A stretch of 64,000 nucleotides of DNA from Candidatus Kerfeldbacteria bacterium RIFCSPLOWO2_02_FULL_42_19. Lineage in GTDB: Bacteria > Patescibacteriota > Patescibacteriia > HO2-48-17. The notes under the pieces are model-generated. The model worked only from the letters and a program-made list of their open reading frames with translations. It had not been told where the DNA came from and searched no databases. The position numbers and the translations under genes were made by a program. Positions 1-64,000 of the stretch are shown in pieces. Position 1 is the stretch's first letter. Each line of letters starts with the position of its first letter. The stretch spans positions 3,853-67,852 of the forward strand of contig MHKF01000010.1 in NCBI GenBank assembly GCA_001818315.1, in the 5' to 3' direction.

Positions 1-1373
1 TCTACCTTGGAACCCAAAGGAAGTTCTTTTATTTCCGCAATAGAAGGTTGCGACTGTTCAGTATCATTCATTTGCGTAGGTGAAATTTTCTCCGAAACAT
101 CGATCAAAGAGGGTGTCTCACCAGAGAGAGCTTGATCTGCTCCCGGAATATCCTGCTGTACAATATCTTGAGGAAAAACATTGTCTTGCCCAGGTGTTGG
201 TTGTGTATTCCATTGCCACTGCCCAATAGAAGTGCGAGCCCAGGAGACCCCCTCTGTTACATCAGTTGGAAAAGTTATAATATCCACAACTTCACCCAAA
301 GGATTCGTTAGCGAAACAGCATCACCGGTATTATTCAAAGCAATCGAAACTTCCGGCTGTTTCACAACAAAATAACTACGTGCGGCGATCGTCGTATCTT
401 CGGGAAAAACATACGTCCGCGCTGTATCCCCTATCTGCCAACCAAAAAGACTTATGGAACGATCCTCTTGATTCCAAAGCTCTATCCATTCAAAAGGAAA
501 ATCAGTCCCAACAGGATTCGGAAAAATTTCATTCATGAATACACGAGCTTGCACATCAACCGGCTGAATTTTCGAATCATCCTCTGGCGCTGGCGTTTCA
601 TCTTCTGAATCATCATCTGTTGGCACTTCGTCAGAAGGTTCGGTTTCGTCCTTATCTTCTGGCGTCCCCTCATCCGTATCCTTATCATCATTCGGATTCG
701 GCACGACACTGTCGTTATTTTTCTCTTTTTCATCAGAATCGTCTTTGGAGGTATCGGTATCATTTTGATCATCATCTTGTGTCTCATCAAAAACATTCAC
801 TTGTCCAGGTGTGACGTGTGAAGTCCACTGCCATTCCCCTTCCGAATCCAAACTAAAACTTTCCCCCTCAACGACACTGCCGTTATAACGCATGCTGTCA
901 ACAACTTCCCCGTTGGGATCAACAAATGTCACTTGATCACCTCCGCTATTATTCAACACAATTCCTGATGTCGCACGATACAAGACAACATAGCCCCGAC
1001 TCGAAACTAACGATACATTTCCAGAAGGAATCACGAAAGTTTTTCCACTCGCATCAATAATTTTCCAATCTTTCAAATCAATCCCCTGACTTGAATAATT
1101 GTAGAGCTCTATAAACTCATTCGCAGTATCATCACCAATGGGATTTGGTAAAATTTCAGAAATCTGCAAAGAGTGATTATAAACAACAGGAATCGGATGA
1201 ATGCTCGGCTGTGATGGCGATGGCTCCGTCGGAGGATTTGGAGGTTGCTGAGGCGTAGTGGGTTGTGACTTCGGAACAGAAGGGGGCACTTCATCACAAG
1301 CTGAAGCAACACGCGAAGGAACAATAAGCAGGAAAACAAAGAGAAGGAGAAAACAAATACGTACATAAAACAT
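1..1373 (-). CDS. secreted lamin-tail-domain (LTD) repeat protein; 3' end runs off the window start
   Basis: ATG at 1373 is followed by a hydrophobic signal peptide (MFYVRICFLLLFVFLLIVPS) and the frame stays open to position 1. At least three LTD-type repeats are present (NEFIELYNYSSQGIDLKDWKIIDASGKTFVIPSG; FEWIELWNQEDRSISLFGWQIGD). The track ORF 1109..1366 starts at a neighbouring ATG in the wrong frame. Confidence 0.6.
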   Translation of the reverse strand, partial: MFYVRICFLLLFVFLLIVPSRVASACDEVPPSVPKSQPTTPQQPPNPPTEPSPSQPSIHPIPVVYNHSLQISEILPNPIGDDTANEFIELYNYSSQGIDLKDWKIIDASGKTFVIPSGNVSLVSSRGYVVLYRATSGIVLNNSGGDQVTFVDPNGEVVDSMRYNGSVVEGESFSLDSEGEWQWTSHVTPGQVNVFDETQDDDQNDTDTSKDDSDEKEKNNDSVVPNPNDDKDTDEGTPEDKDETEPSDEVPTDDDSEDETPAPEDDSKIQPVDVQARVFMNEIFPNPVGTDFPFEWIELWNQEDRSISLFGWQIGDTARTYVFPEDTTIAARSYFVVKQPEVSIALNNTGDAVSLTNPLGEVVDIITFPTDVTEGVSWARTSIGQWQWNTQPTPGQDNVFPQDIVQQDIPGADQALSGETPSLIDVSEKISPTQMNDTEQSQPSIAEIKELPLGSKV

Positions 1374-1491
1374 ACAATGAAAATAAAAATAAAAACGCCC
1401 TCTTTTCAGAGGACGCACATCTCTTACTTACAACGTATCATCCAAAATCACTCATGTCAACAGTCGTTTTATCCACAGACGGCGCGACGGC

Positions 1492-2142
1492 TCACGGTTG
1501 CATAAGCCCCTTAGGAGTAGCGACATGCGAACCGCCGCTGACCTCATCAGTGCCAACTTCAAGTTCATAACTCAGATCATAAAACTGCGCCGGGAGACTT
1601 CCAATAGGAGTATAAATATAATCACGTCCGCCGGGAGTAGAATTTTGAGGCAGTGTCTGTAAAAAACGCGGCACTAATCCATCCAGTATATCGGGGTACG
1701 ATCCATCCGCTTCAAAATGCGCCCGCAATGCAGCCTGAAGACTTTTAATGTCGACAACACGCTGCTCATCACGAGTACGCGCTTGTGGATCATTCGTCGT
1801 TGGTGCGGTATTCACATTCAATTTATCATTCACCTCACCGTCCTCGTTCGTGTTATCTTGCGGGACATTAGTTACAGGTGCGTCATTCACATTGAGCTCA
1901 GTCGCATTGACGTTTTGATTCGACGTCAATTCTGCGAGATCATCATAAGTAAGTTCAGGATATTGAGGGTCATCGTTATCCGGATTGCGATTCGAAATCT
2001 CACTATTACTCTCCTGCGCTGAAGCTGAAGGCGTGTTACTATTCGAAGCAGTATTTCCTGAAGATTGCTTGCTGCGATTCAGAACGCATCCCGCAGAAAA
2101 TAAAAGCGCGAAAAAAAACAAAGTGAATATAAAAAATTTCAT
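1492..2142 (-). CDS. lipoprotein with a C-terminal pilin-like globular domain
   Basis: Internal ATG at 2142 gives MKFFIFTLFFFALLFSAGC (lipobox-like). The longer track ORF 1492..2313 is an antisense read-through of the tRNA. Asn/Thr-rich linker, then a C-terminal segment RVVDIKSLQAALRAHFEADGSYPDILDG typical of type IV pilin/pseudopilin globular domains. Confidence 0.5.
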   Translation of the reverse strand: MKFFIFTLFFFALLFSAGCVLNRSKQSSGNTASNSNTPSASAQESNSEISNRNPDNDDPQYPELTYDDLAELTSNQNVNATELNVNDAPVTNVPQDNTNEDGEVNDKLNVNTAPTTNDPQARTRDEQRVVDIKSLQAALRAHFEADGSYPDILDGLVPRFLQTLPQNSTPGGRDYIYTPIGSLPAQFYDLSYELEVGTDEVSGGSHVATPKGLMQP

Positions 2143-2230
2143 ATATTTGCTGCAAAGCCATTTTCCCGTATTATACTCTACGTACCTCAAACATGCTACT
2201 ATAACGAAGATGCAAAAACCTGCGCTGCAC

Positions 2231-2315
2231 GCCGAGGTGGCGAAATTGGTAGACGCGCCAGGCTTAGGACCTGGTGGGGAAACCCATGGAGGTTCGAGTC
2301 CTCTCCTCGGCACCA
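2231..2315 (+). tRNA. tRNA-Leu (anticodon TAG), type II with long variable arm
   Basis: Acceptor stem gccgagg/cctcggc; anticodon arm ccagg-cuTAGga-cctgg; long variable arm; T arm ggagg-ttcgagt-cctct; discriminator A plus encoded CCA. Confidence 0.85.
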
Positions 2316-2453
2316 GTAAGGAAATAGCAAGGGGTTTTGGTTCGCCTCGCTTCGCTCGGCGACTAATTGGTATTCAATTTCGGGGGTAAAAACGAATTCA
2401 CGATTTCGCATTTTGGGGGAAGAAAATTTTTTAATCCTTAATCCAAATGCAAT

Positions 2454-2675
2454 ATGAAATACATACTTTACACTCGCAAATCTACCGAAGAAGATGACCG
2501 ACAGGTTTTAAGTATTGAAGCGCAACTCGTAGAGTTGCAAGAGTATGCCGCCAAAGAAAAACTTGAAATTGTCGCCTCGCTTTGCGAGGCCAAAACCGCC
2601 AAAGAGCCCGGAAAAACAATCGGCTCGAACCATGTTTTAGGAGAAAGAAGAAAAGAAAAATTTTTAATCATATGA
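2454..2675 (+). pseudogene. serine recombinase (resolvase/large serine recombinase) N-terminal fragment, truncated
   Basis: MKYILYTRKSTEEDDRQVLSIEAQ matches the catalytic-serine N-terminus (Y-x-R-x-S-T-x-x-Q ... SIEAQ) of serine recombinases. The similarity decays after about 55 aa and the ORF stops at 73 aa. It lies immediately 3' of a tRNA. Confidence 0.5.
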
Positions 2676-3448
2676 ACCAAAAAGGATTTGTAAATATCAT
2701 CATACTTATCGTTGTGATCGTTGCTATTGCCGGAATAGGCGGTTATGTCGCTTTGAATCGGCAATCTCCATCGCCGGGGCCCGCTCCAACACCTACGCCA
2801 ACACCAAATCCAATTCAGAACCCAAGTCCTACTCCAACCCCTACACCGACGCCAAAACCAAAGACGGAACCGACCACTTCTTTTACTCTTCCTCCGATCA
2901 CCAGTAAAGATTCAATATGTATTTTGCCTTATGGCAACGAAACAAATATTACCGACCCGAATCATCCTTTGGTAGTAGAGTCTAAACAAGTGGTGCTCGG
3001 TTTTGGTATAAGCGAGGACTACTTCAATAAACATTTTAAATTTCTGTGCGCGGTTGCCGACCAACCTTCTCATCGCCAAGTCAGGTGGCAGTATACGATT
3101 GGAGAGTTTACAACGATTATTTACGACGAGATCGGGTTTTCTGGTAGTACCAACATTCACGGTATCAACAATGATTTGTATGGGTTGACAGAAATTCAGA
3201 AGGTTATTTCTAAAACCGAAGCGGGACAGTTTATGCAATCGTGCATAGGAGATTTTAAAGAAGCTCGCGTAGGATTTGTATTTCCAAATGGATTTGATCG
3301 CAGAACGAGCCACGCTAAACCTTACTTGACAGCTAGTTCTGTTAAAGAAGAACGAGGGCTGGATATCAGTTGGGACGTAGGTAATGTTAATCTCCAAACC
3401 GGAGAATGTATTAAAGGTAGTGGTGGTGTAATTCATGCTCCTTTGTAA
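2672..3448 (+). CDS. membrane-anchored protein with Pro/Thr-rich linker and C-terminal globular domain, unknown function
   Basis: ATG at 2672 gives MNQKGFVNIIILIVVIVAIAGIGGYVAL (single TM), then a PTPTP-repeat linker. The track ORF from 2582 is an upstream extension overlapping the recombinase remnant. Confidence 0.5.
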   Translation: MNQKGFVNIIILIVVIVAIAGIGGYVALNRQSPSPGPAPTPTPTPNPIQNPSPTPTPTPTPKPKTEPTTSFTLPPITSKDSICILPYGNETNITDPNHPLVVESKQVVLGFGISEDYFNKHFKFLCAVADQPSHRQVRWQYTIGEFTTIIYDEIGFSGSTNIHGINNDLYGLTEIQKVISKTEAGQFMQSCIGDFKEARVGFVFPNGFDRRTSHAKPYLTASSVKEERGLDISWDVGNVNLQTGECIKGSGGVIHAPL

Positions 3449-3605
3449 TACTTTTTATTGCCGCCAAAGAAAAATTGGAAATTGTTAAATCTCGCGGCAA
3501 AGCCGCTCCGAATTCACGGGGGGCTCCTCGCCGCCGCAGGCGGCGAAATGCGTTCGAACTAATTCAAGAATACAGCACCAAAACTAACTTTGTCGGAATT
3601 GGCTG

Positions 3606-3839
3606 CTCCGCGCCCCGCCTTTGGCGGGACTGCGCCTCAACAAAATTTTCTTCTCCAATTTTTAGATTTCGCGCGCCCCCCAAAAAAAATTTAAATAAGG
3701 AAGAATAAAATTTTGTTTCGGCGTTCTACCCTATCGGGCAGACGGAGACGGTCTGGCGCTCGCGGGCAAAAAGTTTCCATCCCCCTTCAACCCCTTTCCA
3801 CTTTTTGCTCGCTCGCTTGATCTGGCGGAAAAAGTTTTT
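3606..3839. repeat. left copy of a ~234-bp inverted repeat pair (partner 6303..6535)
   Basis: Reverse complement of 6303..6535 aligns base for base with 3606..3839, with only a handful of mismatches or 1-nt indels. GC-rich, with a small hairpin ccgcc-ttt-ggcgg and three copies of a caaaaagt motif. Confidence 0.85.
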
Positions 3840-3848
3840 CGCAGACTC

Positions 3849-3876
3849 TTGACAACAATTTACAATCGGTTATTAT
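3849..3876 (+). promoter_or_regulatory. putative sigma70-type promoter for the rSAM maturase
   Basis: TTGACA (3849..3854), 16-nt spacer, TATTAT (3871..3876). Lies just inside the inverted-repeat boundary. SD aaaggaggg sits 6 nt before the ATG at 3960. Confidence 0.4.
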
Positions 3877-3959
3877 CATAGCGGATTAAGGTAAAATAAT
3901 TTTACCCTATATAGCACCTTGACATAGCCCAAAACCAACAAAAGAAAGGAGGGCCAGTT

Positions 3960-5315
3960 ATGACGGCTAAACTCAGTGCACCCGTAGATGTGCAAATCGA
4001 ATTGACGCAGGCTTGCAACTGGCGATGCCGCCACTGTTACAACTACTGGCGTTCGGCTGGGACAACGACCAAGTCTGGTCGACATCTTTCGTGCGACGAT
4101 CTTTTTCGCATTGTGCAGGAACTGACTACCAACCGAGTTCCGTCGATCACAATTACGGGCGGTGAGCCGTTTTCACGACGCGGAGAAGTTTTTACGTTAC
4201 TGGAAACAGCCAAGAAGGCGGGTATCCACGCGTCAATCAACACAAACCTCAGTCTTGTGAGAAAAGAAGACATCGAGAAGCTCGCTGATGAACACGGCGG
4301 CGTATCGATTCTCTTCTCGCTTTTGTCAGCAGACGCGGCAGAGCATGAACGTCTCGCTGGCGCCCCGAACGGCTCCTACGTCCGAGTAATCGAGACAGCG
4401 GCCTTGGCCATCCAGCACGGGATTCCGGTGAGTCTCAATATGGTTCTCATGCGAGAGAACCTCCACGCAATGGAGGTTACGGCACGCCTTGCTAAGAATC
4501 TCGGTGTGCGCACGTTCTGTGCGACAAAAGCGCTCCCTAATGCTCACGCACCTGACGGCGCATTTCTCCTGTCAGCAGAGCAGGTGCATTGGTCTCTCGC
4601 TGAGCTCATGCGGATTGAGAAACTACTCGAGATTCCCGTCGACATCTTGGGTTGTTACCCCAGATGTCTCCTTGTAGACACTCCTGCGTACCAACGTTTC
4701 TCACACCGCACCTGTGTGGCTGGCTATACAACGGTTACGATCGGTGCCGATGGGAACGTGAGACCATGTTCTCACATGGAAACAAGCTACGGGAACATCC
4801 TCCACAAACCGCTCGCCGATATCTGGCAGAAAATGGGTGGTTGGCGCGAGGGTGAGTTTATCCCCGAGGAGTGTCATGGTTGTCCAGTTGTGGCTGCCTG
4901 CAGAGGGGGCTGTCGCGTCAACACGCTCACGCCAGGTTTAAAGAACATGGATTGCTATGCTGACACGCGGCGTTTGGTCGGTTTACCACAGGAACGTTTG
5001 GCTTCACGCTTGCCCGAGGAGATAGGCAACATCCCGACCAAGGTTATAGTGTGTCCGCAAGTAAGGTTTCGAGACGAGCCATTCGGGGCGTTGGCTTACA
5101 GAATCGACCCCCTTGCCATCGTCCTGATAAACCACAGCGCTACGGCTTTCCTCAGAACTGTAGCGGAAAAGAGAGAGAAGTTTGACCTTTCCTCCTTCCT
5201 TGAACGATCTGGCGCAATGACCGAAAGTGAGCGCAGGAGCGTAGAGCGTCTGTACCAAAAGTTGATTCGGAAAGGTTTCCTAATGACACCAACAAATCAG
5301 CAAGAAAGGAGGTGA
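3960..5315 (+). CDS. radical SAM / SPASM-domain peptide maturase with C-terminal PqqD-like RRE domain
   Basis: CNWRCRHCY (CX3CX2C radical SAM cluster motif); GGEPF SAM-binding motif; C-terminal Cys-rich SPASM region (CHGCPVVAACRGGCRVN). The last ~90 aa (VRFRDEPFGALAYRIDPLAIVLINHSATAFL...ERLYQKLIRKGFL) resemble a PqqD/RiPP recognition element. Confidence 0.85.
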   Translation: MTAKLSAPVDVQIELTQACNWRCRHCYNYWRSAGTTTKSGRHLSCDDLFRIVQELTTNRVPSITITGGEPFSRRGEVFTLLETAKKAGIHASINTNLSLVRKEDIEKLADEHGGVSILFSLLSADAAEHERLAGAPNGSYVRVIETAALAIQHGIPVSLNMVLMRENLHAMEVTARLAKNLGVRTFCATKALPNAHAPDGAFLLSAEQVHWSLAELMRIEKLLEIPVDILGCYPRCLLVDTPAYQRFSHRTCVAGYTTVTIGADGNVRPCSHMETSYGNILHKPLADIWQKMGGWREGEFIPEECHGCPVVAACRGGCRVNTLTPGLKNMDCYADTRRLVGLPQERLASRLPEEIGNIPTKVIVCPQVRFRDEPFGALAYRIDPLAIVLINHSATAFLRTVAEKREKFDLSSFLERSGAMTESERRSVERLYQKLIRKGFLMTPTNQQERR

Positions 5316-5320
5316 TAGTG

Positions 5321-5473
5321 ATGGAAGCAGACATCCGTAACGACACAGTCGCGGAGAACGAACAGCCCGAAGTGTTCGCCGAAGTATCGCTGTTCGGCGC
5401 AAAGATGGCTGGCAGCGACGAAAGCGGCGACTGCAGCTGCTTCAGTTGCGACGGGAACCCGTGTAACAAGTGA
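5321..5473 (+). CDS. putative RiPP precursor peptide (50 aa, acidic leader, Cys-rich core); below the ORF-track size cut-off
   Basis: Strong SD aaaggagg 8 nt upstream of the ATG, and the start is only 6 nt after the maturase stop. MEADIRNDTVAENEQPEVFAEVSLFGAKMAGSDESGDCSCFSCDGNPCNK has a C-terminal 4-Cys cluster like SCIFF/ranthipeptide-type precursors. Confidence 0.6.
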   Translation: MEADIRNDTVAENEQPEVFAEVSLFGAKMAGSDESGDCSCFSCDGNPCNK

Positions 5474-5504
5474 GCCATTAGACGCGCGTTTCCCGCAACA
5501 TCAA

Positions 5505-5540
5505 GGGGGAAGTTAACCACACTCCCCCCTTTTTTATTTT
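5505..5540. terminator. intrinsic terminator hairpin between the convergent precursor and peptidase genes
   Basis: gggggaagt-taaccac-actcccccc stem-loop followed by tttttatttt. Confidence 0.55.
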
Positions 5541-6202
5541 ACAAACTGTTTTTTGAAGTCGGTTATGAACTGTTCGAATTTCTCGTCGAAGTATAATGGG
5601 ATGCTTTTAATAGAAATGTGCATTGAGTGACGGTAGCTTATCGCGGCAATAAATTTTTTCCATCCATACCGCCTTACAGAGAACATAACTAGCAACCCAG
5701 TAATATTATAACCATTATGTTCTGCGGCAACTCTCCAAGATACACGCTTGAAGGGCACGCCTTCTCGTGTAATCTTTTCCCAATCCGTAGTTGATATTGA
5801 GGGCTTAAAAATTTGGGCCGCAACATATACCGATACCCCCTCTTTTAACCAGTCCGGTAAATTGGGGTTTAATGTGTTGGTATAAAGGTGTGTTATTTCA
5901 TGCAGAAGTATTTGGCTCATTACCTTCCTCCCTGTTAATTTCTCGTTGGTACTAAGTACATAAATGTGAGAGGTGCTCTTTGGAGGCACGTAAGCAACAA
6001 GCCAGTCTGGCACTTTCTTTTTGTGAATCGCCTTTAAAAAGGATGCTCTATTTCGAAAGACGTGCACTACAACAAAAAAGGGAGAAACAGAAAACAATCT
6101 AGTTAACTTCTGGATATTCGAATGAGTATTTCTGATATAAAAATTCTTTTGCGGTATCACCGATTCAAATATAAATTTGATTTTTGTACCTCGTCTTCTC
6201 AT
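5534..6202 (-). CDS. putative zinc metallopeptidase (HExxH), candidate leader peptidase
   Basis: LLHEITHLY HExxH motif with a Glu about 20 residues downstream (DWLKEG). Encoded convergently inside the same inverted-repeat-bounded segment. Confidence 0.5.
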   Translation of the reverse strand: MRRRGTKIKFIFESVIPQKNFYIRNTHSNIQKLTRLFSVSPFFVVVHVFRNRASFLKAIHKKKVPDWLVAYVPPKSTSHIYVLSTNEKLTGRKVMSQILLHEITHLYTNTLNPNLPDWLKEGVSVYVAAQIFKPSISTTDWEKITREGVPFKRVSWRVAAEHNGYNITGLLVMFSVRRYGWKKFIAAISYRHSMHISIKSIPLYFDEKFEQFITDFKKQFVK

Positions 6203-6302
6203 AGTTCTTAATTTTACTGGCGATGTATAACATTATTTATACCAAAGATACCAAAGATACCAAAGATTATCATTATTGTAAACAGCATGGTCAAGAGTCG
6301 TC

Positions 6303-6535
6303 AAAAACTTTTTCCGCCAGATCAAGCGAGCGAGCAAAAAGTGGAAAGGGGTTGAAGGGGGAGGGAAACTTTTTGCCCGCGAGCGCCAGACCGTCTCCGT
6401 CTGCCCGATAGGGTAGAATGCCGAAACAAAATTTTATTCTTCCTTATTTAAATTTTTTTTGGGGGGGCGCGAAATCCGGAAATTGGAGAAGAAAATTTGT
6501 TGAGGCGCAGTCCCGCCAAAGGCGGGGCGCGGAGG
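6303..6535. repeat. right copy of the ~234-bp inverted repeat pair (partner 3606..3839)
   Basis: See the left copy; near-identical in inverted orientation. Confidence 0.85.
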
Positions 6536-6696
6536 CGTTGCGTTATTGGCGTTTTTCAAAAATTTTTATAAAATGAGTTTAAGAAATGTCGCTGATTTTC
6601 CCGTTCAAAAAAGGTTCGCGCAAAGTGTATAATTACAGCACCAAATAAAAAATGCTACAATATCCATAGCTTATTCTTACTCCTTAATATATCTTT

Positions 6697-7074
6697 ATGC
6701 GATTCTTTAAATGGGCTCTTTTGTATAGCCTTCTCGTATGGATGATACCCTTTGTCATTGCTTTTCTTATTTTTCCTTTACGCAATTCTGATCGCGATTT
6801 TTTTGAATCCATCATGCCTGTGGCGGTCGTTCTCGCAACGGTTATATTTTCTGGCCTGTATTTTAAGAAGGTACATCATGAGTACTTAAAAGAAGGATTG
6901 CTCCTCGGCGTCATTTTTCTCCTTGTTAATCTCGTGTTCGATCTCGCTATGTTCAGTCAAGGACCATGGGCTATGCCTCTCGGAAAGTATATCAAAGATA
7001 TCGGATTTACCTATCTGATGATCCCGATCATCACGGTTGGCTTTGGCGCTGCCCTGCAAAAGAAGCAAAAATAA
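6697..7074 (+). CDS. small integral membrane protein (about 4 TM), unknown function
   Basis: Hydrophobic segments throughout. Possible upstream -10 (tataat) about 80 nt before the start. Confidence 0.45.
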   Translation: MRFFKWALLYSLLVWMIPFVIAFLIFPLRNSDRDFFESIMPVAVVLATVIFSGLYFKKVHHEYLKEGLLLGVIFLLVNLVFDLAMFSQGPWAMPLGKYIKDIGFTYLMIPIITVGFGAALQKKQK

Positions 7075-7233
7075 ATCTTCGTGTACAAGTGTTTGATTTT
7101 CCACCCACTTCTATTATAATGCTCATGCAGTAACAGAAAGTATCTGTTCTGTGGTGTGTCAGTAGCACGCCAATTTTATGGTTTGCGCCAAGAGTCTAAA
7201 AAACTCTAGCGCCAGCTTAGGAGACTGAAAAGC

Positions 7234-8190
7234 ATGCTCTTTACAAAATCTCGTGCAGAACTCAAGGCAACGTTCTTGGGTTACGAAATGGGCAAATGGC
7301 TGTGGGGAGGTCATTTCGATCCCAGGGTCCCTGTGTACATTCCTCTTGCTTCTTTTCTTCAGAGGGAGCGCGATGCCAAAGAACCCTGCCACATATGGCG
7401 GGGAGAGCTTGTAGTACGCCTCGCAAATGCGCTGACAGAAAAGGTTGTAGAGCCACCTGCTTCCACTCCTCTTGATCTTCTGAGGCAACTCTCTCCGCTG
7501 GGAGTGCCGCTGAAGGATCTTCACTCTGATAGTCACGGAGATTGGACGCGCAATCTCATCGACTGTTTGGAGACTTTCTGCCGTCCTTCGGTAGAGATGA
7601 GGATGGTGGAATTTGAACCGGGCACGATACTCGTTCTCCTCAAAGAGAGGGAAAACGAACGCGTCTGGGTTGTGAAAAATGGATCGGGACAAACCCTGGT
7701 CCACAGCCACGCAGATTTTTCATGGTACGCAGCACTACAAGTGCTGGTGTACCTGTGGGATCATCATGGTCCAGGATGGGAGCAAGCACGCAGCATGCTG
7801 TGTGATGTACTCGAGAAAGTGGCAGATAACTACCGCGCGCAGCAGACTGAGGCGTTTGATTCCGCCGTGGCGGTGTCCGTCGATGGTACACGGATTGTGT
7901 GTGCTGATGAAGTGCTTATCGTAAGTCTCGGACAATGCTGGCATTTTTCCCATTCCATCTTCTCTAATGCCAAAATCGTGCTTGATCCGAGCTATGAGAA
8001 GACTGAAGGACAGCAGTTCACTCCGCAATTGATCGAAACGTTAGCCGGTGATTGCAAACTGAATCCTCAGTACCTCAAACGTCTGTATAAGGAAGGTGGC
8101 CACCGAGAACGGCGCATCTTCATCACCGGTCTGCAACATTGCCCACCGGATGCACTGAAGGCGGCGGGGATCTCTGAGAGCGCAAGATAA
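7234..8190 (+). CDS. hypothetical protein (GC-richer than surroundings)
   Basis: Longest ORF in the region; GC visibly higher than the flanking sequence; no recognisable motifs. The antisense ORF 7159..7710 is rejected. Confidence 0.4.
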   Translation: MLFTKSRAELKATFLGYEMGKWLWGGHFDPRVPVYIPLASFLQRERDAKEPCHIWRGELVVRLANALTEKVVEPPASTPLDLLRQLSPLGVPLKDLHSDSHGDWTRNLIDCLETFCRPSVEMRMVEFEPGTILVLLKERENERVWVVKNGSGQTLVHSHADFSWYAALQVLVYLWDHHGPGWEQARSMLCDVLEKVADNYRAQQTEAFDSAVAVSVDGTRIVCADEVLIVSLGQCWHFSHSIFSNAKIVLDPSYEKTEGQQFTPQLIETLAGDCKLNPQYLKRLYKEGGHRERRIFITGLQHCPPDALKAAGISESAR

Positions 8191-8302
8191 AACTGTCGGC
8201 AGTTGACCGAGGATCTTTCCAACAACAAAGGGCGCGGTGCTATACACACTATACACGGCGCCCTTACAATTTCTATCCATTAAAATGTAGGAACTCATCT
8301 TT

Positions 8303-9229
8303 TCATCTCACTTCAGAAAGAAACCACGAAAAAGTTCGATGGATACCTTCCTCTAAACTCACGCGAGGCTTCCATCCAAGATCGCTTTGAATACGAGTAC
8401 AATCCAATGCACTACGCAATTGATCTCCTAAGATACCGGCGGTGTGTTTTGGTGTGATCGAAACTCCCGCGACACGAGAAAGATACTGAATAATTTCAAG
8501 TAACGATGTCTCTTTTCCTGTGCCGACATTATAACAACCGGTATATTGACTATCATACGCCAACAGGAACGCATCAATAGCATCACTCACAAACATATAA
8601 TCTCGAGTCTGATGACCGGCACCATAAATCACAGGTTGTTCATCCTTGATAATCTTCTGACTAAAAATAGCAACCACACCCGATTCCCCGCCGGGATCCT
8701 GACGCGGGCCATAGACGTTCGCGAATCGCAATGAAAGAGTCTGTAAACCATGTGTCTGCCTAAAAAAATCCAGATAGTGCTCCGCCGTCAATTTTGAGAG
8801 AGCATACGGCGAAATTGGTTGTGGCGGATACGATTCTGGTGTCGGAATAATCTTTGCATCGCCATACATCACTCCGCCAGTAGACGCAAAGATACATTTT
8901 CGTACTCCGTATTGTACGCACATCTGCAAGATGTTCAGACTCCCCAAAATGTTTATATCCGCATCGATGTGAGGGTTGTCAACTGAAAATCGAACATTCT
9001 TTTGACCCGCAAGATGGAACACTGTATCAATATCATGTGCTTGAAAAATCTCCTCGATATCGTTCCAACGAATATCTTTCTGAAAAAGTAATGCTTGTTT
9101 GTGAATATGCGTCCGCTTCCCAGTCGAAAGATCATCGAGAATGAGTACTCGATAATGACGCGCAATACACGCATCAACTAAATAAGACCCTATAAAACCA
9201 GCGCCGCCAGTAATAAGTACCGTTTGCAT
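8303..9229 (-). CDS. NAD-dependent sugar epimerase/dehydratase (extended SDR family)
   Basis: N-terminal TGGAGFIGS Rossmann motif and catalytic PYALSK (YxxxK); about 308 aa. Confidence 0.85.
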   Translation of the reverse strand: MQTVLITGGAGFIGSYLVDACIARHYRVLILDDLSTGKRTHIHKQALLFQKDIRWNDIEEIFQAHDIDTVFHLAGQKNVRFSVDNPHIDADINILGSLNILQMCVQYGVRKCIFASTGGVMYGDAKIIPTPESYPPQPISPYALSKLTAEHYLDFFRQTHGLQTLSLRFANVYGPRQDPGGESGVVAIFSQKIIKDEQPVIYGAGHQTRDYMFVSDAIDAFLLAYDSQYTGCYNVGTGKETSLLEIIQYLSRVAGVSITPKHTAGILGDQLRSALDCTRIQSDLGWKPRVSLEEGIHRTFSWFLSEVR

Positions 9230-9256
9230 AATAAGGAATAGAGATAGTACTTGTGC

Positions 9257-9964
9257 TCAAACCGCAGGCTCAATCACGGTAAAAGTTTGAAGCAGCGCAT
9301 CAATCAATTTTTGCTGGAGCGCATACGTCTCGGGTGAAGAAGCGCGTGCGGTGATCGCATACACATCTTTTCCACTATCGACATACGTTGTGGTGCTATA
9401 TCCATACTCATATTCCGGATCACGTGGATCGTTCTCAACTTGCTGTACTGCTGGTTTACCTTGAATCACCAACGGCTGCACATTGGAAACCTCACTGAAT
9501 TTTGATTTTTCAGCAATAATGTCCTCAAAAGTTTGATCATTCTTGGGAGTAAGTTCAATTACGAAAGTAAGGAGATCACTCGTGATATTACTAAACTCAG
9601 ATCGCGGAAGACGGCTAAGATACTCAATATCCGTCGATCGCTCCTCGAGATCAGTATAAAAATCAGATCCTGTCCAAGCGTCCCATCCTTGAGGATACTG
9701 CAGAGTGTAATCCATCTGTTTACTCTTGAACGTCTGCCAATTTTCTGAATTCTGTTCCTGAGCAACGGTCTGAGTAAGCTTTGTGAAATCCGCAGTATTA
9801 GTCGCTGTTTGATTTGTTTGAATTTGATTCGTAGCAGGAATCTCATTCGTATTCGACAAATTTACAACATTTGCATTCTTACGAATACATCCAGTGAAAA
9901 AAAGACTGAGGCCGAAAAATGCAATGGAAAAAACCCATTGTCGTGCATGTTTATTTTGATACAT
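9257..9964 (-). CDS. secreted/lipoprotein, unknown function
   Basis: Signal peptide with LFFTGC lipobox-like sequence; Asn/Thr-rich linker. Confidence 0.5.
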   Translation of the reverse strand: MYQNKHARQWVFSIAFFGLSLFFTGCIRKNANVVNLSNTNEIPATNQIQTNQTATNTADFTKLTQTVAQEQNSENWQTFKSKQMDYTLQYPQGWDAWTGSDFYTDLEERSTDIEYLSRLPRSEFSNITSDLLTFVIELTPKNDQTFEDIIAEKSKFSEVSNVQPLVIQGKPAVQQVENDPRDPEYEYGYSTTTYVDSGKDVYAITARASSPETYALQQKLIDALLQTFTVIEPAV

Positions 9965-10109
9965 AAAAAGAAATAAATGTTAATTGTGAAGCATGAATGA
10001 ATTGTAACAAAAAGCTGAAAGAAAACCAACAGAATACGCGGAATTCAAACACAGAACTTTATGAAGCAAAAGTAGATCGCACCAAATCAAGAAGTAACAA
10101 TTTCCGAAA

Positions 10110-12497
10110 ATGTTCGATTGCGTTATACTGTACGTAGAAAAACAAAAAAATCTTCACCATCAAACTATGCACGCGAGTACGAAAAAAGGGATGATCATTA
10201 TCGGAGCAGCATTTTTAGGCATCATCGCTGCTGTTTTTATTTTCTTTCTTTCTACAGACGCTGTTACTGGCACCGTACGAGACCTCAGCGGCCAAACGAT
10301 CGCAGGCGCAAAAATTAAAGGTGGTTTACGAGAAGCAACAACCGATGCACAGGGACGCTTCGAAACTTGGGTGACCGAAGGTACAGAAGAACTTACGGCA
10401 GAATACAACAGTGAGATAACAACTATCGCCTTAGAAAGAGATCCGGACAAACAAAAAATCGCGAAAGAAACTACGGCGCCAAAGATTACGGATGTTTTTG
10501 AAAGTGAGGACGAGGCATTCCAAGGATTAAATCCGGAAGAAGTCGACCTCATCCGTGAAGAAATCAACAATGGATATATTCCAGAACCGCAAAATGCAAC
10601 TCCACAGGATTCAGAAGCAATGAATATTACAATCCCCTCACTTCCCGACGACATCAAACTTCCACCACCCGTAGATCCGAACGCCTTTATCATCAATGAA
10701 AATGGACTGGAAGTTGTGCCGGGAGAAATCCTCGTAGGTTGGAAACAAGGCACCACAGAAGAGGAACGCAAGGAGCAAGTGCAAAACGTCGGTGCAGCAA
10801 TGCGTTTTGATGATCCACAGGGACTGACGAGCATCCTCTATATTGAGGATCAGCAGCAAGTGAAAACGGTAGTGCAGAAACTCGAAAAATCTGAACTTGT
10901 CCTAGGCGCTATGGAAAATTTTAAACTCGAAACTGACGCTGCGCCGAACGACCCCGATTGGAAAGACAAAAATAAAAACTGGTGGCTGCGAAAGCTCAAT
11001 GCAGAACCTCTCTGGGCAGGAACAACAGGTCGGAGCAATGTTATTGTCGCGGTCATTGATGTCGGATTTCAATTAAGTCATCCCGATCTCGCAAGCGCAT
11101 TCACAAAAGCAAATCTCAACTATACCACAGGCCTAATAACAGACACACCGAGGCACGGCACGCACGTTTCTGGTATCATTGCGGCGCGAAAAGACAACGG
11201 GCAAGGGCTTGCAGGCATCGCGCCAAGAGTGCGCGTACTACCAATACGATTGTATGATTTCGCACGACTCCCGGCAGTCTATACAACACTTGCCCAATAC
11301 CCACAAATTCGCATCGCGACAATGTCTATGGGTTGGAACTGGAGGAAAAAAAATAAGAATCGTGTTACTAACGGGAAAGCCGTACTCACAAACGCGCAGA
11401 TGCAAGCATACACCGATACATATGATCGAATCATCCGAAAATCGTTCCTGCAATATTATCGCGCCGGAGGCGTGATGTGTAAATCAGCTGGAAACGATTT
11501 TGGCCTTGATGCTCGTCTCAATCTCCTGAACTACGCAGAAGTAATTACGGTCGGTGCGAGTGAATCCACTGGGACACTAACGAATTTTTCAAACATCGGA
11601 CCGAAAGTCGACATCATCGCTCCCGGAAGAAATATTTGGGCACCGCTCCCGCCCAGCACATACGGCTATCTCTCTGGAACATCTATGGCAACACCAACCG
11701 TATGCGGAACGGTTGCAAGTATACGCTCAGTGCGTCCTAATTTCGGCGCACTCCTCATTAAACGTATCTTAACGTATTCTGGCTCTCACGAATCAGTGAA
11801 ATCCGCATCTGGATATCCGCATCTTGATTCGTGGCGTGCAGTTTTGCGGGCAACGAATCATTTTGGCGCGAAAGGAGATCTTATTGATGAAGGGTTTACA
11901 CCGCTCAAAAATGCGCAAATCACAACGCGTCCAACGCAGTGGAACGTGCTCAGTAACAATGAAGGTGAATTTGTACTCCCCTTTCTTAAACGACAAACAT
12001 ATACGCTCAACATCCAAAAAGACAAGTTGAAAAGCAAACATACGCTTACATCCCCGCCTGTGAAAGGCGATGAAGTCGTGGATCTTTTGCTCATGGTAGA
12101 AGGTGAAGACGAAGAAACAAATGAAAACACAAACACCGACGCGAATGAAAATACGAGTAGCAGTGAAAATGTAAATACGGATGCAGGAAACACGAATGGC
12201 AGCGATAGCCAAGGGAGCGACGGCGCTGAATCAACTGAAGAAAATCAGACGTTACCTAACGGCATTGTCGTATCTCCTGAAGGCTGCGCCGTGTCTGGAT
12301 TTACTCTTCCACCAGCAGAAGGAGACTGCGCGCCAGGATTTTACTTTTCACGAGAAACCATTGCGTGCGAACAAATAACATGTCCGGAAGGCGTTGGACG
12401 AACCTACACATTAGAATGCAAGTGTCCGGAAGGGACTTCAGCTGTTCATGCCTGCGGATCAGGATATGTTGTCGCGTGCGTTCCATCAAAACCATAA
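10110..12497 (+). CDS. subtilisin-like serine protease (peptidase S8) with N-terminal anchor, carboxypeptidase-regulatory-like domain and Cys-rich C-terminus
   Basis: Catalytic triad contexts VIAVIDVGF (Asp), HGTHVSGIIAA (His), GTSMATP (Ser). The true start may be the internal Met MHASTKKGMIIIGAAFLGII at about 10167. Confidence 0.85.
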   Translation: MFDCVILYVEKQKNLHHQTMHASTKKGMIIIGAAFLGIIAAVFIFFLSTDAVTGTVRDLSGQTIAGAKIKGGLREATTDAQGRFETWVTEGTEELTAEYNSEITTIALERDPDKQKIAKETTAPKITDVFESEDEAFQGLNPEEVDLIREEINNGYIPEPQNATPQDSEAMNITIPSLPDDIKLPPPVDPNAFIINENGLEVVPGEILVGWKQGTTEEERKEQVQNVGAAMRFDDPQGLTSILYIEDQQQVKTVVQKLEKSELVLGAMENFKLETDAAPNDPDWKDKNKNWWLRKLNAEPLWAGTTGRSNVIVAVIDVGFQLSHPDLASAFTKANLNYTTGLITDTPRHGTHVSGIIAARKDNGQGLAGIAPRVRVLPIRLYDFARLPAVYTTLAQYPQIRIATMSMGWNWRKKNKNRVTNGKAVLTNAQMQAYTDTYDRIIRKSFLQYYRAGGVMCKSAGNDFGLDARLNLLNYAEVITVGASESTGTLTNFSNIGPKVDIIAPGRNIWAPLPPSTYGYLSGTSMATPTVCGTVASIRSVRPNFGALLIKRILTYSGSHESVKSASGYPHLDSWRAVLRATNHFGAKGDLIDEGFTPLKNAQITTRPTQWNVLSNNEGEFVLPFLKRQTYTLNIQKDKLKSKHTLTSPPVKGDEVVDLLLMVEGEDEETNENTNTDANENTSSSENVNTDAGNTNGSDSQGSDGAESTEENQTLPNGIVVSPEGCAVSGFTLPPAEGDCAPGFYFSRETIACEQITCPEGVGRTYTLECKCPEGTSAVHACGSGYVVACVPSKP

Positions 12498-12500
12498 TAT

Positions 12501-13382
12501 ATGCCAACAAAAAAAATAACAACTGACGAAAAAACAACGTCACAAGAAAGTGACGAACAAAAAATCAACACACAAGAAAATAAACAAAAGATCCGCTGGT
12601 GGAAGACGATCATCATGAGCGTCGTTGTTTTTCTTATCTTCACAGGTCTCACCTTTCTCAGTCTTAAAATATTTTCAGATGAAGGCGAATTTTCGTTTTT
12701 AGAAAAATGGGAGTTATTTCAAAAAACAAGTGAAGCACAGCAAATTCAAATCGACGACGAGGTGTCAAATATCAACGTAAATAAAGAAGAACTTGAAGAG
12801 GAAGCACGTGAACTTGAAAATGACTCAACTGAAAAAAACACAAACACGAACGCGGGTACCGATACAACGCTCAACACAAATACAAACCAAAACATAAACA
12901 GCGCCAAGAAACAAAAAACATCCAACAAAACATTTACGAGCCAAGTCATACCCATCTCATTCAAATATCCCGCAAACTGGTCTCTTTGGGAAGGAAGTAG
13001 TCCATTATCAAATTTTGTACAGATGGGAGATTACGTACCACAAGATTCCGACGCATTTGCGGATCGTGTTCCTGGACACAAACTGGAACTCACGATGCAA
13101 ACGAAGCCGCTAGAACTTACGCTCACGGCATGGATCGCCCAGATGGATGAGCTTGTTGCGATAACACCGAATCTTACCGACACAGAAGTCAATGGCTTTC
13201 CAGCAAAAATCGATACGCAAGAATATGCTATTTCGGTGGCTCAATCAGTCTACATACCCTTAGGTGATGAAACGGATCGGGTTATTATTATATCGCTCTA
13301 CGGCCCAGAAACTAATCCTGCAGAAACCACGCTACTAATCGAAAGCTTTCTTGAAACAATCAAAATTGGTAAAGTGCAATAA
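12501..13382 (+). CDS. membrane-anchored protein, unknown function; probably co-transcribed with the S8 protease
   Basis: Starts 4 nt after the protease stop; single TM segment (IIMSVVVFLIFTGLTFLSL); Asn/Thr-rich region. Confidence 0.5.
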   Translation: MPTKKITTDEKTTSQESDEQKINTQENKQKIRWWKTIIMSVVVFLIFTGLTFLSLKIFSDEGEFSFLEKWELFQKTSEAQQIQIDDEVSNINVNKEELEEEARELENDSTEKNTNTNAGTDTTLNTNTNQNINSAKKQKTSNKTFTSQVIPISFKYPANWSLWEGSSPLSNFVQMGDYVPQDSDAFADRVPGHKLELTMQTKPLELTLTAWIAQMDELVAITPNLTDTEVNGFPAKIDTQEYAISVAQSVYIPLGDETDRVIIISLYGPETNPAETTLLIESFLETIKIGKVQ

Positions 13383-13392
13383 ATCTCTCAGT

Positions 13393-15234
13393 TCAACCTT
13401 CATTACCGCGCAACCGAGCCTTGCGTGCGGCAAGTTCAGTGAGATACACTTTGCGGATGCGTACACTCTTTGGCGTCACTTCTACAAGCTCATCATCACC
13501 GATATATTCTAACGCGTCTTCTAAACCCATCTGTCGTGGGGTTCGAAAATGTTCATCACTCCCCTCGCCCTTTGAGCGCATGTTGGTCAATCGTTTCGTC
13601 TTACAAACATTCACTCGCAAATCTCCCGGTCGCGAATGTTGCCCTACAACTCGTCCTTCGTATATGGAAACTCCCGGACCAACAAACAACACACCTCGAT
13701 CCTGGACATTGAGCAAGCCATACATATTCGTTACACCGCTCTCAAACGCAACAAGCGATCCCTGATCGCGTTCACGCCAATTGCCTGGATCAACACGAAA
13801 ATCTTCAAAGATAGTATTGATGATCCCAAGACCACGCGTATCAGTAAGAAATACCGTGCGATACCCAAATAGCCCACGGGTTGGAATCAGAAATTCTAAA
13901 AACACAGTAGCATGCTCGGCGTGTGCATCCATAACTTCCGTACGCATATCTGTCATTTCACCACGTCTCACACCGAGTTTTTGAATGACAATACCCGAAT
14001 AAGCCTCTGACACTTCGACGAAAACTCGCTCATACGGGGTCAACGTCTTTCCATGCGATTGCTTCGTGATCACCTGCGGCCTCGAAACCTGAAATTCATA
14101 ACCTTCCCGACGCAACCTTTCAATCAATATCGCCAAATGCAGTTCACCCCGACCGGCAATATTCCAACGCCCGTCGGGAATCGTTTCAACACGCAAAGCC
14201 ATATCGGTTTCAAGTTCCCTAAAAAGTCGCTCCTGAATCTGCCGCGAAGTCGCAAACTGTCCTTCCTTGCCGGCAAAAGGAGAATCATTCACGCTGATCG
14301 TCATTTTCACGGTCGGTTCTTCGATATCCAAAAGCGGCAACGCTTCCGGATGATCCACAGACGCGATCGTTTCTCCAATATTCACGTCTGCAATGCCAGC
14401 GACTGCAGCAATATCACCAGCCGGAACCTCAGTAACTTCAACGCGATTGAGGCCAGCAAAATGCATCACCGAAAGCAAACGACACTTTTTCATGACACCC
14501 GTACGGTTGATATGCATCACATCATTCCCGGCACGCAGTACACCGTTATACACAGGCCCAGTCGCAATACGACCCTTAAAACTATCATAGCCGATATTCG
14601 TCACAAGCATCTGCATTGGTTTCTCCGAATCACCTGCGGAGGCCGGTATATATTTTACGATGGCTTCAAAGAGCGGAGTAACGTCCTGCATTGTAGAGAG
14701 GTCTGACGTAAGACCCGCCTTACCGAGTTTCCCAGCAGCATAAATCACAGGAAAATCAGCAGTAGCGTCATCCGCACCTAATTCCAAAAAAAGATCAAAC
14801 GTTTTATTTAACACAAAATCACAGCGCGCGTCAGGTTTATCAATCTTGTTGATCACAACGATAATTTTGTGATGCAACTGTAAAGCTTTTTTGAGCACAA
14901 ACCTTGTTTGCGGCATTGGACCTTCTTTCGCGTCAACGAGGAGTATCGACCCCTCAGCCATTTTTAAAACGCGCTCTACCTCACCGCCGAAATCGGCATG
15001 CCCAGGAGTATCAATAATATTCAACTTCGTATCGCCCCACTGCACAGCTGCGTTCTTTGAAAAAATAGTAATGCCGCGTTCGCGCTCCAATTCGTTGCTG
15101 TCCATAATGAGCTCGCGACCGGCGACATCTTTATCCAATTGCACACGCGATTGACGCAACAGGGCATCCACCAAAGTAGTTTTCCCATGGTCAACGTGAG
15201 CGATAATGGCGATGTTACGTATATTTTGCGGCAT
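13393..15234 (-). CDS. typA: translational GTPase TypA/BipA
   Basis: MPQNIRNIAIIAHVDHGKTTLVDALL G1 motif; DTPGHADF; EF-G-like domain architecture. Start placed at the internal Met preceding the G domain. Confidence 0.9.
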   Translation of the reverse strand: MPQNIRNIAIIAHVDHGKTTLVDALLRQSRVQLDKDVAGRELIMDSNELERERGITIFSKNAAVQWGDTKLNIIDTPGHADFGGEVERVLKMAEGSILLVDAKEGPMPQTRFVLKKALQLHHKIIVVINKIDKPDARCDFVLNKTFDLFLELGADDATADFPVIYAAGKLGKAGLTSDLSTMQDVTPLFEAIVKYIPASAGDSEKPMQMLVTNIGYDSFKGRIATGPVYNGVLRAGNDVMHINRTGVMKKCRLLSVMHFAGLNRVEVTEVPAGDIAAVAGIADVNIGETIASVDHPEALPLLDIEEPTVKMTISVNDSPFAGKEGQFATSRQIQERLFRELETDMALRVETIPDGRWNIAGRGELHLAILIERLRREGYEFQVSRPQVITKQSHGKTLTPYERVFVEVSEAYSGIVIQKLGVRRGEMTDMRTEVMDAHAEHATVFLEFLIPTRGLFGYRTVFLTDTRGLGIINTIFEDFRVDPGNWRERDQGSLVAFESGVTNMYGLLNVQDRGVLFVGPGVSIYEGRVVGQHSRPGDLRVNVCKTKRLTNMRSKGEGSDEHFRTPRQMGLEDALEYIGDDELVEVTPKSVRIRKVYLTELAARKARLRGNEG

Positions 15235-15462
15235 ATATTCAGTGGAAAATAATACTTTGAAGTGAAACCGCGAAAAGACAAGTATCACTTCGCGTATTGA
15301 AAAACGCTGCTCACTATAAACTTAAAGCAGCGAAAAGATACATATAAAATACCCTAAACGGATGAGTTTGTCAAAAAATTTTTGAGTAGACACAAAATAA
15401 TTCTCTCGATATGATATATTCGTAAAAATAAGACGCACTCCTGAATCAATTTAATTCCAGCT

Positions 15463-15909
15463 ATGAGAATCCATATTCGGAAAATAGAAAAAAATGATCG
15501 AAACGAATGGCTGCGCATGCGATACGCACTGTGGCCGAGTCATTCAAAAAAAGTACATCACGATGAAGTAGTTGAAATTATAAAACATCCGCAAGAAAAT
15601 ATCGTCTTTGTGGCAGAGACGAGCGATCATAAATTGGTCGGTTTTCTTGAAGTTTCGCTCCGTGAATACGCTCCGGGATGTCATCACCAGCCAGTAGGAT
15701 ATCTAGAAGGTTGGTATGTAAGATCTTCCTTTCGGAATCAGGGCATCGGAAAAAAGCTCGTCCAAGAGGCAGAAAAATGGACAAGACAAAAAGGTTGTAA
15801 AGAAATAGCATCTGACACGCCAGTTAAAAATATAAAAAGTACTCGCGCGCACAAAGCACTTGGATTTAAAAAAGAAGATGCCCTGGTGCACTTTTGGAAA
15901 AAATTGTGA
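15463..15909 (+). CDS. GNAT acetyltransferase resembling aminoglycoside 6'-N-acetyltransferase AAC(6')-I
   Basis: GNAT motif RNQGIGKKL. Recalled AAC(6')-Iy-type signatures are present: WLRMRYALWP near the N-terminus, YLEG, KGCKEIASDT, KALGFK. About 148 aa. Confidence 0.6.
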   Translation: MRIHIRKIEKNDRNEWLRMRYALWPSHSKKVHHDEVVEIIKHPQENIVFVAETSDHKLVGFLEVSLREYAPGCHHQPVGYLEGWYVRSSFRNQGIGKKLVQEAEKWTRQKGCKEIASDTPVKNIKSTRAHKALGFKKEDALVHFWKKL

Positions 15910-16066
15910 AGATGGGAGGAAAAATGACAGAAAAAAGTAAGTCCCAACCATTGCTTTCAGCGATTGCGATGTGTGAAACATGCAAACTTGCTGCAGCAAA
16001 AATTGGGACTCTTAGAGACTAAAGAACGAAACGACTGCTCATAGCAGAAGCGGCGTGTGTGCAGGA

Positions 16067-17371
16067 TCAGGAAATGATAGCCGTATCCTCCTGAATCAAC
16101 GGCGGACCGTCGTGACACAGAACGAGGCCTTCATGGGCTTGCACCCAGCGTATGAGCCAGAGCGTCGAAATATCACACACCTCGCGGCGTTCCGCAAGGA
16201 GCAGGAGCTCGTCAAGAGTAAACCAGGTGACGTTCTTATAGGCCGGCTCTATAACGACACGCCCTACCACGAGACCGGTAAGCGCCGAGACGTACGTATG
16301 AAACTCTTTGCTCAACATGATCTTGCTGCGTTCCTGATCCGGAAGCTGTGCCACATTCGACACACTCGCGCGAGGCGCGATGAAAACAGTTGCACCTCCG
16401 TTACCCGGCCGGTTCCACGCCGTGAGACCAACTTCTACGTGGCCATCAACAACCCGTACCGGCAACTGTACTTCACCAACCGGCTTCTCGCAGTCCGCCT
16501 CGGTGTACACGACTGCTTCCTCGAAGACGCCGGGAAACTCGAGCGCCTCACCGTTCATATCACAGGTCACGATCTTCACTGTAAAAAACCGACCATCCTT
16601 GTGCGCGAAACCTGCTCGCCGCACCCGCCAATCCGTTGTTCGACTCGACACTCCCGAACGGAACACAGCCGGCTTCCCACGCGCCTCGAGCTCCACGAGC
16701 TTCCTCGCAAACTCAGACCGATCCAAGCGCGGAGTCCATAAACCATCCGTAAAGATACCGTAACGACCGCCCTGCACAAGACACAACAACGAAAGGAGTT
16801 CAGCCGTCCGCACCGCCTCGTTCTCAATGAGCGCTCCGATCTCATCAAACCTGAACCAAATCATGTCCGATGGATCGTAATGCTCGTCCACCTGCACGAC
16901 ACGATACTCGTAGAGGCCAGTGAGACGCGCCAAGTTCGGTGCGTGCTGTCCTGCGAAGAGCAACGTACCGTTCGGCAGCTCATCCCGGTACAGCCAATCC
17001 TGAGTCACGGGACGCAAGAGAGGCTTACCGAAGGCACCGAAAGGGTTCCCACGAAACAGCCCGAACTCCCATTGCTTCTCTCCATCTCCATCTTCCGCAA
17101 TACACCGACACGGAAGCACCTGCACACCACACATGGAACCCCACGGATCAGCACCGTACCCAAGACCTCCGGACAGATCGAGCAAGCCCGCCATATAGGG
17201 CTCCCGCACGAACCAGCCCGAAGGATGTTGACCTTGCGTATCCGAATCCTCCCAGTACAATCCCTCTTTAGTGAGAGTGTACCGAGAACCGGATAGGTCC
17301 TCTCGAGGGACATACTCGGCTCGCGCATTCCCAAGGAACGCACGAACCTTTGCATCAACCTCTAAAGTCAT
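16067..17371 (-). CDS. putative NDP-hexose 2,3-dehydratase-like protein (tentative), GC-rich
   Basis: ATG at 17371 has an AAGGAG SD. About 434 aa; the family call rests on size and on recalled similarity to EvaA/TylX3-type proteins. GC clearly higher than the genome background. Confidence 0.35.
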   Translation of the reverse strand: MTLEVDAKVRAFLGNARAEYVPREDLSGSRYTLTKEGLYWEDSDTQGQHPSGWFVREPYMAGLLDLSGGLGYGADPWGSMCGVQVLPCRCIAEDGDGEKQWEFGLFRGNPFGAFGKPLLRPVTQDWLYRDELPNGTLLFAGQHAPNLARLTGLYEYRVVQVDEHYDPSDMIWFRFDEIGALIENEAVRTAELLSLLCLVQGGRYGIFTDGLWTPRLDRSEFARKLVELEARGKPAVFRSGVSSRTTDWRVRRAGFAHKDGRFFTVKIVTCDMNGEALEFPGVFEEAVVYTEADCEKPVGEVQLPVRVVDGHVEVGLTAWNRPGNGGATVFIAPRASVSNVAQLPDQERSKIMLSKEFHTYVSALTGLVVGRVVIEPAYKNVTWFTLDELLLLAERREVCDISTLWLIRWVQAHEGLVLCHDGPPLIQEDTAIIS

Positions 17372-17685
17372 GATCCTACTCCTTGCACGCCTTTTGCTTG
17401 ATACACAAAAAAACGTGGAGTAGCACGCAGAACTCATCCATACCAGATTCAGCGACTTGCGTCTGCCGATCAAAAAGCTGGTGGAGATATACTCAACCTG
17501 CACTTCAACCACGAAGCACAGGCTTTTCTATCACTGCGTGAAAATGTACGAAAAAGTATCAGTATTGAAGACCAAACACCGCCATTTGTCAAACCAAGTG
17601 CAAAACACACCAACCCTCGTACAAACCAAACAAGACGCATAACAAAACTAAGCTTGGCAAAAAAGCGCGAACATAAATGTTAGTT

Positions 17686-18774
17686 TTACACAACTCGATC
17701 TTCCACGACGAAAAAATTTTTGAGAAATGTTTTGATCGTGTCCATATCCTTCAACGAAGCAGACTCCGTATATTCATGAGCATGATAATATCCCGAACCA
17801 AGAGGGACGCATCGAATCCCCTTCGTATTAAAAACATTCGCATCGGAACCGCCATAGGTTGAAAAATAATTGGGTGTGAGATGCATACGTTTGAAAGTCT
17901 CCTCGAGTCGTTCAAAAAGCGAGTGTTTTCGTTCAAGCTTGTATCCCTCAAATTCAAAGGTACTTTGAAAATGACATTGCCCACCGTACTTTTTTGCAGT
18001 GTCCTCAAATACCTGTTGCACTCGTGCTGCCTCTGAAAGCACAAGTTGCGTATCATAGCTTCTCATTTCGCCAATTAACTCAGCTCTACCTGGGACGCTG
18101 TTCACGGCCGTGCCTGATTTGAAAATACCAATATTCCACGTGACGCCTTTCGTGCTATAACCGCAAGGAATTTGATGTAACGCCTCGCACGCGACCTGAA
18201 GCGCATTCACTCCTTTTTCTGGCTCGCGAGGATGCACAATTTTTCCAATAATATCAATCATAATACGCACAAATGTTGGGGCTTGCGTAACGACTTGCGT
18301 GACCGGTCCATCTTCATCCAACACAAGTCCCATTTTTGACTGCACTAAAGAATAGTCCAAAGCCGCAGCGCCAAGGAGTCCGCGTTCTTCGCCACGCGTT
18401 AAAACAATTTCTATGGGACGATATGCTTTATTTTCTGCCTGTATTTCATCAAGTAACTCCAAAATTACCGCAAGTCCAGTTTTTGGATCAGCGCCAAGTA
18501 TGTTCGTTCCATCTGCTGAAATGCGCGTACCATCAATAAAATATTTCACGTTTGGCGCGGGTTCCGGAATATCAAGATGAGTTGAGATCATAGTAGGTTC
18601 ACCCTCACCGGCTCTTTTGGCGATAATATTTTTAAACTGGTCCAATTGCCATGGAATTTTCGCTGCATCAAGTCTACGAGTGACATAACGAATGATCTCT
18701 TCTTCATGGGGATACACTTCATTGATCGCAATGAGTTCAAGAAAAGTTTTTTTGAGTCGTTCGATGGATGACAT
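17686..18774 (-). CDS. M20 family metallopeptidase (peptidase T-like)
   Basis: THLDIPEP metal-binding region; EERGLLGAAAL; about 362 aa, as in M20B. Confidence 0.6.
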   Translation of the reverse strand: MSSIERLKKTFLELIAINEVYPHEEEIIRYVTRRLDAAKIPWQLDQFKNIIAKRAGEGEPTMISTHLDIPEPAPNVKYFIDGTRISADGTNILGADPKTGLAVILELLDEIQAENKAYRPIEIVLTRGEERGLLGAAALDYSLVQSKMGLVLDEDGPVTQVVTQAPTFVRIMIDIIGKIVHPREPEKGVNALQVACEALHQIPCGYSTKGVTWNIGIFKSGTAVNSVPGRAELIGEMRSYDTQLVLSEAARVQQVFEDTAKKYGGQCHFQSTFEFEGYKLERKHSLFERLEETFKRMHLTPNYFSTYGGSDANVFNTKGIRCVPLGSGYYHAHEYTESASLKDMDTIKTFLKNFFVVEDRVV

Positions 18775-18967
18775 GTTGATCTTGAAAAAAATAAGTGAAA
18801 AGAGATGATGGAATATCTATTTTCATTTACTTTTTTCTAAAAAACGATGAGGATGGACGAGCTTTGTTGTGTAGCAAAACTCGTCCATCAGATACAAGCA
18901 GTAAAAGGTCAAAATTTCAAAGTCAGGATCAGGAGTTCACATGTTCGCGAGTTTAGCGCATGGTCCG

Positions 18968-19810
18968 TTACTTCATCTTTCGTCCGACCCACCAGTCTGA
19001 CTCCTGCAACATCCCGAGATCGCCACCGTGGATGGCGTGGAGGGGATGCTTCGAATCAACCGCACTGTAATATGGATTCAGTTCGTCTGCGAGACCGATG
19101 TGCTGAAGCTCGACACTACGTGCGCCAAAGCGCTGAATCAGTTCGGTAGGTGTGAGAATGAGCTTCTGATAGAAACCCGTCCACACAAGCTCGTGAGTCT
19201 CAAGCGCTTCAACACGAACATCGATCTGCAGTACACGATGTTCCGAATCATACTTCGGGACGCGGCAATCAAGCACCGGGACACCGTTGAGTACAGCATG
19301 CCAAGTACTCTGACGCGCAGTTCTACAGCGTTCAAGGTATCTCTCTCCGATATAGTCCATCACGAAGACCCCGCCGGACTTGAGGGATCGGAGCATCCCA
19401 GCGGTAAACAATGTAAGTTGGGATGGATCGATAATGTCGGCAAAAGAGTTGCCGAGCAGCAACACTGCGTCGAACTCTTCATTCGTGTACCACGAACGAA
19501 GATCTGCAAGCGTGAGTTGAACGATGTTTCCCCCATTCAACCTAGTAAGGTGTGTGAGCGCCTTCTTGATGCATGTGGCTGACAAATCGACACCTGTGAT
19601 TTTCTTCACGCCGAGTTTGAAGAGTGGGACAATGTGCCGGCCGGTCCCAAAGCACGGCAGAAAAACCGACCTGGGAATGCTGCCAGTACTCTCTTGAATG
19701 AGACTTACTGCGAGCGCCGCTTCTGATCTGGAAAGTTCGATGTCATCATGAACGTCACGGTCCAGATCTGCCATGACGTCGTAGTGTTCGGGAATGTTGA
19801 ATTGTTCCAT
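18968..19810 (-). CDS. class I SAM-dependent methyltransferase, GC-rich
   Basis: Motif I LPCFGTGRHIVPL; start at 19810 has a GGAGG SD 5 nt upstream. Confidence 0.7.
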   Translation of the reverse strand: MEQFNIPEHYDVMADLDRDVHDDIELSRSEAALAVSLIQESTGSIPRSVFLPCFGTGRHIVPLFKLGVKKITGVDLSATCIKKALTHLTRLNGGNIVQLTLADLRSWYTNEEFDAVLLLGNSFADIIDPSQLTLFTAGMLRSLKSGGVFVMDYIGERYLERCRTARQSTWHAVLNGVPVLDCRVPKYDSEHRVLQIDVRVEALETHELVWTGFYQKLILTPTELIQRFGARSVELQHIGLADELNPYYSAVDSKHPLHAIHGGDLGMLQESDWWVGRKMK

Positions 19811-19895
19811 TGCTCCTCCGTGTGTGAGTTGCACACTCCGTCTTTTACAAGAGAAGTATGCAACCCGTTGTTAAACGTTGAGTTGATGTTGAGGT

Positions 19896-21665
19896 TCAAT
19901 CGCGGTAAACGACCAACGTCTCCACAGCATCAGTCGCGCCATGGATCCGAATCGTGTTTCCACGAAGAGTAATCATGCTGGATGTCATGACCGCTTTACC
20001 GTCCTTGCCGCGCAGAAAGAAAGGGGTCAGACGGTTTCGCAGATCGGTTTTGATCGCGATTTTTCCATCGCTATTCACACACCCGACAGTAAATCTTGCG
20101 GAGTTGATCATGTGTTGCACGACTACAGGCCACGCGCACTCTCGCCGCTGTCTCAGAATCCCCTCCCATCCAGAAACCAAATGCTGCGCTCCGACCTCAA
20201 GTGACCGCGAACCCCAAGATTGATTGTTGCCATCCCAGGCAGCGTATTTGCTGATCCAGAACGGACGATCGTTCGTGTACTCGCTCAACTCAGTCTCGGT
20301 ACAACCATTCAGGAGCCGGGTTTCCGCAAGACAAGTCTGAAGTACCCATACGGCCTCCTCATCCCGTTCAGTGATCCAACGTCGGACACTTGGAATACCA
20401 ATCGCTGCCATGAGCACTTTGGATTCGAGAGGAAATTGCACAGGGTTGATGACGGTTATGCCTTGCTGCTGCCACTCAAGCATCTGTTCCAGCGTTCCCC
20501 GACTGAAGTTGTCGAAGTATCCAAAGCGGTACACAACCGTACGATCATCGAACTGCTTCGGCAATTCGTGACTCCCACGAATGAATTCGCGGAATCCAAG
20601 TCGTGTGATGCGGCCAAGAAAATCCGTATCCCATGCGTTACACACATGCTCAGGCGCATTCGGCGGTAGTTGCCAGGTCTTTCTCGCATGCTCCTGAACG
20701 GTTTCAAGAAGTCGATCGAAGATGATCCACGCTGGAACTCCTCTGGTTCGGAGCGCCTGGCAGAATACCGCGAGTTCGAAAGTGTATTCTGCCCACTGAT
20801 GAGTAGCGAATATGACGTACTGACGCCCATCAAGGTATTCGATGAACCGATCCAACATTGTCGTGTCAACACCGTAACCAACCTCCATCGCATGCAGCAT
20901 GCCCATACCCGCGGGCGCGCTCTCAAGTTCAGTCACCACAGGACGGAATCCATCCTTCTCACGAACGATGACAATATCAGGGCGAATGACATCCACTGTT
21001 CCCGGCGCCATGATCTGAGGAATCCGAGAAGGAACATTACGCGTGAGGAGATCCTGCAGTGCAGAATCGGAAGTGTAACATGCGGTCACCGCATCGTTGA
21101 GAAGCAAAACTGCATCTGCAAGTCTCTGTAGTTGCTGGCGCAACTCAGTCGGTAACACGATCGGCTCGAGCGCCGGAATCCAGGATACGCCGGACATGCC
21201 TTTGTATCCGATTCCTGTAGCATCCATCCGCGCTCGTTTGTTCTCGAAACCTACTGCTGTGAGCCCCTCCATAGCTCTGATTGCTGTCATGCCCTGCGCT
21301 TCTTCAAAGTTATCGACGAGCTCAATGGGCATGAATGCAAGTTCAGTAAGCGAGGGATGGTACCCAGCGACCATTGGGTAGCCAACGAAGTCTACGAATC
21401 TTCTCGTACTGCCTTTCCATACCTTCTCCTTCGCTTCCCAGTTGAAACCCAGGAATCCAAATTTCTGTGACAGCAGATTATAGAGCAGCGCATTTTTTGG
21501 CCACTGTGTCTGCTGAGCTGGAAGTTCCTCCATGGAGCCGCTTTGCTGAGCAAGAACACCCTTACTCCATTGCCCTGCACTCCTTTGTCCTTGAAAACCG
21601 TGTTTCTTACGCAGTTCAGCAAGTTGCAAAAGCCGCTTGTCAGTATCATCGGTTGTCGACATCAT
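19896..21665 (-). CDS. large hypothetical protein (about 590 aa), GC-rich
   Basis: MMSTTDD start at 21665 with an AAGGAGG SD; no motif recognised with confidence. Confidence 0.4.
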   Translation of the reverse strand: MMSTTDDTDKRLLQLAELRKKHGFQGQRSAGQWSKGVLAQQSGSMEELPAQQTQWPKNALLYNLLSQKFGFLGFNWEAKEKVWKGSTRRFVDFVGYPMVAGYHPSLTELAFMPIELVDNFEEAQGMTAIRAMEGLTAVGFENKRARMDATGIGYKGMSGVSWIPALEPIVLPTELRQQLQRLADAVLLLNDAVTACYTSDSALQDLLTRNVPSRIPQIMAPGTVDVIRPDIVIVREKDGFRPVVTELESAPAGMGMLHAMEVGYGVDTTMLDRFIEYLDGRQYVIFATHQWAEYTFELAVFCQALRTRGVPAWIIFDRLLETVQEHARKTWQLPPNAPEHVCNAWDTDFLGRITRLGFREFIRGSHELPKQFDDRTVVYRFGYFDNFSRGTLEQMLEWQQQGITVINPVQFPLESKVLMAAIGIPSVRRWITERDEEAVWVLQTCLAETRLLNGCTETELSEYTNDRPFWISKYAAWDGNNQSWGSRSLEVGAQHLVSGWEGILRQRRECAWPVVVQHMINSARFTVGCVNSDGKIAIKTDLRNRLTPFFLRGKDGKAVMTSSMITLRGNTIRIHGATDAVETLVVYRD

Positions 21666-22175
21666 GATCCTCCTTGTCTTGAATGTAGTGTTGTATTCGA
21701 ATCCGTTTCTTGCAAAAAGACGAAAAATTCTGACCAAATTTTCGATGTGCTACAGGCTTTTAGCCTGAATACTTGCGTTCTCTCCTTGCGACACACATAT
21801 TCATTCTAAAAACCTCTTCATTCTAAAAACCTCCGTCCTTATAATGCAGTGCCTCTCTCGTCGCAATTACCGAAAGAGCCACCTCTTTTGGGTGGCTCTG
21901 CTTATTTGATTCTTACTGAAACTTTATGCATTCATGCGAAACGTCAAATAAGAAAGCCACCGGCGAAGTACAAGGGTAACAATAATAAACGCCTTGACAT
22001 ACCAGTCATGACAACGCATATGAAATTGTTGTGTGGCTTTACTTATCATAGGAAAAAATCATTCTTCATCATCCACAAACTAGTGTGTAGTGTAAGATCG
22101 AGCAATTTTTTTGTCAAGCAAAGCTGGCAGAATTCGGGATTTTTTTATTTTTAAGGATTGACAAGAATGATAGCA

Positions 22176-22253
22176 GAGCAGAGAGGAAGATTATATTTTC
22201 GAAGCACTTACAGGGCACAGTGTGCTTCGAAAATATAATCTTCCTCTCTGCTC
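22176..22253. repeat. long perfect palindrome (32-bp arms, 14-nt centre), member of a recurring hairpin family
   Basis: gagcagagaggaagattatattttcgaagcac / gtgcttcgaaaatataatcttcctctctgctc; the centre contains gcacagtgtgc. Confidence 0.8.
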
Positions 22254-23135
22254 GCTCATCACTTTCTTCTGCAATTCGAAAAATTACAACGCAACAAGTC
22301 TCATAAAATAATAGAATCCTCCTCAAAAAGCACGAGTACATTCGATGTGCTTCCGAAGAGGATTCTCAAAAAGGGACAGAATGCCCAGACGAATCTTCTA
22401 CAAACGAGAAACTCGTCCTTCAGGAGTTGAATCCAATCCATGAATAGGGGATCTCCGCGGACGTGCGACGTGCATCAGGTGCGACGTCTTTCTTTGTTGC
22501 CACCTCTCTCCGTTCCTTTGCCTCAGCTTCCGCCGCCTCCCGAGCCCGCAACTCCTGCAAGTATTCTGCACTCGGTTTCCACAAATCGCCGGACATCAAT
22601 TCGTAACTCAAAACGGTTAACAGCATCTTCTTTATCTCCCTTTATTTCAGTTCAAAAAATTTGCAGCGGGCGAGACATAAAACTCAACAGACCTCGACTC
22701 CACTCGCCCAAACAGCGCTCCTCCAAAACACTTGTAAATATCAGCGCTCTTTGGACAAGTTGAGACATTACTCCTCCACACCCCAAGAACGAAAAACACC
22801 GCTTACTCGCGGTGGCTATGATTTGCGTAAACTTTGAATGGAATCTTCTACATCCTATACATGCTACGCATACGAGCCACCGGAACAATAGGGAGTACAA
22901 TAAAAAAGTAAACAACGCTCCAGATATTCTGGAGATGTCCACGACCTACCTTATGTGTGACTTGTATATGCATGGAAATAAAGATAGCAACGAAACTCAT
23001 TCTTGTCAAAATGCACAAAAAATTGTGCTTATTCATGAATATCCCCTTATTATAGAACCTTTGAGTCTCTTTCCATGGATAACGAAGTAGCGTTTGCCAG
23101 GCCAGAAGGTGATCTTATAACCACCATCCTGGGCT

Positions 23136-24719
23136 TCAGAGTATTCCCACTTGGCGAGATACCCCTTGTGCTTTCAAGTCTTCGAGAGCTGGATTGAGTT
23201 TCCGTTGTATAGCTGAAAGGAAGTGGTAATTTGCAATATCCAATTCATTGCATAGATCAGCATAGAGTTTGCTGACAGGCCTGCCATTGCTGGCATAGAA
23301 CATAGTATCGAGCATAGGATAGAGGACTATAATGGACTGGAGAAGTTGGACAGGTATATAAGATGGAAAAACTGGTATAATAATGTATATGAAAAAAACA
23401 TTCAGTCCTGAACAGAAAGCAGCGGTTGTTCTCGCTGCGATCAAAGGAGAACAAAGTATCAATCAGATCAGCTCTGCTTTTGAGGTGCATCCCACCCAGA
23501 TCGGAGTGTGGAAAAAACAGGCTCTTACGGGAATGAAGGACGTATTCTCTGACAAGCGTAGAAAGCAGCATCAAACCCAGGAACAGAGCTCATCGCAGAA
23601 CTGTACAAAGTGATCGGTCAGCGAGACATGGAACTGACCTGGCTTAAAAAAAAGCTTGAGCCATTTACCGCTTCCGGCTAGACGAGAATTCGTGGATCGT
23701 AACGATGCTCAGGTGAGCCTTGCCCGGCAAAGCCAGCTCCTTAATATTTCACGCAGCAGTCTATAGTATCAGCCGTTCATGAATACCGCTGATGTCACGG
23801 CCATGAACGCTCTGGATGAAATCTACACCCGATACCCTTTCTACGGTTCCCGGCGCATGAAATATGAGCTCAGGAAGGGGTATGGCATGAGCATCTGTCG
23901 GGAACACATTCAGCGCCTGATGCGTCAGATGGGACTTACCTCTCTTTACCCAAAAGAAGCCAAAAATCTCAGTCATCCGGATCAGCAACACCGTCGCTAT
24001 CCTTACCTCCTCAAAGACATCACGGCGCAGTATCCCAATCACATCTCAGGGTACGGACATCACCTACATACGACTGGAAAAAGGTTTTGTTTATCTTGTA
24101 GTCCTGCTGGACTGGTTTTCCCGGTACGTTGTTGCCTGGCAGGTATCGGAAAATCTGGACATGAGTTTTTGTACGGAGAATCTGCAGCGAGCGCTCAAAA
24201 ACGCCGTGCCGGATATTCACAACTCTGACCAGGGTAGTCATTTCACCTCACCCTGTTACACCGGACTTCTTACGGCCAACAACGTTCAGATCAATATGGA
24301 TGGCCGAGGCAGATGCATGGACAATATCTTTACCGAAAGGTTGTGGCGTACGGTCAAGTATGAAAATGTCTATCTCAAATCCTATGCCACGTTCCAGGGA
24401 GCTCAACAGGGATTGGCCGATTACTTCCGATTCTACAACACCAAGCGTCCACATCAGTCACTGAACAACATCACACCGGAAAAGGTTTACTGTCAAAAAA
24501 TCAAACCGTGAATTTCCTTCACAATTTAATTTCCAGACACTATCTTCTATCTCTCATATTCCTGTCTTGATAAAGCAGTCCACCTTATGGTACCATTCCT
24601 TGCCGTAAGTGTTCCACCTGTTTCGTCGATGGTTTCCTGAGGTGGTAGGAATGGACAACTCGGAGAAAGGATGAATGAAATAATGCAAACAAAAATCCAC
24701 GAAAATAATCCCTGCTTCA
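23136..24719 (-). pseudogene. small secreted-protein gene split by the IS3 insertion
   Basis: N-terminal part (24719 down to 24583) encodes MKQGLFSWIFVCIISFILSPSC, a signal/lipobox-like sequence. The C-terminal part resumes at 23332..23136. The IS lies between the two halves. Confidence 0.4.
23333..24582 (+). mobile_element. IS3-family insertion sequence, inactivated copy
   Basis: Imperfect terminal inverted repeats TGGACTG...GACAGG at both ends. orfA HTH at 23383..23613, its leucine-zipper part in another frame. A AAA AAA G slippery site at about 23646. orfB carries an in-frame stop at about 23758 and a frameshift near 24045, but keeps DDE-type motifs (DITYIRLEKGFVYLVVLLDWFSRYVVAW, HNSDQGSHFTS). 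No target-site duplication identified. Confidence 0.75.
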
Positions 24720-24778
24720 TTACCTGTTTTCTCCAGTAATATGGTAGAATCGAGTCAAAGAATATTCACCTAAAATAT

Positions 24779-25354
24779 ATGCAAATCAGAACCAAAATGG
24801 CACCAGGCCATTATGTTCTTTTTCAAATACTCGCTTCAATATTCGTTTTCCTTATCATGCTCCTTATTTATTGGCTTTCTGAATACAGTGATTTTTTTTC
24901 TGTCGAAAGCCACATCAAAGATGCAAACGGACGAATTATCTATAGAATTTTTGCCTTCTATCTTCCAACATTCCTCGCCGGAATCATAGCCCTCTATCCG
25001 CTGTATTTCCTAAGAAAAAGAAAAAAGCGAACGGACTATCCGTCAGCCCTCAACTTAAGAGAGAAATTCTTCCTTTTACTGCCTCTCTGGTGGTTCATTT
25101 TCCTTTTAGTGTGGGGCCGCGTTTTCAGACCTTTCATTGCTAATGCACAAATACCTTGGGAAAATGAAGGCTATCCATGCCTCCCCATATCTGCATGTGA
25201 GGCTGGTCTTACGTATGAAATACTCGATAGCATCTTCTTTTACCTTTGGATAGTTTCTTTTTTGCTCGTTTTCGCCCCCTGGTTCTCCTACCTCGACTAC
25301 TGGCGCAGGAAGAAGGAGGCTGCCCAGAAAGCCTCAGAGTCACGTTCGTCGTGA
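24779..25354 (+). CDS. integral membrane protein, unknown function
   Basis: Several hydrophobic helices; about 191 aa. Confidence 0.4.
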   Translation: MQIRTKMAPGHYVLFQILASIFVFLIMLLIYWLSEYSDFFSVESHIKDANGRIIYRIFAFYLPTFLAGIIALYPLYFLRKRKKRTDYPSALNLREKFFLLLPLWWFIFLLVWGRVFRPFIANAQIPWENEGYPCLPISACEAGLTYEILDSIFFYLWIVSFLLVFAPWFSYLDYWRRKKEAAQKASESRSS

Positions 25355-25358
25355 TTCT

Positions 25359-26720
25359 CTACTTCAACTTCTTCAACCGCTTTTCGATTTCTTCTTCTGT
25401 CGGCAGCTTCGTCCTATACTCCGCCACAAAAATCTTTTCTTCAAGTCCACCGAGGGCGTAATGCACCTCTTCTTTGTTGCGTTCCTCGCAGATGATAAGG
25501 CCGATGGGATCACGTTCCCAGGGCCGTTTTTCGTGTTCTCGAAAGTAGGTGAGGTATTTGTTCATCTGCCCGACATGAGCATCCTTGAATTTTTCGTTTT
25601 TGAGATCCACCACAACGAGACACTGGAGATCCCTGTGGTAGAAAAGGAGGTCAATGGTATGATAGCGGCCTGCAATGAGGAGCTTGACCTGTTGACTGTT
25701 GTTCGGGTACATATTGCACTCCTGAGGTTGATAAGGTAATTGATAAGCGTTGGTTACCAGGTAGTTCTGTATGTGTTGCACCGGGGTTTTGAGGTTGAGA
25801 GCGTGATGCGGCCGTTCGGTGTTGTGCCAAATGAGCTGTTTCATCAGACCAAGGTTAAAATGAGTGGGGTTGAGGAGTTCTGAAGCATGAAAATCCATGT
25901 ATTCATCCTGAATGGTTCTGTTGAATCTTTCGGCATAAGCGTTCATCTTGGGGGTTTTGGGATAGGTATGCCAGTGTTCTTTGTGGAATTTCCTGACCTC
26001 TTGATCAAAATGTTTCATAAATTCAGAGCCATTATCGGTAAGGATATACTTCAGTTCAAACGGAAACAGGAATCTCACCATGGCAAACACCTCTTTCGCT
26101 GCAGCTGAAGCGTGACTTACCGTGGCAAAGGCAAAGGAAAAGCGTGAATACAGATCCGTGAAGGTGATGACATAGCGCCGGGATCCATGAATGATCTTTT
26201 CCACGGTATCAAACGCGCCACAGTGTCCGGGGTACTGTGCTTGAAAATCCTTGGGTTTTCTGGCTCTTTTGACTCGTTTTCTGGGAACGATGTCACCGTT
26301 GTGACGGACTTTTACGGGGAATGTCCTGAGTCCACCCATATCCCTGATGAGATTACCAATGGTGGAAACCGAGGGACAATCAAGTTTCTTTTCCGAACAG
26401 AATCTGAGGAGAAAGATGTATATTTTCTCTTTGCCAAGATTGGGATGTTCGTTGCGAAGGCGTTTCATTTCAGTTTTGATTCCCCCTGGCCATTGCCGTG
26501 TGCGGAGATGTTTTGGTCTCCGGGACTGCTCATTGAGCGCCGTCAGCTTTCCACCACCTTTCTTTTCCTGAGATTTCCACCAGTACAGTGTCCTTTTCTT
26601 TACCGCAAAGGCTTCCATCGTAGCCTCAATGCCGTATTTTTCCCAGAATACGAGTATCCGAGCCTTGCTTTTGGCTTTGTCAGATACCATACGCTCATAC
26701 CGTATGGCATAGTCTGCCAA
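25359..26720 (-). CDS. IS481-family DDE transposase fused in frame to a DUF1016/YhcG-like PDDEXK nuclease C-terminal domain
   Basis: DDE integrase core (ILTDNGSEF, AYAERFNRTIQDE). The last ~110 aa (DLLFYHRDLQCLVVVDLKNEKFKDAHVGQMNKYLTYF...GLIICEE...YALGG) match the DUF1016 nuclease core. Confidence 0.65.
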   Translation of the reverse strand: MADYAIRYERMVSDKAKSKARILVFWEKYGIEATMEAFAVKKRTLYWWKSQEKKGGGKLTALNEQSRRPKHLRTRQWPGGIKTEMKRLRNEHPNLGKEKIYIFLLRFCSEKKLDCPSVSTIGNLIRDMGGLRTFPVKVRHNGDIVPRKRVKRARKPKDFQAQYPGHCGAFDTVEKIIHGSRRYVITFTDLYSRFSFAFATVSHASAAAKEVFAMVRFLFPFELKYILTDNGSEFMKHFDQEVRKFHKEHWHTYPKTPKMNAYAERFNRTIQDEYMDFHASELLNPTHFNLGLMKQLIWHNTERPHHALNLKTPVQHIQNYLVTNAYQLPYQPQECNMYPNNSQQVKLLIAGRYHTIDLLFYHRDLQCLVVVDLKNEKFKDAHVGQMNKYLTYFREHEKRPWERDPIGLIICEERNKEEVHYALGGLEEKIFVAEYRTKLPTEEEIEKRLKKLK

Positions 26721-26806
26721 TCGGGCAAATCCCCTTACTCCGAACGATACTCTGATAATTTACATACTCCTTGTGTGGTTAAGGAGTGCAATATGTATCT
26801 TAACTT

Positions 26807-27286
26807 ATGCAGGGTCCGATGGTTGCGATGGGTTCTGGGGAACAGGAGGGCAGGATGCGTAACGCCCACACCTACCGTAAGTGGCGCGCGTGGAACGTCG
26901 CCTGCGTGCTGTTGCGGGAAGAAGAAAACCGCCTGATCACGAGAGTAGATACCCAACCAAAAAACGATTCTGATGAACTTGCCGAGAGAGAACAACGCCG
27001 GCAGCAAGACATCACCGAAGAACAGCGTTCTTTGGAAGCCCTCGCTCAGCAGAGGGAAGCGTTGTTCAAAACGCTGAGCGAGGAACAAAAAATTGTTTTT
27101 TCAGAGAGGATGAAAGGCACAAAAAACCCGGAGATCATCAAAAAAGTCCAAGTTCAATTACGCAACGTTCGATTGCGCAATGTTTCTAAGGTCGTCTGCG
27201 ACATCAAGAAAAAGATCAAGAAGCTCGGATACATCGAGCTACTCTCGGATCTCGATGACCGCAGGCGATACAAGAAAACGCTCTGA
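26807..27286 (+). CDS. hypothetical protein with possible C-terminal HTH
   Basis: ORF ends inside a long hairpin; weak resemblance to sigma-70 region 4-like HTH (LSEEQKIVFSERMKGTKNPEII). Confidence 0.3.
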   Translation: MQGPMVAMGSGEQEGRMRNAHTYRKWRAWNVACVLLREEENRLITRVDTQPKNDSDELAEREQRRQQDITEEQRSLEALAQQREALFKTLSEEQKIVFSERMKGTKNPEIIKKVQVQLRNVRLRNVSKVVCDIKKKIKKLGYIELLSDLDDRRRYKKTL

Positions 27287-27337
27287 AACCCAAAGCACGG
27301 ACAGGTTTTTCCTCTCCGTGCTTTGGGTTTCAGAGCG
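27279..27337. terminator. 23-bp perfect hairpin followed by a T-rich tract
   Basis: cgctctgaaacccaaagcacgga / tccgtgctttgggtttcagagcg with a 13-nt loop, then ttttccgcttttg. Confidence 0.5.
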
Positions 27338-27683
27338 TTTTCCGCTTTTGAGTAGGAGATAGGTTTTCCACTCCAACGGCGCAACCACCGACCTCAAGTC
27401 TTCCTCTGTACACTCGATCCAGGCTTCGAGGAAGGCTTCGATCTCTTCCACCCGCTCCGCCAGCCAGCGAGTATCCATTCCAGCAATGATCGCTTCTTCA
27501 CGCTGATTGCCCCCGGCAGAAGGACAGCGCCAGAGAGGAATGATGGGACGTGCGGCGATGCCTTTGGGGTTGTGAGGTATTTGGGGTATTTTCTTACCCT
27601 CCTGCCCCAACCTCTCGAAACCTTCGACTGAATAAGATGAGATACATCGTGTGCACTTGAGAAAGTAAGCAATCTGGTAGGAT

Positions 27684-28763
27684 ATGAGCAAGAATCATTA
27701 TTTCTGTTCATATATGCCTCAAGCCTACGAACCCTATCGAAAAGCACTGAAACGTGAAGCTTCGGTGATTGATCCGTATGACCTCTGGCGAAAGACTGCT
27801 CTCACTTTGAAGCTTTCAAAGGCAGCTTGTCTCCGTCTGGAATGGATGATCTATTACTTCACGACGGCCAAGGAGAACGGTGCTCTGGTATCCCGTCATT
27901 TTGGCCTGCATCGCAATACCTTCGGCAAGTGGCTCAGGAAATTTGATCCAAACAACCTTCGAAATCTGGAAAGTCAGGGTACAAGGCCCCGGCGTGTACG
28001 TAAACGTCAGGGCATCTGGGCCAAGGATGAACGCATTATCTCTTTACGAAAAGAGTATCCTTGTTGGGGGAAGAAAAAGCTCAAAGTTCTGTATGAGCGT
28101 AGGTATCAAGAAACGATCACAGAATGGTATATCCAAAGAGTCATTGAAGACTATCATCTGTACTTCCGGAAGAAGAAGAAAAGAATCTCAAACAAGCGAA
28201 AAACAGGCCAGGTAAGGAAAAGAATCACCGAACTGACTACCACCAAGAAAGAGACGGGATTCCTTCTCCACTTTGATTCCATCATTCTTCAAAAAAACAA
28301 CCAGAAGCGTTACATCATCACCGGCATTGATCATCATTCTCGGTTTGCCTATGCGTGGATGTACAGCAGACATAACTCCCAAACAGCTGAGGATTTCTTA
28401 CGAAAGATATTCTTTCTCCTGAATAACTCTGTTCAGAACATCCACACCGACAATGGTTCAGAATTCAAGAAATACTTTGAAAAAGCTGTACAGAAGCAAC
28501 AACTTATCCATTACTGGTCCCGACCGAAAACCCCGAAAGATAATCCCATCAATGAACGGTTTAACCGTACCCTCAAAGAGGAGTTCCTGCATTGGGGAAA
28601 CTACCATCCTGATCCACATATTTTTAACAGGAACCTTACTTCATGGCTCATCACCTACAATACCATCAGACCCCATGAATCACTCAATTTTTCAACCCCT
28701 TTAGAAGTTGCTCAAAAGTCCTACCCATTGCACACGAGGTGGTCATCCTGTACATCGACTTGA
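27684..28763 (+). CDS. IS481-family DDE transposase (second, diverged copy)
   Basis: N-terminal HTH region; DDE core HTDNGSEF and PINERFNRTLKEE. Confidence 0.7.
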   Translation: MSKNHYFCSYMPQAYEPYRKALKREASVIDPYDLWRKTALTLKLSKAACLRLEWMIYYFTTAKENGALVSRHFGLHRNTFGKWLRKFDPNNLRNLESQGTRPRRVRKRQGIWAKDERIISLRKEYPCWGKKKLKVLYERRYQETITEWYIQRVIEDYHLYFRKKKKRISNKRKTGQVRKRITELTTTKKETGFLLHFDSIILQKNNQKRYIITGIDHHSRFAYAWMYSRHNSQTAEDFLRKIFFLLNNSVQNIHTDNGSEFKKYFEKAVQKQQLIHYWSRPKTPKDNPINERFNRTLKEEFLHWGNYHPDPHIFNRNLTSWLITYNTIRPHESLNFSTPLEVAQKSYPLHTRWSSCTST

Positions 28764-29046
28764 CCGAATTTTTAAGACATGCTAAGGTCAACTTGGTACT
28801 AGCTGACCCTGGTTTCTGAAAGACCCCTTTTGAGTTTCGAGATGTTGGGGCTTGTTTTGGAAGCTGGGGTCTTTTCTTTTCCCACACTTCTCACAAAAAC
28901 GGGAAACGGTAAACAAAAGTCTTGAATGCAAGTGTAAGATATGCTATTTTGGATGGCAAAGTGGCGAATCTTTTAGCGTAGGACATCGCTGACATGTTGG
29001 ACGTCAATATGTCAAACAAAACGTCAAACAAATTCAGAGAACAAGA

Positions 29047-29382
29047 ATGAAAGAAGAAACGAATCGGGAAAAGCGCATTAAGGTGATGTTCCGCGACCTC
29101 AAGCAATGGTGCGGGCTCAATGCATTTCAGTATCAGGTTTTTGCGGCGATCAACCATCATGTGAGCTTGGCATATCTGGGTTACACGCTTGTCAGTTACA
29201 TGCGTTTCAAGTGGAAGAAGGAGCATGGCTGTGAAACGACTGGAGAGATGGTGAGGATTTTAAGGAGCCACTACCCCTCCTCTCACGAATTTTTGCAATG
29301 TCCCAAAATGTCCAATTGGAGCACTTCTGCAAGGGGAAGAAGCCTCAAAAGCATTAAAACTCCCCATAGCAAGGCTGCTTAG
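29047..29382 (+). pseudogene. IS4-like (DDE_Tnp_1) transposase C-terminal fragment
   Basis: IKVMFRDLKQWCGLNAFQYQ...HHVSLAYLGYTLVSY matches the conserved C-terminus of IS4-family transposases; no N-terminal catalytic part. Confidence 0.45.
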
Positions 29383-29432
29383 AGCTATGAGCCAGAAGTT
29401 CTATTATTACTGGAGACGCCTCTGCAAAAATT

Positions 29433-29461
29433 TGACAAGGTAAAAGAAACAAACTACAATA
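29433..29461 (+). promoter_or_regulatory. putative sigma70 promoter upstream of the 23S rRNA
   Basis: TTGACA, 17-nt spacer, TACAAT; about 350 nt upstream of the 23S 5' end. Confidence 0.4.
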
Positions 29462-29552
29462 ATTTCACCTAACATTTAGGTAAAACTATATGAAAACCGC
29501 TCACTCATCTCAACGTGCATTCAGCGACTGATCATATATTTTTGCCTGCCAA

Positions 29553-29582
29553 AAAGGTCGCTGAAAAAAGCGACTTTTTTGA
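29553..29582 (+). terminator. rho-independent terminator-like hairpin in the rRNA leader
   Basis: gtcgct-gaaaaaa-agcgac followed by tttttt. Confidence 0.5.
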
Positions 29583-31426
29583 TCTCAGAGCCATTGTGTG
29601 ATATCACCACAAGAGCTTCTTACCCCACACTCTGCGCAAAATCCGTCCACTTCACACCAATTTCATTTTTGCCTAGCGATGTGCTGTAAGAAAAACTACT
29701 GCTGAAAAACCGGCTATTTGACAATTTAATCAACGCATGAAAATGCAATTATAGACCGAATCTCTTCTCGTACACAATCATAATCACGACATTACGAAGT
29801 GTTTATGATTCAACAAGCAAGAGCATATGGTGGATGCCTAGACATGCAAAGCCGATGAAGGACGTAGCAGCCTGCGATAAGCTTCGGGGAGGTGGCAAGC
29901 AACCTTTGATCCGAAGATCTCCGAATGGGGAAACCCTTCCGATAGAAGATCGGAAATCATGCACTGAATTCATAGGTGCATGAGGACAACCTAGTGAATT
30001 GAAACATCTTAGTAGCTAGAGGAAAAGAAAGAAATTATCAATACTTTTCTATAAGATTGGCGCACGCCAAAAGCGAATGCGCTCCTTATAGAAAGGTATT
30101 GCGATTCCCTGAGTAGTGGCGAACGAAAAGGGAGCAGCAAAAACCTTTACAACGTACTCTAACTTCGTGTTAGGGAGAGAAGTGATACGCTGCTGTTATA
30201 AAGGTGTTGTGAGAGACTTACGTTTGGAGCGTATTGATCCAAGATAGAGTTTAACAAACAAAATACTTAGAAGAACGCCGTGGAAAACGGAGGCCATAGA
30301 AGGTGACAGCCCTGTATTTAAAAAGTGTTTTGTACTCTATGGTAGGTATTCTCGAGTACCATGGGACACGTGAAATCCTATGGGAAGCCAGGTCGACTAT
30401 GACCTAATGCTCAATACTTTGCATGATCGATAGTGAACCAGTACCGTGAGGGAAAGGTGAAAAGCACCCCGGAAGGGGGATGAAATAGTATCTGAAACCA
30501 TATGCTTACAGAACGTTGGAGGGCTATGCCTCGCAAGAGGAATGCCTCACAGCGTGCCTATTGAAGAATGAGCCAGTGAGTTCGTAGGTAGAGTTCGAAT
30601 AAGTCCTACGGGACGTATTCAGAGTGAAAGCGAGCGTTAAAAGCGCGATCATCATTAATAATGCGCAAGCGAGTTGGTTACTCAGTTTACTGAGTGATCG
30701 CACATTCGCCAGCGCTTATTGGTGATACGATTCTACTTACGAGACCCGAAGCCGTGCGACCTACCCATGACCAGGGTGAACCCCGATGAAGATCGGGGGG
30801 AGGCCCGAACCCGTGAGCCGTGCAAAACTCTGGGATGAGTTGTGGGTAGCGGAGAAATTCCAATCGAGCTCGGCGATAGCTGGTTCTCCTCGAAATAGCT
30901 TTAGGGCTAGCCTTGTTAATTCCCCTTTGGAGGTAGAGCACTGGATGGGTTGGGGTGGCTTTTTGCCTACTCAATCTAACCAAACTCCGAATGCCAAAGG
31001 ATGTTATAACAGGAGTCAGACCGTGAGGGCCAAGCTTCACAGGTCAAAAGGGAAACAGCCCAGATCGCCATCTAAGGTCCCAAAATTGAGGTTAAGTGGA
31101 GAAGGTAGTGCTATGGCTTATACAACTAGGAGGTTGGCTTAGAAGCAGCCATCCTTTAAAGAAAGCGTAACAGCTCACTAGTCGAGTCATTGCGCGCCGA
31201 AGATGTAACGGGGCTCAAACCTCGTACCGAAGATGCGACTTCGGTATGCGAAAGCATACTGAGGGGTAGAGGAGCATTCTGTATCCGATGAAGTCGTACC
31301 GAAAGGAACGGTGGAGGATACAGAAGAGAGAATGCTGGTATGAGTAACAAAAAGACAGGTGAAAACCCTGTCCACCGTAAACCCAAGGTTTCCTGGGCAA
31401 CGCAAATCGTCCCAGGGTGAGTCGAT

Positions 31427-31460
<34 letters not shown>

Positions 31461-31961
31461 GAGCAGGTTAATATTCCTGCACTACCGTGCTGTTGTTTCA
31501 CCAGACGCATATTCCAATTCTGAACATTATTTGGCTACTGATGTCTCAGTGTTTCACGCAAGTGGAACATCGAGCGAGGGAGAGTGGAAACACAATCCCA
31601 AGTCAGAAGTAAGATGTGCCAAGAAAAAAAGTGAAACGCGTGCAGTGCGGTAATCGTACCGGAAACCGACACAGGTGGGTGGGTGCGAAATGCACTCAGG
31701 TGTACGAGAGAACCTTCGTTTAGGAACTAGGCAATACAACGGCCGTAACTTAGGGATAAGGCCTGCCCGATCGCCGAAAGGCAATTGGGCCGCAGCGAAA
31801 GACCTCAAGCGACTGTTTATCAAAAACACAGCTCCCTGCTAAACCGTAAGGTGATGTATAGGGGGTGATGCCTGGCCAGTGTCCGAACGTTAAGGGGAGG
31901 GGTGCAAGCCTCGAACCGAAGCGCGGATGAACGCCGGCGATAACTATAATCGTCCTAAGGT

Positions 31962-32662
31962 TAAACGCTTTTTAGCTAAAATAAGCAAAAGAGTGTTTAA
32001 GGACTGGGACGATTATATATCAAACGCTGCCTCGTTTTGCAGCAATGTAAAATGGTCAAAAAAAATGTGGCTATATGCTGGAAAATCTTATAAAATACTA
32101 GGGTTAGAATAAACCATAGTTATGAAATGAGATAATCAGCAGGAAAGGCCAGAAGTAATTGGATGGATTACCGGATTTGTAGATGGTGAAGGATGCTTTT
32201 CAGTAAGTATCATCCGGAACCAAACGACAAAGCTCGGTTGGCAAGTATTTCCTGAATTCGTCGTAACACAAGGAGAAAAAAGTAAAAATCATTGAATCTA
32301 CTCAAAAATTACTTCGGATGTGGAAGTATATATAGAAACCGAAGACATGATAACCACACAGAAGATCTCCTTAAATACTGCGTACGATCACAAAAAGAAA
32401 TAAGGAAAAAGATCATCCCCTTCTTCGATAAAAATTCACTCAGAACAGCAAAAGCAAATGACTTTAGGAAATTCAAAAAAATCCTAGAGCTCATGGAAAA
32501 GAATGAACATAAGAATATGAAGGGTTTAAAAAAAATTGCCATCATCATTCAAACGATGAATCGAAAAATCCCATCAAAACTACTGGAATCCTCAGAGACT
32601 ACACGCCATACCCCTTCTGTTAAGAAGGGTGAAGATATAGTCCGGACTCCAAAGGAAGTCAG
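31962..32662 (+). mobile_element. group I intron in 23S, at the position equivalent to E. coli 1917, with a degenerate LAGLIDADG homing endonuclease ORF
   Basis: Exon junction cctaaggU | ... G | agcgaaattcc restores the conserved 23S sequence. Internal ORF pieces contain ITGFVDGEGCF (LAGLIDADG motif 1) and LLKNYFGCGSIY, but there is no start codon and a frameshift lies between them. Confidence 0.7.
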
Positions 32663-32684
32663 AGCGAAATTCCTTGTCGGGTAA
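32131..32684 (+). pseudogene. LAGLIDADG homing endonuclease remnant inside the intron
   Basis: Two frames are needed: ...GWITGFVDGEGCFSVSIIRNQ...QGEKSKNH* and then MNLLKNYFGCGSIYRNRRHD... The first segment has no initiation codon. Confidence 0.55.
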
Positions 32685-33216
32685 GTTCCGACGTGCACGA
32701 ATGGCATAACGACTTGAGGACTGTCTCAACGAGGGACTCGGTGAAATTGCATGGCCCGTGAAGATGCGGGCAACCCGCAGCTGGACGGAAAGACCCCGTG
32801 GAGCTTTACTACAGCTTGGCATTGATTTAGGATTGCGTTTGTTCAGTATAAGTGGGAGACTCTGAAGTCCCGACGCTAGTTGGGATGGAGTCGCCAATGA
32901 GATACCACTCTTATGCGATTTTAATTCTAACTCCTACCCGTGAATCCGGGGGGAGGACAGTGTCTGGTGGGTAGTTTGACTGGGGCGGTGGCCTCATAAA
33001 GAGTAACTGAGGCGTTCACAAAGGTTGGCTACTCCGGGATGGAAATCCGGAGGATAGTGCAAAGGCAAAAGCCAGCTTTACTGCAAGGGGAACATCCCGC
33101 GCAGTCACGAAAGTGGGACTTAGTGATCCGACCGTTACGAGTTTTAAGTACGCAAGTACTTGGGACTCTCGATATAGGACGGCGGAAGCTCAACGGATAA
33201 AAGTTACCCCGGGGAT

Positions 33217-33496
33217 ACATACTCTGTGTCCCTTTCATTCGGTAACGAATGGAAATAGTATACGGCTAATAACGGTGAAGCTCTCTTCGCATACATCGAA
33301 TGCGAAAGAGTAATACCGTGGGAAGTCCTCCGACACCATGTCAGAGTGACCCCGTATCGACTGAGAGCGAGAAACAATACAGCAATAGAGCTCGAGATTC
33401 TGGTTAAATCCCAGAATAATACGCCGTACTCCCGATAAAAATCGGGATGAAGATATAGTCAGTGCCTTAAGGAAACTTAAGGAAGAAAATAACACG
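33217..33496 (+). mobile_element. second, ORF-less group I-like intron in 23S, at the position equivalent to E. coli 2449 (peptidyl-transferase loop)
   Basis: Removing 33217..33496 restores ccccggggaU | aacaggctg, the conserved GGGGAUAACAGGCUG. The 5' exon ends in U and the insert ends in G. Confidence 0.55.
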
Positions 33497-33536
33497 AACA
33501 GGCTGGTAGCGCCCAAGCGTCCATAGCGACGGCGCT

Positions 33537-33571
<35 letters not shown>

Positions 33572-33607
33572 CGGTGCAGAAGCTGCCAAGGGTTTGGCTG
33601 TTCGCCA

Positions 33608-33642
<35 letters not shown>

Positions 33643-34143
33643 CGAGACAGTTCGGTCCCCTATCCGCTGTGGGCGTTGAAACTTGAGAAGGCTCTTCCTC
33701 AGTACGAGAGGACCAGGAAGAACAGACCTCCCGTGTATCGGTTGTCCTGCCAAGGGCATTGCCGAGTAGCGACGTCTGGTTAAGATAAACGCTGAAAGCA
33801 TCTAAGCGTGAAGCTGTCTTCAAGATAAGGTTTCGTTTGAGGTCCCCGGAAGACTACCGGGTTGATAGGCTCTACGTAGAAGCGCGGTAACGCGTGAAGC
33901 GAAGGAGTACTAATAGACCGATGTTGAATCATATTCACTTTGTGGTGTTGTGAAACACCCTTCGAGAAGAGATTAACAGCATTTTCATGCGCAAAAATAT
34001 TTCGTATTCCATGGCACTCCGACTTGTGTCCACTTTCATAGTTATTGGTATTCTCACGACGCTCATTCTACTCACAACAGAAACAACTATCGCGGGACTC
34101 TAGGAACCCAGAGTGGAAGTCACTATCCAAAGTGACTCTTACT

Positions 34144-34251
34144 CTGGTGCTTCTAGCGACGGGGAAACACCTGTTCCCATCCCGAACACAGCCGTTAAGC
34201 CCGCCAGCGCCGATGATAGTGCCACAAGCGTGAAAGTAGGTCAGTGCCAGG
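34144..34251 (+). rRNA. rrf: 5S rRNA
   Basis: cccatcccgaacacag, gccgatgatagtg, and terminal helix ctggtgc/gtgccag. About 210 nt downstream of the 23S. Confidence 0.8.
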
Positions 34252-34261
34252 ATTATCAAGA

Positions 34262-34295
34262 CTCCCGCTCACAACACGGGAGTCTTTGTTTTATT
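34262..34295 (+). terminator. rho-independent terminator after the 5S
   Basis: gactcccg-ctcacaacac-gggagtc followed by tttgtttt. Confidence 0.6.
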
Positions 34296-34350
34296 ATCAA
34301 AATCCAGATAGAGTAATGGCAACGCACATTCCAACCAAAAGGAGAACGCT

Positions 34351-34797
34351 ATGAAAGCAAATCTTGTAGTACACTTTTCTAGGGGACTGGATGAATGTAA
34401 AGTGAAGGGACTCCTCATTGTCCGATGCGTAGCTCTTGCGAACCAGGGGCTTCGTGAAATAACATGGAACGTTGATCCAACCGCACACACTATCACACTC
34501 GGAGGCGACGTTGAATGTCTCAAAAGCATTGCGCAACTCATCGAGCAACGACGCATCACAGCAACAGGAAAAAAATCAGAAAAAAAATTCTACTCGTGGA
34601 GCCTCGACTCTCTTAAGCCCTCAAGAAAAAATTTTCATGAAGTCTACAAAGCATTTGCGGTCGAGCCAAATAATTGTCTTTATATTGATAATGAAGAACG
34701 AAGCACAGATGCAGCAAAAAAGTACGGATTCAAGGTTATTACTTTCAAGAGTCTTCCGAAGTTGAGACACCAGTTAAGCGTCATGAAAATTTTTTAA
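34351..34797 (+). CDS. hypothetical protein, possibly HAD-like C-terminal half
   Basis: CLYIDNEERSTDAAKKYGFKVITF resembles the distal motifs of HAD hydrolases, but the N-terminal DxD is absent. Confidence 0.35.
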   Translation: MKANLVVHFSRGLDECKVKGLLIVRCVALANQGLREITWNVDPTAHTITLGGDVECLKSIAQLIEQRRITATGKKSEKKFYSWSLDSLKPSRKNFHEVYKAFAVEPNNCLYIDNEERSTDAAKKYGFKVITFKSLPKLRHQLSVMKIF

Positions 34798-34902
34798 TGG
34801 GGTCATTCGTTTAAGTAATATGTAAGAATATATTCAGAATGAAAATACAACATAAGTCTATGACGCACACAAGGGGTATGTTACACTCCATCAATCAACT
34901 CT

Positions 34903-36144
34903 ATGAAACCATACATTCTGGATCTTCACATTCATTCAAGATTTTCACGCGGATGCTCTAAATATCTGACACTTGACTCCGTCGCCGCGTGGTGTGAAAA
35001 AAAAGGCATCGACATTGTTGCGACGGGCGATTTTACACATCCCGGCTGGTTTACTGAACTCAAACAACAACTCGTCGAAACCGAACCAGGGTTGTATTCA
35101 CTTACAAATAAAACTTCGAAGACGCGCTTCATTTGCTCCACAGAAATAAGCTGTATCTACAAAAAAAACGACGCGACGCGACGTATTCACGTGCTCATCG
35201 TAGCTCCAAACCTCATTATAGTAGAAAAAATAAACACGAAACTCAACGAAATCGGCAATATCAAATCTGACGGCCGACCGATTCTTGGACTCGATGTTAA
35301 AGAACTTCTCAAAATCTGTCTCGAGATCGACGAACGCTGTCTTATGATTCCCGCACATATATGGACTCCGTGGTTTTCTCTCTTTGGTTCTAAATCTGGA
35401 TTCGATCACCTCGAAGATTGTTTCGAAGAAATGACCCCGTATATTTACGCCATCGAAACAGGTTTGTCGTCAGACCCAAAAATGAATTGGGGTCTCAAAC
35501 AACTGAACAACCTTGCGATTCTTTCTCATTCCGACGCGCACTCCGTAGAAAATCTTGCGCGCGAAGCAGATGTGTTCGCACTCGAGCAGCCAAGTTACGA
35601 TGCGATATACGAAATAATCAAAACGCGCGATCCAAAACAATTTCTCTACACGATAGAATTCTATCCGGAAGAAGGAAAATATCATTTTGATGGACATCGC
35701 GACTGTAACATTCGCTTTACACCGGAAGAATCTCACAAGCACAAAAATATCTGTCCAAAATGCGGACGAAGTTTAACGATCGGGGTACTCAATCGTGTTA
35801 ACGCGCTCTCAGATCAACCAGAGAATTCAAAAGGAAGAATCCCATTCAAATACGTCGTGCCGCTGGCGCAAATTATCGCTGAGTCACTTCAGAAAAATGT
35901 ACACACCAAAGCAGTCGACCAAATATACGAGCAACTCACAAAACACACACCCGAATTTCAACTCCTCCTCCACATGCCGTTTGCAGAGTTACGTACAATC
36001 GCGGAAGATCGCATCGTCGAAGGCATCAAAAGGATGCGGGAAGGAAACCTCATCATTCATCCAGGATTCGATGGGGTCTATGGAGAAGTAAAAATTTTTT
36101 CCAAAGAAGAAATATCTCGCGAAAAACAAGGTGTTTTATTTTAA
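34903..36144 (+). CDS. PHP-domain protein with Zn-ribbon, endonuclease Q (TIGR00375)-like
   Basis: N-terminal LDLHIHSRFSRG PHP metal-binding motif; internal Cys/His cluster DCNIRF...HKHKNICPKCG; about 413 aa, matching EndoQ-family size and architecture. Confidence 0.45.
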   Translation: MKPYILDLHIHSRFSRGCSKYLTLDSVAAWCEKKGIDIVATGDFTHPGWFTELKQQLVETEPGLYSLTNKTSKTRFICSTEISCIYKKNDATRRIHVLIVAPNLIIVEKINTKLNEIGNIKSDGRPILGLDVKELLKICLEIDERCLMIPAHIWTPWFSLFGSKSGFDHLEDCFEEMTPYIYAIETGLSSDPKMNWGLKQLNNLAILSHSDAHSVENLAREADVFALEQPSYDAIYEIIKTRDPKQFLYTIEFYPEEGKYHFDGHRDCNIRFTPEESHKHKNICPKCGRSLTIGVLNRVNALSDQPENSKGRIPFKYVVPLAQIIAESLQKNVHTKAVDQIYEQLTKHTPEFQLLLHMPFAELRTIAEDRIVEGIKRMREGNLIIHPGFDGVYGEVKIFSKEEISREKQGVLF

Positions 36145-36245
36145 AAAACTACAATACAAAAAATACTAAAAGTAACACAAAAGCGACTTTAAAATGCTCT
36201 AAATGCGAGAATCACACACATCAGAACACTCATATACAATCAATT

Positions 36246-36776
36246 TTGATGCTATTCAACATGCTCGAGAATATTCTATTTCTCCCCTTTTTCCTCTTGT
36301 TAGCTCCTATCATAGGCATCATGTCGATCACCTTCCTAAACCCTTTCTCATCTCTGTTTGTTGGAATTACATGCCTCCTTTTTTTAATTGCAAATAAATT
36401 ACCGAAACATATACGAATGACAGTTATTCTGAGTATGTGTCTTGGAATTATTCTCACATGGTTCAGTCTGATGCTCTCATATCAAGAAATTCCGAACAAC
36501 ATTAATGTACTTGAGAAACCTATTGCATCTGGAGGATTTCCATTGAAGGCATTTGAATATCCGCATCCGCCCATGGGTGCTGACTTTCCACCGATTCAAA
36601 CGTGGTCATTATTTTACAAAAACTTCTTCTTTTGGTTACTTGTCAGCGTTCCAATGATTATGTTGTTGCGCTCCAAAATTTCCAAAGTAATCTTCATGCG
36701 CACCGCGCTCATACTTACTCTCTCTCTCTGGGTAACAGCCGGTGGGTTGGGTTATCTCCTCCTCAAATTCGATTAA
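36246..36776 (+). CDS. integral membrane protein, unknown function
   Basis: Four or five hydrophobic helices. Confidence 0.4.
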   Translation: MMLFNMLENILFLPFFLLLAPIIGIMSITFLNPFSSLFVGITCLLFLIANKLPKHIRMTVILSMCLGIILTWFSLMLSYQEIPNNINVLEKPIASGGFPLKAFEYPHPPMGADFPPIQTWSLFYKNFFFWLLVSVPMIMLLRSKISKVIFMRTALILTLSLWVTAGGLGYLLLKFD

Positions 36777-37035
36777 ACTCGGATTAAAAACCGGCCTTGC
36801 ATCCAAAAACGCTGTGCAGCACTTTATATACAACAAAGAAAGGAAGTGAGATGAAATTGGACAGAACGATGTTTCTGGATGCAAGGACCAAGTACTCAAC
36901 GGTCTGAATCAATTCTAGTCTATTTTTTCATACTTGGTCAAATCGAAATTTTTACTTTTCGACCTCATTTTGTTATAATCACAATACTTTTCGCACCTAT
37001 ACAAAGGAGGAGTTTTCATCAGTAAACTCGATACC

Positions 37036-37935
37036 ATGACAAAAATCCGCAAAGCTATTATTCCTGCTGCCGGAATGGGCACGCGCTTTTTACCAGCAAC
37101 CAAAGCCCAACCCAAAGAAATGCTTCCAGTCGTCGACAAACCTATCATTCAATATGTTGTTGAGGAAGCAGTTGCCTCCGGCATAGAAGACATTATCATT
37201 GTCACCGGATGGCACAAACGAAGTATTGAAGATCATTTCGATCATTCGTTCGAACTCGAACAACATCTGAAGCAAGCTGGAAAAATCGAACAACTCAAAG
37301 AAATACGGCGCATTGCGAACATGGCAAATTTCATTTATATACGCCAAAAAGGGCCATACGGAAACGGAACACCGGTGCTCTCTGCACGACATCTGGTTGA
37401 AGATGAACCCTTTGCAGTGTTGTGGGGTGATGAGTTCATCTATTCACATCCACCGCGATTGAAGCAGATCATAGATGTATACGAAAAATATGAGATGCCG
37501 GTCATCAGCGGCGTCAAGATAGAAAAAAAAGAATTGCTATCAAACTACGGCATCGCTGAAACCCAAACGTTAGAGCCCGGGATACACAGAATCGTCAGTA
37601 TTGTTGAAAAACCAAAACCAGAGCAAGCTCCTTCGAATCTCGCGGTGCATGGCGCCTATATCCTCACACCGGAAATTTTAGATATCCTCTCCGAAACAAA
37701 ACCTGGTAAAGGCAATGAAATCTGGCTGATCGACGCACTCAATACATACATGAAAAGCAAAACAATTCTCGCGAGAGAAATTCAGGATGGAAAATACTAC
37801 GATACCGGTAACAAACTCGAATACCTCAAAGCAAATATCGATTTTGCGCTAGAACGAAAAGAATTGCGAAAACCACTACTCAGCTACATGAAGCAAAAAA
37901 TGAGAGAAAACGGACATAAGATAATTCCAGCATAG
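37036..37935 (+). CDS. galU: UTP--glucose-1-phosphate uridylyltransferase
   Basis: KAIIPAAGMGTRFLPATKAQPKEMLPVVDKPIIQY signature N-terminus; about 299 aa. Confidence 0.9.
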   Translation: MTKIRKAIIPAAGMGTRFLPATKAQPKEMLPVVDKPIIQYVVEEAVASGIEDIIIVTGWHKRSIEDHFDHSFELEQHLKQAGKIEQLKEIRRIANMANFIYIRQKGPYGNGTPVLSARHLVEDEPFAVLWGDEFIYSHPPRLKQIIDVYEKYEMPVISGVKIEKKELLSNYGIAETQTLEPGIHRIVSIVEKPKPEQAPSNLAVHGAYILTPEILDILSETKPGKGNEIWLIDALNTYMKSKTILAREIQDGKYYDTGNKLEYLKANIDFALERKELRKPLLSYMKQKMRENGHKIIPA

Positions 37936-37945
37936 CATAAGCCCT

Positions 37946-39379
37946 ATGTTCACTCGAAAACAAAATCTGCAAAAAAATACAGTAAGTCCAAAATATAAAG
38001 TGCGTCGCAAACACATCATACGCATACTCACATATGGAACACTCACGAGTCTGCTTGTGATAGTATTTGCAGGATGCGGAGAACGAATAACGCCTCCAGA
38101 AAAAGTTGAATTAGAATACTGGGGCGTGTGGAATGAAAAAAGCGAAATCCAAAAAATTATTACCGACTTCAATGCGAAGTACTCGCATATCAGTATCAAA
38201 TATCGCAAGCTTCGCTACGAAGAATATCAAGATCTGCTACTCACTGGTTGGGCGCAAGACAAGGGACCAGATATCTTTGCCATACAAAATTCCTGGGTAG
38301 GAGCATACAAAAACTTCATAGAGCCGATGCCGCAAAGCATGACGGTGAAACGGAAATACATTAAAGAAAGTTTTGCTGGCGCAAAAAAAGATGAAGTTGT
38401 GGAAGAAGTAAAAATTCCAGGATACGACGCACGAACACTCAATCAAAAATTCGTTCAAGTTATGGTGGACGACGCGGTCATTAATAACCAAATCTACGGT
38501 CTTCCACTCAGTATCGATACTCTTGCCATGTACTATAACCGAGATCTCCTCTCGCAAGCGCAAATCACGCAACCTCCTACACTTTGGTCAGAATTTATAG
38601 AGATCATCCCTCGATTAACTCTTCTCGACCAAGATGGAAATATTATCCGATCTGGTGCTGCGATGGGCGCTACACAGAATGTAGATCGTGCGGTAGATAT
38701 TCTTGCGAATCTCATGCTGCAAAACGGAACAAATATTGTAGAAGAAAAGAGAGTTGTGCTTACACAGGAATCGGCAACACAGAAGGGATACTACCCCGGA
38801 CCACGAGCACTTGAATTCTATACTGACTTTGCAGTACCAACCAAACAAGTGTATACGTGGAACGAAAATATGCCAAATTCATTAGAAGCCTTTGCACAAG
38901 GACGAGTCGCATTCTTTTTTGGTTACGCCTATCACCTTCCACTCGTCCAAGCGCAAGCGCAGGGAATCAACTTTGACATCGTAAAATTCCCGCAAATTGA
39001 TACAAATCGGACTGTGAACTTTGCCAATTATTGGATTGAAACTGTAGCAAAAAAAAGTGAGCACCAGAACGAAGCATGGGCTTTTCTACAATTTGCAACG
39101 GATGAGGAAAATGTGATTCCTTTTCTAGAGAAAAGTAAAAAACCAACAGCCTTGTTATCGCTCATTACATCACAAGTAAGTGAAAATCCGATTCTTTCAC
39201 CTTTTATCATTCAAGGCCTGACGGCAAAAAGTTGGTATAGCGGACGCAAACCAGTTGAAGCTGAAGCAGCGCTTGAAAACGCTATCCAAAAAATTCTTGC
39301 CAAGGACGTGCCTGAGGAAGGCGACCCCTATGCAAAGGTGCTCCAAGACGTAGCAAAAAAAATTCAGGGAACACTATGA
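37946..39379 (+). CDS. ABC transporter substrate-binding lipoprotein (sugar-type, family 1-like)
   Basis: Lipobox VFAGC; size and composition of extracellular solute-binding proteins. Confidence 0.6.
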   Translation: MFTRKQNLQKNTVSPKYKVRRKHIIRILTYGTLTSLLVIVFAGCGERITPPEKVELEYWGVWNEKSEIQKIITDFNAKYSHISIKYRKLRYEEYQDLLLTGWAQDKGPDIFAIQNSWVGAYKNFIEPMPQSMTVKRKYIKESFAGAKKDEVVEEVKIPGYDARTLNQKFVQVMVDDAVINNQIYGLPLSIDTLAMYYNRDLLSQAQITQPPTLWSEFIEIIPRLTLLDQDGNIIRSGAAMGATQNVDRAVDILANLMLQNGTNIVEEKRVVLTQESATQKGYYPGPRALEFYTDFAVPTKQVYTWNENMPNSLEAFAQGRVAFFFGYAYHLPLVQAQAQGINFDIVKFPQIDTNRTVNFANYWIETVAKKSEHQNEAWAFLQFATDEENVIPFLEKSKKPTALLSLITSQVSENPILSPFIIQGLTAKSWYSGRKPVEAEAALENAIQKILAKDVPEEGDPYAKVLQDVAKKIQGTL

Positions 39380-39888
39380 CACGCCTAGCAAATCCACAAC
39401 CAAATATCCTCAAGAGTTGCAGAAGGTTTACACTCATACTCATCGTGCTCGGGATTCTCACATTCACAATACCTTTTGCTGTGAAAGCGCAAGGAATTCT
39501 TCCCGAATGTGCACTTACACAACAAGATCCTGCCACAGCATGCGGTTATTGTGATTTTATTAAACTCGCTGTGAACGTATCGCGCCTGGGACTTGGAATT
39601 CTTGGCGGCGTAACCCTTGCCTTCTTCGGTTGGGGTGGACTCATGTTGCTTTTATCCGCCGGCAACAGAGAAAAAATAAACAAAGGCTGGCAAATTCTGC
39701 TTGGTGCGATGATGGGGCTTGCGATCGTCGTACTTGCATGGACAATGGTAAACTTTATCGTGTGGGCACTTGTAAGTGGAGAAATAAACACGATCGGCGA
39801 TGTAAAAATTTTTCCAACTGATGCCAATCTCAACTGGTGGGAAGGGCATTGCACTCAAAATGCCAATACTCCAACACCTCAACCATAA
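39376..39888 (+). CDS. TrbC/VirB2-like (T4SS-pilin-like) small membrane protein, paralog 1
   Basis: Shared motif LAFFGWGGLMLLLSAGNREKINKGWQILLGAMMGLAIVVLAW; two TM segments. Confidence 0.55.
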   Translation: MTRLANPQPNILKSCRRFTLILIVLGILTFTIPFAVKAQGILPECALTQQDPATACGYCDFIKLAVNVSRLGLGILGGVTLAFFGWGGLMLLLSAGNREKINKGWQILLGAMMGLAIVVLAWTMVNFIVWALVSGEINTIGDVKIFPTDANLNWWEGHCTQNANTPTPQP

Positions 39889-39919
39889 AATACATTGTAA
39901 ATAAAGTGTTTTTTATCTT

Positions 39920-40288
39920 ATGCTACATCAATATATGAAGAAGGCGAACAAAAAAAAATATACATTTTTGACTACTCTTATATTACTCGGGGTCTTAGGA
40001 CCTTTATTCCTCTCGGCACAGGGACTACCGAATCCACTTGGTGAAGTAACGGACCCGAATGAAATTATTGTGAATGTGATTAAGGCGTTTTTGGGCGTCC
40101 TCGGTGTCCTTGCACTTGTCATCTTTATTTATGGAGGGTTGTTGCTGCTGATTTCTGGAGGGAATACAGAAATGCTCTCAAAAGGGAAGAGAACACTTGT
40201 GTGGGCAATTATTGGCCTTGCTATTATTCTGAGTAGTTACGGAATACTCAAATTCGTCTTTGAAAAACTCATTACTTCCACGAGTTAA
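39920..40288 (+). CDS. TrbC/VirB2-like small membrane protein, paralog 2
   Basis: IFIYGGLLLLISGGNTEMLSKGKRTLVWAIIGLAIILSSYGI. Confidence 0.55.
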   Translation: MLHQYMKKANKKKYTFLTTLILLGVLGPLFLSAQGLPNPLGEVTDPNEIIVNVIKAFLGVLGVLALVIFIYGGLLLLISGGNTEMLSKGKRTLVWAIIGLAIILSSYGILKFVFEKLITSTS

Positions 40289-40326
40289 AAATAAATTTCG
40301 GTTTAAATCTTTCTCCTGTTGTCAAG

Positions 40327-40412
40327 AGAAGCGCGGTAATGGATCTTATACCTTTCGAAGCACTCACACTGCACAGTGTGCTGAGAAAGGTATAAGATCC
40401 ATTACCGCGCTT
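40327..40412. repeat. long palindrome (29-bp perfect arms, 28-nt structured centre), same family as 22176..22253
   Basis: gaagcgcggtaatggatcttatacctttc / gaaaggtataagatccattaccgcgcttc; the centre is ...ttcgaagcactcacactgcacagtgtgctga. Confidence 0.8.
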
Positions 40413-40451
40413 CTTACATTATGGAAAAATTATCACGCAAAAAGTCTATTG

Positions 40452-40859
40452 CTACGTCGTGGCTTTCACAATTTGATCGAATACATATTTGGCGATTCCA
40501 TAGGAAGCCATCACAATCGCAAGACCGATAACTGCCAAAACCAATCGATCACGCGCTTGGCGCATTTTTTCGGAGTTACCGCCAGAAAGCATCCAAGAAA
40601 ATCCAGCCCAAATAATCATTACGAGTGTTATAAGTCCTAAAACGCTCAACACAACACTCACAATCTTGAGAGTCACAACAACTGGAGAAGCACCGCCAAG
40701 ACCAGTCTCTGTTAAAACTGGCGACAAGGTAGGAGGGGCAGCAGACACATCATTCGTGCCACTCACAATACTGAACACGACAATAATGATGGAAAAAATC
40801 GTTGCAAGTGAAACGAAATGCCGCGGCATTGTACGTATGCGTTGTATTACGTCAAACAT
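40452..40859 (-). CDS. TrbC/VirB2-like small membrane protein, paralog 3
   Basis: MIIWAGFSWMLSGGNSEKMRQARDRLVLAVIGLAIVMASYGI. Confidence 0.55.
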   Translation of the reverse strand: MFDVIQRIRTMPRHFVSLATIFSIIIVVFSIVSGTNDVSAAPPTLSPVLTETGLGGASPVVVTLKIVSVVLSVLGLITLVMIIWAGFSWMLSGGNSEKMRQARDRLVLAVIGLAIVMASYGIAKYVFDQIVKATT

Positions 40860-40881
40860 AAAACAAAAAAATTTATAAATC

Positions 40882-41283
40882 TCAACTGCGATAGATACGC
40901 TGTATGAAAGTTGTTGCGCCAGTTGCTTTGTTCAGTTCGTTAAATACATAACTCACAATACCGTATGCTGCCATAATAATGGCAAGACCAGTAATAGCTG
41001 CAACAAGGATATCACGCGCATGTCGGAGTCGCTCGGAACTTCCAGCAGAAAACAACCACATAAATCCACCCCAGAGAATCATAACCACAGCAATGAGTCC
41101 GACAAGAGTCAAAACCAATTGAACAATTCTTAACACAACCACATCAGGTGTTAAAGTTCCAAGTTTTGCTTCATCTACAAGGATTTTCTTTATACTCGTA
41201 TTAGGATCAAAAGCCACAGCATAGGTAGCATGCAAATCTACAAAAGAAAATAAAAGAGTCATGACAAAAAATACAAAGCACAT
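40882..41283 (-). CDS. TrbC/VirB2-like small membrane protein, paralog 4
   Basis: Start placed at internal Met MCFVFFVMTLLFSFV (signal-like); the track ORF extends to 41595. Motif VMILWGGFMWLFSAGSSERLRHARDILVAAITGLAIIMAAYGI. Confidence 0.5.
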   Translation of the reverse strand: MCFVFFVMTLLFSFVDLHATYAVAFDPNTSIKKILVDEAKLGTLTPDVVVLRIVQLVLTLVGLIAVVMILWGGFMWLFSAGSSERLRHARDILVAAITGLAIIMAAYGIVSYVFNELNKATGATTFIQRIYRS

Positions 41284-41658
41284 GCGCTTGAAAAAATAAT
41301 GCGATGAAGTCATAAAGTTTAATAAAAAGTAATTAGATTTATTATACAACGTTTCTTTCAATCCGTAAAAGACACCTCGCACACTCCGATTCCGCATAAT
41401 GGGTCTGTCGCCGAATGCGCTTTCGCCTGTGAAATCGTAAAATTTCGTGACAGAATCGCTGAATAAATTTTGAGGTTTATATGGAATATAAGCTGAAAAA
41501 TTTTGAAGCGATTCTGGCCGAAATGCTACGATTGCAACAGAAATGGTATTCGGCGACAGACCCATATAGGTAAAATAACAAAAATTTGCTTGCAAAGTTA
41601 AAATATGCTATAGTCAAAAGTGACTTTAAAATTACAAGAAAGGAGGTGAAACCTCATT

Positions 41659-42030
41659 ATGACTAAACTCTTGGTAAGAGCTTCACAAATCGGTGCTGCC
41701 GTGAGTGTTTTGCTTCTTCCTGCAGCAGCGCGAGCACAGCTTACGATCGACCCATCATACGCCGGAACATTCAACCTTGGCAGTGGTTCTCCAGTAGCTA
41801 TCGTGATCGGTATCGTAAACTGGGCATTAGGACTTCTCGCGCTCGTTGCAGTAGTACTCGTGCTTATCGGTGGATTCATGTGGATGACTGCCGCTGGTAA
41901 TGAAGAAAAAGTTGATAAAGCGAAGAAGATCCTTTCCGCAGCTATTATTGGTTTGGTGATTATCCTTGCTGCTTGGGGTATTACGATCTACGCGATCAAC
42001 GTACTTGGTACAGCAACTGGTTCAGTATAA
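41659..42030 (+). CDS. TrbC/VirB2-like small membrane protein, paralog 5
   Basis: Strong SD aaaggaggtga. VLVLIGGFMWMTAAGNEEKVDKAKKILSAAIIGLVIILAAWGI. Confidence 0.55.
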   Translation: MTKLLVRASQIGAAVSVLLLPAAARAQLTIDPSYAGTFNLGSGSPVAIVIGIVNWALGLLALVAVVLVLIGGFMWMTAAGNEEKVDKAKKILSAAIIGLVIILAAWGITIYAINVLGTATGSV

Positions 42031-42140
42031 TATATTCAAATTTGGAAAAAAGAAAGACTCCCGTTCGCGGGGGTCTTTTTTTCAACAATAACTCATACTC
42101 AGTTTGTGCGGATACAAAGGCTGATGTTACACTCATTGAT

Positions 42141-44222
42141 ATGCAAACCGCGACGATACGAGCATATCCAAAAATCAAAGCATGGTTTCAAACACACTCG
42201 GTGTGGATAGTCCTCACACTTACACTGACATACGCACTAATATTCATCGTATTCGCAATATGGAAATACATAAATTTTCACTACGATGCACTCGATCTTG
42301 CGATCTATAATCAAGTTTTTTGGAACACAGCACACGGCAAACTCTTCGGGCTCACCATTCATCCGCATTCCTATCTTGGTGATCACATCGAATTAACACT
42401 CCTGCTCTTTGCGCCATTCTATACGATTTTTCAACATCCGATAACGCTCCTGATCATACAAACACTCTGGATTGCGAGTGCAGCGATTCCTCTTTTTTGG
42501 ATCGCACAAAAAATACTCAACAAACTCTGGGCTTTACTTTTTACTGCAGCATATCTTGCCAATGCTTTCATTCATAATATCAATACTTTCGAATTCCATA
42601 TGCTCCCGCTCGCACTGCCACTCCTTTTTATACTGTACTGGGCTTATGAAAAAAAAAATTTTCGAATCTATCTCCTCGCGATTATTTTACTCATATTCAC
42701 CAGGGAAGACATCGCGCTCGTGACGTTCTTTTTTGGTTTCCTACCTCTCCTTGAAAAAAAACAAAAACGATGGTGGTTGATGCCTATGATACTGAGCGCA
42801 CTCTGGTTTCCGATAGCGCTCAAAATCACGACACTCGCGAGCGGTTATGAACAGTATAAATTTGCATACTATTACGGTTGGCTTGGAACAACGCCACAAG
42901 CAATCATACAAACGTTTTTTACCGAACCAACGAAAGTGCTTTCCTATGTCTTCCAAGTCGGAAATACATTTTTTCTTATCACGATCCTCCTTGCTTTTGC
43001 GCTTCTTCCGCTCTTCAAAATGAAGTATCTCATTCCAACGATTCCTATTTTGGCCCAATTTCTTTTGCTCGGAAAAGGCTCAGGTTCCATCATTCTCGAG
43101 ACACACTATCTCACACTCATCATTCCATGGTTTTTTATCAGTATCATACACGTTGTGAAAGAATGGCAAATGCAACCAAAGCCCTCACAGATGTGGCCGA
43201 TCAAACGCTGGGTGTTACAAAAACTCCGAAGCGAGCCGAGTATTGCAATTCCAATCATTATAACCATTTTCATCTATACTTTTTTCACTATGAGTCCACT
43301 TCCGTCAGCAGCACAAACGTTCGTACGTGAAATCAGAAATCCAAATCCAAAAAAAGCAATACAAGACGATCTCCTAAAAAACATCAGGCCAACCGATGTT
43401 GTTGTATCGAGCTATAATACGCTTACACACCTTTCCTCGCGAAACACCGTCTATTCTCTTCATTATCTTTGGACAGGAAAAAAACAACTCTCGGATGAAC
43501 CGTACTGGATTAACACACCTGTAGATACGCTCTATTACGACAGTGAAAATTTCCTGGAATATTACTTTCATTGGAAAAAGAATGCGGGATTTGAAAACTT
43601 TTTTGATCAGGGCGACAATCGCATGCGCGCTTTTCTGAGCGAACAGAAACTTGTACCATCAACAGTGATTGATGATATCATCGTTTTCCGGCGTGCAGAA
43701 AATGCACAAGCAGATGAAATCTCCGTAAAAAATAATAAGCGCTCAGTGGAACCGCAAAACATATACACCCTCTATCAAAATATTCCAAAGATGAAAAAAA
43801 CTGTTGATCGAAAACTTTCCGATGAAATCACCCTCCTTGGTTGGAATCGTCTCAATCAGGCACACCGGCTCCCCTACAAAACGATAAGCAGATCTCTTAT
43901 ATGGCGAGTTGAAAAAACTCCAGAAAACACGCCCTTTTTGCGACTCCAAGTCAGAAATCCAAAAAAGCAAATCCTCTATCAAAAATTTTACGCCCTTGGC
44001 TATGGAGTATTACCGCCCACTGAATGGAAACAAGGTGATATTATTGCAACCAACTACTGGTTTGTAATTCCAGAAAATTTTATACAATCCGGCAACATAG
44101 TGACTATTAACTTAGAAAACTTTGAGAGCGGCACTTTTACGCTTGACGGTCTTCGTTCTGCGAATATTACAGAAATGAAAACAAAACCAACGGGACCGGC
44201 CGTACCGATAGCTCGTTTTTAA
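42141..44222 (+). CDS. large polytopic membrane protein, DUF2079-like (putative GT-C-type glycosyltransferase)
   Basis: Start moved to ATG 42141 to avoid overlap with the upstream pilin gene. YDALDLAIYNQVFWN resembles the DUF2079 signature; many TM helices, then a soluble C-terminal domain. Confidence 0.45.
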   Translation: MQTATIRAYPKIKAWFQTHSVWIVLTLTLTYALIFIVFAIWKYINFHYDALDLAIYNQVFWNTAHGKLFGLTIHPHSYLGDHIELTLLLFAPFYTIFQHPITLLIIQTLWIASAAIPLFWIAQKILNKLWALLFTAAYLANAFIHNINTFEFHMLPLALPLLFILYWAYEKKNFRIYLLAIILLIFTREDIALVTFFFGFLPLLEKKQKRWWLMPMILSALWFPIALKITTLASGYEQYKFAYYYGWLGTTPQAIIQTFFTEPTKVLSYVFQVGNTFFLITILLAFALLPLFKMKYLIPTIPILAQFLLLGKGSGSIILETHYLTLIIPWFFISIIHVVKEWQMQPKPSQMWPIKRWVLQKLRSEPSIAIPIIITIFIYTFFTMSPLPSAAQTFVREIRNPNPKKAIQDDLLKNIRPTDVVVSSYNTLTHLSSRNTVYSLHYLWTGKKQLSDEPYWINTPVDTLYYDSENFLEYYFHWKKNAGFENFFDQGDNRMRAFLSEQKLVPSTVIDDIIVFRRAENAQADEISVKNNKRSVEPQNIYTLYQNIPKMKKTVDRKLSDEITLLGWNRLNQAHRLPYKTISRSLIWRVEKTPENTPFLRLQVRNPKKQILYQKFYALGYGVLPPTEWKQGDIIATNYWFVIPENFIQSGNIVTINLENFESGTFTLDGLRSANITEMKTKPTGPAVPIARF

Positions 44223-44228
44223 AACAAT

Positions 44229-45488
44229 ATGGACATACCGAAGAGTATCAAAAAGACACTATGGAATCCAGACGCTGTGATCATTATGACGATGACGTTA
44301 CTCTTTGGAATACTTGCTTTCTTCTACAACACAAAGCATACGTATAACGAACAGTTTGTGTGGCTTGCGGAGAGTTTTCTCAAAGGACAACTGTATCTTG
44401 CGGAACCAATCAAACGTTTTATAGATCTTGCGTTGGTGGATGGAAAATTCTTCTGGCATCTGCCGCCGCTTCCTGCGATACTCCTCGTGCCATTCGTATG
44501 GTTTTGGAAAATATTGCATGTGCCAATCTATCAATGGTATCTCAATATACCGTTCAGCGTGGGGGTGTTCGTGTTATGCTTTAAAATCGCAAAAAGATTC
44601 GCATTTTCTTGGACTGACGCACTGTACCTTGCAAACGCATTCTTATTTGCTTCTGTGTATCATCAGATTGCCTTTCTGAGTTGGAGTTGGTATCTCTCAC
44701 AGAGTCTCACAGCATTTTTGATGTTCCTCGCGCTCTACGAATTTTTTACAAGAAAACGCTGGGGTTTGATTGGAATTATATTCGCGGCTCTCCTTATGAC
44801 ACGGCCGACGGCGGTGCTCGGAATCATCTTTTTTCTTGCTGGCATCATTTTTAACACGATCGATGAGGAACTTCCGCATATCGCTCATCACATGACACAT
44901 CACTCAAAATTACGCTCCATCATCCAACTCATTCTCCCCTGTTTCTTTACTATTCCCTTGCTGCTTGCCTATAACCAAGCGCGATTTGGAAGCTACTGGG
45001 AATCCGGATATGCGCTCACGAATAACTTCGCGAATCCGGCAAATACTTCGTACCAACTCTTTAGTCTCAGTAACATTCCAACAAATTTCTCTGCATACTT
45101 TTTGAGCGCCCCTAAAATGATATTGGAAAAACTTAAACAAGGGGTAGACGGAATATCCTCATTCCGATTACCGCGACTCAAAGTCGAACACCCGGGAGTC
45201 AGCTTCTTTGTTGTTTCGCCTATTTTTCTTTGGCTCTTACGAGCTCAATGGCGTAAACGCCTCGTACGTCTCGCACTCCTGCCGATACTCATACTCCTAC
45301 CGACCTTACTCGCTTTCTGGGGCCCGGGTTGGAATCAAATCGGTCCGCGCTATACGCTTGACTTCCTCCCGTTTGCGTGGGTGATACTGCTTTTCGCTTT
45401 TCCGCAACAAAAACTCAGCAAGAGCGCAAAAATACTCATCGTGCTGAGCAGTTACTTCAATTTTTTTCTTCTCGCAACGACGTACTAA
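44229..45488 (+). CDS. polytopic membrane protein, GT-C-like
   Basis: More than 10 predicted hydrophobic helices; adjacent to and co-oriented with the DUF2079-like gene. Confidence 0.4.
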   Translation: MDIPKSIKKTLWNPDAVIIMTMTLLFGILAFFYNTKHTYNEQFVWLAESFLKGQLYLAEPIKRFIDLALVDGKFFWHLPPLPAILLVPFVWFWKILHVPIYQWYLNIPFSVGVFVLCFKIAKRFAFSWTDALYLANAFLFASVYHQIAFLSWSWYLSQSLTAFLMFLALYEFFTRKRWGLIGIIFAALLMTRPTAVLGIIFFLAGIIFNTIDEELPHIAHHMTHHSKLRSIIQLILPCFFTIPLLLAYNQARFGSYWESGYALTNNFANPANTSYQLFSLSNIPTNFSAYFLSAPKMILEKLKQGVDGISSFRLPRLKVEHPGVSFFVVSPIFLWLLRAQWRKRLVRLALLPILILLPTLLAFWGPGWNQIGPRYTLDFLPFAWVILLFAFPQQKLSKSAKILIVLSSYFNFFLLATTY

Positions 45489-47066
45489 CTACCGCTCCTC
45501 ATGATACTCAACTTCAGTATTCACGCGCCAAAGCGCGTCTTTCGATATTACTCCGTCAACAATACTATCAACCGCCGTCATCGCTGCAAGCATCGAATGA
45601 TCTTGATTATTGTAACGGTGCATGCCATTGCGACCGATAGAAAAAAGATTTGCAAAACGATCAAGATACGTGCGAATCACAGAAAAACGATCGTAGCTCC
45701 CAAAATAAGCAGGATAGGCTTTAGGAACGCGAACGACGCAACCGTCAAGGACATCAGCTGCATCAATAAACCCAAGCTTTGCGAGTTCGGCAGTGGCAAA
45801 TTTTAAAAAGGCTTGATCGCTTTTACGCCACAACTCGTCGCCTTCATTACAAAAATATTCCAGCCCAAGCCATACGGTGTTAGGGTCTTGCACAAGATAG
45901 GGGCTCCAGTTATTCCAAATCTGAATCCGACCGAGACGCACATCCTTTTCCTGAACATATATCCAATTATCGGTCATGAGACGTCCGTATTCAGCAAAAC
46001 GTAATTTTCGTACAAGCAGCCCAACACTCATAAAATCGCGATAGCAAAGTGACGCAGCGACATCACGAACTTCTGAAGGGACTACCGCTCCAAGTCCAGC
46101 AATAAGTGACTGCACGGGCATTGTAGAAAAAAAATAATCCCCTTTCTGCCACCACGTTTTTCCCGTACGTTTATCGCGAATGTGCGCAGCAAAAATGTTT
46201 CGACCGTCGTGCCGAAAAGCAATAACGCTATGCTGTAAAAAAATACTTCCGCCGCGGCATTCAATGGCACGCGCAACCTCCTGCCACATTTGCCCTGGTC
46301 CAAACTTCGGATACAAAAAATACTCAATAAGACTCGTCTCACTAGACTTTTGTGAAAGCGAAGCTGTGCGTTTTGGCAAAAATTTTTGCAGAGCATGCCC
46401 AAGCGCTTTACTAATAGACACTCCTTTCACACGCTGTCTCCCCCACGCGGCGGATATTTCTTTACACGAAACGCCCCACACTTTTTCTGTATAGTCCTTA
46501 AAAAAAGTCAGATAGAGCACACGGCCGAAACGATTGATAAAAAAATCTTCAAGCGAAGTTTCTGGACGTCTCGGAAAAAAACGAGCGCGAATATAACTCA
46601 AAAGTATATGTACAACACGCAAAAGGCCGAGCCTGCGAAGCGTTGTAAAATTGAGCGAAAGTGGATAATCAAAAAAATTCCGAAGAAAAAAAATGCGCGA
46701 TTTGCGTTTCCGAATTAACATGACGCGATCTGAAATTGCCGGATCTGGTCCATCGGGGGATACTTGCACCGCGCGACTGCGATGTTGATACGAAATGTTG
46801 ATGCGCTCAGTTTCAATCCCGGATCGCTTGAATGAATCAGCGCTCTGTAAAGGAAGAATATTCAACCACCAATGCATTACACGGTCGGATTTGGAAAAAA
46901 ACCGATGACCGCCAATATCCATCCGATTGCCTTTATAATGAACCGTCCGAGCAAGTCCGCCGACTTTATCGTCTAATTCAAAAATAATTGGCTTGGTGGA
47001 TGTGCGTTCCAAAAGTTCATACGCTGCAGTGAGTCCAGCAGGCCCAGCTCCAATAATAATAGCCAT
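45489..47066 (-). CDS. FAD/NAD(P)-binding oxidoreductase (amine-oxidase / UDP-galactopyranose-mutase-like fold)
   Basis: [18 protein letters not shown] dinucleotide-binding motif at the chosen start. Confidence 0.65.
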
Positions 47067-47086
47067 CTGTTGTGAAATATGATTCT

Positions 47087-47779
47087 TCATACACGACACT
47101 GTTCAAAACCGTACGCATATTTTGAAAATTTGGAGAGCCTTGCGGTAAAATACTGTGTGATTGACGAAACTTCTTCATCGTAAGCAGGAGCGTACTTCAA
47201 TTCCAAAATCACGAATGTTCCAAGAGATGAAGTTGAACGTGCTGGAGTGTCCCTCAAAATAATAGAGTTAGAAAGCTGATCATCAATTGTGATGCGAAAC
47301 TTACGATCAGCTGATATAAAGTATCGACGAAAATAGTGATTCGAAAGTACCGGCTTAAGTGTCTGCAGCGTATAAGCAAGTGACGTTGGAACCTCGGAAG
47401 CTTTGATATGTGCAAAAAAATCTCGAGAAAAAAGCATTGGAAGTTCAAACGGCGGCAATGGATAAACGACTTTCCTTGTCAAAAATCCATACTTATACTT
47501 CACCTCTAAAGCAGCATGTATCATATACGTATTGTGATCACCATACCAACGCACACGCACCTTAGAGCGATTCGCGACTCCGTCCACCGTATCAGAAACG
47601 AATTGAAAACTCAAGGTATCAAAATAGACATTGCTGACGAACCGCGCTGGATACAGTGACCGAAACATTGCTGGATGCGTACGTAAAACTTGTTCAAGCT
47701 CCGGCGCGATACGAGGCACAATAAATTTTCGTTCGAAACGCCACGTGTCATGCATATCATTTCTTGTGCAACGAATCAT
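47087..47779 (-). CDS. VTC/CYTH-like domain protein
   Basis: N-terminal WRFERKFIV (ExExK-type CYTH signature); about 230 aa. Confidence 0.45.
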
Positions 47780-48950
47780 CCTTACACCGCCACCAATATC
47801 GTAAAATACGATGACTCAAAAATACCGCAAAACAAAAGAGCAAAACGCCAAAAAAAATACCGAAAATCAACGCGACGAAAGTATACAGATTGAAAAATAA
47901 ATCTCGAAAAAACGAGCGAAGATTCTGCGGTTGTTGTAAAAACCAATAAGGATCCGTGGGCGAAGAAGGATTGGGATACTGTCTACGGTACCAATCAAGC
48001 CAAAAGTCTGTCGTATAGGTCGAAATATCATACGTCGGATTTTCGCTGAGAGAAATCGGTTGAAATGCCGGTTCCCCTTGTGTCGGTAAAGTCACACGAA
48101 GCGCTAGATCGGTCGCATCCTCGCGAAGTCCAAGCGTAAAAAAATGCATGCCCGGCCGTGGGCCCGCCTCATGTACCAGAGGAAATAAATAATCACCGGC
48201 GAACCAAAGGACAGATTTTGAACGAGGTAATTGAAGAAGCGCGGGAAGGAGCGTATCTGAAAATTCTTTTTGGACTGCGTCGCGCTCAGTTTGTGAACCA
48301 GCAAAATACTGACTGTTCCAGAGAACCTTGTGCGAAAAAAGAACAAGAAAACGAACGTCATCCGACTGCGCGAGACGAATACTTTCAAAAAACATTTGTT
48401 TTTGTTCACCGATAAGAAGCCCATGATCAAGTTCACCGTCGAGTACTACAAAAAGTGCGTCTCCTCGCTGAAACGTAAAAAATGTTTTACCAAAACGCTC
48501 AGTATAGACTTCTCTATTCTGGAGTTCGTGATTACCAACAGCATTAAACACGGGTCGGGAAAGAGCATTAAGAAACGATGAAGCAAGAAGTCGAAATTGC
48601 TTTTCATTTGCTTTATGCACGATATCCCCAAGGAGCATTACGAAATCAATATCAGGATCAGCGAAAACTTTCTGATTCGCAAGCAATGTCACAGCAGGGT
48701 ATTCACTATAAGGCAAAGTCGTATTTTCTAAGCGGCCGTACACATGCCCGACAGCAACAAAAATAACATCACCGGTTTCTTCGTCGAAACGTATGCCGTT
48801 CAAAGAAGGTACTGCTTGAGCGCGTGCACTCTGAAAATCGACAACGAAAAAAAAGAAAAGGCTTAAAACGAAAAAAAATGACTGCAAACAACGCTGCAAC
48901 ATGCCTCGACAACGCAACACAAAAAAAAGTCTGCGAAAACTATTTATCAT
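47757..48950 (-). CDS. calcineurin-like metallophosphoesterase with signal peptide and C-terminal TM anchor
   Basis: GDIVH and GNHE phosphoesterase motifs; hydrophobic N- and C-termini. Confidence 0.6.
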   Translation of the reverse strand: MINSFRRLFFVLRCRGMLQRCLQSFFFVLSLFFFFVVDFQSARAQAVPSLNGIRFDEETGDVIFVAVGHVYGRLENTTLPYSEYPAVTLLANQKVFADPDIDFVMLLGDIVHKANEKQFRLLASSFLNALSRPVFNAVGNHELQNREVYTERFGKTFFTFQRGDALFVVLDGELDHGLLIGEQKQMFFESIRLAQSDDVRFLVLFSHKVLWNSQYFAGSQTERDAVQKEFSDTLLPALLQLPRSKSVLWFAGDYLFPLVHEAGPRPGMHFFTLGLREDATDLALRVTLPTQGEPAFQPISLSENPTYDISTYTTDFWLDWYRRQYPNPSSPTDPYWFLQQPQNLRSFFRDLFFNLYTFVALIFGIFFGVLLFCFAVFLSHRILRYWWRCKDDSLHKK

Positions 48951-51564
48951 AGAGTTGAATCTTCAAATCTTTTTCAGACGTAGGAATCAATTCGCCGTTC
49001 ACATACAACTGCGACCCTTCTTCCAGGAGATAAGGCTTTGGCACAGCTTCGAAATGTAGTGTCTGAATCTCTCCAGCGCTCGGACCAAACTCAGGTTTCT
49101 TTTGAAATGCGGCGATACCGATATCGCTACGCTGAAGTGTAATCCGTCCGCCATACAACAGCGAATTATCTTTATTGGCGATGCCAATCTTAACTCCAGC
49201 AATAGAAACGTCATCAAGCGTCACCTTACTTGCCTCGCCGACACTCACGCCTTTATCACCTGCCTGCTCTATGCGTATATCTTTTGCAGTGACAATACTT
49301 CCGGAAATATCAAGCGCATCATTTCCTGAATTCAAAAAAGTCACTTGCTTCATATCACCCGGCGCAAAATCAATATCCAATGCGTCAAATGCTGACTCAC
49401 GGAAATTCACATTTTCAAAAGCAAACTGCGAGCGTATAATATTCAAACTATCCTCAGAGCGGGCACCAACAAATTCCACGTTCGCAAAAGCAACTGGAGA
49501 TTCATAAAAATTTACGGCTCCCGTAAGCTTCCATGTACCAGAGGAAGGGTTACTCAAGTGCTCAAAACGAACATACGCAAGTTGCGAGGATTCCACCGCT
49601 TGGATAATAGCGATGCCCTGACCGGTATCATCTGATGAACGGACAATAATCGGGGAATCCTCTGTACCCTGCCAATCGAGCGGCGAAAAAGAAACAAGCG
49701 ATGCATTCTTTACAAAATCCAGTACTGTGCCCTCTCCGGCCCGCACAGTATACCCTGATGGAATGATAATGGATTTTTCCACACGAAAATTTCCTGATTG
49801 TATCACAATAACCTGAGAAGATGTGTCTATGGCAAAAAAAGGAAACTCCTGAACATTCGGGGTCTGCCGAATAACTTCTGTAAAAATATCGTCTCGTGCA
49901 TTCGTCCAAGGATACACAGAAGTAGTTTGTTCCTGCGCCACGCCTAAAATTTTATAGTGAACGCGCGTTTTTGCAAACTCTGCATCATTCCAGACAACTC
50001 CAGCAGATTGCCGCGCCGTATTCGAAAAAGAAAAAAGTACTGTTTGAAAATCAACCGGCTTCACGATACTTTTACCAGCGAGCACAACGCGTTCTTCCGG
50101 CAACAACGTTACGGTGTCATATGTAAGACGCGTCACCTCGAGAGGTAAAGTAGTAATATTGCCAAGACTCAAAACGAGAGCATTCGAAGATGCGTCGAGC
50201 ACATAAGCATGTAAGCCTTTCAAGGGGTGAAGGACTTTTTGAATAAGCGCCCGATTCCTGAAATACGTCTCTTGGGAAAACTGAAATTGTGGATACGATC
50301 GCCAGATCAGGCGCAGCTGCTTTTGCATTTCAGGGTCAAGTTCAGAAAGCAGTTTCTCAAGATAACCAGGTGCTGCGATTTGTTCCAGGGCCTGAATATA
50401 AGCAGCGAACATCGCTTCATCCTGCCATATATCTGCAAAGCGTTCTTGAAAATGTTTAAGGCCACTTCGAAAAATTGAATTCGCATCTTGATACGCAGCA
50501 GTTTCCTCACCGAGAATATGATCAATAGGTCCTGGCTCATACACGCCGTAATATCCATCATAAGGAACAGGTTCAAAACGAGCGGTGATGGGATCATAAT
50601 ACAAACGCATATTCGCCCACCACACCGAGTGACTTGCGCCAAGTAGATCAACCAAAGCATAAAAACGTGCAAATTTTTCTACATCAAAAACCTGCGAGTA
50701 TGAAAGTTCACCCTTCCGAAGTTTCTCAAGAAGTGTGACAGCAGTAACATACTGCTCACGAAGTTCTGCAGTTTCCAACACGCGAGTGGAATTATATACT
50801 TGCACCGGAGCGTTCTGGACGATGTATTCGGAATTGACAGGGTCCTCATAATACACACGATTCTTCCAATGCAAATCCTCGTCAAAACGGACAATCACTC
50901 CTTCTCGTCGTTGATTATTTTCAATCAGCAAACGATCAAAATGTTCTTCGAGAGCGTATGTCCCAAGATGTTTCCCGTTCAAAGTCACATCGACAAAAGC
51001 ATAACGTAAAGCCATGAGATTTTCCCTGCGTATGGCCGCCTGAAAAATCCACTCATAAATAAATGCGCGCGTCAAAGGATGGTGGAGAGAAAAACGTCGC
51101 ATCCCAAAAAGCGTCTCATTATTTTTTACTTCAACACGAAACGCCCATTTGTCCCGATAATTCGCATTATCAACGAGCCAATCCCCTTTGAGTCGCATAC
51201 GCACATCGTACGTCTTTCCATCATGCGTGATACGTGCAGGCACAAAATCCGCATCATCGGTAAGAATAATACCTGTCTTGAGCGCCTCTTCCCGCTCCTG
51301 AGCAATTTTTTGATAATCCTCATAGACTATGTCAATCATGAGACGCTCGGGTTGCGTCAGAAGACCCTGTACGAAATGCACAGGAATATTCAAAGTGACA
51401 GACGTCGCGTCGCGCTGCTCGGTAAGTTGCAATACAACAATGCCGGCAAAAAAAATAATAGCAAAAAGAATAAGAATGAAAAAAATTTTCCTGCGAAAGA
51501 AGAAAGTGACGCAGGTGTTCAAAAAGGATTGTTGGTATTTTGAGAAAGTAACAGGAATATTCAT
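48940..51564 (-). CDS. large membrane-anchored protein, CotH-like domain plus C-terminal parallel beta-helix repeats
   Basis: N-terminal TM; C-terminal repeated segments with G/N/D-rich turn motifs (GNDALDISGS, GVSVGEASKVTLDDVSIAG) typical of right-handed beta-helix. The CotH call is supported mainly by gene neighbourhood. Confidence 0.4.
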   Translation of the reverse strand: MNIPVTFSKYQQSFLNTCVTFFFRRKIFFILILFAIIFFAGIVVLQLTEQRDATSVTLNIPVHFVQGLLTQPERLMIDIVYEDYQKIAQEREEALKTGIILTDDADFVPARITHDGKTYDVRMRLKGDWLVDNANYRDKWAFRVEVKNNETLFGMRRFSLHHPLTRAFIYEWIFQAAIRRENLMALRYAFVDVTLNGKHLGTYALEEHFDRLLIENNQRREGVIVRFDEDLHWKNRVYYEDPVNSEYIVQNAPVQVYNSTRVLETAELREQYVTAVTLLEKLRKGELSYSQVFDVEKFARFYALVDLLGASHSVWWANMRLYYDPITARFEPVPYDGYYGVYEPGPIDHILGEETAAYQDANSIFRSGLKHFQERFADIWQDEAMFAAYIQALEQIAAPGYLEKLLSELDPEMQKQLRLIWRSYPQFQFSQETYFRNRALIQKVLHPLKGLHAYVLDASSNALVLSLGNITTLPLEVTRLTYDTVTLLPEERVVLAGKSIVKPVDFQTVLFSFSNTARQSAGVVWNDAEFAKTRVHYKILGVAQEQTTSVYPWTNARDDIFTEVIRQTPNVQEFPFFAIDTSSQVIVIQSGNFRVEKSIIIPSGYTVRAGEGTVLDFVKNASLVSFSPLDWQGTEDSPIIVRSSDDTGQGIAIIQAVESSQLAYVRFEHLSNPSSGTWKLTGAVNFYESPVAFANVEFVGARSEDSLNIIRSQFAFENVNFRESAFDALDIDFAPGDMKQVTFLNSGNDALDISGSIVTAKDIRIEQAGDKGVSVGEASKVTLDDVSIAGVKIGIANKDNSLLYGGRITLQRSDIGIAAFQKKPEFGPSAGEIQTLHFEAVPKPYLLEEGSQLYVNGELIPTSEKDLKIQLYDK

Positions 51565-52241
51565 GAAAGCAAACCTTGATGATCAAGAAACGTCACCTGC
51601 AGAGAAGCATCGAATGCCTGAAGCGCACGCTTGAGTGATTCCACATGAGCAAAATCAGAAAATCCAACAAAAAAGAGCGCCTCGAGTCCTTGTTGGGATT
51701 CATCAAAACGCCGAAGCGACAGCATTGTGGTATGTTTTTGGAGAATCTCTGTGATACGTTGCAGGCTATCGGGTTTCGATCGAGAAGTATGAATTGCAAG
51801 CGAAAGATGCGGCTGTTCGGAACGCTTGTATTGACCGCGTGCTATCAAAAGTAAAATAATCACAACAAAAGCAAACAACGTGATGAGCCACTGATCAGCG
51901 CCAAACCCAAGTCCAATAGCAATCACAAAAAAAAGATACGCAAGTTCTTCAGGTTCTTTGATTGCCGCACGAAAACGCACAATGGAAAGTGCGCCTACAA
52001 GTCCCAAAGAAAGCGCCAAAGACGACTTGACGACAGAAATAATCAAAAGAGTCGCAAGGCCAATTAAGACAAAATTGTGCGCAAAAGCAACGCGATTGGA
52101 AAGCGCGCGACCAAAACGTATATATACTTTCCCAAGTAAAAAACAGAGAAGTGCAACCGCAAGGAGGTACACAAAAAATCGTAATGGAGCGATGTTCCCG
52201 CTCGTCATAAAAAACTGTTGAAGGGTGTCAGATGTTGGCAT
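51561..52241 (-). CDS. DUF4956-like membrane protein
   Basis: Four TM segments and a VRFRAAIKEP motif; sits next to CotH-like and VTC-like genes. Confidence 0.45.
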   Translation of the reverse strand: MPTSDTLQQFFMTSGNIAPLRFFVYLLAVALLCFLLGKVYIRFGRALSNRVAFAHNFVLIGLATLLIISVVKSSLALSLGLVGALSIVRFRAAIKEPEELAYLFFVIAIGLGFGADQWLITLFAFVVIILLLIARGQYKRSEQPHLSLAIHTSRSKPDSLQRITEILQKHTTMLSLRRFDESQQGLEALFFVGFSDFAHVESLKRALQAFDASLQVTFLDHQGLLS

Positions 52242-52301
52242 ACATACAATAGAAAAATAACGGGGATTCAGGTAGAATTATTCTATCGTATACCATCTAA
52301 T

Positions 52302-53363
52302 ATGTCGATACAAAACATAAAAATAATGAAAATATGGCTTGAAAGAAAGGATACAATCACACAAGCATTCGTGATTGTGTCAGTGTATGCAATACTCTCC
52401 TTCATCAATCTCCGCAGTAAGCTCGCTAGCACCCCAGCGTGGTTCAATGGAATGTTAAGCGAAAATCATGAACTCCTCCTACAAAGTGTCTACACGAATA
52501 ACGAACAATCGCGCATACTCCAATACCTGATTCCTGAATTTTTACATCGCCTCTTCAATATTGCCATAGAACATGCGTATATCTTCCAACGTTGGTTTTT
52601 TATTTTCCTTGCTTTCTGCTTCTTTCATATCTATCTTAAAAAATGGTTTCACGAAACAACTGCATTTGCTGGCGTGACACTCCTCGCAGCTCTCATGCCA
52701 CTCGTGTACTTTAATCATCTCCAAGAAAGTGCACCGCTTATGCTCCTCACATTTCTGTTGGGGCTCTGGGCAATACGCGAAAGAAAACACCGACTTTTTT
52801 TGTTCATCCTCATCATCGGAATTCTAAACAATGAAACTTCCCTCATCCTCATACTTGCTTATTTCGCTTATCAACTTCCGCAACGTCTCAAAGATCTGAC
52901 TTACCTATCACTTACAAAAATACTCGGCAAAACATTTCTCGTGAGTCTTCCAGCAACGATCGTGCTTGTAAGTATACGCTGGTTAACAAGAGAGAATCCT
53001 CATCTCGGCACGCCGTGGAAGCTCCCCTACAATGTTGTTGGTATGCTGAGTAATCTGACCAACCTCAATATTTTCGAACTTCATCGTGCAGTATATCTTT
53101 ATCCGATTTTCCTCTTCGGCCTCTTGTGGATTTATAGCTTTCTCCACTTCAAATCAAAACCGCTATTTCTCAGACGCGCGACCTTCCTTATCCCATTCTT
53201 TATTGCGGGCAACATGCTGACGGGAAATATCTACGAAGCGCGACAAATGCTTCCTTTGGGTTTTATTATTATTCCTCTGGCGCTATGGAATCTGTTTCCA
53301 CGCGATACACATGCACCGACGCATTCTCATACACTAACGAAAGCCACGAAGGAAGTGGATTGA
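52302..53363 (+). CDS. polytopic membrane protein, unknown function
   Basis: Multiple hydrophobic helices; start moved to internal Met to avoid overlap. The 3' end overlaps the convergent gene by about 95 nt. Confidence 0.35.
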   Translation: MSIQNIKIMKIWLERKDTITQAFVIVSVYAILSFINLRSKLASTPAWFNGMLSENHELLLQSVYTNNEQSRILQYLIPEFLHRLFNIAIEHAYIFQRWFFIFLAFCFFHIYLKKWFHETTAFAGVTLLAALMPLVYFNHLQESAPLMLLTFLLGLWAIRERKHRLFLFILIIGILNNETSLILILAYFAYQLPQRLKDLTYLSLTKILGKTFLVSLPATIVLVSIRWLTRENPHLGTPWKLPYNVVGMLSNLTNLNIFELHRAVYLYPIFLFGLLWIYSFLHFKSKPLFLRRATFLIPFFIAGNMLTGNIYEARQMLPLGFIIIPLALWNLFPRDTHAPTHSHTLTKATKEVD

Positions 53364-54969
53364 AACGTGTTCTAAACTGTGCAAAAAGAACAGGGGTAAC
53401 TAAAAGATACTGCGCTTGAGCAACTTGCGTAAGAAAATAATATTTTTGCGAAAGTTGTTGCGGCTCCGACAAAAATGTTTGCAAAAGACGTAAGCGATTC
53501 TCGAACTCTCGCGTCTGTACGGGATGCGCAACGTACACTCGCCTGCCAGTAAAAGCGGCAAGAAGTTGACTATTCAACACATCACTCACAAACACCGCGT
53601 CACGCGGAGTATTGACACGGATCCAATCAAAGGCCGAACGCGCGTCTGAAGGAATGTAAAAACGTGCATCATCTTTATTGCCCCAGTATCGAAAATCAAC
53701 TGCCAAAACATGGGCCTGCGAAAGTCCAAAAATACCAATAAAAAGAAAGATGAACAAAGGAACAGGATACAGATACACCTTATGCCGCTGCCACCATGAG
53801 GCAAAAAATTTTTGCCATACAAAAACAATTCCTGTAAAAGCAAGGAGTGCAAGCGGCACTTGAAACCCAGCCGTAAGCCTCCGTTGCCACAAGACCGGTG
53901 CGTACAAAACTACAAAGTGCACAACAGCCCAAGTGATCACAAACAGCCACGGCTCAGAAACAGCACGCTTGCGTACGAGCACAACAATGCCAGTGAGCGC
54001 AAGCGGAATCAGCGCACCGTAAGAAAGCAGTGTGAGCCACCACACCGTTGTTGGTAGGGTGTTCTGCAGAGACATTTGTTGGACAAGTGGGTGTTCACGC
54101 AAAAAATTCCAATGATATATGAGGGGCGGAAACGTAAGGAATAGAAAGAGAACGCAATGTAATCCATCGCGCACAAGGGACGAGTGTAAAACGAACTTAC
54201 GCACAAGCACATACCCGCCGAGCGCCGCAAATACGGTGAGAACGTGAAACGGATGAAACCAAAAAAGGAACGCAGCTATGAAACCTGCGCAAACACTCCA
54301 GCGGAATTGCTGAAACCGCAAAGCGAGATGCATGAAAAATACTGATAGAACGATACTCAAAAAGGAAACAATAAGATGTGGTGAATGATACAGCGTCAGA
54401 AACGTAACAGACTCAGGTACCCACAAATCCATAGGCCAATGAAAATAACCGCGGTCATAATACGACTGAACAAAAAAACTTCCGAAGAAACCCCAACCAG
54501 AAGCAAAAATCAAAAACAACAGAGCGAATTTGCGTTGTACTATCGACGAAAAAAAGTAGGAAATAATCGCATACATCACGACCACAAACACAGGAATCAA
54601 CACAAGTCGAGTGACATGAAAAGTAAACACAGGTGACATTCCAAATATTTTTCCGAACAACCCAATAAGATACCACAGGGAAGAAAACGGCCAACGTGCA
54701 TCATCGGCGCCAGAGAAAACGTTTTGCATGCCGATGACACCATCATTCACTTGTGTAAGATACGAATAGTACACAGGAAAATCCCCCGGCGTGAGTGTAT
54801 GAATACCAGAAAAGAATGTGCCGGCAGGCGCTGTGATCGAAGCGTAAACATACGGCAGTGCAAAAAGAATCATAAGAATGACACTCAACGCCATAAGAAA
54901 ATACCATTCTTTGATTGAAAATTTTGAAAAAATACATAGTGCCATAGAACGAAAAAAATAATCAAACAC
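53269..54969 (-). CDS. large polytopic membrane protein, GT-C-like (ArnT/PMT-type) putative glycosyltransferase
   Basis: About 566 aa with more than 12 hydrophobic helices; 8-nt overlap with the downstream polyprenol-P-mannose synthase gene suggests an operon. Confidence 0.45.
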   Translation of the reverse strand: MFDYFFRSMALCIFSKFSIKEWYFLMALSVILMILFALPYVYASITAPAGTFFSGIHTLTPGDFPVYYSYLTQVNDGVIGMQNVFSGADDARWPFSSLWYLIGLFGKIFGMSPVFTFHVTRLVLIPVFVVVMYAIISYFFSSIVQRKFALLFLIFASGWGFFGSFFVQSYYDRGYFHWPMDLWVPESVTFLTLYHSPHLIVSFLSIVLSVFFMHLALRFQQFRWSVCAGFIAAFLFWFHPFHVLTVFAALGGYVLVRKFVLHSSLVRDGLHCVLFLFLTFPPLIYHWNFLREHPLVQQMSLQNTLPTTVWWLTLLSYGALIPLALTGIVVLVRKRAVSEPWLFVITWAVVHFVVLYAPVLWQRRLTAGFQVPLALLAFTGIVFVWQKFFASWWQRHKVYLYPVPLFIFLFIGIFGLSQAHVLAVDFRYWGNKDDARFYIPSDARSAFDWIRVNTPRDAVFVSDVLNSQLLAAFTGRRVYVAHPVQTREFENRLRLLQTFLSEPQQLSQKYYFLTQVAQAQYLLVTPVLFAQFRTRFNPLPSWLSLVYENASVHVYRVETDSIAPEE

Positions 54970-55717
54970 GTCCCGCTATTGGTCGACGATCACGAAACGC
55001 TTGAATACGTAATCGAAAAAGTGTCGCAAAAAATGCAAGAATTTCTTTGCGTGAAAGTTTTGATTTCCCACGGCGTCGGTCGCGAAACACAATCGGAATT
55101 TCTCGAACGCGAAAACCCCGACGTTCGATCAAATACAATGTTTCTTCCTGAAAAGCATAGCCATCGCTCTGAATACCTCTTGCAAGCAAAAAACGAACAA
55201 CTTCGGCACGAAAACATCGAAATCCCGAAGTGATATCCTGCGTTTTTAAACGCAGGACTAAACGAGAAAGCCATATAGCGGAAGCGCTCGCAAAACGTCG
55301 TCTCAAACTCCAGTCCGTAATAGAACCGCCCGGAATCCGACGGGATCCGATGACAACATCGGCTCCAGCGCGAATGGTTTGGATAAACTGCGGAATCAAA
55401 ACGGGATCATGCGAAAAATCCGCATCCATTTCCATCACAAAATCAGCTCCATCCTCTAAAGCTTTTTGAAAACCCGCGCGGTAGGCGCTCCCTAAACCAA
55501 GTTTTCGCGGACGTGCAATGAGTTGCAGTGGAAAACGCTGCGCAAAACTTCGAACAATTGCTCCTGTTCCATCAGGAGAATGATCATCCACAACAATAAC
55601 GGAAAGAGAAAGTGGCAACGAAAAAATTTTTTCCAGAAGGAGAGTAATATTCTCCGCTTCATCATACGTCGGAATAACGATAGTAATGCGAGGACTCGAT
55701 GTATCCAAAACTGGCAT
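54962..55717 (-). CDS. polyprenol-monophosphomannose (dolichyl-phosphate mannose) synthase, GT2
   Basis: ITIVIPTYDEAENI, VVDDHSPDGT and MDADFSHDP motifs. Confidence 0.85.
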   Translation of the reverse strand: MPVLDTSSPRITIVIPTYDEAENITLLLEKIFSLPLSLSVIVVDDHSPDGTGAIVRSFAQRFPLQLIARPRKLGLGSAYRAGFQKALEDGADFVMEMDADFSHDPVLIPQFIQTIRAGADVVIGSRRIPGGSITDWSLRRRFASASAIWLSRLVLRLKTQDITSGFRCFRAEVVRFLLARGIQSDGYAFQEETLYLIERRGFRVREIPIVFRDRRRGKSKLSRKEILAFFATLFRLRIQAFRDRRPIAGRV

Positions 55718-55738
55718 ATTAAATATTATGCGCCAAAC

Positions 55739-57070
55739 TCATTCAACAAAAGCATATTTCTGTTTCTGTGTGATCTGCAAAACCATACGATACACCAACC
55801 ACAACAAAATCGCGGAACGAACAAACACCAATGCCTGAAAAGACCAAACATCGCCAGCAAGAAGCCGTTCGTAAAAGAAAGGAAACTGCAGATAATTCAG
55901 GATATCAAATACAATCACCAGTAATAATTCTTTCCCGCGCGAGAGCACAAAAAGGAGTAGCGGTAAAAACCACAGGATCCATTGATTAGAGTATACATTA
56001 TTCCACAAAACAAAATTCATCAAAATAAGACAGCCCCACAAAAGAAACAACTCAGTAGACATGTGGAAATTTTGTACACGGCTCTGACGCACAAACCAGA
56101 GAGGTAAAAAGGCGAGCGGCAGAAACCGAACAATGCCGAATACAAACGATAAGAGTTCGTTAAAAAACGGCGGAAGAGCAAAGACACCTGAAAACGCGAT
56201 TGGATCACGGCTATAAATTCGCCCACCAAAGAGTGCAGCAAAAAAACTTCCAACTTCGCTCGAACGATACAACTGCAAAATATAAGGATCGAAAATCATA
56301 TCCCAGCCGAATATCAATCCTACGAAAAAATGTGTCGCAAAAAATAATCCGAAGAATGCGCACCAGCCGCGAATAATATCACGCTGATGCGTCGGATGGA
56401 TAACGAAAGGAACGAGATGGAAAAAATAGAGCGGCGCTAAAAAAGCTGTATGCCATTTAAGTAAAGCTGAGAGTGCCAAAAAAACTAAAGACCAAAAAAA
56501 TTGCTTGCGTATCAGAAATCGTATACTTACAAGCAATGTAAGCGCTACAAGAATATCGAAGCGATTAAATATAAAATAGAGACTTGAAGGCAGAAACAAA
56601 AGCCAAAGCCATGCTTTGGATCGATTCAGAATTTCCAATATAGCAGAGGCGATGAGCAAAGTTCCGCCAAAGGCGAGTCCCATGAGAATTTGAAAAAGAA
56701 TAATGAAGTGAAAAAAATCACCGCCAGTGAAATAAATAATACTACGCAGAACAACAGCAAGAAGAAAAAAAAGCGGTGGATACGAACTTCTCGGCGCGAT
56801 ATCGACAAGCGTCGTGCCACCAAAAAAGCGCGATACCATCTCATAATAATAGGCGAAGTCGCCATAATCATAGAGCAAGGTACGATGCCAAATCCCAAAC
56901 GGCGGATACCAAGAAGTTCTCGAAAAAATATACAAAGCAAAAACAACAATGCATGTCAAAATCAATATTGAAAGTAATTGCAAAAAAGAATGATTCGACA
57001 CTCTGGAAAACGCAATGCGCATAAAAAAACGATGGATATCATGCGTGCAAAAACAGTGGCATTGTATCAT
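55739..57070 (-). CDS. polytopic membrane protein, GT-C-like mannosyltransferase candidate
   Basis: About 443 aa, highly hydrophobic, adjacent to Dpm synthase. Confidence 0.4.
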   Translation of the reverse strand: MIQCHCFCTHDIHRFFMRIAFSRVSNHSFLQLLSILILTCIVVFALYIFSRTSWYPPFGIWHRTLLYDYGDFAYYYEMVSRFFGGTTLVDIAPRSSYPPLFFLLAVVLRSIIYFTGGDFFHFIILFQILMGLAFGGTLLIASAILEILNRSKAWLWLLFLPSSLYFIFNRFDILVALTLLVSIRFLIRKQFFWSLVFLALSALLKWHTAFLAPLYFFHLVPFVIHPTHQRDIIRGWCAFFGLFFATHFFVGLIFGWDMIFDPYILQLYRSSEVGSFFAALFGGRIYSRDPIAFSGVFALPPFFNELLSFVFGIVRFLPLAFLPLWFVRQSRVQNFHMSTELFLLWGCLILMNFVLWNNVYSNQWILWFLPLLLFVLSRGKELLLVIVFDILNYLQFPFFYERLLAGDVWSFQALVFVRSAILLWLVYRMVLQITQKQKYAFVE

Positions 57071-57122
57071 AGCAATCTATACGTGACAACGATCTTTGAA
57101 AAAAAAATATTCAAGAAAGAAC

Positions 57123-57197
57123 AGAGCCCTCTCTGTATATATCTTCTCAAGTGACTTTTCCATGTCATCTCGAGAAGATATATACAGAGAGGGCTCT
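57123..57197. repeat. 26-bp perfect inverted repeat with 23-nt spacer between divergent gene starts
   Basis: agagccctctctgtatatatcttctc / gagaagatatatacagagagggctct. Confidence 0.8.
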
Positions 57198-57257
57198 AAC
57201 TTACTTCTTTTGAGTAATTCGTATGACAAAGTACGTCAAAAAAGTTATAGTAAGGAC

Positions 57258-59195
57258 ATGAAAAAAACAATATTTTTTTTATTACTTTTCTTCTACGCGT
57301 TTCTTTGGATAACGCTTTTTTTACTCGCAATTTTTTACAATAACCATACACTGCTCATTACATTTCTCGATAACAAAACCGCGTTTCCTTTCTTTCATGT
57401 ATTACAAGGAGCGAATATCAGAGCGTTGATAGACACCTTTCCAATCATGCTCACTCCGATACTCATTGCGCTCTTACTTGCTCACATCAAACAAAAGTGG
57501 GTACGAAGAGTGCTCGTCGGTATCACTGCTGCTATCACTGCCATAGTCTTTGCAATTGATATTATTCTTATCGTCTATAAAATCATCACAAAGCTTGATT
57601 TTGACTTCCGTCTCTTCTGGTATAATTCCTCGGTCATTGCAACGACTATTTGGCGCGTTGCACCCTTAGCAACATGGGCACTTGCGGAAGCATTTTTTTT
57701 CCTGATCGTATTTTGGTATGCTTTTCTCTCTGTATTATCGCAAGCGCCACGACCAAAAAAAAACTCTGTAGCCCTCCTTACGATCCTTATTTTAAGTTTC
57801 ATCATACAAGGAGTAACGTTTCATACTCAGAGAGAAGCGTTTACGCATTTTCTCTATTCTATAGTCCGCTATAAACGTTCCATTGGTACCTATTACGAGC
57901 GTAAATATAATGAGCACATACAAAAACTCCTGCAACAAAATAATATATTTGGAGAAAACAAAATTCCAAAACCTCTCGGTGAAAATATATTCATAGTGCA
58001 ACTCGAAAGCGTCTCAAGTCTCGTGGTAAACGAAAAAATTACTCCAAACCTCACTGCAAGCGCAAAAGAGGGAATCTTATTTCCAAACTTCTATTCCAAT
58101 TCAGTCCAAACTATTCGAGCGGAAGAATCCATCCTTTGTGGACTTCCACCTACGATGCATGTTCAGCTTATGCGCAAACTCGCACTTGAAAATATAGCGC
58201 GACTCCCTTGTCTTCCAAAACTACTGCAAGAACTCGGATATCAGACTCTACTTTTTGACGATTTCTATGGAGGATTTGAAGAAACAGATACTTTTTTAAA
58301 AACGATCGGTTTTCAAGAAATGCATGGATATGACATTATGCAAAAAAATGATCCAAAAACATCATGGGGGTATCGAGAAGACGAATTTTTCCAAAGAGTG
58401 CTCGAATATCTTGCACAACACCCGAGCGACAAACCACGCTTTGTGTACATCACCGTAAGCGCCACAAATCACGCGCCTTTCGACATTGATGAAAAAACTT
58501 TCAGCGCACGCCTTCCTTATCCCAAAGGCGATACGATAGAGCAAAAAGCAGCGAATGCGACTTTTGTCCAAGATGCATATTTAGCTGATTTTCTTAAAGA
58601 GTTTGGAAAAGAATATGCTGAACAAAGTTCGCTTTTTATTCTCAGCGATACATCTTGGCCAGTACCGATCCACGGTAATATCTATAACCTCGTCGGGGCC
58701 TATGAAGAAAATTTTCTCATCCCGATGGTGTTTATGCCAGCAAAAAGCATCCAAGAGACTTTTGCGACCGACAAAATTGTGCAGGAACGATTCGAACAAA
58801 TAGACATACTCCCAACTATCCTCCATCTCATAAACGGCAAGGCCCCGTCCGAATTCTTGGGTCAATCGCTCGTATCTGTCCTTCGCAAAGATAGCACAAG
58901 CGAACCCGCATCGTGGAAACTCTCTTTGCAACCCTATGATGGCGGATATATATCGCTTGTGCGCTTCCCAGATAAGTATCTCTTTAACCTCACAGAAAAC
59001 ACGGTCACACGATATAAGCTCGATAGCGACCCCCAAGAAAGAGCCCCTCTCGGCACGGAAAAACCCGACGCATTCCTACCTCTTATTGAGAATTATTTTT
59101 TAAAAAATACCAATGTCTCAACAAACGCCACATCAACATCGTCTGACTCAAAGGATGAAGTATCGAAGTCAATTTCTGAAAGCATTCCTCAGTGA
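57258..59195 (+). CDS. LtaS/sulfatase-family (alkaline-phosphatase superfamily) membrane enzyme
   Basis: N-terminal multi-TM region, then an extracytoplasmic domain with VQLESVSS and SATNHAPFD motifs. Start set at MKKTIFF with an AAGGA SD, downstream of the palindrome. Confidence 0.6.
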   Translation: MKKTIFFLLLFFYAFLWITLFLLAIFYNNHTLLITFLDNKTAFPFFHVLQGANIRALIDTFPIMLTPILIALLLAHIKQKWVRRVLVGITAAITAIVFAIDIILIVYKIITKLDFDFRLFWYNSSVIATTIWRVAPLATWALAEAFFFLIVFWYAFLSVLSQAPRPKKNSVALLTILILSFIIQGVTFHTQREAFTHFLYSIVRYKRSIGTYYERKYNEHIQKLLQQNNIFGENKIPKPLGENIFIVQLESVSSLVVNEKITPNLTASAKEGILFPNFYSNSVQTIRAEESILCGLPPTMHVQLMRKLALENIARLPCLPKLLQELGYQTLLFDDFYGGFEETDTFLKTIGFQEMHGYDIMQKNDPKTSWGYREDEFFQRVLEYLAQHPSDKPRFVYITVSATNHAPFDIDEKTFSARLPYPKGDTIEQKAANATFVQDAYLADFLKEFGKEYAEQSSLFILSDTSWPVPIHGNIYNLVGAYEENFLIPMVFMPAKSIQETFATDKIVQERFEQIDILPTILHLINGKAPSEFLGQSLVSVLRKDSTSEPASWKLSLQPYDGGYISLVRFPDKYLFNLTENTVTRYKLDSDPQERAPLGTEKPDAFLPLIENYFLKNTNVSTNATSTSSDSKDEVSKSISESIPQ

Positions 59196-59718
59196 CAGAA
59201 ATGTTGCGTCGCTCACTCCAACATCACGCATAAGCGTCCAAAAAATTTGCAAAAAAATAGATTTCGAACGTGACAGAACGATCGTTGAGTTTGGCCCGGG
59301 TGATGGAGTATTCACCAAATACCTCCTCAAACACATGACACCAGCTTCACGAATCATCATTTTCGAAACCAATAAAAGTTTTATCAATGAACTTGAAAAA
59401 ATTGCTGACCCGCGACTCATAATACTCCACCAAAAGGCTGAAGAGTTCACAAGCGCATTCAAAAACATGGGTATTCAATCAGTTGATTATGTACTCTCGG
59501 GCATTCCATTTAGCTTTCTCAAACCAACAAAACGTCTGCAATTACTTCACGATATAGCAAAGGCGCTCAAACCAGAAGGCAAAGCGATTATTTACCAAAT
59601 TTCGCCGCTGCTCCTTCCCTACATTCAGAAGGTGTTTCCTTATCGCAAATATTCACTTGCCTGGCAAAACATTCCACCCCTTACGATCTTCGAGGCCTGG
59701 AAGCATTCAAAAATCTGA
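59155..59718 (+). CDS. class I SAM-dependent methyltransferase
   Basis: Motif I IVEFGPGDGVFT; overlaps the upstream gene end. Confidence 0.6.
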   Translation: MKYRSQFLKAFLSDRNVASLTPTSRISVQKICKKIDFERDRTIVEFGPGDGVFTKYLLKHMTPASRIIIFETNKSFINELEKIADPRLIILHQKAEEFTSAFKNMGIQSVDYVLSGIPFSFLKPTKRLQLLHDIAKALKPEGKAIIYQISPLLLPYIQKVFPYRKYSLAWQNIPPLTIFEAWKHSKI

Positions 59719-59736
59719 ATTCTTTCATCCGAAAAA

Positions 59737-59812
59737 AGCAGGGAAGTACACTGTAATTTCGAAACACACTGTGCAGTGTTAGTACTTCGAAATTACAGTG
59801 TACTTCCCTGCT
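59737..59812. terminator. 27-bp perfect palindrome with A-tract before and T-tract after; likely bidirectional terminator; same family as 22176 and 40327
   Basis: agcagggaagtacactgtaatttcgaa / ttcgaaattacagtgtacttccctgct; the centre contains cacactgtgcagtgt; flanked by aaaaaa and ggttttgt; sits between convergent genes. Confidence 0.7.
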
Positions 59813-59830
59813 GGTTTTGTATATCCGAAA

Positions 59831-61396
59831 TTAAGGAACTGCAAAAATCACAACCTCGTCATCCGCATACACTTCAACAAAACGTTTCTCTCGCTCCACG
59901 AGGCGCATCATCGCGGTATGATCTTTTTCAACATGAATATAACGCGCACGAAATGTATCGTGAACCGTCTCATAAACATTTTCTGCCAGCTTACCGGTAG
60001 TAATCTCTACCCATTTCCAATATCGTTCGCGATCGTTATTGTACATAAATGTTGGGTCCAATCCGACGATATAAAAATTTTTTGTATTCCAATAAAAAAG
60101 CATGGGAAAATCATCCCAATCGCTATGGAGCACAATATCGCCAGCATCACTATGCTCCTCAAGCCACGTCGCAGAAGCACGAAACTTCGTGTACGGAAGG
60201 CCATCGTGCGTGTCCTGAAGATTCGAACGAATATCACGCCCGATCACTGCTGGAAAAATTACAGCGACATAAGCAAGCCCAAGAACACCGGCCCACACAT
60301 CCAAACGCTTCCAAGAGTGTTGAAAATGCTGCCAGAAAAACGAGGTAGCTTGCTGCAATATCTGCGAACCAACGGTTGCAGCAAAAAGTGTTGCAAACGG
60401 CACATAATACTCAACGTAGCGACGAGACTTAAACGTGAGAAGTAAAAAGAAAATCATCCACACGAAGGTCGTCCATGAAAAAATATGTTGTTTTCGAATA
60501 TGCCACACAAACCAAATCAAAGCGACAACAACAAAAAGTGAAAGAAGTATAGAACGAGCAATGAGTTGAGAGGGTTCATAAGGATACCATTCCCCTCCGA
60601 CACCGATGGTATCGCGATAATTCACAACACCGATCTGAATCAACTGATGCCAGTAAAACGTAAGGTTTTTTGGAAAATAAGGATGGATAAGGACGCCGAG
60701 CGCAGTGCCAGAAACAACCGCAGCAAAAAGCGTTAAAGGTTGCTTCACGATGTCCCAAGATACGTGCCGATATTGAACACACTCAAACATGATTCGAAAA
60801 AAACATAACACACTCGTCAGTATCGGAAGTAATAAAAATCCGCCATATGACCAAACATAAAAAAATGACCAAACACAAAGAAGTATTTTGCGTTTTTCGA
60901 AAGCAAAAAGTAATCCTACAAAAAGCCAAACGAGTGAAAAGCCAACAGCCTTTGCAAGACTTAAGCGAAATGTAAAAGGTATCGTAAGGATTAATAAGAG
61001 CGCCCACAAAAACGGCCACGACACACGTGCTTTACGAAGAAACAAAAAGAATATGACGCTTAAAAGCGATCCTAAAAAAGCTGTGGCGACTTTTAAACCC
61101 AAAAACGGTTGCAAGAAAGAAATAAAAGGTATGAGAAAAACATGATAAAAAAAATGCTGATCGATATAATACCTCGTAAGGACCGTATATTGCGCCCATG
61201 GGAAATCTCGCACAACGCCATAATCACGGAGAAGTTCCGTCACTTTCAGATGATAAAAGGAATCAGGATCAGGAAAATTTGGACTCCATTGATACCACAA
61301 AAATAACCCCCACGAAATCAAAAAAATACTCAGGTATTGAACAACCGGTCTCGTAAAAAAATTTTGTAATCGGTGCAGGCGATGTGAGATGTACAT
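59831..61396 (-). CDS. polytopic membrane protein, GT-C-like
   Basis: About 521 aa, more than 12 helices, acidic first loop (DPDSFYH). Confidence 0.4.
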   Translation of the reverse strand: MYISHRLHRLQNFFTRPVVQYLSIFLISWGLFLWYQWSPNFPDPDSFYHLKVTELLRDYGVVRDFPWAQYTVLTRYYIDQHFFYHVFLIPFISFLQPFLGLKVATAFLGSLLSVIFFLFLRKARVSWPFLWALLLILTIPFTFRLSLAKAVGFSLVWLFVGLLFAFEKRKILLCVWSFFYVWSYGGFLLLPILTSVLCFFRIMFECVQYRHVSWDIVKQPLTLFAAVVSGTALGVLIHPYFPKNLTFYWHQLIQIGVVNYRDTIGVGGEWYPYEPSQLIARSILLSLFVVVALIWFVWHIRKQHIFSWTTFVWMIFFLLLTFKSRRYVEYYVPFATLFAATVGSQILQQATSFFWQHFQHSWKRLDVWAGVLGLAYVAVIFPAVIGRDIRSNLQDTHDGLPYTKFRASATWLEEHSDAGDIVLHSDWDDFPMLFYWNTKNFYIVGLDPTFMYNNDRERYWKWVEITTGKLAENVYETVHDTFRARYIHVEKDHTAMMRLVEREKRFVEVYADDEVVIFAVP

Positions 61397-61503
61397 ATTT
61401 ACACCATAGTAGGTATTACGTCAAATATTCAATTACATGGACAAAAGATGCCTAACTTTATAAAAACAAAATCACGTATCTTAATAACTCATAGGATTGT
61501 CCC

Positions 61504-63918
61504 CTAATACGCTTCAACCCGACTTTTCGTACCTGTCGCGTTTACAAATTCTCCGGCGCTGACAACACGAGCATAATATCCGAATCCAAATGCATCACCC
61601 CACGTATGGCAGAAGGTAAGTTGCTGACCCTGAGCAGATTCCGGAGGTACCGGATGATATTGTTTTACAAAGGAACCTGAAAGATAGGCCAAAGCACTCG
61701 GCAAAGTCTCAACGAACAACGCGCAATCTTGAGTATTAGTATTTTGAGTTTTACTCAAAGGCAGGACATTCGACGCGTTTGATTCGGACGAGTTGTCACG
61801 TGCACTAGCATGGAGTTCCACAAAAACAATCGAGCCCTCAGGAAGAGTTGCCGGCGACTCTCCATTCAACAAAAAGTAAGTTCGTAAAAAAGAAGGAATA
61901 TTCCCCGGCTGTTGCGTGTCATCCTGTGAAAATGGAACAACTTCAAACATACGTCGAAATTTTTCACGATATTCTCCAGTATCTACTTCCAACACGGCTT
62001 CAAAGACACCTCCAGGAAGTTCGCCAAGCCGTGCATATACCGGTGTTCCCGTTTCTCCTTGCAAGGTAATGCCGATATTAAGAAGAGGGATATCAAGTTT
62101 GAAAGTGACGGGTTGATTTGCAGGGATAAGACGTCCTGTTGCATTCAAACGCAACTGAGGCGTGTCACCAACAAAATACTGCGGAAGAATTCCGAAATCA
62201 ACACGGAAGGGAGCAAAAACTTCCAAAGGCATCATCTGTGTTCCAGCAAATCCGTCCGGTGACCAAGCTTGAGCGTGCAAAAAATATTCTCCTTCGCGTT
62301 CTGGTAAGATTAGAGTTGCATCAGTTTTTATATCAGCAACAGTATTCACAAGTACCGACGCAGTTACAAATGTTTGTTGTGCAAGCATACGTTCCGGCAC
62401 AGAAAAGAGGGGTGTCGCGGCAGTAGGAGAGATGACTGGACTTTGCGTACGAAGTGTTGGATATTGATGTGATCGATACGTCATACGTGATTGTGCATCA
62501 GCATCAAACGGTTGGAAAATGTGCGAAAGCACATCAGGCGAAAGTTGCGAATCTGAAATAAAAAGGAATATCGACGCTGGCTTCGGCGCATCGGAAGCAT
62601 CTGTTACTGAGATTTCGACAGTCAACTGCTCAGAAGGAGCGAGTAAAGTACGCAGAGAAGTCAAGCGCACCTCAAGTTTTCGCGAAGAAGCATCGTATTG
62701 CAAATCATCCGAGTGCGTACGAGCTTCAGTATAGGTCACCCCATCGAACAATACGCCAGAAAGACGAACTGCCGGAATATGATCTTCAAGCAATGTAAAA
62801 AGATAATCACTTGTATTTTTCAAAAGCGTCTTTTGAAAAGTCTCGTTTTCTTCCACAAAAAGAATATTGGCATTTTTCTGATCTGGTATCGGCTGATTCC
62901 CTTGTTTAAAGGTAGCCTGCACGACTTCATGCAAACGAATCGACTTACGCGCTGCATCAGTTTCAAGCGATAACGCATACGCGGGTTTCAATGCGAGTGT
63001 GTCTGCAAAAAGTTCATGGGTCATAACGAGGCTACGATTCGCATTATCCTTTGCAAGCAAACGCAAATCAATACTCCCCGTATCATAAGGAAGTAAGAGA
63101 CGAGCCTCCCCCTGAACATCCGTATACACAACATCAGGATCAGACGTACTGACTTCAACCGTCACATCTTGTACCGGTATAGAAGTCTTCTGAAGCACAT
63201 CATAAGCAGTATCATGATTATAATTCACAGGCTTTTTGAACGTCGCATCAACGCGCAGGGGTTTACGAGCAAGTCTCTTTGTACTCAAAGGAAGAACCTG
63301 CTGCGAATCAATAATAGAGCTCAAAGGACGCGGATACAAAGTAAAATCTAATTCATACGCCGAAAGTACAAGCTCAAGTTGTCCGGATTTTAAATCGTAC
63401 TGTTCAAGCACTGGCACAACAGCACCGGCATAAACATCAATGTAGGCCACTGCAAACGGCTCGACAAAAAAATCATACGGTGAAGTCTTCACAACAATCT
63501 CTTGCCTTTCGAAAGGTTCCGGTCCCTCAAAAAAAAGCTGTTTTTGGAAAGAAAAAACACCGGATGCATTTGTGATACCGAGTTGTTTCCCATTACGATC
63601 ATATATAAGTAAACCTTGCACCGGCGTGCTATCCGCATATCGCGCGTTCACAACAAACGAAACTTCAGTACTTGAAACAACACCATACTTTGAAGCCTCT
63701 AAAGTGATGGAAAAATCCGTAGCTTGTACAGGCGCCGTGCGAAGAGAAATCTGTTCCGAAGCAACTATCTGTTCATCAACAACTATTTCCACAAAAAAAG
63801 ACGCTTGCGTAGGAATAACTTCCGGCATGCGTAATTCCCCTTGAAAAGTAAATTGCGATGAAAGCGAAATTGTTTGAGTATCAAATACAATGCGCGATTG
63901 CGCAGTGTCTGCGAGCAC
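61504..63918 (-). CDS. large beta-rich surface/secreted protein with repeated Ig/CarboxypepD_reg-like modules
   Basis: 804-aa ORF with repetitive beta-strand-like composition; in-frame stop just upstream of the first Met, so the start lies inside the window. Confidence 0.4.
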   Translation of the reverse strand: MLADTAQSRIVFDTQTISLSSQFTFQGELRMPEVIPTQASFFVEIVVDEQIVASEQISLRTAPVQATDFSITLEASKYGVVSSTEVSFVVNARYADSTPVQGLLIYDRNGKQLGITNASGVFSFQKQLFFEGPEPFERQEIVVKTSPYDFFVEPFAVAYIDVYAGAVVPVLEQYDLKSGQLELVLSAYELDFTLYPRPLSSIIDSQQVLPLSTKRLARKPLRVDATFKKPVNYNHDTAYDVLQKTSIPVQDVTVEVSTSDPDVVYTDVQGEARLLLPYDTGSIDLRLLAKDNANRSLVMTHELFADTLALKPAYALSLETDAARKSIRLHEVVQATFKQGNQPIPDQKNANILFVEENETFQKTLLKNTSDYLFTLLEDHIPAVRLSGVLFDGVTYTEARTHSDDLQYDASSRKLEVRLTSLRTLLAPSEQLTVEISVTDASDAPKPASIFLFISDSQLSPDVLSHIFQPFDADAQSRMTYRSHQYPTLRTQSPVISPTAATPLFSVPERMLAQQTFVTASVLVNTVADIKTDATLILPEREGEYFLHAQAWSPDGFAGTQMMPLEVFAPFRVDFGILPQYFVGDTPQLRLNATGRLIPANQPVTFKLDIPLLNIGITLQGETGTPVYARLGELPGGVFEAVLEVDTGEYREKFRRMFEVVPFSQDDTQQPGNIPSFLRTYFLLNGESPATLPEGSIVFVELHASARDNSSESNASNVLPLSKTQNTNTQDCALFVETLPSALAYLSGSFVKQYHPVPPESAQGQQLTFCHTWGDAFGFGYYARVVSAGEFVNATGTKSRVEAY

Positions 63919-64000
63919 TGCAACTAAAGCAAGCTCTTTGCGCGCGTCATTAAAACGTATATCTTCTTCCGTTAAACCTGTGGGGTCTCTTGGAGTTGAC

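Follow-up and report, generated by a model that had tools for sequence, protein, structure and literature searches.

A putative RiPP module of CPR bacteria between long inverted repeats with predicted promoters

Introduction

What is a compact set of genes resembling a peptide-modification pathway doing between two long inverted repeats in a bacterium of the CPR lineage? The locus lies in a 64-kb stretch of DNA (hereafter the window) from Candidatus Kerfeldbacteria, a groundwater CPR lineage, which agrees with the CPR-like host supposed in a first-pass annotation. Our preferred explanation, to which we give a probability of about 60%, is a RiPP module that spreads horizontally and lies between twin repeats, which carry promoters and recombine with each other.

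The maturase and its C-terminal domain

The first gene of the cassette (3960..5315, + strand) encodes a radical SAM/SPASM peptide maturase of 451 aa. The protein matches the Pfam models Radical_SAM (E 4.2e-26, above the cut-off) and SPASM (1e-8; 35.6 bits vs a cut-off of 21.5), as the first-pass annotation had proposed. In radical SAM enzymes, a CxxxCxxC motif in a partial TIM barrel binds the SAM-cleaving [4Fe-4S] cluster, and SPASM proteins hold two auxiliary Fe-S clusters through a C-terminal motif of seven Cys. In an alignment of 62 sequences, CxxxCxxC (C19/C23/C26) is invariant, and so are seven auxiliary-cluster Cys (C236, C252, C270, C305, C308, C314 and C318) that include a CX2CX5CX3C motif. 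The AlphaFold model (pLDDT 91) has its best Foldseek matches in SuiB, SkfB, anSME, PqqE, TigE and CteB. The CxxxCxxC motif, Pfam score and match to solved folds place the protein in the radical SAM superfamily, and the SPASM score with the seven invariant Cys places it in the SPASM subfamily.

A recognition element of PqqD type had been thought to be fused to the C-terminus of this enzyme, and the claim holds at the level of fold but not of sequence models. RRE (PqqD-like) domains are winged-helix domains with three beta-strands and three helices, which bind the leader of the precursor. The model of residues ~352-451 (5013..5312, + strand; pLDDT 90) shows the same three-strand, three-helix arrangement, with the beta-strands followed by the helices. 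Its best PDB neighbours in Foldseek are almost all RRE domains (probabilities 0.9-1.0, E 8e-3 to 0.2), with PbtF (8t19, E 8e-3), TigE, MccB, TfuB1, TbiB1, PqqD (5sxy) and CteB at the top. Sequence profile searches gave weak matches to the RRE of SuiB and to winged-helix proteins, and the Pfam PqqD model did not match the maturase C-terminus. As modelled, this C-terminus has the RRE fold, and leader binding is predicted.

Precursor peptide, peptidase and terminator

Directly after the maturase, with 5 nt between its stop codon and the next ATG, an ORF of 50 aa (5321..5473, + strand) follows an AGGAGG Shine-Dalgarno sequence, consistent with the earlier description of a small ORF with a strong ribosome-binding site. 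The peptide consists of a variable N-terminus, a conserved segment EVFAEVSLFGA.MAGSDESGD and the core CSCFSCDGNPCNK. Its 16 database homologues are all annotated as “hypothetical”, and neither the window peptide nor seven representatives of related clades matched any NCBIfam or Pfam model, including SCIFF and the other curated rSAM precursor models. Conservation of the small ORF next to homologous maturases was checked in 103 related loci, and a Cys-rich peptide directly follows the enzyme in dozens of them. Within the close clade of related enzymes, leader and core hardly vary, and for the core this is so over a wide range of enzyme identity. In a sister lineage the final Cys of the core is replaced by Gly, which counts against our preferred explanation.

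The third gene (5534..6202, - strand) encodes a zinc metallopeptidase of 222 aa with the motif HEITH. H101, E102, H105 and the downstream E121 are invariant in 16 homologues, and HExxH with a downstream Glu, which is the third zinc ligand in gluzincins, assigns the protein to clan MA(E). The annotation as a convergent HExxH metallopeptidase is sound at the family level: Peptidase_MA_2 is matched by 16/16 homologues (best E 8.7e-12), while the window protein alone scores 20.4 bits, below the cut-off of 32.4. Moreover, the peptidase profile aligns to the active-site region of M1 aminopeptidases in the PDB. Loci of the close clade have this gene convergent to the enzyme, and those of clade 2 have it co-directional; such a peptidase accompanies enzyme and peptide in two of three peptide clades and in both gene orientations. 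We presume that it is the leader peptidase.

Just 3' of the convergent peptidase gene lies a hairpin (5503-5531), which on the + strand is followed by UUUUUUAUUUU and thus forms a predicted intrinsic terminator of the enzyme/precursor operon (5503..5541, + strand). The RNA folds at -17.5 kcal/mol (z -2.7) on the + strand and at -28.5 kcal/mol (z -3.8) on the - strand, where no U-run follows. The terminator had been described as shared; it is canonical for the enzyme/peptide operon, but for the peptidase transcript it is a mere hairpin.

Distribution and signs of horizontal transfer

The trio recurs across many CPR loci with enzyme identity down to about 33%, and the peptide in dozens of loci together with the peptidase in two of the three peptide clades supports a conserved rSAM RiPP module. 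Positions 3849-6187 of the window are the only part common to the related contigs L009-L013, in which every flank differs. The segment as a whole had been called GC-richer than the host DNA. This is true of the enzyme (0.54) and the peptide gene (0.58) against a window average of 0.44, but not of the peptidase (0.38), and the same split between a high enzyme and a low peptidase recurs in six hosts. With the cassette alone common to six genomes, its own GC signature and its position near tRNA genes, the module looks horizontally acquired, in line with the first reading of the sequence.

A tRNA-Leu gene (anticodon TAG; 2231..2315, + strand; ARAGORN and Rfam) and a truncated serine recombinase (2454..2675, + strand) are both present, at the distance of ~1.3 kb for the tRNA that had been noted. 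The recombinase is a 73-aa N-terminal fragment matching positions 2-45 of the 145 in the Pfam Resolvase profile (1.6e-5), and it is found in all strain contigs. On its left side, a stretch prone to rearrangement is bounded by the 3' end of the tRNA (GGCACCA). This end is the exact breakpoint of strain variants, and one variant (L038) has a different tRNA-Leu (TAA) at this position beside the same downstream DNA. tRNA genes also lie beside the cassette in L145, L146 and L151. Furthermore, a 12-nt direct repeat similar to the 3' end of a tRNA, TACAGCACCAAA, has only two copies in the 64 kb, in direct orientation and bracketing the repeats and the cassette. The left copy (3571..3582, + strand) is 23 nt outside the left arm, and the right copy (6634..6645, + strand) is inside a 48-nt promoter-like element (6598-6645) that also adjoins the cassette in a sister lineage. 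This 12-nt repeat is possibly an att-like remnant. For comparison, a tRNA-associated genomic island is one that has integrated beside a tRNA 3' end and has direct repeats derived from that end, an integrase gene and atypical composition. No empty site for the cassette was found among the contigs examined.

The inverted repeats

The two arms (left, 3606..3853, + strand; right, 6290..6534, - strand) align over 248 nt with 96% identity (BLAST E 1e-110), so the near-identical repeats are real and slightly longer than the ~234 bp given before. A gapped alignment extends them to 3606-3866 and 6275-6534 at 94% identity. They are the sole long repeat of the window, and the 36- and 48-mers tested from them occur exactly twice each, against 0 expected. 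Further copies of the arms were sought, and none was found elsewhere in the 64 kb or in the 103 related loci outside the sister lineages; the arms are confined to three sister lineages with enzyme identity of 92-95%.

A core of ~96 nt is the only part that the two arms have in common in every one of the three lineages (left copy 3758..3853, + strand, GCTCGCGGGCAAAAA...GACTCTTGAC; right copy 6290-6385), as seen in alignments that include L151. A block of 38 nt in this core (3802-3839; right copy 6304-6341) is identical in 6/6 aligned arms of the window and of a sister lineage, P0001; in the third lineage it carries one substitution, which is the same in both arms. Core and block are thus unchanged, or altered alike in both arms, and the block is nearly invariant, although the cassettes of these lineages differ by 6-8%. 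It contains a palindrome AAAAAGTTTTT that may correspond to a promoter UP element, to judge from its resemblance. The segment between GCAAAAA and TTTTTGC varies between lineages and matches between both arms of one genome. The two arms of one genome evolve in concert.

The inner part of the left arm is the region upstream of a predicted promoter of the enzyme/precursor operon, TTGACA-N16-TATTAT (3849..3876, + strand; 11/12 consensus matches). These boxes are kept in L009, L010 and L012, and nucleotide homology to repeat-less relatives starts at 3849. On the other side, the peptidase has a predicted promoter TTGACC-17 nt-GATAAT with an overlapping TTGACG/TACAAT alternative (6266..6304, - strand; 10/12 each), whose -35 box is within the right arm. 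Both arms terminate in the -35 box of an inward-facing predicted promoter, and from these consensus matches we infer that the arms are primarily two promoter-upstream regions. In the outer part of the left arm (3606-3735), a GC hairpin is accompanied by an imperfect hairpin of ~90 nt (RNA fold z-score -4.0). The outer ~150 nt of the window's arms have no evident promoter role, an observation that counts against regarding the arms as promoter modules. In addition, TACCAAAGA is repeated three times in tandem in the 5' leader of the peptidase (6240..6266), and sister lineages have two copies.

Orientation of the cassette

The idea that the segment is invertible gains support from contigs in the opposite orientation, both in the window's population and in a sister lineage. 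L041 connects the window's right flank with the enzyme gene at its 5' end. The unique sequence of L041 matches the window at 100% identity, and its crossover falls in the longest run common to both arms (60 nt). Only one of about 35 contigs of this population is inverted. In the sister lineage P0001, flank B lies on the side of the peptidase in four contigs (L144, L145, L147 and L148) and on the enzyme side in two (L146 and L149), and the cassettes of L145 and L146 are 100% identical. Several samples and no fewer than two assemblers are represented among these six contigs. The two states also differ in the far flank (A vs C), so this is not a simple two-state flip.

Alternative explanations

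Could the repeats and the inverted contigs be errors of assembly? Several contigs terminate within the arms (L005, L008, L044, L050, L150 and L151), L041 is only 1.9 kb long, and it may be a chimera across the 60-nt shared run. However, the structure was recovered in >20 contigs from >10 samples and with several assemblers, including 2 NCBI MAGs, and it is read through even in contigs of 94-100 kb. Diagnostic sites distinguish the two arms, which are therefore not collapsed copies, and the inverted states of the sister lineage come from two independent assemblies in which only 67-122 nt are common to the arms, at 87-92% identity. For the repeats this explanation is already largely refuted, and taken as a whole it is hardly credible. 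A programmed switch of the phase-variation type, in which a site-specific invertase acts at the 38-nt block and toggles the module or a flanking gene, also seems very unlikely to us. It would account for both orientations in two lineages, for a block more strictly conserved than the rest of the cassette and for the nearby serine recombinase fragment; but both promoters are inside or carried with the flipped segment, so inversion uncouples no gene from its promoter, and inverted contigs are rare in the population of the window. Moreover, the recombinase is cut to 73 aa in every strain contig and is absent from the recovered sister-lineage contigs, while ordinary homologous recombination needs no more length than arms of 100-250 nt provide. 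The first-pass annotation had also suggested a non-autonomous mobile element, with the repeats as its terminal inverted repeats, and in this form the ~96-nt core would be the true terminus and a recombinase or transposase encoded elsewhere would move the unit between tRNA-proximal sites. Such an element could explain why the same core stands on both sides of the cassette in three sister lineages with differing contexts (the window, L144-L150 and L151), why the flanks differ beyond the core, why the 38-nt block hardly changes and why a 12-nt direct repeat brackets the unit (with a similar 10/12 pair in L147), and a recombinase remnant is 1 kb away. Nevertheless we regard it as rather unlikely, since the arm ends have no target-site duplication, no other arm copy was found in the loci searched, and no transposase is present in the cassette, so that only the inverted repeats themselves resemble an IS or MITE. 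Relatives with <=86% enzyme identity change context without repeats, so that spread does not depend on repeats; the arm cores fall on promoter elements that the genes would require in any case, and the differing contexts may simply reflect different species.

As to the product, thioether cross-links of the sacti- or ranthipeptide type are the most likely by analogy. In sactipeptides the Cys sulfur is joined to the alpha-carbon of the acceptor residue, and in ranthipeptides to its beta- or gamma-carbon. The curated NCBIfam maturase models (AlbA, SkfB, StsB, ScmE/F, GeoRSP, PqqE, MftC, etc.) give best scores of 54-102 bits vs cut-offs of 180-850, far enough below that thioether formation is only the most common precedent. 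A different rSAM product, such as a peptide-derived redox cofactor or a metal-binding peptide, is improbable in our view, though several features fit it. The cassette has the same component set as the pathways of PQQ and mycofactocin, in which an rSAM/SPASM enzyme and an RRE likewise go together with a small peptide and a peptidase. Of the NCBIfam matches below threshold, those to PqqE (1e-27) and the mycofactocin maturase (3e-20) rank among the best. In the close clade the core scarcely varies, as would suit a housekeeping molecule better than a fast-evolving bacteriocin, and very small CPR genomes have kept the module. The cassette contains no exporter or immunity gene, a lack that also counts against our preferred explanation. 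On the other hand, PqqB/C-like or MftD/F-like tailoring genes are missing from the cassette, and its core contains neither the Glu/Tyr pair nor the C-terminal Val-Tyr used in those pathways. Sacti- and ranthipeptide loci classically show a Cys-rich core beside an rSAM/SPASM-RRE enzyme, and the fold neighbours include SkfB and CteB.

A model for the cassette

According to the preferred explanation, a horizontally spread RiPP module with recombining repeats, the RRE domain of the maturase would bind the precursor via the conserved leader EVFAEVSLF, and the enzyme would cross-link the Cys-rich core by SAM-derived radical chemistry with the help of its two auxiliary Fe-S clusters. The HExxH...E zinc peptidase would then cut off the leader. 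The module would spread horizontally among CPR bacteria and land near tRNA genes, and the repeats would have arisen in one clade of three sister lineages. The 248-nt arms may be twin copies of a promoter-upstream region; since an inward-facing -35 box closes each arm, the same sequence would act as upstream control of both convergent units. The arms could be kept alike by recombination with each other or by gene conversion, and such recombination could occasionally flip the 2.4-kb segment, which should barely change expression, because each promoter travels with its own gene.

Comparison with known systems

No curated family names the trio of enzyme, peptide and peptidase, and no curated NCBIfam or Pfam family covers the module, which agrees with the earlier remark that the arrangement was not recognised as a described system. 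Among the closest known systems are those of sacti- and ranthipeptides. In AlbA/subtilosin, SkfB, CteB/SCIFF and PapB/freyrasin the rSAM enzyme likewise carries an RRE and a full SPASM domain, with a short precursor of leader and Cys-rich core encoded beside it; the closest solved folds include SkfB and CteB. However, the RRE is C-terminal in the cassette maturase and N-terminal in those enzymes, and the maturase scores below the curated cut-offs (AlbA 72 vs 850 bits, SkfB 70 vs 300, StsB 79 vs 625). The peptide has no SCIFF match, and its partner protease is a small gluzincin, where those systems have a C39 transporter or a protease of S8/M16 type. Unlike theirs, the host is a CPR bacterium, and its chemistry is predicted.

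PQQ (PqqA/D/E/F) and mycofactocin (MftA/B/C/E) systems have the same kit, with a PqqD-fold element, and PqqE is both a top sub-threshold match and a fold neighbour. They differ from the cassette, where the RRE is fused to the enzyme, extra tailoring genes are absent and the core is Cys-rich without the residues modified in these pathways.

In their outline, invertons and Hin/Gin-type switches are similar, as they also are segments bounded by inverted repeats with both orientations in natural populations. A serine recombinase fragment near the cassette adds to the likeness to invertons, but this fragment is dead. At 100-250 nt the arms exceed the roughly 10-30 nt of known invertible switches, and unlike in Hin/Gin-type switches a whole 2.4-kb module with two promoters flips, without uncoupling promoter and gene. 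MITEs and mobile insertion cassettes likewise carry passenger genes between terminal inverted repeats with no transposase inside, and occur in differing genomic contexts, which here is seen in the sister lineages. In contrast to them, the cassette is single copy and without target-site duplication, and its arms, which greatly exceed IS-type ends in length, coincide with the predicted promoters of the cassette itself.

Gene content of the cassette

The first gene of the cassette (3960-5315) encodes a 451-aa enzyme in which Pfam recognises a radical SAM domain and a complete SPASM domain (4e-26 and 1e-8); across 62 homologues, none of the three cysteines of the radical-SAM motif or the seven of the auxiliary clusters varies. 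Its structure model has a pLDDT of 91, and the closest folds are those of the peptide-modifying SuiB, SkfB, anSME, PqqE, TigE and CteB. The first-pass annotation had described a fused C-terminal PqqD-like element, which is supported at the level of the fold but not by sequence models, none of which detects it. The C-terminal 108 aa alone have no match in Pfam at E-values up to 10, and a PDB profile search with this domain returns only weak winged-helix and SuiB-RRE matches. Modelled separately (pLDDT 90), residues 352-451 form beta-strands and then three helices, and a fold comparison with the PDB places RiPP recognition elements (RREs) in nearly all the top ranks: PbtF RRE, TigE, MccB, TfuB1, TbiB1, PqqD and CteB. 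None of the curated maturase models reaches its cut-off for the enzyme, and database copies are labelled "hypothetical" or plain radical SAM protein.

The precursor peptide gene (5321-5473, + strand) starts 5 nt past the enzyme stop with AGGAGG upstream, and is followed by a + strand terminator hairpin with a U-run. The convergent peptidase ORF (5534-6202, - strand) carries H101-E102-x-x-H105 and E121, which are invariant in its homologues. Peptidase_MA_2 is matched by all homologues tested (16 of 16), and the family profile aligns to the M1 aminopeptidase active site.

Both 5' leaders contain small sequence features. In that of the enzyme gene (3884-3925), a stem-loop (GGTAAAAT..TTTTACC) occupies the same position in L009, L010, L012, L064 and L070, five loci with related cassettes, and is followed by a conserved 17-mer, ATAGCACCTTGACATAG. 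The stem, seen by eye in the six closest sequences only, shows a compensatory T:A to C:G change in relatives, and together with the 17-mer it could be a cis-regulatory element. Over 11 leader sequences, no paired positions emerge in a consensus structure, since the more distant ones cannot be aligned. In the peptidase leader, the 9-nt unit TACCAAAGA occurs three times in tandem (6240-6266) and twice in the sister lineages; its copy number could be variable and might affect expression.

Related modules and their spread

We surveyed 103 related loci, which fall into three groups. In clade 1, extending to about 49% enzyme identity, the precursor ends in ...EVFAEVSLFGAEMAGSDESGDCSCFSCDGNPCVK and the peptidase is convergent. 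Precursors of clade 2 end in ...CQCVNCQSCDNKCNK or ...CDKGCQCVACDNTGCNK, and the peptidase homologues, 26-55% identical to one another, are co-directional. In clade 3, the precursor has the form GFExILD...CYDCDYNCEECDN and there is no peptidase. That the trio is conserved in more than one gene order argues strongly for joint action of enzyme, peptide and peptidase. The proposal that the three genes form a real RiPP module is well founded. Leader and core are almost invariant in clade 1, and this near-invariance of the core suggests that the peptide matters to the biology of these organisms.

Clade 3 is large (L081, L087, L089, L094, L098-L100, L104, L108, L111, L114, L116, L119, L122, L126-L128, L130, L136): Asp/Cys-rich peptides with the leader GFE[ST][IL]LD and the core ...CYDCDYNCEECDN follow the enzymes, and a peptidase homologue is absent nearby. 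The peptides all lack a matching family in NCBIfam and Pfam, and clade 3 is likewise without a name in curated libraries. Signs of decay are seen in several copies. The enzyme is broken into ORFs of 266 and 227 aa in L144 ('Moranbacteria' MAG PFVL01000008), the peptidase is called at only 128 aa in L004, L008 and L147-L149, and the sister-lineage peptide (L064/L078/L147) ends in ...CDGNPGVK, with the last Cys replaced by Gly.

Five genomes with enzymes 68-86% identical (L009-L013) have only 3849-6187 in common with the window, a span bounded by the -35 box of the enzyme promoter and the peptidase gene start, and every flank differs. The segment had been described as GC-richer than its host, which is right for the enzyme and peptide genes (0.54 and 0.58) but not for the peptidase (0.38), compared with 0.44 for the window. 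The same split relative to the host flanks is found in all six hosts (the window and L009-L013). Keeping its own GC signature in six hosts is as expected for horizontal spread, and the split hints that the two halves of the cassette have different origins. With distinct flanks and a compositional signature of its own, the module can be regarded as horizontally acquired, as had been suggested.

The host is a Candidatus Kerfeldbacteria MAG, in agreement with the CPR origin read from the sequence. CPR/Patescibacteria have very small genomes and few biosynthetic gene clusters in surveys (e.g. PMC11613949, PMC12153355). Despite this scarcity, the compact three-gene radical-SAM peptide module is widespread, and 510 relatives of the enzyme were confirmed in one metagenome scan.

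Anatomy of the inverted repeats

The two arms (3606-3853 and 6290-6534) are inverted copies of 248 nt with 96% identity, a small correction to the repeats first noted, and with gaps the similarity reaches 3866 and 6275. They are the sole long repeat in the 64 kb: test 36- and 48-mers taken from them occur twice each, with 0 expected by chance. More than 20 contigs from more than 10 metagenome samples and several assemblers, some of them 94-100 kb long, span the whole repeat-cassette-repeat unit, and the two arms differ at fixed diagnostic sites. The repeats are therefore not an assembly artefact, an explanation to which we give almost no weight.

Each arm has a -35 box at its inner edge: TTGACA at 3849 on the left, 16 nt before TATTAT, and TTGACC at 6294 on the right, 17 nt before GATAAT. 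The arms are thus the upstream regions of two predicted promoters that face inward. The palindrome AAAAAGTTTTT precedes the -35 box by about 10-20 nt, presumably where a promoter UP element would be. Rfam on 1-12000 detects only the tRNA, plus a spurious microRNA-like match on the arm hairpin.

Self-BLAST of the 103 loci finds repeats in the L064/L078 lineage only. Relatives at 86% enzyme identity or below are without them, and no repeats of at least 30 nt surround L009-L031. Besides the window, arms occur in two sister lineages, P0001 (95% enzyme identity; L064/L147, L078, L144-L150) and P0002 (92%; L151). All that both arms share across the three lineages is a core of about 96 nt (3758-3853, GCTCGCGGGCAAAAA to GACTCTTGAC). 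Within it, the 38-nt block TTTTTGCTCGCTCGCTTGATCTGGCGGAAAAAGTTTTT is identical in six of six aligned arms from the window and P0001, and has one substitution in L151, the same in both arms; it has no match in viral contigs. A 28-mer from the arm has none in the JGI metagenome contigs searched, a collection that evidently does not include the source samples. The cassettes differ by 6-8% between the three lineages. The segment between GCAAAAA and TTTTTGC varies from lineage to lineage, yet within any one genome the two arms carry a single version of it, a pattern characteristic of concerted evolution via recombination or gene conversion. Outward of the core, 150 nt of the window's arms are lineage-specific; L146 has one copy of the homologous stretch, confined to the peptidase side and directly adjoining the 3' end of a tRNA-Arg gene.

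Orientation and genomic context

The hint that the segment is invertible is well founded, since both orientations were found in two lineages. In the window's own population, about 35 contigs are oriented as in the reference. In one further contig of 1.9 kb (L041, JGI 3300025308), a recombinant arm joins the right flank to the enzyme gene at its 5' end. The unique sequence of this contig is 100% identical to the window, and its arm is right-type outside and left-type at the inner edge, with the switch inside the longest exact run common to the arms (60 nt). In P0001, flank B is on the peptidase side in L144, L145, L147 and L148, and on the enzyme side, that is inverted, in L146 and L149; the cassettes of L145 and L146 are 100% identical. 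As P0001 arms share only 67-122 nt at 87-92% identity, chimeric assembly is unlikely. The far flank also differs between the two states (A vs C), so more than a simple flip separates them. The three repeat-bearing lineages have differing genomic contexts, all adjoining tRNA genes, and the window holds no orthologues of the genes flanking the cassette in the sister lineages.

Left of the cassette, the tRNA-Leu (2231-2315) and a 73-aa resolvase fragment (2454-2675) are both real, and the DNA from there to the cassette has a mosaic make-up. A direct repeat of 27 nt (2546-2572 and 3459-3485, 93% identical) derives from the recombinase gene, its first copy inside the truncated gene and its second after a 258-aa ORF (2672-3448), as though the recombinase gene had received this bracketed gene by insertion or had recombined with it. 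In strain variants the break falls exactly at the tRNA 3' end, and they carry another tRNA-Leu (TAA) or a HAD hydrolase gene. In L038 (372-463), tRNA-Leu TAA, not TAG, lies directly upstream of the same recombinase remnant and cassette, and the two sequences are alike again at the common 3' end ...CCTCGGCACCAG, which suggests recombination at tRNA 3' ends. In the strain variant L003, the HAD gene lies within its own inverted repeat of about 90 nt (136-225 and 978-1071), homologous to window 3459-3583, and its 5' region is an inverted copy of that of the recombinase gene (window 2410-2440), making it a second gene flanked by long inverted repeats in this population. Taken together with the 12-nt direct repeat described next, these features resemble an integration hot spot whose recombinase has decayed; we found no empty site.

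A tRNA-3'-end-like direct repeat of 12 nt, TACAGCACCAAA, occurs only twice in the window (3571-3582 and 6634-6645) and brackets the repeat-cassette-repeat unit. Its right copy is inside a 48-nt promoter-like element (6598-6645), also present beside the P0001 cassette on either side depending on orientation. Just past the right flank, a 318-aa ORF (7234-8190) has an elevated GC content (0.51-0.53) and matches nothing in Pfam or NCBIfam. Farther on, five long hairpins (22176-22253, 27274-27342, 40327-40414, 57123-57197 and 59727-59822) are close to perfect over arms of 29-37 nt, and the loop-proximal motif TTCGAAGCAC is common to two of the five. The hairpins may act as terminators or form a palindromic-element family.

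Interpretation

The best-supported reading is a horizontally spread rSAM RiPP module with recombining inverted copies of its promoter-upstream region. One clade would have gained these copies, which would recombine with each other and sometimes invert the module. As each promoter is carried along with its gene, an inversion is probably near-neutral, and a programmed site-specific switch, for which the two orientations might speak, seems improbable. The arms could also be the ends, about 96 nt long, of a true non-autonomous mobile element, but neither a target-site duplication nor a transposase nor a further copy in the window was found; we rejected a transposon on these points and consider such an element unlikely. 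We infer the putative thioether chemistry of the module, the substrate of the peptidase and the mechanism of recombination; that the product is something other than a thioether peptide is likewise doubtful.

A broader and quite speculative reading, little more probable than the programmed switch, would join these elements. The core with its 38-nt block would be the site for a trans-acting recombinase that flips the module and moves it between tRNA-proximal CPR sites, and the module would yield a cross-linked Cys-rich peptide of a new class, whose conserved role in these reduced, symbiotic bacteria would be of a housekeeping type. If true, this would be a recombinase-less "flip-and-hop" biosynthetic cassette.

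The peptide is a small and easily synthesised target for heterologous expression. Literature searches returned no description of this peptide/enzyme family or of the arrangement. The cassette can be described as a RiPP system of the rSAM/SPASM kind whose RRE is C-terminal, whose partner peptidase is a gluzincin and whose inverted repeats bear promoters. With arms evolving in concert and the module found flipped, its anatomy illustrates clearly how an entire biosynthetic module can lie between such repeats in nature, and it bears on how small modules rearrange and spread in genomes poor in mobile elements. The C-terminal RRE and the gluzincin partner, in turn, widen the known layouts of rSAM RiPP systems.

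Follow-up and report, generated by a model that had tools for sequence, protein, structure and literature searches.

What are the very long palindromes of this window, the stretch of 64,000 nucleotides that was analysed: structured RNAs, substrates of an enzyme acting on folded DNA, or mobile repeats? The reading favoured here, to which we assign a probability of about 0.55, is that three of them, named S1 to S3, are the central hairpins of lineage-restricted, non-coding and putatively mobile palindromic DNA repeats of the MITE-like kind.

Three long hairpins with one asymmetric core

The three long hairpins announced by the first-pass annotation were all recovered by complementarity and predicted folding, each nearly perfect and each with a fold z-score of about -14. 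S1 occupies positions 22176-22253 and is read on the minus strand, scoring 88 bits with covariance model R1, which was built from nine copies of the family. Its arms (22176-22207 and 22222-22253) are complementary at 32 of 32 positions around a loop of 14 nt, its core on the minus strand is CACACTGTGCCCTGTAAGTGC, and its apical module, TTCGAA-core-TTCGAA, spans 22198-22231. S2 is also read on the minus strand (40327-40414; 88.6 bits), with arms at 40327-40363 and 40378-40414 that are complementary at 35 of 37 positions, 30 nt of them perfectly, and with an apical module at 40354-40387. The two mismatches of S2 place TTCGAA opposite TGAGAA directly beside the loop, where the hairpin retains the 2x2 pyrimidine internal loop of the family, TTCTCAG opposite CTTCGAA. 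S3 lies on the plus strand (59737-59812; 83.8 bits) and forms 27 Watson-Crick pairs between 59737-59763 and 59786-59812, enclosing a centre of 22 nt within which the predicted fold adds a few extra pairs; this centre is the core ACACACTGTGCAGTGTTAGTAC at 59764-59785, with TTCGAA on each side (59758-59763 and 59786-59791).

Folded as single-stranded DNA, S1, S2 and S3 reached -35.7, -39.9 and -33.3 kcal/mol, respectively, against about -6 to -8 kcal/mol for their shuffled counterparts. The corresponding z-scores, obtained from 200 dinucleotide shuffles, were -14.6, -14.4 and -14.0, and none of the 200 shuffles folded as well. The motif CACACTGTGC occurs exactly once per site, on the minus strand in S1 and S2 and on the plus strand in S3, and once the sites are placed in a common orientation their centres prove to be one asymmetric core of 22 nt, RCACACTGTGC-NN-TGT-N-AGTRC, bordered by TTCGAA except on one side of S2, where TTCTCA is found. 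The first description of the sites is therefore refined in its details: the arms are perfect in S1 (32/32) and S3 (27 pairs) but not in S2 (35/37), which ends at 40414; the TTTCGAA ending attributed to every arm is present in five of the six, the right arm of S2 carrying TGAGAA; and the centre is indeed shared, but it is this asymmetric 22-nt core and not only a small palindrome.

The three hairpins are identical in 7 to 12 independent assemblies (ENA, JGI, NCBI and Logan). Exact look-up of the proteins of the window found them in groundwater assemblies of the Rifle aquifer, including GCA_001818755.1, GCA_001818735.1 and GCA_001818335.1, where the exact matches are annotated as Candidatus Kerfeldbacteria bacterium RIFCSPHIGHO2_02_FULL_42_14 and carry locus tags of the form A3B74_*. 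Several contigs end at S2, and in contig L011 one arm of S2 bears a substitution without compensation. Contig L014 ends inside S2 with the left arm, an inverted loop with one base changed and an exact complement of the left arm, a variant that arose either by template switching between strands in some members of the population or through an assembler error at the palindrome.

Copies, contexts and pairing across the family

Exact pattern scanning and a covariance-model search with R1, the latter one of the checks proposed in the first-pass annotation, yielded more copies, so that the family now comprises ten copies of the S1 to S3 kind (hereafter A-type) in one species: S1, S2, S3, L005a, L005b, L006, L007, L008, L009 and L079a. 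An exact scan of JGI metagenomes for CACACTGTGCNNTGTNAGTNCTTC returned only five stretches holding six copies, while R1 recognized the tenth at positions 2335-2427 of L079, where the core is slightly changed (CACACAGTAC...) and the arm sequences are unrelated. Six of the seven additional copies belong to the genome of the window according to the locus tags A3B74_00825, _01555, _01700, _03135 and _03230; L005 to L008 were assigned to the window species by exact look-up of the neighbouring proteins, and L009, a contig of 1.4 kb, only through its source metagenome, which it shares with L007. Three A-type copies were counted in about 71 kb of sequence read without bias and ten in about 146 kb when the copies found by searching are included, or an A-type copy about every 15-25 kb of the sequence read, plus the sibling types described below.

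Outside this species the searches were negative. The exact CACACTGTGCNNTGTNAGTNCTTC scan had no match in 185,579 GTDB species genomes, the shorter core pattern without the final TTC had none in viral contigs, and R1 had none in 604 kb surrounding a homologous gene in 38 other Patescibacteria. The nearest relatives share only 47-67% protein sequence identity, and a syntenic 16-kb contig of one of them (47% protein identity) contains no long hairpins, being too distant to provide a precise empty site. Within the population, neither an empty site nor a presence/absence polymorphism was seen, as S1, S2 and S3 are present in all 7-12 strain contigs. No Rfam family matched the elements: at gathering scores the window produced only rRNA, tRNA and group I intron hits, and permissive scans added only sub-threshold generic hairpins such as miRNA precursors and the plastid psbA 3' UTR. 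A group I intron and a LAGLIDADG ORF lengthen the 23S rRNA gene of the window to 4.1 kb, a feature typical of Patescibacteria. Altogether, the family is real and dispersed, and within the range of these searches it is restricted to a single lineage.

Gene context is known for nine copies: four are located between convergent genes (S2, S3, L005b and L007) and five between tandem genes (S1, L005a, L006, L008 and L079a), with no case between divergent genes, and all nine are placed about 0-60 nt past a stop codon. Gene calls agreed with the earlier statement that two of the sites separate convergent genes: S2 belongs to an element that fills the whole spacer between pilin genes at 39920-40288 (+) and 40452-40859 (-), and S3 lies between genes at 59113-59718 (+) and 59831-61396 (-). 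S1 is found in a non-coding stretch of 1.7 kb beside debris of IS3-like and rve-type transposases. The window also carries five paralogues of the T4SS-pilin family (PF18895), which is typical of Patescibacteria. The neighbours of the different copies are mutually unrelated and include rpmA, pyrG, an M32 peptidase, a sigma-70 factor, TrmB, PMT, GH57 and pilins, which rules out that the copies are parts of one duplicated region.

Covariation was computed on a ten-copy alignment (A2) with 38 stem pairs. Stem cells are paired in 92.9% of cases, compared with 74.5% after the partners were shuffled, and pairing falls to 41-53% when the partner is slid by one to three columns. Changes on both sides affect 26 of the 38 pairs (71 cells), a value reached by none of 500 shuffles, while the left distal arms are between 26 and 89% identical from one copy to another. 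The conserved core with covarying arms that had been proposed from three sites thus holds across ten. The two outcomes named in the first-pass annotation as fatal to a family, that only the original copies exist or that they stem from one duplicated region, did not occur, since seven more copies were found and the flanking genes are unrelated.

These data also dispose of the view that there is no real family but only chance palindromes, one duplicated region or assembly artefacts. Palindromes do upset assemblers, and the contigs ending at S2 and the odd variant in L014 are what such a view would lead one to expect; nevertheless, fold z-scores of about -14, the recurrence of the same hairpins in 7 to 12 independent assemblies, the unrelated flanking genes and the strong covariation over ten copies refute it.

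The kind of pairing that is preserved bears on the molecule concerned. Among the stem cells, 347 are Watson-Crick, 6 are G.T and 10 are A.C, so there is no excess of G.T over A.C and hence no sign of wobble tolerance on one strand. Of the compensated cells, 34 are of transition type and 36 of transversion type (36/70), and transversion-type compensation cannot proceed through a G.U intermediate. Pairing of this kind is more indicative of DNA than of RNA. The earlier suggestion of selection on structure, taken in the sense of an RNA, is disfavoured by the same counts (6 G.T against 10 A.C, half of the compensations transversion-type).

Near the tip, the 2x2 pyrimidine internal loop (TTCTCAG opposite CTTCGAA) is kept in seven of the ten copies, S2 and L079a among them despite their strong divergence, and a one-base bulge of the right arm is present in six. 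The bulge has disappeared from the other four in two opposite ways, both arms carrying the base in S2 and L005b and neither arm carrying it in S1 and S3, which also have perfect TTCGAA/TTCGAA. Such perfecting by matched insertions or deletions is of the kind that template switching within quasi-palindromes would produce.

A structured RNA, acting as a bidirectional terminator, a stabiliser of 3' ends or a small RNA, would predict selection on RNA pairing and a protein-bound tip, and we consider it unlikely. It would account for the position of nine of nine copies just past stop codons with none between divergent promoters, for the inner stem that stays perfect while the outer arms decay, for the internal loop kept in seven copies, and for the lack of enrichment of ordinary terminator-like sites in the genome (27 found against 21.5 expected). 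It fits poorly with the wobble counts and the transversion-type compensations given above, with the lack of any Rfam match and with the orientation of the core, which among the five tandem contexts is sense in two and antisense to the flanking genes in three. A role as structured RNA could also coexist with a mobile origin, through exaptation.

Whole elements, their ends and sibling types

Alignment to the long-form copies indicated that the hairpins of 76-88 nt are only the middle of longer elements. In L008, L009, L005a and L006 the palindrome extends outwards to about 160-190 nt, and intact copies of about 160-190 bp (L008, L009 and window positions 41401-41563) contain spurious ORFs only. 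The intact elements terminate in conserved inverted repeats of about 34 nt, GGGWCTGTCGCCGAATAC-NN-TTTC..., which were recognized at both ends of L008, L009, L005a and the sibling element at 41401-41563 (nhmmer E-values of 1e-7 to 1e-10); in L006 one end is intact and the other decayed, and in S1 to S3 the terminal repeats have decayed. Inward of these ends come variable outer arms and then the central hairpin of about 90 nt, in which an A-tract and a T-tract often pair at the base (about seven of the ten copies, S1 and S2 not among them). Its tip is a conserved asymmetric module of about 40 nt, CTTTCTCAG-CACACTGTGC-NN-TGT-N-AGTGC-TTCGAAAG, and in decayed copies it is this central tip, not the ends, that is conserved best.

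From the same alignment and from the comparison of S1 with S2, the whole S1 element would extend approximately over 22118-22303 (minus strand), to an accuracy of some 10 nt, with decayed outer arms homologous to the long-form ends at 22291-22303 (GAGACTTGTTGCG...) and 22123-22135 (GCTGGCAGAATTC). The whole S2 element would likewise cover approximately 40289-40447 on the minus strand. Between the two, one outer block of 30 nt is about 80-85% identical and the distal inner arms are nearly unrelated; in the flanks of both, the homology of the outer arms is recognizable and most of their complementarity has been lost.

The pentamers just outside the GGG ends are AT-rich and directly repeated. They are perfect repeats in three of six elements, namely ATAAA/ATAAA in L009, ATAAT/ATAAT in L006 and TTTAT/TTTAT around a heavily deleted remnant in L079 (9229-9271), match at four of five positions in L008 (CTTAT/TTTAT), and match at three and two of five in the element at 41401-41563 (ATAAT/ATATA) and in L005a (ATAAA/CGAAG), respectively. 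Removal of the L079 remnant together with one repeat restores a perfect palindrome of 20 nt, CGCCGTTTATATAAACGGCG, as a reconstructed empty site. By hand count, the pentamers of an element's own two flanks agree at 19 of 25 positions over five elements, compared with a hand-counted mean of about 15 of 25 for mismatched pairs; the excess is small and chance matches are frequent because all flanks resemble one AT-rich consensus. The flanks resemble what the duplication of a 5-bp ATAAW target would leave, which is suggestive only.

The same ends also enclose another interior. The element at 41401-41563 (C-type; no strand assigned) begins with GGGTCTGTCGCCGAATGC... and finishes with ...GTATTCGGCGACAGACCC, as the long A-type copies do, and encloses a different internal hairpin (41451-41516) without the CACACTGTGC core; a second C-type copy starts at position 1344 of L009. 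A B-type hairpin at 57123-57197 (no strand assigned) has arms of 29 nt that are 97% complementary, the loop ACTTTTCCATGT and a score of 35.7 bits with R1, and a B-type sibling of the same genome is found at L005 1537-1612, which equals L082 16528-16603. The hairpin at 57123-57197 lies between divergent gene starts, and a sibling in such a promoter region counts against reading the family as structured RNA of transcript 3' ends. Directly outside the left end of S1, a D-type hairpin read from the sequence at 22313-22366 (minus strand; only 12 bits with R1) keeps the closing stem GAAGCAC...GTGCTT around a different loop of 13 nt (ATCGAATGTACTC), and an E-type hairpin occupies L079 20008-20174. 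The A-type and the B, C, D and E types thus all occur within about 146 kb of one genome. Gene callers have placed spurious ORFs or wrong start codons across elements, for example at window position 57162 and at L082 16476.

Nature of the repeats and their place among known elements

The closest analogues are Correia/NEMIS of Neisseria, ERIC/IRU of enterobacteria and YPAL of Yersinia, which are fully palindromic bacterial MITEs; these are co-transcribed and act as terminators or as substrates of RNase III. The elements described here would resemble them in being non-coding (100-170 bp in those families), in carrying terminal inverted repeats, in forming one long hairpin over the whole element, and in existing as many dispersed intergenic copies near gene 3' ends, in both orientations and with interior subtypes. 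They differ in having no sequence similarity to them, a flanking repeat of 5 AT-rich bp instead of TA, old copies that conserve an asymmetric tip over the ends, exceptionally long and perfect central stems, and a host within the Patescibacteria (CPR).

In their ends and apparent 5-bp AT-rich duplication, the elements would come closest to the Tn3-derived TIMEs, which insert into AT-rich targets with duplications of 5 or 6 bp and possess terminal repeats of about 38 bp and long stem-loops (PMC4133298). Of the outermost 12 nt of our elements, 10 agree with the Tn3 repeat (GGGTCTG.CGC), with a chance probability of about 3.5e-5 in a fixed register for a comparison that was chosen post hoc. The Tn3 38-mer used for the comparison has matches of 100% identity in more than 5000 plasmids, where it lies beside blaTEM. 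Over the whole repeat the agreement is 16 of 38, with nothing past the first 12 nt and with the inner TAAG absent; a blastn search of the element end against 72,556 plasmids gave no match, and Pfam assigned no DDE_Tnp_Tn3 domain in the loci that were read. Besides, TIMEs are usually single-copy elements, and here at least 10 copies reside in one genome. The few copies of TIMEs per replicon reflect transposition immunity. With a Tn3 match that ends at 12 nt, no plasmid match and multiple copies, identity with TIMEs is not demonstrated.

The hairpin design itself, an invariant tip on a freely varying but paired stem that could function on either strand, is also found in rolling-circle origins, REPINs and attC substrates. 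By analogy, the elements might be folded single-stranded DNA substrates of a REP/REPIN-type Y1 transposase (RAYT), another HUH nuclease or an attC-like integrase that reads the tip and needs the paired stem, and both the Watson-Crick-only pairing and the lack of an orientation bias would fit single-stranded DNA. We nonetheless regard this as highly doubtful. The Pfam assignments of about 146 kb include no Y1_Tnp, Rep or integron-integrase domain, no conserved GTAG stands 5' of the stem as it does in REPs, there is no cassette array, and terminal inverted repeats with AT-rich flanking repeats are not made by such systems. An association with IS200/IS605-like genes, suggested in the first-pass annotation as a check, was not borne out, as no such gene was seen in the approximately 146 kb of this genome that were read.

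REPINs are REP doublets moved by RAYT transposases, and they are likewise lineage-specific, abundant and dispersed intergenic hairpins whose arms co-evolve to stay paired. Unlike REPINs, the present family shows no GTAG-type REP motif in its alignment, its arms are not two short imperfect palindromes, no RAYT gene was found (no Y1_Tnp in ~146 kb), and the elements have long terminal inverted repeats and flanking direct repeats. The R and L boxes of integron attC sites (GTTRRRY) are also absent from the alignment, and the copies are solitary, beside housekeeping genes and with no integrase nearby. A retron msd, an integron attC, an oriT and a rolling-circle origin were rejected in view of the dispersed copies beside housekeeping genes and of the lack of a reverse transcriptase, integrase or relaxase nearby. 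Uptake-sequence pairs similar to the Neisseria DUS were discarded too, because two occurrences of the GTCGCCGAATAC end in 64 kb are far too few. Arms serving as guides or antisense sequences were excluded by blastn-short searches of about 150 kb of the same genome and of relatives, in which each arm matched only its own partner.

Compared with bidirectional intrinsic terminators, the family shares the position past stop codons, often between convergent genes, and the A-tract/T-tract base of the stem in most copies (about seven of ten), as a structured RNA would have it. Intrinsic terminators have stems of 5-14 bp, and those found here, of about 30 bp or more and moderate G+C content, far exceed what termination needs; a 22-nt loop sequence common to copies at unrelated genes, the outer inverted ends and the absence of T-tracts in S1 and S2 are further differences.

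For all the features together, a MITE-like element is the most economical explanation, because shared terminal inverted repeats enclose different interiors, flanking repeats are AT-rich, copies are dispersed in both orientations and include truncated remnants, the family is restricted to one lineage, and Watson-Crick pairing is kept on both strands. Among the possibilities listed in the first-pass annotation, a REP/MITE-like element is thus the one that agrees best with the inverted ends, the 5-bp repeats, the two orientations and the existence of a second type. The transposase fragments present in the approximately 146 kb of this genome are IS3-like, rve, IS110-like and DDE_Tnp_1; none is associated with element ends, and no transposase gene in this sequence is bounded by them. 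A transposase acting in trans and recognizing the terminal repeats would have spread the elements, inserting them into AT-rich pentamers (ATAAA or ATAAT) that are duplicated in the process, and copies would survive at places where their insertion is harmless, namely directly after stop codons and in the spacers of convergent genes. The outer parts of an inserted element would later decay, as in S1 to S3, and the central palindrome would remain paired.

Maintenance of identical arms would operate mainly at the DNA level, because Watson-Crick pairing is kept on both strands and bulges are resolved by matching insertions or deletions. The likely route, judging from this pattern only, is template switching within the palindrome, that is, quasi-palindrome correction. 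A second force could be selection by the host, favouring stable hairpins at the 3' ends of transcripts as bidirectional terminators or stabilisers. The invariant tip is probably a recognition site for a protein.

Besides the failure to find an autonomous partner in the approximately 146 kb or an empty site in the strain contigs, one feature speaks against a simple MITE-like element: the tip outlasts the ends in decayed copies, whereas a simple selfish MITE should conserve its ends. Conservation of the tip points to some function at the level of the host or of a protein, and because the tip is conserved best, the copies sit at gene 3' ends and their bases carry A- and T-tracts, there is room for a secondary host role or a protein-binding tip alongside MITE-like mobility. 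A bolder version, which we hold to be quite improbable, is that the tip of about 40 nt with its pyrimidine loop is the dock of a novel hairpin- or cruciform-binding protein, coupled to an active process that keeps the arms perfect. If it were true, the repeats would be not inert transposon remains but self-correcting palindromes that perform a function for their host, in a minimal CPR genome, and that function might be linked to replication or transcription, or consist in supplying long double-stranded RNA that is processed into small RNAs.

In practical terms, the elements account for the tendency of this population's assemblies to break where they lie, and R1 together with a profile of the ends would let annotators mask them and avoid spurious ORFs and wrong start codons. 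Arms that are 26-89% identical between copies and yet remain paired also offer a clean natural case for studies weighing quasi-palindrome correction against compensatory selection. The family is a familiar kind of element, first seen in this bacterial group; no palindromic repeat or MITE has been described for CPR in the literature searched. Patescibacteria have streamlined genomes of about 1 Mb that are considered to contain little mobile DNA, and the repeats reported here indicate that palindromic repeat families can expand even there.

Hairpins and transposase genes outside the palindromic family

In addition to the dispersed palindromic family, the window contains a very long hairpin of unrelated sequence (27274-27342), with arms of 32 nt that are 97% complementary, a loop of 5 nt and a z-score of -12.7 when folded as single-stranded DNA against dinucleotide shuffles. 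A 159-aa gene has its stop codon where this hairpin begins, and an rve-type transposase gene (27684-28763) lies 340 nt downstream. The structure possibly forms the end of the insertion sequence carrying this transposase. Another hairpin, with 21% G+C and located between two same-strand genes (18779-18840), matched weakly (20 bits) the hairpin model R1, a covariance model built from nine A-type copies, and probably represents an ordinary intergenic stem-loop rich in A+T.

Next to S1, the A-type hairpin at 22176-22253, transposase genes and gene fragments are clustered (23383-24511, 25359-26690 and 27684-28763). Besides a broken IS3-like pair (HTH_Tnp_1, HTH_21 and rve_3), this cluster comprises a 443-aa protein in which an rve integrase core is fused to a YhcG_C (PD-(D/E)XK nuclease-like) domain, as well as an rve/IS240-like gene. 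The fragments called within the cluster vary between strains.

Ribosomal RNA genes

The rRNA region of the window covers 29807-33932, which corresponds to the 23S rRNA gene, together with 33207-33482, 32292-32684 and 34143-34252. At 4126 nt, the 23S rRNA gene is longer than its model (2925 nt); inside it lie a group I intron (51 bits with Rfam) and, separate from the intron, an ORF encoding a LAGLIDADG homing endonuclease. A 5S gene follows next after the 23S rRNA gene, and the rRNA operon appears to be unlinked, since no 16S gene was found upstream of the 23S rRNA gene within the window.

Palindromic elements in the pilin array and at gene starts

Five consecutive T4SS-pilin (PF18895/TrbC) paralogues occupy positions 39376-42030, and their spacers hold two palindromic elements, namely the A-type hairpin S2 (40327-40414) and a C-type element (41401-41563), which overlaps the called start of the pilin gene 40882-41565 at the extreme 5' end of the gene as called. 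Start codons were also placed by gene callers inside or upstream of B-type hairpins, at window position 57162 and at 16476 of contig L082, and these calls are probably annotation errors due to the repeats. The sulfatase differs in length according to the strain call (677 aa vs. 645 aa), and the pseudopilin on L082 was called at 249 aa, with its prepilin-like N-terminus (MPVKSTFGISLLEI...) beginning past the hairpin, at L082 16610.

Variant and partial copies

A variant equivalent to S2 was found at a contig end (L014 10406-10487), in which the loop is inverted and an exact complement of the left arm stands in place of the right arm. This variant either arose by template switching in some members of the population or is an artefact of assembly. 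Several further contigs, such as L017, also end at the S2 hairpin. Besides, a half copy (L005 6795-6850, equivalent to the L074 11696-11724 region), inverted and directly adjoining the further A-type copy L005b, consists of the left arm and the initial 12 nt of the core followed by unrelated sequence, which suggests a nested insertion or a rearrangement with its breakpoint within the core. Finally, a direct repeat of 12 nt (TATCGCCGTTTA) is common to a remnant element on contig L079 (9229-9271) and the flank on the left side of this element. The repeat is too long for a chance match and suggests that microhomology-mediated deletion or conversion accompanied the truncation of the element.

Follow-up and report, generated by a model that had tools for sequence, protein, structure and literature searches.

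The five adjacent genes at 39376-42030 of the 64,000-nucleotide stretch of DNA analysed here (the window) are, as judged from profile homology, divergent VirB2/TrbC-related members of the T4SS_pilin family on a Kerfeldbacteria chromosome. We consider it probable (roughly 60%) that they are one instance of a conserved pilin module that feeds a T4SS-dependent surface filament and comprises three transcription units. An earlier sequence-only reading had placed five open reading frames here on strands + + - - +, and these positions and strands were confirmed, but its term "alternating orientation" overstates what is a two-gene inverted block within a + strand array. The genes and signals of the locus are the following.

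37036-37935, + strand: GalU-type UTP-glucose-1-phosphate uridylyltransferase (PF00483 NTP_transferase, 114 bits)
37946-39379, + strand: orphan membrane-anchored family-1 (sugar-type) binding protein, SBP (PF13416/PF01547, 96/95 bits)
39376-39888, + strand: p1, SBP-coupled VirB2-like pilin (170 aa; PF18895, 30.9 bits)
39920-40288, + strand: p2, short VirB2/TrbC-like pilin (122 aa; PF18895, 42.1 bits; PF04956, 32.1 bits)
40327-40414, no strand: near-perfect hairpin of 88 nt between the convergent p2 and p3 (inverted-repeat search and folding)
40452-40859, - strand: p3, accessory pilin of the inverted block (135 aa; PF18895, 39.8 bits)
40882-41313, - strand: p4, accessory pilin of the inverted block (143 aa; PF18895, 36.7 bits)
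41369-41341, - strand: p4 promoter-like site, between the following hairpin and the short p4 start (consensus scan)
41399-41565, no strand: near-perfect hairpin of 167 nt between the divergent p4 and p5 promoter-like sites (nested inverted repeats)
41575-41604, + strand: p5 promoter-like site ATAACA-18-TAAAAT (consensus match only)
41640-41649, + strand: strong p5 Shine-Dalgarno sequence AAGGAGGTGA (direct sequence reading, consensus match only)
41659-42030, + strand: p5, most conserved pilin (123 aa; PF18895, 46.3 bits)
42049-42082, + strand: intrinsic terminator after p5 (A-tract, GC stem, TTCG loop, U-tract)
42141-44222, + strand: DUF2079 polytopic membrane protein (PF09852, 185 bits)

All five pilins scored above the gathering threshold of the PF18895 T4SS_pilin profile HMM (26.6 bits; E 3e-7 to 5e-12), p1 by a margin of only 4 bits, and on these scores the family matches are not due to chance. 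The PF04956 TrbC/VirB2 threshold was passed by p2 (32.1 vs 27.9 bits), with p1, p3, p4, and p5 below it. The same two Pfam families recur in hundreds of homologues, and sources name the homologues of p5 (n=569) "pilin" or "VirB2 component". The earlier assignment to a TrbC/VirB2-like family was thus borne out by the profile search and by published work on VirB2 arrays in Patescibacteria. Pairwise identity within the array ranged from 23 to 45%; the closest paralogue of p3 is p4 (46% identity, 105 bits), and an HMM built from the five detected no sixth copy in a six-frame translation of the 64 kb window. The locus has the defining features of such an array, namely five adjacent PF18895/PF04956 genes of low pairwise identity, here in Kerfeldbacteria of class ABY1. 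Upstream, the p4 reading frame extends without a stop as far as a TTG at 41595 (237 aa), while public gene calls give a protein of 227 aa; the HMM match starts at about residue 98 of the long ORF, and the short start used here, an ATG (MTSSHYFF), is preferred over the long one.

In each pilin the N-terminus resembles a signal peptide and is followed by a hydrophobic hairpin of two helices, whose loop bears the conserved G-N-x-E-K; hydropathy analysis gave three hydrophobic segments per protein with A-x-A motifs after the first. They thereby have the make-up of a VirB2-type pilin precursor: small size, a signal-peptide-like N-terminus, two helices, and a short polar loop. The signature proposed from the sequence alone does exist, but its exact string fits p5 only; across the five pilins the motif is degenerate, [AG]-G-[FL]-x-[WL]-[ML]-x-[SAT]-[AG]-G-[NS]-x-E-[KRM], and runs from the end of helix 1 across a loop of 5 residues into the beginning of helix 2. 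An AF2 model of p5 (pLDDT 80) is a helical hairpin with helices at 2-24, 45-76, and 82-120. A Foldseek search gave no significant structural match (a hairpin of helices is too simple a fold), and the sole PDB sequence match of the p5 profile was A. tumefaciens VirB2 (E 5.7), in register just past the signal peptide. Four of the five pilins also had sub-threshold matches to NF045849 (p5 34.5, p2 28.8, and p3 25.1 bits); membership in this Mbov_0395 family was rejected, the best score, that of p5, lying under the 40-bit cut-off. In p1, the N-terminal region contains Cys and the C-terminus is extended by 45 aa.

Positional orthologues of p1, p2, and p5 were found in 19-21 of 21 related arrays in ABY1. 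The SBP-proximal pilin had p1 as its best match in 19/21 (ORFs of 190-685 codons), the second-position pilin had p2 in 19/21, and the last-position pilin matched p5 in 21/21 at 43-65% identity. Furthermore, p5 orthologues showed stronger conservation (46-62% identity) than the neighbouring SBP (33-56%) and DUF2079 (27-40%). The only variable part of the array is the minus-strand block, whose copy number ranges from 0 to 8 between species and whose copies in relatives resemble p3, p4, and p5 about equally. The module order is GalU, SBP, p1, p2, inverted block (here p3 and p4), p5, and DUF2079. Given this conservation, the "rapid diversification" suggested earlier finds no support, and synonymous sites between the paralogues are saturated.

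SBP bears a lipobox-like VFAGC, and among solved structures those closest to it are ABC binding proteins for sugar/maltose. Neither a permease nor an ATPase of the ABC type turned up among the window proteins scanned, and no ABC partner was seen in two relatives. Its stop codon overlaps the start of p1 (ATGA). An SBP orthologue lay directly upstream of a pilin in 41/41 p5-seeded and 66/71 SBP-seeded loci, a linkage conserved in more than 100 related loci, and the first pilin ATG was located -12 to +30 nt from the SBP stop in 81 of 108 cases. A GalU homologue directly preceded SBP in 31 of 60 SBP-seeded loci and was also found in many p5-seeded loci, and DUF2079 (its start set at M57 of the ORF, as in two public gene calls) directly followed the p5-type gene in 18 p5-seeded arrays as the Kerfeld-type downstream neighbour. 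The conserved module plan and the SBP-pilin link appear to be undescribed so far; the main text of the Quinonero-Coronel 2025 survey makes no mention of the SBP linkage or the orientation pattern.

The palindrome reported between the convergent pair is present at 40327-40414, with 37-nt arms that are 95% complementary (-68.4 kcal/mol, z -14.3), and is probably a bidirectional terminator. Its apical core of about 36 nt is common to hairpins at 22176-22253 and 59727-59822, and the few SNPs between assemblies are concentrated at this hairpin. For the larger hairpin at 41399-41565 the folding energy is -88.4 kcal/mol when the + strand is folded (z -10.5) and -75 kcal/mol when the - strand is folded (z -9.8); its sequence is identical across six assemblies, and a hairpin of this type is absent at the same junction in relatives. 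Strong Shine-Dalgarno sequences had been claimed for the genes of the array, which holds for p5, but the p1 sequence is weak (AGGGA) and the A/T-rich leaders of p2, p3, and p4 have none. Downstream of p5, the segment 42028-42085 folds at -20.6 kcal/mol (z -5.0), and p5 transcription is apparently monocistronic.

Consistent with the earlier reading, a scan of the 30 other window proteins revealed no VirB4, VirB6, or relaxase domain, and no T4SS machinery was found in the 39 kb that precede the array or the 22 kb that follow it. VirB4 was also not found near about 160 related loci (6-10 kb flanks; Walker-A ORFs of 450-1300 aa screened), so that genetically the module stands apart from the machinery; the same screen yielded one VirD4-like coupling protein. 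At 99.98% identity the window matches GCA_001818735.1 and GCA_001818755.1, both ABY1 Kerfeldbacteria listed with "Presence of VirB4: Yes" (Table S1, PMC12102498), and the match to Candidatus Kerfeldbacteria RIFCSPHIGHO2_02_FULL_42_14 (class ABY1) is likewise 99.98%. According to the literature, relaxases are mostly absent from Patescibacterial systems with VirB2 arrays.

In the filament reading that we favour, the first unit would be (GalU-)SBP-p1-p2 with SBP and p1 translationally coupled, the second the divergently transcribed accessory block p4-p3, and the third p5 as a monocistronic gene, equipped with a promoter-like site, a strong Shine-Dalgarno sequence, and a terminator of its own. The precursors would enter the membrane via Sec and be cleaved after A-x-A (VKA/Q, LSA/Q, VSA/A, ARA/Q), and the mature two-TM subunits would then be pulled from the membrane and polymerised by an MPF-FATA-like T4SS encoded elsewhere in the genome. 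Conservation and expression signals point to p5 as the probable major subunit; it would form the bulk of the filament, with p1 to p4 as minor or specialised subunits. We infer that p1-p5 function as T4SS-dependent surface filament subunits, and the outcome would be a surface filament or conduit for host-cell contact, not conjugation. The lack of T4SS machinery around the array, of VirB4 in the flanks of the related loci, and of a significant structural match weighs against this reading. The earlier statement that such paralogue arrays have been associated with host attachment is at odds with the literature, which credits adhesion and motility to type IV pili; no pilus has yet been seen in any Patescibacterium, and S. 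epibionticum cannot grow as an epibiont without the T4SS and its pilin array, whose role is called "completely unknown".

A different and rather unlikely reading dispenses with the T4SS: the VirB2-like proteins would anchor or scaffold the orphan SBP on a cell without periplasm, in an SBP-centred surface device that, by analogy with the Sulfolobus bindosome, would capture host-derived glycans or recognise the host surface. The near-invariant SBP-pilin adjacency in both sets of seeded loci, the overlapping or very short gene junctions, a sugar-type SBP with no ABC partner in the window or two relatives, the lack of VirB4 near any of the roughly 160 loci, and the recurrence of GalU and DUF2079 as neighbours all speak for it, and binding proteins assembled with pilin-like proteins provide a precedent (PMC3047682). 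However, adjacency of genes is no proof of physical interaction, the genome is reported as VirB4-positive, homologous Saccharimonadia arrays are located within the T4SS cluster, and bindosome pilins are type IV pilin-like and unrelated to VirB2. Furthermore, we know of no VirB2-family protein that acts without a VirB4 machine. Slightly more doubtful still is that the VirB2-like pilins and the orphan SBP of ABY1 make up one T4SS-pilus-based, bindosome-like apparatus in which p1 links SBP to the p5 filament. SBP would then be taken to the host surface, where it would recognise host glycans or capture them for uptake, and GalU and DUF2079 may supply sugar modification of Ser/Thr-rich exposed pilin termini; if true, the Patescibacterial T4SS pilus would have a definite task in the handling of nutrients or host glycans.

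Antigenic or phase variation, in which inversion of the minus-strand block or promoter region would alternate paralogue expression and change the exposed surface, is improbable. The mixed orientation, the long palindromes at both block junctions, and the variation of the inverted block between 0 and 8 copies fit such a scheme, and the multi-copy VirB2 proteins of Anaplasma and Bartonella are discussed in these terms. However, six independent assemblies from different samples were collinear in a single orientation, with pilin genes free of differences and no inversion, although assemblies are consensus sequences in which minor variants could be missed. No inverted-repeat pair flanks the minus-strand block, no invertase or other recombinase is adjacent (the nearest integrases lie in IS elements 11-14 kb off), the palindromes are not kept at the block junctions of relatives, and p1, p2, and p5 are old, position-conserved orthologues. 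The "phase-variable use" proposed from the sequence alone is therefore not upheld. Least credible is that generic small membrane proteins match the pilin profiles through hydrophobic composition alone. Short profiles with many transmembrane residues, the narrow pass of p1, and the non-specific structure search would fit this view, but all five proteins score above curated thresholds, the polar loop, and not the helices alone, carries the conserved motif, p2 clears the TrbC threshold independently, a sub-threshold match to an ICE pilin-like family is seen for four of the five, and both Pfam families recur in hundreds of homologues.

The 2025 survey recorded 441 VirB2 arrays of 2-11 genes in the ultra-small Patescibacteria, with a mean within-array identity of 25% and a maximum of 54% (Quinonero-Coronel 2025, PMC12102498), and included the RIFCSPHIGHO2_02_FULL_42_14 genome; this kind of array is therefore already known, and the locus as an array adds nothing new. 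What emerges for ABY1 is an array in which three pilin types were fixed long ago while an accessory block varies. It is detached from VirB4 and, in nearly every case, headed by a dedicated binding protein of the sugar type, which can serve as a marker gene for finding such arrays. This raises testable ideas about an SBP-pilin interaction, the SBP ligand, and whether the pilus serves capture or uptake, in a setting where T4SS and pilin arrays are essential in the only Patescibacterial species tested.

The arrays of S. epibionticum ML1 (SEML1_0006-0019, Wang et al. 2023) and of the 2025 survey belong to the same PF18895/PF04956 families and share with the Kerfeldbacteria array 2-11 adjacent, highly divergent paralogues in a monoderm, reduced-genome host that has VirB4, with no relaxase context. 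However, the ML1 array lies inside a T4SS cluster whereas the Kerfeldbacteria array stands apart from the machinery, between SBP and DUF2079, and the essentiality data come from S. epibionticum. The A. tumefaciens T-pilin and RP4 TrbC are likewise small and combine a long signal peptide with a hydrophobic hairpin of two helices; p2 scores above the PF04956 threshold, and the p5 profile gives a weak but in-register alignment with VirB2. Canonical VirB2/TrbC pilins, in contrast, belong to diderm conjugative or effector systems with a single pilin gene within the virB/trb operon, and are cyclised by a dedicated peptidase. Tandem divergent copies in a host-dependent organism recall virB2 of Anaplasma and Bartonella, where variation is tied to immune evasion in animal hosts; unlike there, three of the five Kerfeldbacteria pilin types are position-conserved orthologues under purifying selection. 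The Mycoplasma ICE Mbov_0395 family (NF045849) offers an 80-residue two-TM pilin-like module in a monoderm MPF-FATA setting, but it is ICE-borne and single-copy, and the Kerfeldbacteria pilins, all below 40 bits, are not members. Homology to Bas, whose proteins are type IV pilin-like and not VirB2-like, or to Ced is not claimed, and the resemblance is functional only: in the Sulfolobus bindosome (Bas) sugar-binding proteins are assembled at the surface with small pilin-like proteins, and in the crenarchaeal Ced DNA-import pili a T4SS-related machine serves import, not export.

The five open reading frames that the sequence-only reading had placed at 39376-42030, in the order + + - - +, were borne out by their coordinates:

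39376-39888, + strand: pilin gene p1, 170 aa
39920-40288, + strand: pilin gene p2, 122 aa
40452-40859, - strand: pilin gene p3, 135 aa
40882-41313, - strand: pilin gene p4, 143 aa (short form)
41399-41565: 167-nt hairpin, z -10.5, separating the p4 and p5 promoter-like sites, which are divergent
41659-42030, + strand: pilin gene p5, 123 aa
42049-42082: canonical intrinsic terminator after p5, -20.6 kcal/mol, z -5

No sixth copy was found in a six-frame translation of the window searched with an HMM built from p1-p5. The p4 frame is open upstream as far as 41595, and with the same HMM the pilin homology of this long form begins only at about residue 98. We prefer the short form because a -35/-10-like site (41369-41341) is placed between the large hairpin and the ATG at 41313. 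All five proteins scored above the curated threshold of PF18895 (T4SS_pilin), and the profile search therefore upholds the proposed TrbC/VirB2-like family. Furthermore, p2 exceeded the curated threshold of PF04956 (TrbC/VirB2), and four of the five gave sub-threshold matches to NF045849, a Mycoplasma ICE pilin-like family. VirB2 was also the sole match of a p5 profile in a PDB sequence search, at an E-value (5.7) too weak to count. Each protein begins with a basic N-terminus and a hydrophobic signal-like segment ending in A-x-A, followed by a variable stretch rich in Ser, Thr, Pro and Gly and then by two long hydrophobic helices, and the short loop between these helices carries the common motif [AG]-G-[FL]-x-[WL]-[ML]-x-[SAT]-[AG]-G-[NS]-x-E-[KRM]. 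Modelled by AlphaFold2 with 39 homologues, p5 (mean pLDDT 80) has a signal helix (residues 2-24) joined by a disordered linker to a helical hairpin (45-76 and 82-120). Pairwise identity among p1-p5 is 23-45%, with p3 and p4 the closest pair; it is the mature N-terminus and the C-terminal tail that vary. An A9 run lies at 39945-39953 in the signal-peptide region of p2 (N-K-K-K); its length did not vary across six assemblies.

The genes had been credited with strong Shine-Dalgarno (SD) sequences, which holds for p5 (AAGGAGGTGA), only weakly for p1 (AGGGA), and not for p2, p3 and p4, where there is none. The ATG of p1 overlaps the stop codon of the upstream solute-binding protein (SBP) gene (ATGA), and the gene layout indicates three transcription units: SBP-p1-p2, p4-p3 and p5 alone. 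The palindrome reported between the convergent pair p2/p3 is indeed present, as an 88-nt near-perfect hairpin at 40327-40414 (z -14). It shares an apical core of ~36 nt (TTTCGAAG[C/T]AC ... ACTGCACAGTG ... GAAA) with hairpins at 59727-59822 and 22176-22253; the outer stems (~25 nt) are locus-specific, yet fully complementary, and two of the three hairpins are placed between convergent genes. Together they resemble a family in which the tip is conserved and the stem varies. The 167-nt palindrome, near-perfect and with ATA on both flanks, is unique in the window and absent from relatives, and may represent a MITE-like insertion or else a regulatory cruciform. Rfam at gathering thresholds gave no match in the array region.

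We then compared the array with related loci. A word-indexed search returned 569 homologues of p5, named 'pilin' or 'VirB2 component' by their sources, the nearest outside this species being 61% identical. Alignment of the p5 family against species-representative genomes yielded 80 loci, mostly from ABY1 (Kerfeld-, Falkow-, Magasanik- and Uhrbacteria), and these and two more from exact look-up were annotated with the pilin HMM and the window's neighbouring proteins. At least two pilin genes were present in 63 of the 82 loci, with a maximum of 11. In Kerfeld-type arrays, the pilin adjoining the SBP gene matched p1 best in 19 of 21 cases, the second pilin matched p2 best in 19 of 21, and the last, before DUF2079, matched p5 best in all 21 (43-65% identity). 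Six were minimal SBP-p1-p2-p5-DUF2079 arrays. Additional copies in the p2-p5 interval numbered 0-8; as a rule they lay on the opposite strand, and they were similarly matched to p3, p4 and p5; p3 and p4 are part of this copy-number-variable portion. The p1-type pilins carry variable C-terminal extensions (ORFs of 190-685 codons), in which no Pfam domain was found. Across ten relatives, identity was highest for p5 (46-62%, close to that of GalU), intermediate for p2 (42-55%) and lowest for p1 (30-37%), with SBP at 33-56% and DUF2079 at 27-40%.

The gene upstream of p1 (37946-39379) codes for an extracellular solute-binding protein of family 1 whose signal is lipobox-like. Among proteins of solved structure it is closest to binding proteins for sugars and maltodextrin, and neither a permease nor an ATPase of an ABC transporter was found in the window or within 10 kb in two relatives. 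In p5-seeded loci, SBP homologues stood directly upstream of a same-strand pilin gene in 41 of 41 cases, and an SBP was present in 39 of the 49 arrays having at least 1.5 kb of upstream sequence. As the reverse test, metagenome contigs were scanned with an alignment of 30 SBPs. Among SBP-seeded loci with at least 400 bp downstream, a pilin gene followed immediately in 66 of 71 and slightly further on in two more. In 81 of 108 cases, the distance from the SBP stop to the first pilin ATG was between -12 and +30 nt, and 15 of these junctions, the window's included, were ATGA overlaps. Of 60 SBP-seeded loci, 31 had GalU directly before the SBP. The + + - - + order is a lineage trait, present in 13 of 63 arrays of the p5-seeded set and in 0 of 48 of the SBP-seeded set.

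Other layouts were also observed. Falkowbacteria-type loci (L054, L057, L059, L065, L066 and similar) lie entirely on one strand, in the order SMC, ComM-like Mg-chelatase ATPase, SBP, one pilin, a gap of ~4.5 kb, a p5-type gene and 5-7 pilins. The gap genes, which code for an HTH protein, a methyltransferase and a GT2, proved unrelated. In loci L028, L033, L048, L077, L083, L087, L052 and L055, from other Patescibacteria, the match begins near position 10000 of each locus, and giant ORFs of ~1,800-3,450 codons have a p5-type pilin domain at their N-terminus; that of L083 has TIG and Big_5 Ig-like domains as well. These may be pilin-anchored adhesin-like proteins.

Pfam scans of the 30 other window proteins bore out the remark that the type IV secretion (T4SS) machinery lies outside the window: they contained no VirB4, VirB6, coupling protein or relaxase, and returned cell-envelope, sugar-related and polyphosphate-related genes, a subtilase and two IS integrases. 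Contigs of GCA_001818735.1 and GCA_001818755.1, as well as scaffolds from Rifle aquifer metagenomes, carry the exact p5 sequence and match the window at 99.7-100% identity over up to 20 kb. In Table S1 of a recent survey (Quinonero-Coronel et al. 2025, PMC12102498), both assemblies are assigned to Candidatus Kerfeldbacteria (class ABY1), have a size of ~1.13 Mb and carry the entry 'Presence of VirB4: Yes'. According to the literature, the T4SS machinery is present elsewhere in the genome. A screen of Walker-A ORFs of 450-1300 aa in all fetched flanks found no VirB4 near related loci; it returned ComM, SMC, Der, DnaB, DnaA, ClpB, UvrA, one VirD4-like protein, one AcrB transporter (no ATPase) and one Lamin-tail/PKD protein. 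At L079 (7635-10663), a single p5-type pilin gene is directly followed by a VirD4/TraG-like coupling protein, the only T4SS ATPase adjoining a pilin among ~160 loci.

The DUF2079 protein had no relative of solved structure, and no paper on DUF2079 was found in the literature searched; the protein may be a GT-C-type glycosyltransferase. Downstream of the array, 44229-63918 is occupied by a long run of envelope genes, among them those for a GT2, an LtaS-type sulfatase and several polytopic membrane proteins that match no Pfam family; a CotH kinase gene in this run adjoins VTC and DUF4956 polyphosphate-related genes. Elsewhere in the window, the 23S rRNA gene (29807-33932) has insertions and exceeds the model length by ~1.2 kb; a group I intron (33207-33482) and a LAGLIDADG ORF (32292-32684) lie within it, and a 5S rRNA gene is located at 34143-34252. 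A 91-nt segment (3633-3723) and its inverted copy (6420-6507), 94% identical and 2.7 kb apart, enclose a radical-SAM/SPASM gene (3960-5315) and an ORF (5534-6202).

Building on the family membership, topology, conserved architecture and SBP linkage established for the array, we propose, with a probability of roughly 0.6 for the model as a whole, a module of T4SS-assembled pilins. Precursors would be inserted by Sec and cleaved by signal peptidase, and the pilins would be extracted and polymerised by a distal MPF-FATA-like T4SS. The bulk subunit would be p5, because it is conserved and has a strong SD, its own promoter-like site and a terminator; p1 and p2 would be specialised subunits co-produced with the SBP, and p3 and p4 accessory variants. 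The main rival, which we consider rather improbable, has the module acting together with the SBP and without the T4SS, as what by analogy would be a bindosome-like surface device.

Rapid diversification or phase variation, which the array had been taken to suggest, found no support: the duplications are old, and only the accessory block between p2 and p5 turns over between species. The paralogues differ at synonymous sites with pS 0.58-0.79 and dS >1.1 or undefined, and this saturation makes dN/dS uninformative. Six assemblies from different samples are collinear, and the five that align without coordinate shift do not differ from the window in the pilin genes or the 167-nt hairpin region. The few inter-assembly differences map to the 88-nt hairpin, which contains an N-gap in one assembly, and there are zero pilin substitutions between near-identical strains. 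Searches found no inverted-repeat pair around the minus-strand block and no recombinase adjacent to it, and comparable junction palindromes were absent in nine relatives, save at the convergent junction of one locus (L020). Phase variation of the array is poorly supported and very unlikely. Poorer still are the prospects of p1-p5 being generic membrane proteins instead of pilins, which we regard as hardly credible.

The survey searched 3,035 Patescibacteria genomes with PF18895 and PF04956, this genome falling within its coverage, and its text reports VirB2-like pilins in 1,948 VirB4-containing assemblies (near virB4 in 1,135 of them), 441 'VirB2 arrays' of 2-11 genes with a within-array mean identity of 25%, and relaxases as mostly absent (PMC12102498). 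In S. epibionticum, epibiotic growth requires a pilin series that sits within the T4SS cluster. A 2025 T4SS review sees in this a potential Gram-positive conjugative-type pilus that may act as a conduit, and a 2024 perspective calls the role of the T4SS 'completely unknown', crediting adhesion and motility to type IV pili. The suggestion of host attachment mixed up these two kinds of pili, since adhesion belongs to type IV pili in the literature. Altogether, the array observation is confirmed and its interpretation partly so: VirB2-like pilins and machinery absent from the window stand, host attachment and phase variation gain no support. The survey's main text mentions neither solute-binding proteins nor gene orientation, and the literature searched held no paper combining Patescibacteria, a solute-binding protein and VirB2. 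Thus, VirB2 arrays being already described in Patescibacteria, the window array is one more member of a described kind, and its conserved SBP-led architecture with three fixed pilin types, undescribed as far as we searched, offers a modest, testable handle on pilus function.
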